Shown here: positions 1 to 20,000 of the stretch, piece after piece
Layout: each line of letters begins with the position of its first letter
Position numbering within the stretch: the stretch's first letter is position 1
Origin: an uncultured virus (IMG/VR IMGVR_UViG_3300028048_000125)
Lineage: Duplodnaviria > Heunggongvirae > Uroviricota > Caudoviricetes
IMG/VR virus record: IMGVR_UViG_3300028048_000125
DNA length: 20,000 nt
Reading direction: 5' to 3' (one strand)
Position numbers and translations under genes: made by a program
The notes under the pieces: generated by a model
Told to the model about the DNA's origin: nothing
Database searches by the model: none
Seen by the model: only the letters and a program-made list of their open reading frames with translations

Positions 1-510
1 TTCCTCGGATTCGAGATACTGTCCGAGGTATTTGACCGTGGCTTCACGCATCTGCTGATCGTTGTAGCCGGAGCGCTGCTTGACAGCCTGGGTGTTGAGG
101 GCATCCCAGACGGAGGTGGTACCGGGAGTGATGTTGAGCGGGACATTGATGATGCCACCCTGGATCTCAACGATCACACGGCCAGTCGCGCCGTTGGCAT
201 TGGCTGCCTGCGGAGCTTCGCTCTGGTCAACGCCGAGCTCTTCCGCGACTTCTTCTTCATCCAGATCGTCGAACTCGCAATCGAATTCGATTTCATCGCC
301 ATCCTTGGCGTCGGCATCCATGAGGGCCTCGAAGAGGCGGTCGCCGGCCTCGACACTGGCACCGGCGATGGAGACAACGTCGTCTTCGGTGACGCCGAGA
401 GCGTCGACCTCGTCGCTGTTGATGATTTCGGAGAACTTGGTACCGGCGGCAACGCGGACGGTTTTGGTGTTGGAAACGGAGTCGATGAGGGTGATGCTGA
501 TGTTGGACAT
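1..510 (-). CDS. Tandem ubiquitin-like (beta-grasp) domain protein, runs off the window edge (3' partial)
   Basis: Not in the ORF track. ATG at 510 with SD-like AAAGGA upstream, open to base 1: MSNISITLIDSVSNTKTVRVAAGTKFSEII...DAKDGDEIEF, acidic linker, then GRVIVEIQGGIINVPLNITPGTTSVWDAL... Two beta-beta-helix starts and a 'DGDEI' last-strand motif resemble Ubl folds; lies downstream of E1/JAB/E2-like genes; strong C-ending codon bias. Confidence 0.7.
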   Translation of the reverse strand, partial: MSNISITLIDSVSNTKTVRVAAGTKFSEIINSDEVDALGVTEDDVVSIAGASVEAGDRLFEALMDADAKDGDEIEFDCEFDDLDEEEVAEELGVDQSEAPQAANANGATGRVIVEIQGGIINVPLNITPGTTSVWDALNTQAVKQRSGYNDQQMREATVKYLGQYLESEE

Positions 511-558
511 AGTGTGGATCCTTTGTGTTTGTTGTTTTTGAAACATGGGTTTGCCTGA

Positions 559-933
559 TCAGGCGTTGATGATTGCTCTCTCGAAATCCTTGAGAGCAGC
601 GAGGATGTTGCGCTTCATTTCTTCGGCGCGGTCGGAGCAGCACTCAGGGCTGCACCCATTACTTACTGTAGCACGCTGTTTGATGTCACGCGAAACGCGC
701 ATCTGGACATCATTCGTGTCGAAGATGACGATGTCATTGTCACGCAACAGCGCGTTACGAAGATGGCCAATGTAGCTGTGACCATTGCGGATAATGCGAA
801 TACGCGCATCTTCCACATCATAGCCACCAGTTTCAAGGGCCCGCTTCAGCTTGTCAACAGTGGTGTTACCGTTGATGGCAAGCTTGTTGGTTCTGACAGA
901 CTTTACGAGGAAAGTCACTGTCTTTTCGCTCAT
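559..933 (-). CDS. Putative ubiquitin-like (beta-grasp) protein with Cys-containing C-terminal extension
   Basis: TVTFLV...TTVDKLKRAL...IRIIRNG...LRDNDIVIF matches the Ubl pattern; SD GGAGG; start overlaps the E1 stop; no terminal Gly-Gly. Confidence 0.6.
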   Translation of the reverse strand: MSEKTVTFLVKSVRTNKLAINGNTTVDKLKRALETGGYDVEDARIRIIRNGHSYIGHLRNALLRDNDIVIFDTNDVQMRVSRDIKQRATVSNGCSPECCSDRAEEMKRNILAALKDFERAIINA

Positions 934-1841
934 TAATTACCTCCTTGGGGTGTTGTGAGCATGTGGGTTAACGGTACTGACTTGAACGTGTTCTCGTCCA
1001 GTACCACTTCGTTGTAACGACACGTCTGCCCCTTGCGAGTGGGGAAATCGCTCAGAGTTCCATGCGTTACCCAATGTACGAACATTTCCATCATCTTAAT
1101 AGCGACAGCACAATTGGTGAGCGCGACCTGGTCGTGCTTCGGTGCAACAATTGTACAAGCGATCTCATCGGGTCGCTTGTCACGATCAGGACGGATGTTG
1201 TCAAACAGCTCCGGGAGATTCGGATCCAAAGCTCTACCCTCCATCCTTTCGTAAATGCTGACCTCACCAGTTGTCTTTTCGTTTCCGCCATTGATAACCA
1301 AAATGTTATTGAAGGCCTCGGCGTACATCGAGATCTCATAACGGGTTTTTGCGTTATCAACGCAGATGAAGATAACAGGAATGTCCATTACATACATACG
1401 ATTGCCAATCAGCCGATCGGAAAGACAGAGATCATCGAACGTTTTTGTATTCTCTGCGTTTTCTTCCGGATTCTTAACCGGTATAATGTTCCCGATATTC
1501 TGCGGCGTAAGATAACAATTGTAGCCGTCCAGTTTAATGTTCCGCAGGAAAGTCTTGCGGATCATCTTCTCCTGCAGGTCGAGCATACGCTGCATCATCT
1601 TATTGCCAGCCCCTGCACCCTGTCGGATCGCATTGTGGGGATCAAACGTATCCCCATCGATCAGGGTGATGCTGTCAACAATAGATGGCAGTGCGCATTT
1701 GCCTGCATTAGTCATGAATGGCGAAATGTCGATACTGTTCTGCTCAAGGAAGTCTAGGCACATACTTGCACAGCACTCTGACAAGAGCTGTGTCACGTAG
1801 CCGCCTATCCCTCCGCAGCCTACAACGTAAAGCCTCAGCAC
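933..1841 (-). CDS. ThiF/MoeB/E1-like adenylating enzyme
   Basis: VVGCGGIGG nucleotide-binding loop, LIDGDTFDPHNAIRQ, ICVDNAKTR, INGGN, candidate catalytic Cys in RPDEIACT. Confidence 0.92.
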   Translation of the reverse strand: MLRLYVVGCGGIGGYVTQLLSECCASMCLDFLEQNSIDISPFMTNAGKCALPSIVDSITLIDGDTFDPHNAIRQGAGAGNKMMQRMLDLQEKMIRKTFLRNIKLDGYNCYLTPQNIGNIIPVKNPEENAENTKTFDDLCLSDRLIGNRMYVMDIPVIFICVDNAKTRYEISMYAEAFNNILVINGGNEKTTGEVSIYERMEGRALDPNLPELFDNIRPDRDKRPDEIACTIVAPKHDQVALTNCAVAIKMMEMFVHWVTHGTLSDFPTRKGQTCRYNEVVLDENTFKSVPLTHMLTTPQGGN

Positions 1842-3208
1842 TCCTCATCCTCCTCGTCTTTCGGATTAGCATGCTCTGCCTGTGCTGCCAGGATGGTCTC
1901 ATATGCCTGCTTCAGCGTGGTCAGCCATGTGTTCACGGTATCATCGGACACACACGGCGTATCGGAATACGCGGACGCCGCTTTCTGAAGCAGATAGCAC
2001 AGAGACTCGACATTGATATCATTGCCAAGTGCATTTCGCTTATCTACGATATTGAAGTCCGGTCGCAAGTCCATCAGCCCTTCGAAGATCTGTCTGGCTT
2101 CTTCGTCCTCCAGATCCTTCAGTACCGTTTCACCGGTCATCATATCTTCGATCGAGATAAGAACATCCGTCTTGTCGAGACTATCGACAATCATAATACC
2201 TGTGGTCATCTCCAGAGGTCCTCGAACGGCCGGATCTGTGAAGACATCAACCAACATGGCAGCTGTATCACTGTCGTTGAGAGCATCGAGTATGGCATTC
2301 TTGAGCTCTTTGGTTGAGTCCACGGTAATCTCTGAGGCTGTAGTACCTGTGATATCATCTGCATAATCTGACTCCCATGCACCACTTGACCAGCCGCCGT
2401 ACCATCTGCTGCCGTACCAGTCAGCACCATACCAGTTGCTTCCTCTATAGGTGTTGTACCAGCTGGAATAACCGTAATCAGGATCGTAGGTGTAACCTGC
2501 ATAGTTGTCTGCTGGCTTGTAATGACCCGCAGGCAGGGTACGTTGTGAGACAACGGCGCCATTGTTGCCGTAGACTTTGACTGTCGCGGTTGGCTTGCGA
2601 TAGGATTGGCGCTTAATTGTTTCAACCCACTCCTGCACAGGCTCATACACCTGTGTGAAGTCGACATCCTCCAGAACATCTTCGATGTCCTGATCTTCCT
2701 GCTGGCTCGGGAAGAAGACGGTGCACTTGATCTGAGATACCAGACCGTTGCGCAGGCCAAACACGATGTGCAGGCCATGTTTAAACTGCTGATCGTTCAG
2801 GTCTGTGCCGCTCCAGAACGCACCCATCTCAGGATGCGTATGGATGCTGCCAAGAAGGGCATACCCTTCCGGCATATCTTTTCCATCATCGTAGAAAGAC
2901 ACAGAGGCACCGCTGCCATTCTGTTCCGGTACTTTGACAGCCCACTTCTTTTCTTCTGTGCTGTAATAGAGACTGTAGGCGGTCTCCATCTTGGGGAATT
3001 CGTGGATTGTCCCCAACACCTGCTTGAGAAGGTCTGCCTGCATCTTGGCGCCTATCCAGCGAGGACCATGGAACTTGTCTGTATCCAGTTCTTTACTAGC
3101 ATAGGTTTGCAGATCTTCAAGGTTCTTTGGCTTAACCCAGCCATCGAGACACTCACTAATCAGTCGTACACGCACACCGTCGTTACCGACTACATAATCT
3201 TTACTCAC
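1835..3208 (-). CDS. JAB/MPN+ (JAMM) metallo-isopeptidase with long C-terminal extension
   Basis: Upstream Glu (KMETA) and GSIHTHPEMGAFWSGTD = H-x-H-x7-S-x2-D; followed by a Y/W/G-rich linker and an acidic helical region. Confidence 0.9.
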   Translation of the reverse strand: MSKDYVVGNDGVRVRLISECLDGWVKPKNLEDLQTYASKELDTDKFHGPRWIGAKMQADLLKQVLGTIHEFPKMETAYSLYYSTEEKKWAVKVPEQNGSGASVSFYDDGKDMPEGYALLGSIHTHPEMGAFWSGTDLNDQQFKHGLHIVFGLRNGLVSQIKCTVFFPSQQEDQDIEDVLEDVDFTQVYEPVQEWVETIKRQSYRKPTATVKVYGNNGAVVSQRTLPAGHYKPADNYAGYTYDPDYGYSSWYNTYRGSNWYGADWYGSRWYGGWSSGAWESDYADDITGTTASEITVDSTKELKNAILDALNDSDTAAMLVDVFTDPAVRGPLEMTTGIMIVDSLDKTDVLISIEDMMTGETVLKDLEDEEARQIFEGLMDLRPDFNIVDKRNALGNDINVESLCYLLQKAASAYSDTPCVSDDTVNTWLTTLKQAYETILAAQAEHANPKDEEDEEC

Positions 3209-3395
3209 AGCGGTTCTCCCGTTTCAGTGCACTTGCAATGCATGCCTGAACATCACGCGACAATGTGAAGTTCCTGGTCACGTCCAGTGCGCTCTCGAAA
3301 CATTTCTCAAAATTGTGTTCTGTCAGCATAGGAAGCTTCGTAACCTGTGGAAGCACCTTCTGCGGACGTTTGCGTTGTTTGATCGATTTAATCAT
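3201..3395 (-). CDS. Small hypothetical protein (64 aa)
   Basis: Fills the gap between the E2-like and JAB genes, overlapping both by 8 nt. Confidence 0.55.
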   Translation of the reverse strand: MIKSIKQRKRPQKVLPQVTKLPMLTEHNFEKCFESALDVTRNFTLSRDVQACIASALKRENRCE

Positions 3396-4329
3396 TCATA
3401 TCCATCCCAAGGAATCTATCCGCCGGCATGATCTCTGTGAACTTGAAAGCTTTCATGGATTCCAGATCAGAGAAGACTCTGGCAAGCCTAATCATATGAA
3501 GGATGCTGCTTCCGTTATGCGAATACCGGCTAAGCAACGCCTCATATTCGTCAACTTTCGGCAAATCTTTGTATGCACGCTCGGCTGAAAGCTTATCTCT
3601 GTCGTCCAGCAGATCATAATTGAACTGCGAGTTGAAGAAGCGTTGATAAGTCAGCTCGATTGCCACAGCTTCCGTTACTTTGACTCCTGGTGGTACGTCA
3701 TAACTTGTATCGCCCCAACAGATATTACCGCTGTCAAAGATATTCGGGAAAGGCAGATGACATACCTTGGTCTTCTCAAGGTCGTTCATATGTTCAGGTA
3801 CTGCCACCATCATTACCTGATCAGGTACATTGGCAGCTGTAAGCTGAACCCTGAGCCACATGCGAGGATGATAAATATGCAACCTCTGATCAACACCCTG
3901 GAGATCCATCTCGAACTGGGTAGGTGGGATCTCCACAGTGATATCTTTGGCTCCGGCATCCAGTACACACCACCGAATGAGTGGATACTTCAGATTCGGT
4001 GTAATGGCGATCTTCTGACCTTGCAGCAGTCTCTCGGCAAACGCATCAAAGAAGACATCTTGAATGTCTTTGATGTGATAGCGTGCAACGTTATCACCCA
4101 GAATGCGCAACACCTGCTCTTTGGTTGAGTCTTTAATGACCGTGATATGTTCTTTGTCTCCCTTCAGCGTTGGTACCACTCGCGTGATAAATTCATCCAC
4201 TGTCATCTCTTCCAGAGAATCAAAGTGAACGGCCGTAACGACGCCTCCATGCTGATGGAACAGATCGGACTGTCTATCTACAAGGTGCATAAGACCTGTA
4301 GGAAACGTGCTGTCAATGTCACCGATCAT
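3388..4329 (-). CDS. Prokaryotic E2-like conjugating enzyme (Prok-E2 family D / PRTRC protein B-like)
   Basis: HLPFPNIFDSGNICWGD with candidate catalytic Cys, downstream FFNSQFN; operonic with JAB and E1. Confidence 0.75.
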   Translation of the reverse strand: MIGDIDSTFPTGLMHLVDRQSDLFHQHGGVVTAVHFDSLEEMTVDEFITRVVPTLKGDKEHITVIKDSTKEQVLRILGDNVARYHIKDIQDVFFDAFAERLLQGQKIAITPNLKYPLIRWCVLDAGAKDITVEIPPTQFEMDLQGVDQRLHIYHPRMWLRVQLTAANVPDQVMMVAVPEHMNDLEKTKVCHLPFPNIFDSGNICWGDTSYDVPPGVKVTEAVAIELTYQRFFNSQFNYDLLDDRDKLSAERAYKDLPKVDEYEALLSRYSHNGSSILHMIRLARVFSDLESMKAFKFTEIMPADRFLGMDMND

Positions 4330-6277
4330 TTAGTAGTTCCTTAAATTGTTGTTCGTTTATGATTTTGATCCCTAGCCTTTCGGCTTTGGAACGCTTGGAC
4401 CCGCCACCCTCGCCAGCCAGCAAATAAGAAGTTGAAGATGAAACCGATGACACAAACTTGCCACCGTGATCTTCTATCAGCTTCTTAATCTGATCCCTGC
4501 TCTGCGAAAGTGTCCCAGTAATGCAAAATGACAGACCTGTGAGTTTTTCGCTGACAAGCTCAGTCTTCACCTGCTCCATACAAAGACCCAGCAATGACAG
4601 ATCATTGATTAGGGTTGCTTTATGTGGACTGTGAATACTGATAAAGATGGAACGAGCTGTGATCTCGGCAAAGCCTTCAATCTCTGCAATCTCAGGAATA
4701 GAAGCTTTTAGCAACGGAAGCATAGACCCGAAATGCTTTGCTACGATCCTTGCATTGGTTGTACCTATGCCATCGATACCTATTGCGCACAGAACACGGT
4801 CGAAAGGCTTCTGCTTCGACTTTTCGATCTCAGCGAGCACAGAGTCTGCTTTCAGATCTTTGCTAATACCAGGAAGCTGGAGATCTTCCTTTGTTAGCTT
4901 GTACAGATCCGCCGGGGAATGCAGCTTACCCTTCACGATAAGCGCATGGATCATGGCGTCAGCCATGCCCCGTATGTCCATACACTGCCTGCTTACGAAA
5001 TAGCAGATCTCTGCCTGCAGCTTCGCAACACAGTCGTCATTAGGACACAGCAATGCGGCCCCATCACGAACAAGCGCAGCTCCACACTCTGGACAAAGCC
5101 CCGGTATTGGAACCTCGGCACCACCCATTGACTCAACGACATGGTCGAGTTGAGGGATAATCTCTGCTGCCTTATAGACAGCCACCATATCGCCGAGCTT
5201 AAGATCCATCTCTTTGATGTAGTCGATGTTATGCAGACTGGCATGGGTCACAGTCGATCCGCACAGACCAACCGGATCCAAGACAGCCACAGGTGTCAGT
5301 GTGCCTTTACGTCCGACTTGCCAAACGACATCCTTCAGCTCTGTAACAGCTTCTACCGGTGTAAATTTGAAGGCAATGGACCATTTAGGATCATGTACAC
5401 CCTCACCCAGCTCCAGCCGTTTGGCTCTGTCGTCTGTCTTGATAACAGCCCCATCAATTGCATACGGGATGTTTGCTTCATCAGACTTCAGGGACATGAT
5501 CACATAATATGCGAACTCACCCGGATCGGCCATACGATTGGACACAAAGTTCATCTGTGGCGTCAGGAACCCATTCTCCTGCAGTATGTTGAGCATATTG
5601 CACTCTGTACCTGTGTTCAGCCCTGGAATATCATACGCATAGAATGTGAGCCGTCTGCAGCGCGTGACTCTGGGATCTTTGTTTCTAACGCCGCCTGCTG
5701 CGGCGTTACGCGGATTGGCGAACAGTGGTGCTCCTGTAACCTGGCGTTCGAGATTCAGCGTCTCGAACTCATGCTTATGGATAACCACCTCGCCACGAAC
5801 GATCAGTTTTTCCTCTTTGATTTTCACCGGGATGGACTTGATCATCAACGCATTCTGCGTAACATCTTCGCCAACATCCCCATTGCCACGAGTCGCTGCC
5901 CGAACCAGCATATGGTTCTCATAGAACAGGACCAATGTTAAGCCGTCCAGTTTAGGCTGTACGACATAACCTTCACCAGCTAACGCCAGCGTCCGGTCCA
6001 CGAAACGATGAACCTCGTCAGCCGTAAACGCATTTGCCAGTGACAGCATCCGTTGCGGAAATGGAACCTTGTCAAAGCTGCTTACCGGATGACCTCCTAC
6101 ACGAGAAGTCGGGCTGCTCGGCAGCTTGATCGATGGATCCGCTTCTTCCATCTCTTTGAGCCTCCGCACAATTGCATCATAGTCTGCATCGGACATGATG
6201 GGTGCGTCGAGCTCATGATAGGCCCTCTCGGCTTCGAGTGCCTTACTTAGCAGTGCCTTGTAGCTGTCTTGCTGCAT
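4319..6277 (-). CDS. ligA: NAD-dependent DNA ligase
   Basis: SDADYD, MLSLANAF, KLDG adenylation motif, TRGNGDVGEDVT, NPRNAAAG, C4 zinc finger (CPEC...CPNDDC), HhH repeats, C-terminal BRCT (FCITGTL...GGK). Confidence 0.98.
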   Translation of the reverse strand: MQQDSYKALLSKALEAERAYHELDAPIMSDADYDAIVRRLKEMEEADPSIKLPSSPTSRVGGHPVSSFDKVPFPQRMLSLANAFTADEVHRFVDRTLALAGEGYVVQPKLDGLTLVLFYENHMLVRAATRGNGDVGEDVTQNALMIKSIPVKIKEEKLIVRGEVVIHKHEFETLNLERQVTGAPLFANPRNAAAGGVRNKDPRVTRCRRLTFYAYDIPGLNTGTECNMLNILQENGFLTPQMNFVSNRMADPGEFAYYVIMSLKSDEANIPYAIDGAVIKTDDRAKRLELGEGVHDPKWSIAFKFTPVEAVTELKDVVWQVGRKGTLTPVAVLDPVGLCGSTVTHASLHNIDYIKEMDLKLGDMVAVYKAAEIIPQLDHVVESMGGAEVPIPGLCPECGAALVRDGAALLCPNDDCVAKLQAEICYFVSRQCMDIRGMADAMIHALIVKGKLHSPADLYKLTKEDLQLPGISKDLKADSVLAEIEKSKQKPFDRVLCAIGIDGIGTTNARIVAKHFGSMLPLLKASIPEIAEIEGFAEITARSIFISIHSPHKATLINDLSLLGLCMEQVKTELVSEKLTGLSFCITGTLSQSRDQIKKLIEDHGGKFVSSVSSSTSYLLAGEGGGSKRSKAERLGIKIINEQQFKELLNDR

Positions 6278-6308
6278 CGAAATGAATCTCCAGCGGTTTG
6301 AAATACTT
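6243..6308 (-). CDS. Predicted exon 2 of the reverse transcriptase (KYFKPLEIHFDAARQLQGTAK*)
   Basis: In frame with exon 1 if the intron ends at G 6309 (...ATGACAG|AAG); stop at 6243-6245; overlaps the ligA start by 35 nt. Confidence 0.6.
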   Translation of the reverse strand, partial: KYFKPLEIHFDAARQLQGTAK

Positions 6309-6420
6309 CTGTCATGATTATATACCAGGCGCTGCCTGGAGCCAATCTTCCTGCTTCAACTTCAGCGAGTACTCGCTGAATCCACAGGCACTTCGGGCCT
6401 GACCGGCCCTGCATTCTTCA
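6309..6420 (-). ncRNA. TnpB omegaRNA scaffold / element right end (5' boundary approximate)
   Basis: GCCTGTGGA...GAAGCAGGAA motifs typical of TnpB 3' ends; perfect 20-nt palindrome TTCAGCGAGTACTCGCTGAA (6361-6380); terminal hairpin GATT..CCAGGC-AGC-GCCTGG..AATC just before the end. Confidence 0.72.
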
Positions 6421-7480
6421 AATTGATTGCGGCATTGAGATCGCGGTCGATGACCGCTCCACAATGCTCGCATTTATACACACGTTCACTTAAATCGATA
6501 TGTGGTTTCACAGCACCACAGGAAGAGCACCTTTTGGTTGATGGGAAGAACCTATCAACCTTATGGTATTCAAGTGCCTTGTATTTGAGCTGCTGTAGGA
6601 TCATTCCCATCATTGAGGCATTAAAGGATCGTCGTAATGACTTGAATTGCGCTTTATCCTTCATTTCCTGTATGTGCAGATCCTCTGTTACAACAATCCC
6701 GTGGCTTTTGGTGATCGCTGTGGTGAACTTATGTGTCACATCCTTACGGATGTTATTAATCTTGTTTTGAATACGCTGTTTCTTGAGAAGAGCTTTGGCT
6801 CTGTTGTTGGAGCCTCTTTTCTTCCTATTGATAGCTTGTTGAGCCTTCTTGAGCTTGGCATCAAGCTTTTTGAGGCTTTCAGGAGCATCGCAAATGGTGC
6901 CATCAGATGCAACCGCCACATGTTTCAATCCGACATCTATGCCAACTGCAGAGTTCAGATTATTTGTCTGCGGCAGCGGATCTGGAAGCTCATATTGTAT
7001 GGAGACATGCCACTGACCAGCATAATGACTGACAGTGTAACTTGTTATCTTGCCTTCAAATCTAGGGCGTTCAGCAAGTCTCACTCTGCCTATATTTGGA
7101 AGGGATATTCTGTCTCCATATATTCTAGCTTTGTCATTAGCAACTGTAAAGCTATCCTTTCTACCTTTCTTGTGGAATGTAGGATACTTTCCAGTGCCTC
7201 TCCAAAGATTTTGAAATGCTTCGCCAAGATTCTTTATGGCGTTCTGTTGTGGACTACATGCTATTTCATGCGCCCACTCTGGCTTTGCTGCTGTCCATAT
7301 ATTGGATAATATACTAAAGGATGGTTTCTGCTTAGAGTGATCTTCCATCCAATCAGAATACATGGACTTCCACTTATCCAGTGCCCAGTTATACACGTAT
7401 CGTGCGGTGCCTGCTGTCTTTTTCAGCATCACCTCTTGCTCCTTTGTAGGATACATGCGTATTAGATGGGCTCTATGCAT
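6362..7480 (-). CDS. tnpB: TnpB RNA-guided endonuclease (IS200/IS605/IS607 superfamily)
   Basis: N-terminal IRMYPTKEQ...ARYVYNWAL, RuvC-I GIDVG, RuvC-II TEDL, zinc finger CSSC/CEHC, RuvC-III DRDLNAAIN; catalytic D-E-D intact. Confidence 0.96.
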   Translation of the reverse strand: MHRAHLIRMYPTKEQEVMLKKTAGTARYVYNWALDKWKSMYSDWMEDHSKQKPSFSILSNIWTAAKPEWAHEIACSPQQNAIKNLGEAFQNLWRGTGKYPTFHKKGRKDSFTVANDKARIYGDRISLPNIGRVRLAERPRFEGKITSYTVSHYAGQWHVSIQYELPDPLPQTNNLNSAVGIDVGLKHVAVASDGTICDAPESLKKLDAKLKKAQQAINRKKRGSNNRAKALLKKQRIQNKINNIRKDVTHKFTTAITKSHGIVVTEDLHIQEMKDKAQFKSLRRSFNASMMGMILQQLKYKALEYHKVDRFFPSTKRCSSCGAVKPHIDLSERVYKCEHCGAVIDRDLNAAINLKNAGPVRPEVPVDSASTR

Positions 7481-7589
7481 TTCTTTTATACCTTTGGTAG
7501 AATTTCGGACTATATTGTCCTTATTTACTATAGCATCATCGTCAAAACAAGATTTGAAGAATGACTTAGATTGGTTGTATAACCATGGT

Positions 7590-7883
7590 TCTGTTCAACA
7601 GGTATCGCTACTACCTGCCAGGTTTCCAGTTGTCAAGCTGGACCACTCCCATGCTTTCGCATGGGCACTGACTATATCATTTACCTATTCCTAGGTAAGA
7701 GCACTTCCCCTTTCCAATAGCTTGATCGGGTACTCCTGTTAAGGATAGTCGATGAACCTTCTTTGCGGCGGGTTTCTCTCGCTGCAAAGCTCGGCTTAGG
7801 ATTAGCATGCACTGCTGTGTTTAGCCTTCCCTAAATTAACTTTCTTGTTCGATAAGGATTACTCCTTAAAGGGACTCTTACGA
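7590..7883 (-). ncRNA. Group I intron catalytic core of the RT intron (3' boundary approximate)
   Basis: R-like GTTCATCGACTA (P7 5' strand 7746-7750), S-like ATGATATAGTC (7670-7674), P9 CCCATGC-GAAA-GCATGGG (7648-7665). Confidence 0.88.
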
Positions 7884-8825
7884 ATCCTGAATCACGGGGT
7901 CATTCCCATCGAATCCTTCATCCGACTGAGCCCTGCAAGCATTCATATAGCGGACACAACCGACAACCTTTGCCCACTGCTTCCAGTCGTCATACTGAAT
8001 CTCACCACCTTGGTTGATAAAGACCTTGTAGTACAAATTGCAGACAGCCGCCCGTGTATTCTGTCTGTAACGACGGCTGGCATTATAGCCCTTACCATCC
8101 TGACGGATGACGATACCGAGCTGTCGCGGACTGGAATGCGGAGCACCTCTGAATACACAACGATCTTTCATGTGGTTAAGCTCCAAGCCTAATGTGTTCT
8201 TGATAATGGTTTCAACACCCATAAGGAACCAGACGAATGGATTCTTGCTGTGAGACTCGTGTGTCTTTTTCAGCATCTCTTCCATCTCTTTGCTTACATG
8301 CTCCAACGAAAACAGCATATCATCAGCATATCTGGTATAGACGAACCCGTGCTCCTTGGCATAGCTGGCAATCATGTTGTCAGCGTCGAACATGGCGATA
8401 TTCGTCAGCATCGGGCTAGCAGGGCCGCCTTGCGGTATCTGGCCATTGCATACGCAAACGCGCATGATACCGTCGACATACGGCTTAGCCACATAACCGT
8501 CCAGCATCTTCGCAGCTGCCATCGACGGCGGACAATTGTCAAAGAACGACTTGACATCACAGCTCACCCAGCAACGGGGTGTCCTTGAGTGTTTGACGAT
8601 CGATGTCATGCAGCCACGATACGGGATGAACCCATGCGCACATGCGGATACTTTAATAGTGCCTGCCCTGATCAAGGCATACAGATAATCCAGCACGTCC
8701 TTCTGCACTTCTTTAAGGGCATCATTCGGGATTTTGATATCCCTGAATTCACCCGGCGTCTTCTTTGGAATACGCCCATCCCGCCACGTTGTGTCAACAT
8801 GATTGAGATCGTAGAGGTTTAACAT
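7884..8825 (-). CDS. Retron-like reverse transcriptase, exon 1 (about 335 aa when spliced)
   Basis: IPKK..GEFRDIKIP...LKEVQ, AHGF, CDVKSFFD, IPQGGPASPMLTN, YTRYADD, QLGIVI; no maturase/endonuclease extension. Confidence 0.92.
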
Positions 8826-9352
8826 TGGAATACCTTAAATGTTATACGGTTAAAGACCACGACATAGAGGAGGGTATCTATGTCCCTGAATTTGAGAGTA
8901 TAATCGTAGAAAACCCCTCCACTACGACTATCAAGAAAGCAACGATTGAGATGATACCTGTGCTGAAACCACGTGGAGGCACAAGCATCACAGAGACCAG
9001 TCTTGTCTTTCTACACGAGGCCGAGAAATCCGACAAAGAATCCAAAGACCATATTATCATAGCTATAGACCCCAATAGGTGGAAGCTATGCTATAAGACC
9101 AATAAACTGGCTATTCTGGATCCTTGCGGCTTTCATGGTCACATGCTGCTGGTTGTTGACAAGAGCATGGAACAGATACTAATAAAAGCCGACGACCGCA
9201 AGCTATCCCTGCAGTTCAGCAACAATAAGCTTACGATCGCCGGTTGTCAGCGCTCTGCACTTTTGCGCTCGGCTATCACGAGACAGCTAAGCGCCGCAGA
9301 CGCTAGAATGTCATCATCTGAATATCGCACAACTGATCCCACATCTGAGTAA
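8825..9352 (+). CDS. Hypothetical protein (175 aa), only credible plus-strand gene
   Basis: Open for 175 codons across a region with no long minus-strand ORF; TTG start with GAGG upstream; protein-like composition; start overlaps the RT ATG head-to-head. Confidence 0.6.
   Translation: MEYLKCYTVKDHDIEEGIYVPEFESIIVENPSTTTIKKATIEMIPVLKPRGGTSITETSLVFLHEAEKSDKESKDHIIIAIDPNRWKLCYKTNKLAILDPCGFHGHMLLVVDKSMEQILIKADDRKLSLQFSNNKLTIAGCQRSALLRSAITRQLSAADARMSSSEYRTTDPTSE
8852..9170 (-). ncRNA. Candidate structured RNA leader / RT-associated ncRNA
   Basis: Consecutive stem-loops at 8861-8884, 8900-8931, 8952-8990, 9003-9036, 9058-9090, 9142-9169; three A.C mismatches on + become G.U pairs on the minus strand. 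Confidence 0.5.
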
Positions 9353-9914
9353 GGATCTGCTTATTAGATTCCACAGGCAAAAGGTCTGTATAAGGATCCA
9401 CTACGATATTACAAGATTTCATCAGTCGCTTGAACGGCGGAGGCTGACCCACCATCTTACCAGCAAGTGCTTCCAGCTCAGGCAGCGTGCAGATCTTATC
9501 TAGGTCTTCCGCTGGCAGTGCTAACCTCGACATTGCCAGCTTCATAATCAGTGGCAGATCATGCACATATCCCGGTACACAATCCGCCATATCGGTCAGA
9601 GCACTGGCCTGGAATGCCGGATTATAGCTGAATGCCGTATTCTCTTTGAACAATCTGTTCACTTCCTCCGAGAACTCCTCAGCCTGTAGTCCATACGTCG
9701 ACAGTGTATGCATCGTTATTCTATGGTAATCAATACCATTCAATGCGCAGCTTGCCGGAGCAGAGTAAAAGACAGTCCCGGATTCGTGTGGTGTTTTGAT
9801 AATCTCATAGGAGACCGCCAGCAGGCAGTCATCCGGATTGACACCAGTTGTTGCTGTTGAAAATAGCATGGGTGGCCGCTTCAACAGCGACTGCAGATAC
9901 TCACCCCACGTCAT
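9303..9914 (-). CDS. DnaQ/DEDD 3'-5' exonuclease-fold protein, catalytically degenerate
   Basis: LFSTATTG (cf. FDTETTG), YHRIT (cf. HGIT), SYNPAFQ (cf. HNxxFD). Confidence 0.6.
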   Translation of the reverse strand: MTWGEYLQSLLKRPPMLFSTATTGVNPDDCLLAVSYEIIKTPHESGTVFYSAPASCALNGIDYHRITMHTLSTYGLQAEEFSEEVNRLFKENTAFSYNPAFQASALTDMADCVPGYVHDLPLIMKLAMSRLALPAEDLDKICTLPELEALAGKMVGQPPPFKRLMKSCNIVVDPYTDLLPVESNKQILTQMWDQLCDIQMMTF

Positions 9915-10665
9915 CGCCTACCTCCAATGCTGTTTTGATTTGCCAATGGTTTCTGGATGCCTCTGCAGCAAATGATTTCAGCGGCAGCGTGAACACCAAG
10001 CTGCCATTTGTTGCAGGAATCCCTTTAGCGGCCACTACACAGCAGCCACCCGCACAAATGTATTCTGCCGGACAGATATAGCCGTCTTCCTTGTACTGCC
10101 CGAACAGTTCCAAGTTGTCGTGAAACTTCTTGAGAAGCTGTTCAGTGCTGTCACCCTTTTCTCCGCCAATAGCACGGATCAGTGTTGCTGAAAAGATGGG
10201 CTTCAGCGTCTCAGGCTTTTTGGAGATCCTATACAGGTCTGGAAGATGCACCTGATATGCGCTGTAGATCGTACCAGTGGCCATAGACATGATTCGCTGC
10301 TCAAGCCATTTCGGACAATGATCTTCATCGACCTCGCGCCACTCACAGAACCTGGTCTGTGTTGCCGTTTCTCCATTCTTCAGCATGTTGGATGGCACGT
10401 TAATGCCAACACGGTTGCTGCCTGAGATAATGGTCATAAGATCGCGATCGCGAAAAGCTACGACAGGCCTGCCATGCACCTGATATACAATAGGAGCCGC
10501 TGACGAATAGAAGACGTGACCTCGTGAACAGGATAGCACATTCAGTCGCAGATTGGATAGCAGCAGATAATCACCTGCTATGCGCTTATGACCTCCTGTC
10601 CATTTGAATACGGCAACATCTTCCAGACGGCGCAGCTTTACCATCTTGTCATGGAAGTTAATCAC
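9901..10665 (-). CDS. Hypothetical protein
   Basis: 254-aa ORF; GTGA start/stop overlap with the upstream gene. Confidence 0.75.
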   Translation of the reverse strand: MINFHDKMVKLRRLEDVAVFKWTGGHKRIAGDYLLLSNLRLNVLSCSRGHVFYSSAAPIVYQVHGRPVVAFRDRDLMTIISGSNRVGINVPSNMLKNGETATQTRFCEWREVDEDHCPKWLEQRIMSMATGTIYSAYQVHLPDLYRISKKPETLKPIFSATLIRAIGGEKGDSTEQLLKKFHDNLELFGQYKEDGYICPAEYICAGGCCVVAAKGIPATNGSLVFTLPLKSFAAEASRNHWQIKTALEVGDDVG

Positions 10666-11408
10666 TCGTCTGTCTTCTCCACGGTAAGATAGGGCGTCTG
10701 GTAATCCGGATATGCCAGCGCCACTGCGATTTGTTGCTCGTCCGTCAGCTTCTCAGCATCTGGTGACTTGAAGAAAGCATCACATGCTGCAGCCAGACTA
10801 TGCCATGAGCCGTCTCCTTCATGTGCAATGAAAATCGATGCCAGATCCTTGATATTCTCCATGATCTGCTCGGTTTCCTCGCAGACCACTTTGCCATTGG
10901 GGTCTGTAACAGGTTCTTCATCATACTGCTCCACAACATCGTTGAAGGCAGCGTAGATGATCTCCTGCTTGTCTTTTGGCAATTGCTGCAGAAGCGCTGC
11001 TTCCTGAGCAGTATTTAGCATCCCCTTGATTGCCTTTCCGTCGGTCTTAACATCACGACGAGTAAAAAGGAGATACAGGCAGTTCAGCAAAGAGATCATG
11101 ATGGTTTGCCAGACCGCTCTCACCGAGGGTCTGACCTTATTGATTGCATTGGCGAAATCCATCGCCTGCTGGAGAAGACTTGTTGGATCTTCTGCGGCAC
11201 GAATCTGAAGAATGTGATAGCATTTCGCCAGATATTCGTACTCTTTCTTGAGAGACTCGTCCTTGGTGGTCTCCATCAGGATATCCAGCGTGACTTTTGC
11301 CGCAGTCGGGAATATCGCTCGGATATCCGTCTGCGGATCATAGTAGGTCGAGTCGCCCTTGGAACGTACTCTTGTAAAATGGAGTACAGTTGGTTTTTCT
11401 TCGTTCAT
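10662..11408 (-). CDS. Hypothetical protein
   Basis: Likely start MNEEK at 11408 (ATGA overlap with upstream stop) rather than 11444. Confidence 0.75.
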   Translation of the reverse strand: MNEEKPTVLHFTRVRSKGDSTYYDPQTDIRAIFPTAAKVTLDILMETTKDESLKKEYEYLAKCYHILQIRAAEDPTSLLQQAMDFANAINKVRPSVRAVWQTIMISLLNCLYLLFTRRDVKTDGKAIKGMLNTAQEAALLQQLPKDKQEIIYAAFNDVVEQYDEEPVTDPNGKVVCEETEQIMENIKDLASIFIAHEGDGSWHSLAAACDAFFKSPDAEKLTDEQQIAVALAYPDYQTPYLTVEKTDE

Positions 11409-12127
11409 TCTTTTGTCTCCGGAAGCCAGATTGCCAGTGCGCACTGCTCAATCGTTTTAGGGCAGGTATTGCATGGCCTGAACGGCGTACACTTGCGAAC
11501 GTTACGCCGGGCTTCGGTTAATTCGCGGTTATATTTCTTTTCGTCATCCGTGCACTTCCAGTCCAGCACTTTCAGCTGGTCTCCTTGCATCTCGATGACG
11601 AGCGAAGCCCTCATACCAGATACTTCCTCAATGGCCGGGTTCAGACTTTTGCAGCCTGAATGCCGTTGCAGGAAGAACTGAAGTTGCCTGGGCGTGAAAG
11701 AACTCCTATATATTATGCCAGCAGAAATGCCATTTCTTAACTTCATTTCCACCGTCAGGTATAGTTTATCTTTCACGACCTCACGCCTCTTATCTATACC
11801 TGTAAACACTACTGATGCGTCTATGGATGTACCATCCCATATCGGTATGGGCATTCCCTCCATAATGAAGTGGAAGTTGGCCAATACACGATAGGAATTA
11901 CTTACCAACAGTTTTCTTGTCAGCTGCTGTCCCATAAGGTGTTCAGTAGACACAACCAGCTGATTCCACTGATGGTCTTTCAGCTTTTGTTTGTAGCAGG
12001 CATTCTTAAGAAGCGTACAATAGGCCGACAAAGCCTGTTTATCGCAGACTTTGCCGACCAGTTCGTTCAGTTTGTCCGATATGAGAGCGAAACGCTTACT
12101 TACTACGTTTGCGCTTGGAGCCTGCAC
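11405..12127 (-). CDS. Hypothetical protein with C-terminal Cys4 cluster
   Basis: Basic 240-aa ORF ending CTPFRPCNTCPKTIEQC (possible Zn or Fe-S site). Confidence 0.75.
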   Translation of the reverse strand: MQAPSANVVSKRFALISDKLNELVGKVCDKQALSAYCTLLKNACYKQKLKDHQWNQLVVSTEHLMGQQLTRKLLVSNSYRVLANFHFIMEGMPIPIWDGTSIDASVVFTGIDKRREVVKDKLYLTVEMKLRNGISAGIIYRSSFTPRQLQFFLQRHSGCKSLNPAIEEVSGMRASLVIEMQGDQLKVLDWKCTDDEKKYNRELTEARRNVRKCTPFRPCNTCPKTIEQCALAIWLPETKE

Positions 12128-13121
12128 CGAGCACCTCCACTGCCTGAAGGCTCTGCAGTTCCACCAGCATGTCTCCCAGGTATTCGATCATCTTTTTGGA
12201 CTGATCGATTGCCTGCTCAACATCGACCTTGAATCTGTCAAGGAGTTCCTGAGCATCAGGCACGGAGTCAGTGATAGCGAAATCAGCCATCGCATCGCAT
12301 ACCTGAACCGTATTTTCCTCGCTGGAGAAGTACTTGGTCTCTTTCAGGATCTTCTTGATGGCACCCACGCCGGCGGCATAAGCAGGACCCGCGATCTCTT
12401 CAAGGCTTGTGGCAACCTCTGAAGGGTTTGTTGTGGCCTCTTCGATCATGTTGTCCGGCTTCAGTGCATCACGAATGGCAAGCTTGAATGCCCTGGTGGC
12501 ACGTTCCATATTGATGACATCAGCAGTATCCTGCGTAGCTTCAATAAAGGTACGGATGATCTGCTTGCAAAGATCCTGGTCACGGATTTGGGCCAGCTTG
12601 CGCAGTGTCGTCGTATTGCAACCCTCGCGCATACCCAGCAGATAACAGTCCTGCAGAGTCAGGCGAGTGCCAACAGCCCTCAGCTGGTACACATACGGTA
12701 CAGAGCGGTTGATGCGTTCTGCAATACGTTTGCACGCACCATTTCCATACGACGATCCAGTGATCGCGATATCCGCATTATGCCCCATTTTCCAATAGTA
12801 GCCAAGCGCGGCGGAGTTGGTGGATAGCCTAGACACAAGGCCGACTTTCTGGCTCTCGCCAATATCAGCCATACAGCTGTTGATGTAATCTGCAAGCTGA
12901 TCGGCGTCCTGGAAATGCTGCACGACGTCCTCATCCTTATTAAGGGTGAAGCCATGGAACACTTCCCGCATCTGCTTGGCGATCTTCTCGTCGGTTACAT
13001 CTTCATACGTGGGAAGTGACAGCTTTACAATCAGATCATCCTGATCCTCCAGCGTCAGCTCCCCTTTGTCATAGACCTGCAACGAGGTCTGTTCGTCGAG
13101 TTCGAGATCTTCGTCACTCAT
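12096..13121 (-). CDS. Hypothetical helical protein, possible HTH DNA-binding segment
   Basis: 341-aa ORF; YYWKMG...SYGNGACKRIAERINRSVPYVYQLR resembles an HTH / DUF1016 N-terminal-like pattern (weak). Confidence 0.7.
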   Translation of the reverse strand: MSDEDLELDEQTSLQVYDKGELTLEDQDDLIVKLSLPTYEDVTDEKIAKQMREVFHGFTLNKDEDVVQHFQDADQLADYINSCMADIGESQKVGLVSRLSTNSAALGYYWKMGHNADIAITGSSYGNGACKRIAERINRSVPYVYQLRAVGTRLTLQDCYLLGMREGCNTTTLRKLAQIRDQDLCKQIIRTFIEATQDTADVINMERATRAFKLAIRDALKPDNMIEEATTNPSEVATSLEEIAGPAYAAGVGAIKKILKETKYFSSEENTVQVCDAMADFAITDSVPDAQELLDRFKVDVEQAIDQSKKMIEYLGDMLVELQSLQAVEVLGAGSKRKRSK

Positions 13122-13629
13122 AACTCTTCTCCTTTGGATTAAAGATGTTTGGCAATCTCAGCGGTGCATCGTCAATCTTGAAGATATGCAGTTCATCCTC
13201 ACCATTACGGAACCAAATGTCATACTGGCAATTGTCATAGGATGTTTGCATATTGGTGATAACGATGGAACGCAGTCCTGCAACAAGCACAAGGCAGGCC
13301 TCCTTATTACGGGAGACCTCCTTGCATTTAAGGAACAGCTCAAGCAGCGGACTCTTGGGAAAGTTCAGGATGGCTGCTGCAACATCTTTTACAGGCATAC
13401 GCTTGAAGAAGACGTTGTTCGGCAATCCAAGCCCATCACACAGTGCATCAACGGTATAAGGTAGGCGGTTCCCCAACTCGCCTACCACAGCCATCATATC
13501 TGCACGTGTTCTGGTAAACAGCTTCCAGTGATCCGCTATGAAACATATGATGTCATTGGACTTCTGCTGTCGCTTTTCCTGCTTATACGCTTGGGCAATA
13601 TCACCCATGAACGCTTTGATGTCGTCCAT
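13114..13629 (-). CDS. Hypothetical protein
   Basis: 171-aa ORF; start overlaps the RecA-like stop. Confidence 0.75.
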   Translation of the reverse strand: MDDIKAFMGDIAQAYKQEKRQQKSNDIICFIADHWKLFTRTRADMMAVVGELGNRLPYTVDALCDGLGLPNNVFFKRMPVKDVAAAILNFPKSPLLELFLKCKEVSRNKEACLVLVAGLRSIVITNMQTSYDNCQYDIWFRNGEDELHIFKIDDAPLRLPNIFNPKEKSYE

Positions 13630-14909
13630 CAGCTTTCACCTGCCAGCTTATCAATCAGATCCGTAGCAGGAGCCTCTTCTGGCAGACTTACTGGTACAGC
13701 CTTACGAATGCGCTTCTTGGTTACGGTCACTTCGACTGGTGTTTCAGGTTCTGCGTGGAAAGTGCCATCCTTCTTGCTCTTGAGATATGCCTTATAGCTG
13801 CTGAGATCCTTGATCTTGTCAATCTTCTGGTACACGTAGAGTGCATCCAGCGTCTTGCTGTTAGCAGGATCGAACAAGGCTGCCTCGAATTCCTCAGCGG
13901 GCACACTCTTGAGATTGAAGGTCGGACATGTCACGAGGCCGCTATCTGCAACCTTAACATCACAGATGTCACGGATCTCACCGACGCCTTTTTCAGGGTC
14001 TGCCAGACATTTGGCTGTTGCAAGTGCCCAGTCAAAGTGATGACCGTAGCCTGCCTTCTCGGTACCATACTTGTTCCAGCGGAACGCCACTTCGATCTTA
14101 CGGGCATCTGCAAATGACAGCTTGGTTGTTCTGAGCGTCAGGATTTTTCCATCACCTGATGCAAGTGCTTTATAGCTGGAGCTTATCATGCATCCGTCTT
14201 TGAACACCTGTGACTTGCCGCCAGTGACTGTCTTCTGCGGAGGGCCATATGCAGCGGCTGCAGCTTCCTTCTCCTGGTTAATGCATACGACTACCATTGG
14301 TATGTCACCAATGAGTGCACCCGCATTTTCGCAGAAGTATTTCATGAAGTGCGCCTTCTCATAGAAGCCTTTGCCAGCTACGCCATCGCTCTCAAGCTTC
14401 GACAGTGTATCACTGGCAGCTGCACCGCCAATAGAGTCAAGCCCGAGTATGATCGGAGTTTCACAACTCCCCATATGCTTACGATACATGGGGATGATCT
14501 TCTTGCAGATATGCTTGAATGCGCCGTCAAGAGTCAGATCCTTGATCACACTGAACCGCTCATAGACGTCTTCGCCATAGTTGGCCATAACACCTTCGAG
14601 CAGCGTGGGACTGATCTTGTCTTCGAGCTCATACAGGAACCCCAGACCTCCAAGTCCTCCGTTTTCTGGTGAGGCACAGACGTGACCCATAAGATCAAAC
14701 AGTAGTGGAGACTTGCATGCCTGAGGCATGCCGCTAATGGAATTGAATACTTTGATGCGCAGCCCTGTTGCACCGAACAGATATTGCTGCGCATAGTGAG
14801 CCAGAGGAAACCCGTACTGGTTCTCTTTAAGCTCCTTGACAGAGGTTACAATGCCCCCATCATCCTTGCGCAGCGCCTCCATCATAGAGTGGATTGCTGA
14901 TACGCCCAT
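13629..14909 (-). CDS. RecA/UvsX-like recombinase, divergent
   Basis: Walker A-like GMPQACKS, YELEDK, Walker B IILGLDSIG, VVVCINQ, TGGKSQVF; located next to SSB-like and polymerase genes. Confidence 0.8.
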   Translation of the reverse strand: MGVSAIHSMMEALRKDDGGIVTSVKELKENQYGFPLAHYAQQYLFGATGLRIKVFNSISGMPQACKSPLLFDLMGHVCASPENGGLGGLGFLYELEDKISPTLLEGVMANYGEDVYERFSVIKDLTLDGAFKHICKKIIPMYRKHMGSCETPIILGLDSIGGAAASDTLSKLESDGVAGKGFYEKAHFMKYFCENAGALIGDIPMVVVCINQEKEAAAAAYGPPQKTVTGGKSQVFKDGCMISSSYKALASGDGKILTLRTTKLSFADARKIEVAFRWNKYGTEKAGYGHHFDWALATAKCLADPEKGVGEIRDICDVKVADSGLVTCPTFNLKSVPAEEFEAALFDPANSKTLDALYVYQKIDKIKDLSSYKAYLKSKKDGTFHAEPETPVEVTVTKKRIRKAVPVSLPEEAPATDLIDKLAGES

Positions 14910-16357
14910 CAGAACGCCTCGCTATCCTCTGGGAGGTTGGGATCCATATAGTCTTCAAGGTCATTGTCATTCAGGAGATCCTGGGCGAGCGATGCCTGTC
15001 CAGTTGTCGGCTGTTGTGCCTTATGGATACCGTTGAGTGCAGCTGCCAGTTTATCCTTGTCGATAGTCGCGTTTGCGCGCAGACCTGCAAATGTGGCTTT
15101 CGGCTTAGGTGCAGCTGTGAAGCCCGCGGAGAGCGCGGCCTCTGCAGGGTTGGCAGGCGCAGCGGGCGCCTTGGGGGCAAATCCCTGGGGAGCAAACCCG
15201 GCCGCAGCCTGCTTAGGCATGCCGAAGGAGCGGGTAGCCGGAGAGGGGCTGGCAGCCGGACGACTGGGTGCAGAGAAGGAGGTTGCAGAGGATCCGGAGA
15301 CAAAGCGAGCGTAGCGGCCGAGGCCTGCGTTCTTGATCTCACCAGGCAGTTCGAGCCCGTTGAAGATAGGATCCGTGCCGATGAAATAGTTCACAGAGTC
15401 TGCACCGAATTCCTGTGCAAGGAACTGGCACTGCTCCTGAGCTGTCAGGTACTGCAGCAGATCGTCCCAGGGGATCCACCAGCTCTTAATCTCCTCCTCG
15501 GACAGCGGCCACGGAGTGGGTGTCCATCCTTTAGTCGGGCCCTGGACAGACGGCTTCAGCATCCTGACACCCGTAGTAGGATCCTGGCTGGGATTCAGGA
15601 ACAGGATACGACCATCCGCTTCACCCATGCCACCAAGGCGGTTATTAGTCGATGCATCCAGCGGCTTACCGGGATCCATCGGCTCGACAAGCCCCTTCAT
15701 AAGCTCCATAAGCGACTGACGGCCATCCACACCTACCACAGTAAGCAGCGGCAGAGTATTGCCATTCTCGTCAACAAGCGGATTACCATTGTCATCCTTG
15801 GTGTCGGCTCCGTTGCGCTTGAACACCAGAGCCTGCATGAGGAGAGCCATCTTCGGATACTTGATGGGACCATCCTTAGCACACCACTGGCGCATCTCGT
15901 CAGTTACCTGGAACTTGGTGCGCTTACCCTTGTCTGCATTGAGGACAGAGTTAGCCACGTTCTTGACAAACATGTTGATCACAGTGTCGCCATGATACCG
16001 CATCGCATCTTCAGACTTCGGATCGTAGGACGTGATAAACGTCTGGTTGCGAGCGCCGAAGTTACTGACGACTGATGCCGTCATGAACGTGTCTGACAGA
16101 TAATGGTCATAGCCGTCATCCGGGGAGAACTCGTTCACGTTGATGTTCTGGCGATACACCTGTCCTGTGGCACGATCATAGCCAGGAATAATACGCAGGA
16201 TCTGCTCCCTCGTACTCCAGCACGTCATGCTGCGATAGCCGTTAGTCTGATACGGCAGTCCAGGAATTTCATAGCCCTTCCTGTAGCTGGGCTTTACGAA
16301 TGACAAGAACGGACCAGACTGCGACCGTCTTGTAGGTTGTTGGAACGCTGTGTACAT
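14909..16357 (-). CDS. Putative single-stranded DNA-binding protein
   Basis: Likely start MYTAFQ at 16357, just after the polymerase stop; ILRIIPG strand; Ala/Pro-rich linker; acidic tail ending in Phe (EDYMDPNLPEDSEAF); between pol and recA-like genes. ORF is solid, function inferred. Confidence 0.55.
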   Translation of the reverse strand: MYTAFQQPTRRSQSGPFLSFVKPSYRKGYEIPGLPYQTNGYRSMTCWSTREQILRIIPGYDRATGQVYRQNINVNEFSPDDGYDHYLSDTFMTASVVSNFGARNQTFITSYDPKSEDAMRYHGDTVINMFVKNVANSVLNADKGKRTKFQVTDEMRQWCAKDGPIKYPKMALLMQALVFKRNGADTKDDNGNPLVDENGNTLPLLTVVGVDGRQSLMELMKGLVEPMDPGKPLDASTNNRLGGMGEADGRILFLNPSQDPTTGVRMLKPSVQGPTKGWTPTPWPLSEEEIKSWWIPWDDLLQYLTAQEQCQFLAQEFGADSVNYFIGTDPIFNGLELPGEIKNAGLGRYARFVSGSSATSFSAPSRPAASPSPATRSFGMPKQAAAGFAPQGFAPKAPAAPANPAEAALSAGFTAAPKPKATFAGLRANATIDKDKLAAALNGIHKAQQPTTGQASLAQDLLNDNDLEDYMDPNLPEDSEAF

Positions 16358-16361
16358 AGCG

Positions 16362-17024
16362 TTAGCCTTTCTGCGCTGTTCGCGCGTCGTGTAGTGATTG
16401 GACGAAGGGCGGCTCTTCCAGAATGGGGAGGCCGTCTGGGGTCCATTCAAGGGAGTCGAAAGTTTTCGCCTTCTTATCCCAATGTAGCATGCAGGATGAT
16501 TCTACACTAACCTTTACGTCAGTGATAAGAGAGCACATGCCCTGCAACATGAGCTTCTCAATGATAGGAATATGAGTTTGTAACTCATTGGGCCACAACC
16601 AGTAAACGAATTCGTCATGAATAAATGCGACCAAACGGTCAGCATATCCATTGTATACTAGATTCCAGCCGGCGAGCTTGGCTCCAAGGGCAACCTCTGC
16701 CTGAAACATATAATTCAGACTTGAGTTGAACGAACAGCGATCACGCATCTGACCACACTTCAATATAGCCATATACGCATGCTTTTTCTTGTCCTTTGGA
16801 TCCTCGTCTTCTTCTGAGTCCTCATCTCCCATCTGCCGAGTCATGCCGTAAGCATTGAAAGGAAGATCTGCACGTTTTGAGCGCAGCGGTATCTTATGCT
16901 GCTGCATTTCCGTGAAGGTCTCCTCCCAGGCTTTAACCATTTCCTCGGCTTGCTGCATAGTCAATTCAATGCCTTGACTACGGCAGTGTTGGTAGAATCG
17001 CAAAGCTTGCATTCCACCTGGTAA
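16362..17024 (-). CDS. polA: Family A DNA polymerase, exon 3 (LPGGMQ... to stop)
   Basis: Begins TTA CCA GGT GGA ATG right after intron G 17025; contains LNYMFQA and motif C LVAFIHDEF. Confidence 0.9.
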   Translation of the reverse strand, partial: LPGGMQALRFYQHCRSQGIELTMQQAEEMVKAWEETFTEMQQHKIPLRSKRADLPFNAYGMTRQMGDEDSEEDEDPKDKKKHAYMAILKCGQMRDRCSFNSSLNYMFQAEVALGAKLAGWNLVYNGYADRLVAFIHDEFVYWLWPNELQTHIPIIEKLMLQGMCSLITDVKVSVESSCMLHWDKKAKTFDSLEWTPDGLPILEEPPFVQSLHDARTAQKG

Positions 17025-17101
17025 CAGTTGTGTTATCGGACAAGCTTTTTATCCTATCCTTCAGCGTCTTTCTGTCTATACACGCTGCTCAGCATATCTT
17101 T

Positions 17102-18025
17102 TCAAAAGCCTAAATCTGGTTGTACATCCCAGCCATCGACTTCCGGAGCGGCCTCGTGGTGACTCATATCCGAGCTGGACGTGTCACTATGCGTTGCCCC
17201 TGACTGCGATTCCTCGCAGCCTTCGGTTCGGGTTAGCTTGTCAGCCTTTCCCGCTTCATTCCGCTCTTTTAATTCGGCTCTTTCTTTGCATAATTCAAAT
17301 ATAGCAGTAGCAGTGACCTGTTCAGTTTTTTGCATCTGTTTGCTCATCTTATGCAGCACCATATGGCAGTTCGCGCAAATTATAGCGAGATTAGAGATAT
17401 CATTGTTTGTGCGATCCATATCCTTATGGTGCACTACCAGCGCATCCTGATCGTCTGCAAAGCCACAAATCTCACAGACATCATGTCCCGTCATCACCTT
17501 TGCGCGATATCGAGATCGAGCTGCTTCTCGCATCTTCTCTGCATTAGCTGCGTAATATGCTCTACGCCGTGCATTTGTCTGGACTCGCGCTTCATCAGAA
17601 ATAGTTGTTTCCGTGTTTTGACCACCACCGGAACCCACACCTATTCTAACGGTTGGATCTCTCAATGCACGTTCGGCCATAACAGACTTCGAGCGATGCT
17701 TATGCCAGCAGTCATCGCATCTAAGCTTTGTCGTGCGTCCGTGAAATTCAAATTGCTTGCCGCAGTCTACACAAGTTAATATTTTAGTGGGAACTGTATG
17801 CGCTAATTGACATGCCGCACAACAATACTGTTTGGTCGGCTTACCGGCTTTAAGCTTGTATGTAATCTCTTTCCCGCAACCCTTACATACACCTTTATGT
17901 AACTCAAGTTTACTTAAGCGATACGCTTCTTTGCATCGACCAGAACAATACTTGTGTCGCTTGTTTGTGCGCTCAAATTCCTTGCCACAATACAGGCACT
18001 TTGCTATTTTGCTATACTCTTCCAT
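17102..18025 (-). CDS. HNH homing endonuclease with N-terminal zinc-ribbon repeats
   Basis: Three CxxC...CxxxC-type repeats, then CEICG...LVVHHKDMDRTNNDISNLAIICANCHMVLH; SD AGGAG (18031-18035) favours ATG 18025; last ~60 codons read through the ribozyme core. Confidence 0.92.
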   Translation of the reverse strand: MEEYSKIAKCLYCGKEFERTNKRHKYCSGRCKEAYRLSKLELHKGVCKGCGKEITYKLKAGKPTKQYCCAACQLAHTVPTKILTCVDCGKQFEFHGRTTKLRCDDCWHKHRSKSVMAERALRDPTVRIGVGSGGGQNTETTISDEARVQTNARRRAYYAANAEKMREAARSRYRAKVMTGHDVCEICGFADDQDALVVHHKDMDRTNNDISNLAIICANCHMVLHKMSKQMQKTEQVTATAIFELCKERAELKERNEAGKADKLTRTEGCEESQSGATHSDTSSSDMSHHEAAPEVDGWDVQPDLGF

Positions 18026-18037
18026 AAACACTCCTAA

Positions 18038-18088
18038 TAATGGTGGACATCTACCATTACTGTAGCGTCAAAGAACAAAACTATGCAA
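18038..18088 (-). promoter_or_regulatory. Candidate internal promoter and hairpin for the HNH gene
   Basis: TTGCAT-18 nt-TACAGT (18088-18059), and an inverted repeat TAATGGT...ACCATTA (18038-18059) immediately before the SD. Confidence 0.4.
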
Positions 18089-18097
18089 TACCATTTT

Positions 18098-18109
18098 ACC
18101 GAAATTTGC
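18098..18109 (-). CDS. polA: Family A DNA polymerase, 12-nt micro-exon 2 (Ala-Asn-Phe-Gly)
   Basis: GCA AAT TTC GGT supplies the missing NFG of motif B; preceded by G, ends in U; pairs with both introns' guides. Confidence 0.88.
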
Positions 18110-18381
18110 CTTTACATTTAATACTGTTCGCTACGCAGTATCCAGGATATACCTGCACATACTTTCATATGTGAATCGACTATGTAATCTACTCATTCCT
18201 GAGTAGGAGTGCTTCCACACGCTTGTGTGTACGTCTTACGACTAGTCTGTGAACCTTCCTGTAGCGGGCGGTCTGTCCATCTACAAGCTCGGCTGCAAGT
18301 AGCCATGGCTTTCACTTTAGGTTTCCTTGCAATTCACTGTTCTTTGCTCATACAGTCACCCGTATGAGGGCCAACAAATTT
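18110..18381 (-). ncRNA. Group I intron 1 of the polymerase (272 nt, no ORF)
   Basis: P1 GGCU/GGCC with U.G; P10 AAAUUUGU with exon GCAAAUUU (8 bp); GTTCACAGACTA and TTACATAGTC form P7 (18243-18247 / 18178-18182); P9 with GAAA loop (18156-18173); terminal G at 18110. Confidence 0.9.
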
Positions 18382-20000
18382 AGCCTTGGCGTCTTGGCGC
18401 TGTTTCTTTGTAACATGCTCTTCCAAAAACGCATTTGTTTTGGCGACCCACTCTGGATCGTCCTTATTGGACAGATCAGGTGTTATCAGCTTATTCATTA
18501 CACCAGCGAACCAACGATGAGGATCTATACCTGCATTAATAACATCAGCCATCACAGAATGACCAAATCTATCAATGCAAGATTGTGCAAAACCGCACAA
18601 TTCCACGTAACTGAAGTCCGTGGCACACAGAATTGCTCCCTTGGGAGGCGCAAACATATTCTTAATTGTCCACACCGGATCCCTCGAAGGAATTATCTGT
18701 ATTACCGGTTTATTGGCACTCGTTCTCCCGGTTCTTAATAATGAGGTATATCTGGGATGAACTTTACCATCAGCCTTCACATCTTCATGATTGAAGAAGG
18801 TGCTTTTGAATTTCTCCATGTGTCGGTACTTAGTATAGACATCCAGGAACGGATCCTTAATGCCCATATCATCTAACCGCCACTTGTCATTCAAAGTAAG
18901 CTTGTAGTCACCACCATCGGTCGTTGGCAGCTCTAGTCCAGGATTGTTATCCAGCAGATTCTTGTAATGTTGTTGCAAGAACGTTTTTGGTCCCACCTGC
19001 TTCTCGCTGCTTGTCCAATGCGGATTATCGTCTATAATGTCGCCTGCATACTCGATTGCATGTCCGAGATCATAGCCTTTTTCCTTCTTCGTCCCCTGCT
19101 GTTTGATCAGATCCTCCATGACATGCCCAAACAGCGCATTCATGACAATATCCTTACCAGCATCGAAGAAGGCATCCAGCCGATACTCTTCCATCATTGC
19201 ATCGAATACGGGCTTCTCTGCTTTGCGTATGTTCTTTGGCTTTTCTTGAGTCAGCCAATAACCCACGCTTTGTTCGAAGTCCTCAGTCTCATCAGCCACT
19301 CCTGCAAAGTTATACATGTACAGTAGCGCCATACGCATATTACCTTTGCACAGATTCAATGGCTTTTCCAGCTCCACTCCAGTCAGCTCCAGAAACTGCG
19401 TGGTCTGTTCTTCAACAAACCTCTTGTAGTCACCGTTCTCGTCCTGGTTCTTTTTATATGGATCCGGGAATCCGAATGTCAGCAGCTGGTTGCGATATTC
19501 ATCTTTAGCGGCCTGCAATTTATCCTCGAATGCCTTGTAGACTTCAGGATCCACATCAAAGCCGTTATAGGTGATATGCGCAAGCACTACCATGCCCTTT
19601 GAGTGCGCGACTTCAGTTGGCTGCTCTGGTACAGCTTCTGAGAGCGCCCAGGTGCTAACACAGTCCCACATCAGATAGATAGCCTGCTCCTGTGTGATAG
19701 GAGTGCCACGTCTAAATGTCAATCTGTGGGATTCTGGGTCATCCTTTTCGCCTTTATCAAGCTGAATACCAAGAATAAGTCTTGAACAATCTTCGAGACT
19801 ATAGTGATTGTATGGTATGAATCCTTTTGTGGCAATGTCATGCAGCTGTACGCGTATCTGCATATCCCTGACTCGGCCATATTCGATGGCGTCCATCAGT
19901 GCCTTCTCAGGATCCACATCGTTCAACACGTGCTCATCAAAACCCAAATTGAAATAAACCTGCCGAATCTCTTGTTTACTCAACTGGTTGATGAACACAG
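18382..20000 (-). CDS. polA: Family A DNA polymerase, exon 1 (5' partial)
   Basis: ExoIII-like YLMWD, VHPRY...RTGRTSA, motif A ATDFSYVEL, DPHRWFA, start of motif B RQDAKA. Confidence 0.93.

Follow-up and report, generated by a model that had tools for sequence, protein, structure and literature searches.

A TnpA-less IStron in the reverse transcriptase gene of a bovine-gut phage

The stretch of DNA analysed here, hereafter the window, comprises 20,000 nucleotides of an uncultured bovine-gut phage of the Caudoviricetes (IMG/VR record IMGVR_UViG_3300028048_000125), and all of its genes are carried by the minus strand. In the phage replication module, a reverse transcriptase (RT) gene is interrupted 21 codons upstream of its stop by a 1,575-nt IStron devoid of TnpA (Table 1). 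The layout of this element is that of a mobile group I intron, the 3' extension of which holds tnpB and its omegaRNA.

Table 1. Coordinates of the features found at the IStron locus, numbered along the window.
Feature	Position	Strand	Description
ligA, NAD-dependent DNA ligase	4319-6277	-	Pfam DNA_ligase_aden 4.6e-65; neighbouring gene, outside the IStron
RT exon 2	6243-6308	-	21 codons and stop: KYFKPLEIHFDAARQLQGTAK*, in the RT frame
Predicted guide/target	6289-6308	-	AAGUAUUUCAAACCGCUGGA; first 20 nt of exon 2, the length of 20 nt being assumed
IStron (intron)	6309-7883	-	1,575 nt; starts UCGUAA..., ends ...CAUGACAG
omegaRNA scaffold	6309-6457	-	overlaps the tnpB 3' end, terminal G at 6309; alignment A2, 32 elements
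tnpB	6362-7480	-	372 aa, intact, IS200/IS605-like RNA-guided nuclease gene
IR stem, 3' arm	6412-6423	-	AUUUGAAGAAUG; within the final codons of tnpB, immediately before the omegaRNA stem-loops
IR stem, 5' arm	7552-7563	-	CAUUCUUCAAAU; pairs with 6423-6412, looping out the tnpB ORF
GAACAG motif	7591-7596	-	downstream of the P9 extensions; read from the sequence
Ribozyme core P1-P9	7648-7893	-	P7 strands GACUA / UAGUC; P9 CCCAUGC-GAAA-GCAUGGG
P1 helix	7872-7887	-	GGAU (7887-7884) UC paired with GA-GUCC (7877-7872), the internal guide sequence; loop GUAA
5' flank CAGGAU (candidate TAM position)	7884-7889	-	read from the sequence
RT exon 1	7884-8825	-	retron-like RT, YADD motif; ends ...GAU CCU GUG AUU CAG GAU (DPVIQD)

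Exon 1 of the RT gene matched Pfam RVT_1 (1.8e-18) and PHROG 2825 'polymerase' (2.4e-26), and the NCBIfam retron St85 RT model gave 119.6 bits, which is under the cut-off of that model. In a related phage, L001, the RT ORF (5965-6987) is unbroken and reads ...DPCIQQKYWQPLEVHFAAARNI, with the homologous tail KYWQPLEVHFAAARNI, the whole 1,575-nt stretch being missing from the corresponding site. Likewise, P0124, an RT homolog with 96% identity, is uninterrupted (IQDKYFKPLEIHF, ...DPVIQDKYFKPLEIHFDAARQLQ..., ...DPVIQDKYFKPLEIHF...). The tail K-[YF]-[YFW]-[KQ]-P-L-E... was found in frame, with no indel at the junction, in all 10 homologs fetched, and its overlap with the start of ligA is conserved in L001. 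L001 carries an IStron of its own (1966 to about 3609) that splits another gene (KCY|SIFQIR), the homolog of which is whole in the window (10662-11444, KCYHILQIR). The two phages thus display reciprocal presence and absence of sister elements at two sites.

The 5' part of the element matched the Rfam group I intron model RF00028 over its entire length (1-253) with 61.9 bits (E 8.7e-14; gathering score 50), and its P9 helix covaries among relatives, as judged by eye. The RT frame enters the intron as TCG TAA. Around this point, P1 comprises the pair A7885-U7874, the wobble U7884.G7875 and the pair U7883-A7876, and a U.G wobble flanked by pairs places the 5' splice site after position 7884. By eye, four bases of the 5' flank are complementary to four bases of the internal guide sequence in each of the 22 aligned family sequences. 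The bases of a proposed 2-bp P9.0 (UG following P7, paired with the CA that precedes the terminal G) are invariant in the family, which makes covariation uninformative, and no convincing P10 pairing was seen by eye. At the other extremity, when the window is aligned with 20 relatives (21 sequences in total), similarity ceases exactly at the ...CAUGACAG end, position 6309.

Public RNA-library assemblies contain the ligated form 7884|6308, in which the conserved RT tail is restored. Contigs of two RNA runs from separate studies, X5 (312 nt) and X8 (751 nt), carry the joint 6308->7884 and unambiguously skip the 1,575 nt, so that the ends of the IStron coincide exactly with the splice sites. Run X2, from the same sample as X5, yielded unspliced contigs spanning both junctions; intron contigs of at least 99% identity, unspliced junction contigs and the joined contig therefore co-occur in one sample. 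X3, the only DNA run compared, gave one 1,924-nt contig continuous through the intron. Intron sequence at 99% identity or more was not found in X8 beside the joined contig, which could thus stem from an intron-less strain. All of these sequences are assembled contigs rather than reads; DNA can be present in RNA libraries, and rare variants are lost from contigs. Group I splicing at the P1 U.G and the terminal G is supported by the joint in the RNA contigs, and the reaction is predicted to be autocatalytic.

The original prediction had the RT frame stop at the very place where P1 and a full ribozyme core begin, as the Rfam match and the sequence bear out. It had set the 5' splice site after 7884, in agreement with the P1 wobble and the RNA-contig joint, and the 3' splice site at 6309|6308, where the same joint lies and family similarity ends. 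The restoration of the RT frame upon joining 7884 to 6308, which it also claimed, is confirmed by L001, P0124 and the RNA contigs. Two of the checks it proposed likewise gave a positive outcome: the spliced junction is present in RNA-library contigs of two studies, and uninterrupted RT homologs with the same tail exist (P0124 and the 10 fetched homologs). We are highly confident of the identity of the 6309-7883 element and of its splicing.

The protein encoded by tnpB matched Pfam OrfB_IS605 (2.7e-23), Cas12f1-like_TNB (1.6e-17) and HTH_OrfB_IS605 (7.1e-16), as well as the NCBIfam model guided_TnpB (267.7 bits for a cut-off of 100), and scored higher with IS200_TnpB (264.6 bits) than with IS607_TnpB (212 bits). 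Alignment with ISDra2 TnpB (8bf8/8exa, E 2.2e-48) revealed the RuvC D-E-D triad and both CxxC pairs. With numbering counted from the alignment, the triad corresponds to D191, E278 and D361 of ISDra2 TnpB, which we take to be its catalytic residues. The dN/dS ratios measured against the two closest loci, L004 (0.13) and L005 (0.10), indicate that tnpB is under purifying selection.

The omegaRNA scaffold at the 3' end of the element consists of stems at 6457-6443, 6409-6395 (loop GGUCA), 6380-6361 and 6339-6325, a closing stem joining 6347-6344 to 6319-6316, and a predicted pseudoknot between GUCA (6403-6400) and UGAC (6314-6311). Among the 32 aligned elements, 81.2% of the cells are paired in this structure versus 31-37% with slid partners, and its covariation score of 0.358 (at most 0.075 with slid partners) was reached by none of 500 shuffles; 19 of the 33 pairs show covariation. 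Invariance of the pseudoknot bases is consistent with pairing and leaves covariation uninformative there, and the ...GACAG terminus is the same in all 32 elements. No Rfam family, omegaRNA families included, matched the region 6309-6457. A 12-nt perfect inverted repeat, 9 of its 12 pairs being A-U, was detected by repeat search on either side of most of the tnpB ORF; the best complement falls at the same positions in 20 of the 29 family elements compared, and 9 versions of the arm sequence occur. The published IStrons described in PMC4227781 have an IS part that starts after a motif of the GAACGA/GAACAA/GAACAC type and an ORF region closed by an IR stem.

According to the known TnpB rule that the guide adjoins the right end of the element, the predicted guide covers the beginning of exon 2, where it shares bases with the ribosome-binding site (GGAG) of ligA. 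The exact 20-nt target had no match in IMG/VR contigs, which thus yielded no target-matched empty site at the DNA level. Judged by eye, the empty RT site of L001 departs from the window at 5 of the 20 guide positions and at 3 of the 6 in the flank; this allele would probably not be cut. The 5' flank (positions -4 to -1) varies in the family (GGAT, GTAT, GAGT, GGTT, GAAT, GGAG and GGCG). In the closest relatives, L004 and L005, the aligned flank is GGAG, not GGAT, and a G-C pair replaces the U.G; G-C also occupies the aligned 5'-splice-site position in the close relatives L087 and L021.

The IStron is one member of a large family that occurs on gut and rumen phage contigs of 180-195 kb, and three complete genomes with this family carry one to six copies each without transposase. 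Of the 69 copies whose TnpB identity is 40% or higher, 49 have intron-like sequence directly upstream of tnpB, versus 3 of 149 copies below 40%; no intron-like match was obtained at the other 20 of the 69. None of the 48 ORFs of at least 100 aa in the window (19 + 29) encodes a transposase, and searches for Y1_Tnp and Resolvase, both of which gave matches in control genomes, found neither in five related viral records, three of them complete genomes. In a search of 185,579 species, one genome each, the best TnpB relatives, 46-47% identical, came from three short MAG contigs of 3.1-5.0 kb, and no other relative exceeded 38%; with relatives so few and distant, no cellular reservoir with a cognate TnpA is in sight. 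Both ends of the IStron contain hairpins (P1/P2 and the omegaRNA stems, respectively), and repeat search found no palindromes or similar hairpins shared by the left and right ends. The phage encodes a UvsX-like recombinase. Four further expectations were upheld by these analyses: an intact TnpB, through its Pfam, PDB and NCBIfam matches, D-E-D triad and zinc finger; an omegaRNA scaffold, through covariation across 32 elements; the lack of tnpA, in the ORFs of the window and five related viral records; and the phage context.

These features suggest a scheme in which the primary transcript would meet one of two mutually exclusive fates. In one, the ribozyme would fold with the help of the 12-bp stem (7563-7552 / 6423-6412) that loops out tnpB, and a cut after U7884 followed by exon ligation at G6309 would give full-length RT mRNA. 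In the other, the 3' end would fold into the omegaRNA, the UGAC that directly precedes the 3' splice site being taken up by the pseudoknot, and would bind TnpB, the initial ~16-20 nt of exon 2 serving as guide. In a mixed infection, the TnpB complex could then cut intron-less RT alleles in which a ...GGAT flank lies next to a matching target, and recombinational repair would copy the IStron into the cut allele. RNA-guided homing by TnpB is in our analysis the most likely route of mobility. Taken alone, this homing role of TnpB is one we favour only slightly over its absence; identity, splicing and homing role considered jointly form a reading that we judge fairly likely.

The nature of the insertion sites could also bring to mind a non-autonomous IS200/IS605 transposon mobilised in trans by the TnpA of a host or co-resident element, in which TnpB would only restore excised copies, like that of bacterial IStrons, and phage homing would be secondary. 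The family occupies many unrelated sites, with 31 different 3' flanks among 33 elements. Sequence inspection and repeat search detected no flanking direct repeat (target-site duplication), and repeat search no terminal inverted repeat. The 5' flank is always complementary to sequence within the left end, and IS608-type TnpA likewise picks its targets by complementarity to left-end sequence. TnpB is moreover IS200/IS605-like, and the ...CAG terminus resembles the TCAG reported for group A IStrons. This transposon reading nevertheless appears unlikely to us, given that neither a Y1 nor a serine TnpA was found in the window or the five related viral records (three complete), that the search of 185,579 species brought no cellular reservoir with a cognate TnpA into sight and that the left and right ends have no palindromes in common. 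A fixed, immobile intron, the ribozyme of which splices while TnpB is kept for another purpose such as cutting competitor phages, or has not yet decayed, seems rather improbable. The purifying selection on TnpB (dN/dS 0.10-0.13), its intact catalytic residues, the covarying omegaRNA stems, the reciprocally occupied and empty sites of two related phages and the uninterrupted P0124 sequence all speak against it, although no target-matched empty site was found at the DNA level in IMG/VR contigs and the sole DNA-level empty allele seen, that of L001, has diverged at the target.

The remaining alternatives concern splicing and the site itself. The joined RNA contigs might come from intron-less strains, as DNA carry-over or as transcripts, in which case the ribozyme could be inactive; this is compatible with the joint in X8 without intron cover at 99% identity or more, with the use of contigs rather than reads from libraries in which DNA is possible and with the uninterrupted ORFs of public assemblies (P0124). 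We find such an origin quite improbable, as unspliced, intron (at least 99% identity) and joined contigs occur together in one sample (X2, X5), the DNA run X3 has the intron form only, the ribozyme covers the full Rfam model above threshold and an inactive intron would truncate the conserved RT tail; even contigs from intron-less strains would prove that the element boundaries are exact. It is also conceivable that the insertion is intergenic, with ...IQDS* as the true RT end and the 66 nt that follow the element serving only as a ligase leader, since the truncated RT ORF retains all RT motifs and exon 2 overlaps the ligA start. The homologous in-frame tail present without junction indel in 10 of 10 fetched RT homologs already contradicts this reading, which we consider extremely improbable. 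An IStron that splices from the RT transcript and would home through TnpB accounts best for the locus in our judgment.

The idea of such an element is already in print, since phage IStrons, TnpB-only IStrons and TnpB homing for CboIStron are all known. The original prediction, in citing IStrons from Clostridium and Bacillus chromosomes, was right about the class and understated its range: PMC4227781 describes IStrons in the C. botulinum phages c-st and D-1873, as well as examples possessing only ORF B; CboIStron has been demonstrated to home under TnpB guidance (bioRxiv 10.1101/2023.11.20.567912); and a 2026 review (PMC13565253) proposes intron homing for IStrons that lack TnpA. The element of the window shares with the class a 5' ribozyme, a co-oriented TnpB ORF, a GAAC motif with an IR stem, ends that are splice sites, an ORF restored by ligation, absence of target-site duplication and unrelated insertion sites. 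Its ends (AGGAT| ... ACAG|), as read from the DNA, fit neither of the two described groups, A or B.

Group A comprises CdISt1 of Clostridioides difficile and FnISt1, which are of IS200/IS605 type (Tourasse et al. 2014, PMC4227781). As in this group, the window element has a 5' ribozyme, an IS part that follows a GAAC.. motif within the 3' extension, a closing IR stem, an IS605-like TnpB, a 5' exon ending in U with the U.G inside a continuous P1, a ...CAG 3' end and no target duplication, and group A copies are often reported without ORF A. It differs by its AGGAT flank, where the group A flanks given are T-rich (TTGAT, ATTAT or TTTAT), by its ACAG terminus (TCAG in group A, only CAG being common) and by its IR stem of 12 bp, 75% A-U, versus 6-10 balanced bp. 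No tnpA remnant or subterminal palindromes were found in it, and its carriers are large gut and rumen phages, whereas group A is described from Firmicutes and Fusobacteria chromosomes. Group B, with BcISt1, CboIStron, CbISt3/4 (phages c-st and D-1873) and CsISt1 (ORF B only), is similar in overall architecture and has both phage-borne and TnpB-only examples (PMC4227781). Work on CboIStron has shown TnpB-omegaRNA cleavage and homing, and also that splicing and guide RNA are in conflict (bioRxiv 10.1101/2023.11.20.567912), and the pseudoknot layout, a stem-loop pairing with the scaffold 3' end, is alike. However, group B is described with GG-ending sites, a CGG end and G-C at the 5' splice site in place of GGAT|, ACAG| and U.G, and with IR stems of 15-34 bp that are >80% A-U, as compared to 12 bp with 9 A-U pairs; the window TnpB also fits the IS200/IS605 model better than the IS607 model (264.6 versus 212 bits). 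The closest relatives of the window element (L004, L005, L087 and L021) do show the group-B-like G-C at the 5' splice site.

Among natural proteins of known structure, ISDra2 TnpB (8bf8, 8exa and 8h1j) is the best match, over residues 2-358, with the D-E-D triad and zinc finger conserved. In both systems the guide RNA shares sequence with the 3' end of the gene and runs into the flank; ISDra2, in contrast, has TnpA, a TTGAT TAM, no intron and a protein of 408 aa instead of 372 aa. The PolA gene of the window itself holds a group I intron bearing an HNH gene. Phage group I introns with protein homing endonucleases, of which this is an example, occupy the same DNA-metabolism niche, carry their ORF 3' of the ribozyme core and would follow the same expected cycle, RNA splicing combined with spread by double-strand-break repair in mixed infections. 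Unlike theirs, the nuclease of the window IStron is predicted to be RNA-guided, its target being set by the 3' exon and not by protein-DNA contacts, and the 3' RNA would serve either as splice acceptor or as guide, but not as both.

All anatomical features listed by the original prediction, which had placed a group I intron carrying a tnpB homing nuclease inside the reverse transcriptase (RT) gene, were recovered at the positions proposed using Rfam, Pfam and the sequence itself (Table). The minus strand carries all the large ORFs of the window, and the ribozyme matches the RF00028 group I intron model end to end, above its gathering score of 50. The P1 helix, as read from the Rfam alignment and the sequence, is GGAU^UC-GUAA-GA-GUCC (^ denotes a boundary), in which the U7884.G7875 wobble has pairs on both sides and thus sets the 5' exon end at 7884; past this base, the RT frame enters TCG TAA within the intron. 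Inspection by eye gave no convincing P10 pairing in the element. The flank tetranucleotides at the 5' ends of the family are GGAT, GTAT, GAGT, GGTT, GAAT, GGAG or GGCG, and the four bases of the ribozyme guide sequence pair with the four flank bases in 22 of 22 aligned 5' ends, with compensating changes (judged by eye). The closest relatives of the window element (loci L004, L005, L087, L021, L032 and L035) pair GGAG/GGCG with CUCC/CGCC, whereas the window pairs GGAU with GUCC, and at the position aligned with the window's U.G wobble these relatives carry a G-C pair; in L004, L005 and L087 the 5' exon may end in G or in a later U. The element's right end reads ...CAUGACAG at 6309, and the bases beyond it, AAG UAU UUC..., translate in the RT frame to KYFKPLEIHFDAARQLQGTAK followed by a stop codon. 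Twenty relatives align with the window through ...GACAG, where similarity stops at that very base, and in a wider set 33 distinct elements end in C[AG][AT]GACAG, with 31 different 3' flanks among them.

Coordinates of features in the window
Feature	Position	Strand	Remarks
RT exon 1	8825-7884	-	
IStron	7883-6309	-	1,575 nt, TnpA-less
RT exon 2	6308-6243	-	
RF00028 match of the IStron	7893-7648	-	model 1-253; 61.9 bits, E 8.7e-14
tnpB ORF	7480-6362	-	372 aa; starts 167 nt past the ribozyme core
IR stem arms	7563-7552 / 6423-6412		12-nt perfect complementarity
Homolog of the gene split in L001	10662-11444	-	unbroken (KCYHILQIR)
UvsX-like recombinase	13629-14909	-	PHROG 97, 9.7e-11; 6 kb from the element
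PolA C-terminal piece	16362-17012	-	follows the PolA intron
HNH endonuclease ORF	17102-18031	-	3' part of the PolA intron
RF00028 match of the PolA intron	18391-18156	-	57.9 bits; 5' splice site after 18382, from the P1 U.G pair
ThiF, Prok-JAB and Prok-E2_D genes	933-4329	-	three adjacent genes

This shared right end is one of four independent lines of evidence that the ends of the element are real. In the related viral contig L001, the RT (58% identical) is an uninterrupted ORF (L001:5965-6987) ending in ...DPCIQQKYWQPLEVHFAAARNI and a stop codon; its tail overlaps the start of the ligase gene as it does in the window, and the junction is free of indels. Of 23 RT homologs found at E<=1e-20, ten were fetched and all ten carry the homologous tail. 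P0124 (96% identical, 338 aa) reads ...DPVIQDKYFKPLEIHFDAARQLQSTAKQST and so bears the contiguous IQD-KYFK anticipated for an intron-less homolog. We also compared window 5900-8300 with the contigs of public bovine gut runs, of which three were RNA libraries and one was DNA. The predicted joint of 7884 to 6308, with 1,575 nt skipped and no ambiguous letters, was found in RNA runs X5 (a 312-nt contig) and X8 (a 751-nt contig), which come from two studies. Unspliced contigs spanning both junctions (5900-6362 and 7768-7913) are present in RNA run X2, made from the same sample as X5, and DNA run X3 yielded one 1,924-nt contig passing through the whole intron, with the joint absent.

The co-occurrence of the joint and of unspliced contigs matches what is expected of a precursor accompanied by its spliced mRNA, on evidence that consists of contigs, from RNA libraries that may hold DNA, and a single DNA run. 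An intron-less strain could alternatively be the source of the joint in X8, a run in which no contig covered the intron at 99% identity or better. Whether it arises by splicing or from an intron-less strain, the joint proves the boundaries of the element. Two of the three tests attached to the original prediction, the spliced junction and the tail of uninterrupted RT homologs, came out in its favour.

L001 carries a sister IStron of its own, extending from 1966 to ~3609(+), with an intron at 1966-2213 (65.9 bits) and a 417-aa TnpB-like ORF at 2263-3516. It is bordered by the flank GCTAT^ on the left, ends with ...CAUGCCAG / ...CATGCCAG^ on the right and splits a function-unassigned gene (KCY^SIFQIR) whose window homolog is intact. 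The window phage and L001 are therefore reciprocally polymorphic at two sites, each being without an insertion where the other has one. The exact 20-nt predicted guide had no match in IMG/VR. The L001 allele, the only empty one available at the DNA level, has mismatches to the window (counted by eye) in 5 of the 20 guide bases and in 3 of the 6 flank bases, and is probably immune to cutting, as is often the case for empty sites that survive.

The 372-aa TnpB is recognized by Pfam (OrfB_IS605 2.7e-23, Cas12f1-like_TNB 1.6e-17, HTH_OrfB_IS605 7.1e-16) and NCBIfam (guided_TnpB 267.7 bits for a cut-off of 100, IS200_TnpB 264.6, IS607_TnpB 212). ISDra2 TnpB is its best natural match among solved structures (E 2.2e-48, residues 2-358), and the residues aligned with the ISDra2 RuvC D, E and D and with both CxxC pairs are kept. 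The dN/dS of the window TnpB is 0.13 against L004 and 0.10 against L005, dS being saturated in the other 6 of 8 comparisons; these ratios indicate that purifying selection acts on TnpB.

The putative omegaRNA was examined on an alignment of the final 165 nt of 32 elements, using a structure read from the window sequence that comprises four stem-loops, a closing stem and a pseudoknot. Paired cells amount to 81.2% for this structure versus 31-37% after sliding the partners by 1-3 columns, and the covariation score is 0.358 versus at most 0.075 in the slid controls and is reached by 0 of 500 shuffles, it being understood that a structure taken from one of the aligned sequences is somewhat favoured over the slid controls. 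Changes on both sides occur in 19 of its 33 pairs. RNAalifold recovered one stem only (5 pairs) from the same alignment, because the subfamilies align with gaps, and a search of window 6100-8000 against Rfam at E up to 10 returned no omegaRNA family, only the intron and two chance-level matches. The GGUCA loop of stem-loop 2 and the UGAC lying just before the terminal AG are invariant and complementary in the alignment, and their arrangement is that reported for the IStron omegaRNA pseudoknot in bioRxiv 10.1101/2023.11.20.567912. This predicted pseudoknot would tie the 3' splice site to the guide-RNA fold. Directly after P9 (window ~7647-7640(-)) stands an AGUGGUC that is conserved among subfamily members whose TnpB is at least 50% identical. 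Its GGUC recurs in the GGUCA loop of the omegaRNA and could pair with the GAC that precedes the 3' splice site; that the ribozyme might use it to compete for this 3' end is only an idea.

The tnpB region is closed by the 12-nt perfect complementarity listed in the Table, whose 5' arm lies just past the GAACAG motif 3' of P9 and whose 3' arm falls within the final codons of tnpB. Among 29 family elements, 20 have their best complement at these two positions, with nine different arm sequences, and in nine of these 20 the stem length was unmatched by any of 100 shuffles. An IR stem closing the ORF region is a trait of all IStrons according to Tourasse et al. (PMC4227781), and the complementarity found here is that stem. 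A second perfect complementarity, of 13 nt (7542-7554 with 6758-6770), abuts the 5' arm and pairs with mid-tnpB codons (QNKIN); it exceeds chance expectation in 1.6 kb. A repeat search of the element found neither target duplication nor shared end palindromes.

TnpB homologs number 2,803 at E<=1e-10, the best 120 being 56-100% identical and nearly all metagenomic. From metagenome, viral and genome collections we fetched loci with 257 tnpB copies. Of the copies with an upstream region of 500 nt or more, intron-like sequence directly precedes tnpB in 49 of the 69 that share at least 40% identity with the window TnpB and in 3 of the 149 below 40%, the copies not all being independent since some loci may be one contig in two collections. 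At gathering score, Rfam called an intron upstream of tnpB in only 2 of 17 related loci (L006 and L008), which reflects a problem of sensitivity rather than absence, as blastn and nhmmer with the window's intron found many more. Among prokaryotes, sampled at one genome per species (185,579), the best TnpB relatives (46-47%) lie on three small MAG contigs and the rest reach at most 38%. Of five related viral records examined, three are complete, with terminal repeats (181-194 kb). The TnpB profile has 17 matches in the five records, up to six per genome, with an RF00028 match (E<=1e-3) directly upstream in 11. Y1_Tnp and Resolvase were absent from all five, both models being positive in control genomes, and none of the 48 window ORFs of at least 100 aa is a TnpA. 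A distant-mode blastn of window 5900-8900 against GenBank phages found no similar DNA. In the related 95-192 kb phage records of loci L084 and L091 (G002 and G004), several TnpB matches contain one in-frame TAG, TAA or TGA, and G004 has 12 RF00028 matches, a pattern compatible with intron-rich phages that may recode stop codons.

The window is a phage replication module containing a split PolA, a UvsX-like recombinase, the RT, an NAD-dependent ligase and a ThiF / E2 / JAB trio. A second group I intron, with an HNH endonuclease ORF inside it, interrupts the family A DNA polymerase gene, and the phage thus hosts protein-guided and RNA-guided mobile introns of the same layout. The gene interrupted by the IStron encodes a retron-like RT (NCBIfam retron St85 RT at 119.6 bits, below cut-off; motif QGGPASP...YADD). 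Several of the 23 RT homologs lie on 121-196 kb contigs, and the window phage is lytic-looking. Beside the ligase, the ThiF (E1-like, 2e-07), Prok-JAB (5.6e-05, below cut-off) and Prok-E2_D (4e-09) genes resemble a set for conjugating and deconjugating a ubiquitin-like protein.

The anatomy, the exact junction, the presence/absence polymorphism and the selection on TnpB and RNA are observations of this study; for the mechanism we draw on published work on the C. botulinum CboIStron and on IS605 elements (bioRxiv 10.1101/2023.11.20.567912, PMC13565253), by analogy with which we infer a homing role for the nuclease. The transcript would have two mutually exclusive fates. Splicing would give full-length RT, or the 3' end would fold as omegaRNA, with a guide formed by the start of exon 2 and also spanning the GGAG ribosome-binding site of ligA. 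The TnpB-omegaRNA complex would then cut alleles having ...GGAT next to the 3' sequence that the guide matches, as in RT genes without the intron in co-infecting phages, and repair of the cut allele would copy the element in. The UvsX-like recombinase could be the source of the recombinational repair needed by homing.

The family comprises dozens of copies in phage genomes of 180-195 kb from gut and rumen, with six in one complete genome. We consider it rather unlikely that the window element belongs to a third IStron group, phage-restricted and transposase-free, with TnpB-omegaRNA as sole mobility engine. Were this so, the lineage would keep entering new sites with different flanks without TnpA, by a route new for IStrons for which reverse splicing followed by cDNA recombination, or guide-swapping recombination, are candidates, and TnpB would tolerate or co-evolve with a loose, G-led flank motif. 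The host gene of the element is itself an RT, an observation that bears on the reverse splicing/cDNA candidate. The element offers a natural test case for the published, unvalidated idea that an IStron lacking TnpA can spread by RNA-guided intron homing, with an intron-plus allele, an intron-minus allele (L001, possibly P0124) and a spliced product already in public data. It also points to a sizeable IStron family in large, transposase-free gut and rumen phages, which bears on the intron richness of some phage groups and is a source of compact (~372 aa) TnpB proteins with a non-T-rich flank motif and a defined guide scaffold. For annotation it is a warning, the RT being called 21 codons short and tnpB being labelled transposase.

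The element has every class-level feature of IStrons. According to PMC4227781, group A IStrons insert at a T-rich pentanucleotide and end in TCAG, and those of group B insert at a site ending in GG, end in CGG and have a long stem rich in AU; the window element departs from both groups in its end motifs, being closer to group A in its TnpB type, continuous P1 and ...CAG end. The same source already reports IStrons in C. botulinum phages and ORF-B-only IStrons, and 'numerous' intron-associated tnpB clades and TnpB-driven homing are reported in bioRxiv 10.1101/2023.11.20.567912. A 2026 review (PMC13565253) explicitly proposes that TnpA-less IStrons perform intron homing and states that validation is awaited. 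For crAss-like phages of 145-192 kb, high intron density has been published, in a main text that makes no mention of TnpB. The literature searched, to the exclusion of subscription journals and supplements, contained no description of the present phage IStron family. We conclude that the element is not surprising to specialists, yet as a natural case for testing RNA-guided intron homing in phages it is unusually complete, the intron-plus, intron-minus and spliced forms all being documented.

Follow-up and report, generated by a model that had tools for sequence, protein, structure and literature searches.

The locus described here raises the question of how phages use a retron-like reverse transcriptase (RT): does the enzyme copy a structured RNA encoded just upstream of its own gene, or is that RNA the reverse side of a second gene? 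The window analysed, a 20,000-nt stretch of an uncultured Caudoviricetes virus (IMG/VR record IMGVR_UViG_3300028048_000125), carries the RT open reading frame (ORF) on the minus strand (7878-8825, 315 aa). A sequence-only reading of the window had noted a run of stems and a 175-codon opposite-strand ORF upstream of the RT, and had proposed a system of RT, ncRNA template and antisense partner gene. What is borne out is a previously undescribed family of phage RTs linked to a partner gene on the other strand; for a defined ncRNA template we found no evidence, the stems being unconserved in position.

The absence of an RT-sense ORF upstream was confirmed: between 8826 and 9302 all three sense frames contain mixed TAA, TAG and TGA stops, so a recoded RT-sense gene 5′ of the RT is ruled out as well. 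The ORF on the plus strand (8825-9352, 175 codons) was also recovered, its TTG start sharing base 8825 with the RT ATG. The 477-nt, hairpin-dense 'structured leader' (8826-9302, minus strand, untranslated in the RT sense) is the complement of this second gene and no conserved ncRNA in its own right. The second gene is real and translated: its divergence ranks by codon position as 3 > 1 > 2 in all 21 locus pairs, six of seven strain variants are synonymous (the remaining one is R>K), and AT skew turns positive over it. A profile search gathered 78 representative clusters of the partner family at E <= 1e-3; the 12 close clusters encode 175-181 aa and the whole family 175-207 aa.

The partner has no match in PADLOC, Pfam, PHROG or NCBIfam, and no Pfam family was found in 14 diverse members of its family; a 15th, weak family match of 377 aa has SurA_N domains only. 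AlphaFold2 predicts an all-beta protein with a C-terminal helix (pLDDT 82.5, pTM 0.76). Only weak matches were returned by Foldseek of this model against the PDB (best E 0.13), VIA-align against 48,161 chains (best Z 2.9), comparison with BFVD (best E 0.19) and a sequence profile search of the PDB (best E 0.98). The partner is thus a confidently modelled protein whose predicted fold has no known counterpart. In the ESM Atlas it resembles beta-propeller fragments (0.93-0.94), which we record as a lead only.

Partner and RT stand head-to-head in all 11 distinct contigs that have upstream DNA, with start codons -2 to +11 nt apart in the eight loci measured. A scan of 244 RT loci gave partner matches only in those of the close clade and none at more distant RTs, and in no locus with visible DNA does the partner ORF occur unlinked to an RT. 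The two-gene module is found in large (~176 kb) phages of the cattle and sheep gut. Its neighbours include replication and repair genes (ligase, UvsX-like recombinase and PolA), and every gene of the window except the partner lies on the RT strand. Immediately upstream in the operon is a gene for a 203-aa protein of no family (9303-9914, minus strand), whose 3′ end overlaps that of the partner by 50 nt; a syntenic homolog is visible in locus L244, and the protein has no match in PDB, Pfam, PHROG, NCBIfam or PADLOC. The RT and its partner are a vertically inherited module, a syntenic core gene pair of the phage replication module. A full-text literature search found no description of the pair, and no close homolog is present among GenBank phage records (best tblastn match 32% identity over part of the protein).

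The RT gene itself is split, as the sequence-only reading had supposed, by a self-splicing element after codon 314, at 7884, and its frame is intact across the spliced intron. Exon 1 (7884-8825, minus strand, codons 1-314) contains the RVT_1 domain (E 1.8e-18) and the YADD motif at residues 166-169. The IStron-type intron (6309-7883, minus strand, 1575 nt) consists of a 5′ group I ribozyme, a TnpB gene (6362-7480) and a short 3′ segment whose last base is G. The ribozyme matches the full Rfam model Intron_gpI (RF00028) at 7893-7648 (61.9 bits; gathering score 50), and the TnpB domains are OrfB_IS605 (2.7e-23), Cas12f1-like_TNB (1.6e-17) and HTH_OrfB_IS605. Since just 168 nt separate the ribozyme match from tnpB, TnpA is absent. 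Exon 2 (6243-6308, minus strand) translates as KYFKPLEIHFDAARQLQGTAK followed by a stop, and overlaps the start of the ligase gene at 6277. Exon 1 ends in IQD and exon 2 begins with KYFKPLE, the same join as in P0002, an uninterrupted homolog of 96% identity, and the exon 2 translation agrees with the P0002 C-terminus and with the family consensus. The intron is removed at the RNA level, restoring the RT frame. Two RNA runs, X8 and X18, yield contigs that contain the 7884|6308 junction; such assembled contigs show neither strand nor timing of a transcript and, given an intron-less DNA allele in X2, are by themselves no proof of splicing; contigs of the intron with 0 differences also occur in RNA run X18. 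IStrons, as outlined in PMC4227781 and 10.1101/2023.11.20.567912, join a group I intron to an IS200/IS605 element. The element shares with them the 5′ group I ribozyme, an IS200/IS605-family gene (TnpB) in the 3′ part and removal at the RNA level; unlike the described class it is TnpB-only and sits in a phage RT gene.

After splicing the RT is 335 aa long and is predicted to be an active enzyme of the retron lineage; the catalytic residues are invariant among 23 family members. Retron-lineage RTs are known bacterial defence enzymes, and normally use a cis ncRNA encoded beside the RT gene. Judged from its sequence matches, the RT appears closest to retron RTs, yet falls below every family cut-off. 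Its nearest PDB profile matches are Ec67 (6.5e-32) and Ec86 (1e-27), followed by group II (5e-17) and Drt2 (3e-13). In PADLOC the best retron RT match reaches 8.5e-34 and the best 25 matches listed are retron RT models only. In NCBIfam the RT matches retron St85 best, at 117 bits against a cut-off of 235, and the curated retron cut-offs (235, 450 and 600 bits) are all missed. With the Drt2 model NF041746 the RT reaches 52.8 bits (cut-off 390), over residues 129-188 only, and no diversity-generating retroelement (DGR) RT is among the PDB or NCBIfam matches. Also as the sequence-only reading had it, the RT lacks NAxxH and VTG, the canonical retron RT motifs. Alignment to Ec67 places the first site at S-I-V-K-H in the window (S/T-x-x-x-H in the family, N-A-Y-K-H in Ec67), where only the H is invariant; the second is Q-L-G in the window and I/Q-L-G in the family, against V-T-G in Ec67 and Ec86, where only the G is invariant.

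The stems claimed at 8861-8884, 8900-8931 and 8952-8990 were all recovered in the minimum free energy (MFE) fold or a terminator scan, along with further helices. Longest among the local hairpins in the MFE helix list is one at 9189-9243 (minus strand, 23 bp with five G-U pairs). The 8-bp hairpin at 8861-8884 (minus strand), which is followed by a U-rich run, forms a terminator-like site just 5′ of the RT ribosome-binding site; it falls in the partner codons for D-I-E-E-G-I-Y-V. In the RT sense the leader folds to -171.8 kcal/mol, with z -6.66 against dinucleotide shuffles, -6.64 against codon shuffles and -4.69 against synonymous shuffles; the opposite strand of the same region gives -129.4 kcal/mol and z -2.21. 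Folding beats the shuffled controls in all 11 loci, where synonymous-shuffle z-scores of the RT strand run from -2.2 to -6.0 (mean -4.24), and it exceeds that of 17 operon-sense coding controls (mean z -1.83; Mann-Whitney p = 1.2e-4), although strong folding is not special to the leader, since one control segment, uvsX-like, has z -4.58. Strand specificity, which had been claimed outright, is strong in the window and only a trend in the family: the RT sense has the lower z in nine of the 11 loci, and in L003, L084, L085 and L244 the ORF sense itself reaches -4.3 to -5.9.

No such consistency extends to the shape of the fold. On codon-anchored alignments the structure conservation index is 0.18-0.41, and only about 0.4 even for pairs that are ~65% identical in DNA; base pairs are retained as often as sequence identity predicts, and no covariation was found. 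This lack of covariation and of position-conserved stems speaks against a fixed-fold ncRNA of the retron type. Rfam returned nothing for the leader at E <= 5 except two noise rows. Long ungapped stems contain 20 G-U pairs versus 13 A-C mismatches, not a significant difference, and of the seven strain variants, too few for a conclusion, four are unpaired in the predicted fold, two keep a pair and one breaks a pair. The recurring AGACCA is indeed present at 8854, 8994, 9046 and 9096; being missing from six of the seven homologous regions it is not conserved, and we read it as a lineage feature or chance.

At their 5′ ends the two genes are interlocked, the ribosome-binding site of each falling within the first five codons of the other. 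A Shine-Dalgarno-like AAGG for the RT (8833-8836, minus strand) lies within partner codons 3-4, and such a site precedes the RT start in all eight loci; for the partner, a Shine-Dalgarno-like AGAGG (8812-8816, plus strand) lies within RT codons 3-5, with a similar purine-rich site in five of the eight. Synonymous conservation is slightly raised in RT codons 1-15 (0.53, versus 0.42 overall) and not in codons 16-60. A scan for sigma-70-like sites, the one promoter type covered, found none on the plus strand upstream of the partner.

A further relative, G001, bears on how the two genes are expressed. Its partner gene contains seven in-frame TAG codons and no other stop, and is still homologous over 142 columns (hhalign 95.7%), while in-frame TAG is absent from its RT and from the tiled neighbours. 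Across 40-100 kb of this contig, code 11 gives a coding cover of 0.64-0.83, versus 0.95-0.99 with TAG read, so TAG read-through is needed there. By this pattern the partner is translated in G001, in a translational class that differs from that of the RT. A scan of 100 kb of the 106.7-kb record, which is estimated to be 57% complete, gave no suppressor tRNA. Recoding has been proposed as a regulator of late genes (10.1101/2021.08.26.457843). The G001 partner is TAG-rich as are other recoded genes elsewhere on the contig; unlike them it is alone in a standard-code block, opposite an unrecoded RT.

These observations lead us, tentatively, to favour a coupled, antagonistic gene pair with a generically structured, untranslated leader. 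Because all other window genes are on the RT strand, transcription of the operon crosses the partner gene in antisense and is untranslated there. Hairpins written into the synonymous sites of the partner, free to form at any position, may insulate this stretch generically, shielding it from Rho or RNases and from pairing with the partner mRNA. The mutually embedded ribosome-binding sites mean that RT-strand transcripts and partner mRNA can mask each other, and through such masking the genes would be antagonistically coupled in time. Against this view count the absence of a sigma-70-like promoter for the partner, the only slight synonymous conservation at the start of the RT gene, the strong folding of the uvsX-like control, and the usual reliance of retron-lineage RTs on a neighbouring cis ncRNA, for which the leader is the only untranslated RT-strand candidate.

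A different account, which we consider rather unlikely, has the RT bind and reverse-transcribe its own leader in the manner of a retron or DRT2, with hairpins that serve as recognition or priming structures and evolve as fast as retron msd stems; the cDNA, running in the same sense as the partner gene, would then serve as regulator, decoy or extra gene copy. It draws on the nearest relatives of the enzyme being retron RTs by PDB profile, NCBIfam and PADLOC alike, on the leader being the sole untranslated RT-strand RNA in cis (downstream, the RT overlaps the ligase gene), and on the excess of folding in synonymous sites of 11/11 loci with its bias to the RT strand in 9/11. Helices of 15-27 bp occur in each homolog, and a closed central domain of ~130-215 nt, judged by eye and without a statistic, is seen in the MFE fold of six of seven loci. 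There is a precedent in DRT2, in which, according to 10.1101/2024.05.08.593200, an ncRNA-templated cDNA encodes an expressed ORF antisense to the ncRNA; the ORF opposite to RT-strand RNA 5′ of the RT is the likeness to that Neo system. The RT here is not Drt2, however, and the partner ORF is complete in the genome, not 'never-ending': it has a genomic start, a Shine-Dalgarno-like site and a stop, so cDNA is not required for the ORF to exist. Templating is further opposed by the lack of any position-conserved helix, covariation or Rfam family for the leader, by the non-significant count of G-U versus A-C, by the missing NAxxH and VTG, and by run contigs without cDNA-like joints, which such contigs show poorly. 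The stronger proposal that RT-made cDNA of the leader, rather than the genomic locus with its lack of room for a promoter, drives or gates partner expression is very improbable in our estimation; were it true, the pair would be a virus-borne relative of the gene-from-cDNA logic of DRT2, with a complete, conserved ORF, and serving the phage instead of opposing it.

The hairpins might instead act in single-stranded DNA, for example at a site of strand initiation or recombination, the gene pair being a mere host to them. The setting amid replication and repair genes suits this idea, as do L003, L084, L085 and L244, where both strands fold better than shuffles; but the RT strand is favoured in 9/11 loci through G-U pairs, which are less tolerated in DNA, the site has no turn in GC skew of the kind expected at an origin, iterons and conserved repeats are absent, and hairpin positions are unconserved, so that we regard such an element as quite improbable. 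Slightly less so, and still improbable, is that the partner is an ordinary divergent gene whose folding excess has no function and arises by drift or quasi-palindrome mutation where one strand is untranslated. Phage coding controls are mildly structured too (the mean and the one extreme segment given above), and no structure is conserved; against this, the excess recurs in 11/11 loci despite saturated third codon positions (0.53-0.72 different), which means that it is renewed or kept in each lineage, and it stands apart from the controls at the p-value already quoted. Finally, the RTs found in crAss-like phages of the gut usually belong to DGRs (PMC12386605), and the upstream region might serve as the template repeat for a variable repeat elsewhere. 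This has almost no likelihood: the window contains no matching direct repeat, DGR RTs are missing from the PDB and NCBIfam matches, and the 701-bp upstream region occurs just once in G002, a complete genome of 176,044 bp, where the repeat search gave only a 14-nt chance match, which refutes the idea for that phage; four other family records likewise showed no second copy, only one 15-nt chance match.

The gene pair resembles retrons in the closest matches of its RT, its intact catalytic core, a structured RT-strand RNA upstream and a linked second protein gene. It departs from them in an RT that is far below the cut-offs and without NAxxH/VTG, in the lack of a conserved ncRNA fold, in a partner that is on the opposite strand, outside the RT operon and of no known effector family, and in forming a core pair of the phage replication module instead of belonging to a defence island. 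Type VI retrons, with their hybrid RNA (10.1101/2025.10.22.683967), also have one region serving as both structured RT-associated RNA and coding sequence; there the coding strand is the template strand, whereas here coding is on the opposite strand.

A retron-lineage RT is here a gene of the phage replication module, locked to a protein without a known fold, which makes the locus a test case for phage use of retron-type RTs. The partner gene is a natural example of synonymous sites carrying strong RNA folding for the other strand, and its recoded form inside an unrecoded block bears on stop-codon recoding as a timer of phage expression.

In the 20-kb window every long gene is on the minus strand, and together these genes make up a block for phage replication and repair. 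This block includes a UvsX-like recombinase, an NAD-dependent ligase and a family A DNA polymerase (16362-19998), the latter in two pieces (18334-19998 and 16362-17012) split by the window's second group I intron (18391-18156; Rfam 57.9 bits), with an HNH endonuclease ORF inside the intron (17102-18031). ThiF (E1-like), prokaryotic JAB and prokaryotic E2 family D domains are found in three adjacent minus-strand genes of the block (933-4329), which look like a ubiquitin-like conjugation set in a phage. Cattle and sheep gut sequencing runs yield contigs of nearly the same sequence: 20 run rows have part of the stretch and 14 have half or more of its sampled words, these coming from 14 studies; four rows are RNA libraries. 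Two genomes of the family, one with direct terminal repeats, are rated complete at ~176 kb.

The RT ORF (7878-8825, minus; 315 aa; RVT_1 E 1.8e-18) had been described as an intact frame interrupted by a self-splicing element, and the analysis bears this out. A complete group I ribozyme (7893-7648, minus; Rfam 61.9 bits against a gathering score of 50) is followed by a TnpB gene (6362-7480, minus). RT homologs (22 of them) extend ~20 residues beyond the window RT stop, and an uninterrupted homolog, P0002 (96% identical, 338 aa), reads ...DPVIQD-KYFKPLEIHF... across the junction. The same continuation, KYFKPLEIHFDAARQLQGTAK and then a stop, is encoded at 6308-6243 (minus); the IStron-type intron is therefore 6309-7883 (minus), 1575 nt long, preceded by U and with G as its last base, and the RT after splicing has 335 aa in an intact frame. 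The element has the same make-up as IStrons in the available parts of their descriptions (PMC4227781, 10.1101/2023.11.20.567912), with TnpB as the sole IS gene carried. A contig from the cattle-gut RNA library X8 joins 7884 to 6308 (72-nt side), as does one from RNA library X18 (0 and 1 differences on its sides), which also yields three intron contigs with 0 differences. These joints are consistent with splicing without being proof of it, because an intron-less RT allele (5-6 differences) is present as DNA in another cattle-gut run, X2; that allele also indicates that the IStron is polymorphic in the phage population.

Retron RT models of many types make up the best 25 of 64 PADLOC matches (E 8.5e-34 to ~1e-23). 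The top NCBIfam model for the window RT is retron St85 (117 bits, where the cut-off is 235), ahead of Ec67 (96), TIR-retron (87), and Drt2 and group II intron RTs (~53 bits). Searching PDB with the RT family profile places Ec67 (6.5e-32), Kva2 (6.9e-30) and Ec86 (~1e-27) on top, with group II (5e-17), Drt2 (3e-13) and AbiK (8e-5) behind. Alignment of the family to Ec67 and Ec86 bears out the absence of canonical retron motifs noticed in the sequence-only reading: S/T-x-x-x-H replaces NAxxH and I/Q-L-G replaces VTG, while the family keeps YADD, PQGxPxSP and the aspartate of motif A without variation. The closest RT in bacterial and archaeal genomes is only 36-37% identical, over part of the protein, and the closest in GenBank phage records only ~32%. 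From these comparisons we place the RT in a probable separate clade, adjoining the retrons and in no described type. A DGR was excluded in the complete 176-kb genome G002.

The opposite-strand ORF (8825-9352, plus), open for 175 codons from a TTG that shares base 8825 with the RT ATG as first read, is a gene. Every one of the 11 distinct contigs that reach upstream of a clade RT (the window, L001, L003, L004, L083, L084, L085, L244, L246, L247 and L248) carries a homolog head-to-head with that RT, and the start codons are -2 to +11 nt apart in the eight loci measured. The partner profile matched nothing outside the clade among 244 RT loci, including L087 (RT 32% identical) and ~230 retron-type RT loci, so the supposed tie to the RT holds. 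In all 21 locus pairs compared, codon position 3 diverges most and position 2 least, six of seven single-base variants in other cattle-gut runs are synonymous (the seventh is R>K), and AT skew is positive only at this gene. When 1.84 billion representatives were searched with the partner profile, 78 clusters matched at E <= 1e-3 (68 at <= 1e-10), nearly all free-standing proteins of about 140-220 aa matched end to end; none of 14 sampled members has a Pfam family. AlphaFold2 (18-row alignment; pLDDT 82.5, pTM 0.76) predicts a body rich in beta structure plus a C-terminal helix and disordered tail, and nothing alike was found among solved structures and BFVD (Foldseek E >= 0.13, best Z 2.9). 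The tail is coded in the overlap with the convergent upstream gene, and is K/R-rich in most relatives compared (L003, L083, L084, L085, L244, L246, L247), e.g. ...APKKRAKPARS, though not in the window.

Gene order is the same in six loci (window, L001, L003, L004, L083, L085): two unknown genes, the partner (opposite strand), the RT and the NAD-dependent ligase. In G001, the contig of locus L248, a 298-aa gene rather than the ligase comes after the RT. The conserved gene upstream of the module (203-208 aa; window 9303-9914, minus; L244 2976-3602) has no family or PDB match; its N-terminal motif, F-S/L-T-A-T-T-G-V/L-N-P, resembles motif 1 of DEDD exonucleases, but other residues stand in place of the acidic ones.

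Upstream of the RT, the 477 nt of 8826-9302 have all three stop types in every RT-strand frame, so that, beyond the lack of a long sense ORF first noticed, no sense gene is there under another code either. This leader folds better than shuffled controls, and does so with dinucleotide shuffling in the window, codon shuffling in 5/5 loci (z -4.9 to -8.3) and synonymous shuffling with the protein kept. For the latter, RT-sense z in a small homolog set of 11 loci was -4.69, -5.15, -4.88, -5.46, -5.27, -2.18, -3.02, -5.97, -3.55, -2.87 and -3.63 (mean -4.24; 14-16 shuffles per z, so single values are rough). Operon-sense coding controls (17 segments, taken from five homologous loci as well as the window) averaged -1.83 (range -0.13 to -4.58; one-sided Mann-Whitney p = 1.2e-4). 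The strand specificity proposed for the structure is clear in the window (RT-sense -171.8 kcal/mol, z -6.66; opposite strand -129.4, z -2.21) but is only a tendency in the family, where ORF-sense synonymous-shuffle z averages ~-3.1 and is the weaker in 9 of 11 loci. In a sliding scan the minus strand was ~10 kcal/mol better folded everywhere, the difference being largest at the leader (-48.7; elsewhere up to -45.6 and -38.8). The UvsX-like recombinase segment 14082-14609 (minus) also folds unusually well for coding sequence (synonymous-shuffle z -4.58; dinucleotide-shuffle z nearby -2.91).

The stems themselves are not kept, contrary to the proposal of an ncRNA template. RNAalifold on a codon-anchored alignment retained little of the single-sequence energy (SCI 0.18-0.41), even for the closest pairs, window/L001 and L003/L084. 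Base pairs of one fold remain standard in another sequence at 0.57-0.68 for close and 0.37-0.54 for distant relatives, against ~0.59 estimated from identity alone and 0.26-0.51 with the partner sequence slid 1-3 columns, which gives no hint that compensatory changes maintain the pairing. Conserved codons are reused in some helices (GGAUCC of two D-P motifs self-pairs), and other helices vary between lineages. AGACCA does recur, with four of its six plus-strand copies in 20 kb lying within 250 nt (8854-9101), but these span two codon phases of the partner gene and the repeat is absent from 6/7 homologs.

By the criterion that the sequence-only reading set, the missing conserved structure counts against a defined ncRNA, yet recurrent excess folding despite saturated third positions still needs an explanation, and we consider it improbable that the folding is non-functional. 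Helices of 15-27 bp occur in every homolog. A role at the DNA level we likewise consider improbable. RTs of the retron lineage normally use a cis RNA, and the leader, as sole cis candidate, might serve as template in a retron- or DRT2-like way. DRT2 offers a parallel, an ORF read from the strand opposite the RT ncRNA in the available part of its description (10.1101/2024.05.08.593200). Against this stands the lack of a conserved fold, and we regard a template role as rather unlikely. The most economical account, held tentatively, combines generic protective structure with antagonistic, time-separated expression. The ribosome-binding sites of the RT and partner each lie within the other gene's first five codons (SD-like sites precede the RT start in 8/8 loci and the partner start in 5/8), and therefore each mRNA must contain sequence complementary to the other's initiation region. 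RT-strand operon transcripts would span the entire partner gene in antisense as an untranslated stretch of ~480 nt, which generic, position-free structure may protect while limiting sense-antisense annealing; the two genes would be expressed antagonistically, at separate times.

Taken as a whole, G001 (106.7 kb) is a phage recoded at TAG. Under code 11 and with TAG read, coding cover is 0.90/0.96 and 0.89/0.92 in its first 40 kb and 0.64/0.95, 0.67/0.99 and 0.83/0.95 in the next 60 kb (40-100 kb). That second part requires TAG to be read through, and its frames include one of 1414 aa (51 TAG) and one of 3042 aa (48 TAG). The first 40 kb follow the standard code, the RT's partner gene excepted (L248, L251-L255). 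No tRNA gene, suppressor tRNA included, was found in the 100 kb scanned of this record (estimated 57% complete). The partner homolog is open only with seven in-frame TAG read, has no other internal stops, and when so read can be aligned with the family across 142 columns (hhalign 95.7%, E 9e-9), while TAG is absent from the RT, 10 nt away, and from neighbouring tiled genes. Of the two genes, then, only the partner falls in that phage's recoded class. Recoding has been proposed, in the available part of one report, as a regulator of late genes in phages (10.1101/2021.08.26.457843), and we take the TAG split as a sign of different translation regimes for the partner and the RT.

Follow-up and report, generated by a model that had tools for sequence, protein, structure and literature searches.

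Two neighbouring group I introns and a predicted 12-nucleotide micro-exon in motif B of a phage family A DNA polymerase gene

The question raised by this locus is how a family A DNA polymerase gene (polA) can deliver a complete motif B (R..AK..NFG) when its two recognisable frames are separated by 1357 bases with an HNH endonuclease ORF inside. The gene lies in a stretch of 20,000 nucleotides of an uncultured virus of the Caudoviricetes, hereafter called the window, and the public datasets containing this stretch are bovine gut metagenomes. In the reading favoured here, to which a probability of about 0.85 is given, motif B of this phage polA carries two group I introns, independent of each other and 12 nt apart, and the micro-exon between them is a by-product of an intron insertion hot spot.

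The polymerase gene and its missing residues

Every gene in this part of the window is encoded on the minus strand. The upstream frame of polA is open over 1617 bases, matches Pfam DNA_pol_A (PF00476, 1.1e-12) and closes on the bases AAGGCT at 18387-18382 (...RQDAKA), the N-terminal ~78 amino acids falling outside the end of the window. The downstream frame begins with TTACCAGGTGGAATG at 17024 (LPGGM) and gives a weak match to the C-terminal part of DNA_pol_A. In a tblastn comparison the uninterrupted homolog P0067 aligned with both, its residues 78-642 on the first frame and 643-851 on the second, which corresponds to the C-terminal third of these polymerases. The proposed gene model comprises, in reading order, exon 1, intron 1, micro-exon, intron 2 (with its ORF) and exon 3:

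18382..19998, minus strand: polA exon 1, family A DNA polymerase, ending ...KKQRQDAKA
18110..18381, minus strand: intron 1, group I, 272 nt, without ORF, terminal G at 18110
18098..18109, minus strand: micro-exon GCAAATTTCGGT, 12 nt, coding A-N-F-G of polymerase motif B
17025..18097, minus strand: intron 2, group I, 1073 nt, terminal G at 17025
17102..18025, minus strand: predicted HNH homing-endonuclease ORF, 307 aa
16362..17024, minus strand: polA exon 3, LPGGMQALRFY... to the stop codon

What the joined gene should look like can be read from its homologs. A search of 5.8 billion proteins provided 103 homolog clusters, which were sorted according to where they end. The motif K..NFG.PG is unbroken in 31 of them; 17 end within 30 residues after NFG, nine end just after R..AK (three of these exactly after AKA, the site of intron 1) and 46 end further upstream. 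One of the clusters ending after AKA, P0004, shares with the window 95% identity as well as the read-through peptide, and further clusters end at other points, for example after ANF. Uninterrupted homologs read AKAANFGLPGGM, and an alignment of 23 full-length homologs gave the consensus RQxAKAANFGLPGGMG, with almost no variation at N, F and G. A single long intron spanning 18381-17025 was accordingly considered and rejected, since it would delete this near-invariant ANFG, besides ignoring two complete ribozymes. Removal of both introns, as predicted from the sequence, would join ...RQDAKA, ANFG and LPGGM... exactly as in the intron-less relatives, the spliced junctions being GCCAAGGCT to GCAAATTTCGGT and AATTTCGGT to TTACCAGGT, and motif B is restored once the exons are joined. 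By our own arithmetic, a 12-mer coding for A-N-F-G would be expected by chance ~0.005 times in the 1357-nt gap, a figure that does not yet include the requirement for a terminal G alongside or for the pairings described below.

The same three-exon model, with the same boundaries, had been put forward in a first-pass annotation of this DNA, which also pointed out that a single-intron model loses the conserved NFG and located ANFG on 18098-18109. The homologs bear out both points: the comparison which that annotation had named as a check has now been made, and intron-less polymerases do carry ANFG, unbroken, between AKA and LPGG.

The window has no near relative among named phages. Megablast of the locus against these returned no match, and tblastn retrieved distant polymerases only, with at most 35% identity. 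A search for related loci with the single protein P0002 also found none; related loci were obtained when alignment A1 was used instead, and the viral contigs of these relatives are 164-179 kb long.

Two ribozymes of different types

Intron 1 belongs to the ordinary group I introns that Rfam recognises. It matches RF00028 over the full model (positions 1-253) at 18391-18156, with 57.9 bits (gathering score 50) and an E value of 1.4e-12. Features expected of a group I intron are found in it: a P1 formed by GGCTAA (18385-18380) with TTGGCC (18374-18369), in which a G-U pair marks the splice site between GGCT and AA; a terminal G; and a P10 to the 3' exon, in which the first eight intron bases, AAATTTGT (18381-18374), pair with nt 1-8 of the micro-exon (8 bp including one G-U). 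Its P7, taken from the Rfam alignment, is GACTA/TAGTC. One relative (L156) has its intron at the same site and reads ANFGLPGGM without interruption downstream, the identical 12 nt of the micro-exon being there contiguous with CTGCCCGGTGGAATG. In others (L160/L161 and L164) a related intron sits 3 nt, that is, one codon, downstream, between AKxA and NFG. The splice-site assignments gain support from these shifted introns because they keep the same P1 (GGCTAA/TTGGCC), and the L160 intron has a 7-bp P10 of its own, in which CGAAATT pairs with AATTTCG, to the 3' exon of that locus.

Over intron 2, RF00028 gave no match in the window at E<=10. The model was equally silent on an ORF-less homolog (L001, E<=10) and on 12 other loci of the intron 2 family (E<=1), and at the gathering score it found nothing over intron 2 of L002, L143, L147, L155 and L157; Twort and T4 introns are readily found by it. 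A wider family was collected from unrelated viral contigs by means of a 14-mer covering J8/7-P7', and 15 members were aligned (alignment A2), with helices P3 to P9.1 drawn as 44 pairs. The structure in the window, all of it on the minus strand, is as follows:

17273..17278, minus strand: guide sequence GCCGAA, pairing with micro-exon nt 7-12
17025..17272, minus strand: ribozyme core, from alignment A2 and its pair counts
17266-17261/17151-17146, minus strand: P3
17253-17250/17232-17229, minus strand: P4
17246-17243/17238-17235, minus strand: P5
17219-17214/17209-17204, minus strand: P6
17192-17188/17096-17092, minus strand: P7, GCATA/TATGC
17187-17183/17163-17159, minus strand: P7.1
17145-17141/17107-17103, minus strand: P8
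17087-17086/17063-17062, minus strand: P9 (outer pairs)
17059-17053/17044-17038, minus strand: P9.1

Across the family 95.5% of the cells are paired and 26 of the 44 pairs have changed on both sides; none of 500 shuffled controls did as well, and controls in which the strands were slid were 27-37% paired. P7.1 contributes strongly (four of five pairs changed on both sides), and P5 is paired in only 65% of the alignment. P7 gives no covariation signal because it never varies, being the same in all 15 members, an invariance subject to selection bias given that its 3' strand belonged to the collecting 14-mer. The helices follow the group I order (P3, P4-P6, P7, P3', P8, P7', P9), with the P3/P7 pseudoknot and with compensatory changes. 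On this comparative evidence intron 2 is assigned to the group I introns, despite the missing Rfam match.

No guide sequence close to the start of intron 2 fits by eye. The one that does, GCCGAA, comes only once most of the HNH ORF has been passed, ~820 nt beyond the 5' splice site, and pairs with TTCGGT of the micro-exon to give a P1 of 6 bp with a G-U at the splice site. Homologs of intron 2 occupy the same polymerase site in seven loci (L001, L002, which equals L146, L143, L147, L155, L157 and L239). Of the copies at the polymerase site, 7 of 7 combine the exon TTCGGT with the guide GCCGAA, followed by an A-rich linker and P3, and in all of these the intron ends in G and is followed by (L/F)PG. 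The L001 intron has 238 nt, lacks the ORF and carries GCCGAA 11 nt past the 5' splice site, so that the P1 loop has 11 nt. The P10 of intron 2 to exon 3 amounts by eye to only ~2 bp.

In the ORF-bearing copies GCCGAA stands just before P3, and the HNH gene is thus located in the P1 loop. In the window the ORF continues from there across the guide sequence and P3-P8, with its stop codon inside the P8 3' strand; L002, L143, L147 and L155 share this layout, the stop standing 77-94 nt before the intron end in ORF-bearing copies. The ORF has an AGGAG 5 nt before its ATG and is predicted to encode an HNH endonuclease, through matches to Pfam HNH (1.4e-4; 22.4 bits for a cutoff of 21.4; residues 184-223) and to PHROG phrog_1271, HNH endonuclease (7.6e-24).

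With an ORF of this kind, equipped with its own AGGAG, the locus might instead be taken for a split gene, in which a free-standing HNH gene divides polA into two, only intron 1 is an intron and the two polypeptides assemble. The first product would end in ...ANFGKMVLHSFVL and a stop, as the frame after ANFG closes after nine codons, and for the second the Met of LPGGM would serve as start, an ATG being present at 17012-17010; that spliced RNA was not seen in contigs is in keeping with it. However, the 250 nt before exon 3 are a conserved, covarying group I core whose final G falls exactly at the codon boundary, and in L001 the element has no ORF and is followed by FPGALG, which provides no start codon. 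The division would also cost a strongly conserved motif its LPGG, and the putative Shine-Dalgarno sequence GGTGGA directly abuts the ATG. A split gene is consequently regarded as highly improbable, and two introns remain the preferred reading.

In subgroup IA2 introns a P7.1/P7.2 pairing is added between P7 and P3'. Intron 2 has one covarying hairpin (P7.1) in that position, as in IA-type introns, and by eye its architecture and 3' end resemble those of the Twort orf142 introns. A kinship with IA2 would be one of architecture only, because an nhmmer comparison of the A2 profile with Twort and T4 introns gave no significant sequence match (best E 0.081). The family is nevertheless a common one, since an exact 18-mer of the intron 2 core occurs in at least 105 viral loci; among the matches listed, L239 alone lies in the polymerase family of the window, and none is a second case of both sites being occupied. 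Intron 2 thus belongs to a widespread family of phage introns that goes undetected by the Rfam model, and since the family is common and yet missed by RF00028, surveys based on Rfam under-count phage introns. That variants of phage introns escape current models is likewise stated in a published study (PMC11878797).

An insertion hot spot and the use of the micro-exon

The insertion sites were mapped in 33 related loci, some of which are duplicates of one contig:

Site after AKA: the window and L156
Site one codon on (between AKxA and NFG): L160/L161 and L164
Site around F/G of NFG: L159 and L165
Site after NFG: seven loci and the window

At least four insertion sites thus fall inside the codons A-A-N-F-G of one gene family, and the window is the only one of the loci mapped in which two sites are occupied together. 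L001, L002, L143, L147 and L155 have intron 2 only, and in L156 the intron 1 site is occupied and that of intron 2 is empty. Because each intron occurs alone and at least four sites crowd within a few codons, the 12-nt exon appears to have arisen as a by-product when two mobile introns inserted at neighbouring sites, judging from the sequences compared, and not like a designed unit. The locus was also examined as a possible twintron (an intron inside an intron), a candidate that was dropped: the introns are neighbours separated by a 12-nt coding exon, and each is found alone elsewhere. The double occupancy is no assembly accident of one sample, since DNA contigs of a second study (run X2) cross the exon 1/intron 1 and intron 2/exon 3 junctions with at least 99% identity.

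Several claims of the first-pass annotation concern this short exon and its flanks. Its two separate ribozymes with distinct P7 types (GACTA/TAGTC and GCATA/TATGC) are recovered here, and so is the use of all 12 nt, with nt 1-8 engaged in P10 of intron 1 and nt 7-12 in P1 of intron 2, overlapping by 2 nt. It had spoken of "twin" introns, which holds for their adjacent position but not for their nature, as they are of different sub-types and each stands alone in relatives. We also agree that skipping of the micro-exon would keep the reading frame.

Splicing of both introns would be expected to follow the usual two-step guanosine pathway. Intron 1 would probably go first, taking the micro-exon for its P10 ahead of intron 2, because it is fully transcribed ~820 nt before the guide of intron 2 exists; the 2-nt overlap between P10 and P1 would then cost nothing, as intron 1 can use the micro-exon first. 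Skipping of the exon appears disfavoured, because the end of exon 1 (GGCT) offers no fit to the intron 2 guide GCCGAA beyond the G-U, and the start of exon 3 (TTACC) does not fit the P10 strand of intron 1, AAATTTGT, as far as can be read from the sequences. For the ORF-less intron 1, transfer by co-conversion may be envisaged whenever the endonuclease of intron 2 starts homing.

Neither spliced nor skipped junctions were seen in the RNA-library contigs of X4 and X19, and no public-run contig covers 18082-18288, which includes the micro-exon. An X4 contig (16803-17041) continues past exon 3 for 17 nt of intron 2 and represents either unspliced RNA or DNA. In the RNA library X18, a contig from a relative of ~92% identity connects 16616 with 18383 through 418 letters, where an intron-free window would give 421; an intron-less relative or spliced RNA could each account for this, and contigs do not distinguish the two.

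The first-pass annotation had gone further and suggested that splicing may be ordered, with potential alternative splicing. Developed fully, this idea would make the pair a functional unit, in which the shared micro-exon enforces an order of splicing or allows the regulated production of an ANFG-less polymerase. The 2-nt overlap of P10 and P1 and the in-frame nature of the skipped product would suit such a proposal, and passages of PMC11878797 describe exon skipping for Twort orf142 and SIOphi. But each intron stands alone at the motif in relatives, so that neither needs the other; the misfits of the exon 1 end and exon 3 start speak against skipping, no such junction appears in the RNA contigs, and the introns at the Twort skipping locus share near-identical 3' halves whereas those of the window differ. 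This proposal is accordingly thought very unlikely. A broader conjecture would make both introns one mobile cassette and splicing unit, with homing driven by the HNH enzyme, the ORF-less intron 1 riding along from a distance of 12 bp, the exon handed over from P10 of intron 1 to P1 of intron 2 in a fixed order and an ANFG-less polymerase acting as a check or regulator when this fails, and would make intron 2 a member of an abundant altered-P7 class missed by Rfam annotation; taken as a whole, it is offered as a speculation and held to be unlikely.

Loss of activity deserves to be weighed as well. In a decayed locus, one or both introns would no longer splice, leaving the polymerase a pseudogene or dependent on a helper. 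Two positions of J8/7 in intron 1 differ from L156 and L164 (ATTACATAGTC versus ATGATATAGTC), and these changes could lower its activity, to judge by the alignment; the unspliced contig across the 3' junction of intron 2 in an RNA library points the same way, and phage introns that splice only in vivo are on record in parts of PMC11878797. Against decay, all polA exons are open and conserved, every helix of intron 1 and intron 2 is intact, as is the HNH ORF, and the same arrangement is present at >=99% identity in the DNA of the second study. Decay is for these reasons held to be very unlikely, and two independent introns at a hot spot remain the reading adopted.

This reading has practical consequences. 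ORF callers split the polymerase and lose four near-invariant residues, a loss shared by many relatives, given that at least 26 of the 103 homolog clusters end at the motif. A hot spot with related introns one codon apart is good material for the study of intron site shifts, and a 12-nt exon engaged by both ribozymes offers a natural test of the minimal exon between adjacent group I introns.

Comparison with known systems

Group I introns with HNH endonucleases are known in family A polymerase genes of SPO1/SP82, Bastille and T7-like phages. The window shares with these phage polymerase introns the insertion in a conserved polymerase motif, the HNH endonuclease and an ORF that may overlap the core, and differs from them in that two sites separated by 12 nt are both occupied and that the ORF sits in the P1 loop, reading through P3-P8. 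Passages of PMC3984707 treat ORFs that overlap the cores of introns, as well as collaborative homing between ORF-less introns and endonucleases nearby; by analogy with the latter, the ORF-less intron 1 could depend on the endonuclease of its neighbour.

Parts of PMC11878797 describe phage genes that harbour two or three group I introns, among them the phiNIT1 reductase, with a small exon between two introns, together with the exon skipping of SIOphi and Twort. As in phiNIT1 and Twort, several group I introns reside here in one essential phage gene with short internal exons, HNH endonucleases are housed in intron loops and insertion takes place at conserved motifs. In Twort the RF00028 matches (16606-16892, 16973-17197 and 17248-17506) are separated by 80 and 50 nt; unlike in these phages, the internal exon of the window has 12 nt, every base of which takes part in P10 or P1. 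The introns of the window are moreover of different sub-types, whereas those of Twort share their 3' halves, and splicing was shown experimentally for phiNIT1 and Twort, while for the window it is predicted from the sequence.

Exons of this size also occur in organelles, between group I/II introns. Mini-exons of fewer than ~4 codons occur regularly in mitochondrial genes, according to passages of PMC10352661, and group I introns placed in tandem, next to one another, in fungal mitochondria are described in parts of PMC8393795. A literature search for phage micro- or mini-exons with group I introns returned the small exon of PMC11878797 and otherwise mitochondrial papers only. The micro-exon of the window resembles the organellar ones in having fewer than ~4 codons, in coding for conserved residues, in being surrounded by self-splicing introns and in being missed by gene callers, and departs from them in belonging to a phage gene. 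The layout is in sum an extreme example of the known pattern of intron hot spots, and not a new kind of system.

Guide-like bases and loop repeats in the intron 2 family

Intron 2 is the second of the two group I introns of the DNA polymerase gene, and in several of its copies that carry an ORF, the bases immediately past the 5' splice site nearly duplicate the guide sequence (GCCGAAGT, TCCGAAGT, TCTGAAAT). This was the case in the related viral loci L002 (2433-2440), L147 and L155, while the introns of the window and of locus L143 are devoid of such a copy. Reading through the near copy yields NFG(S/A)E(V/I/D), which is found in 7 of the 17 clusters of polymerase homologs that stop after NFG. 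The near copy at the 5' end may be a footprint of ORF insertion, or may provide a competing pairing.

A further repeat was found in the ribozyme core, where the P7.1 loop of most family members reads TGAAAAGATATAAT (alignment A2 of the family, columns 121-148; e.g., L031, L016 and L058), approximately repeating the J8/7-P7' string of the same intron, TGAAAAGATATGC. The P7.1 loop of the window's intron 2 departs from this sequence. In addition, a DNA contig of the public metagenome run X2 matched only the conserved P7-to-P7' stretch (window 17087-17205), with flanks differing from the window on both sides. This contig probably carries another member of the family, located elsewhere in the same metagenome.

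Other interruptions of the polymerase genes

Polymerase relatives (L001-L007, L142-L166) are also interrupted around residues 325, 532, 565, 749-751 and 779 of the uninterrupted homolog P0067, several of these insertions being group I introns matching the Rfam model RF00028. A single gene can hold up to three or four interruptions, as in L002 and L160.

Neighbouring gene groups in the window

Within the phage replication region, an apparent ubiquitin-like conjugation trio (window 933-6277, minus strand, ligase included) adjoins a DNA ligase gene:
933-1841, minus: ThiF-like ORF
1835-3208, minus: Prok-JAB ORF (23.4 bits, under the Pfam cutoff of 25)
3388-4329, minus: Prok-E2_D ORF
4319-6277, minus: NAD-dependent DNA ligase

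In the minus-strand stretch 6362-8825, a reverse-transcriptase ORF extends into a group I intron, which is followed by a TnpB-like ORF:
7878-8825, minus: reverse-transcriptase ORF (Pfam RVT_1, 1.8e-18)
7893-7648, minus: group I intron, second Rfam match in the window (61.9 bits)
6362-7480, minus: TnpB-like ORF (OrfB_IS605, Cas12f1-like TNB, HTH_OrfB_IS605)

This arrangement, lying inside or after the reverse-transcriptase gene, looks like an IS605 element fused to a group I ribozyme, a putative chimera of the IStron type, a concept described in PMC3984707.
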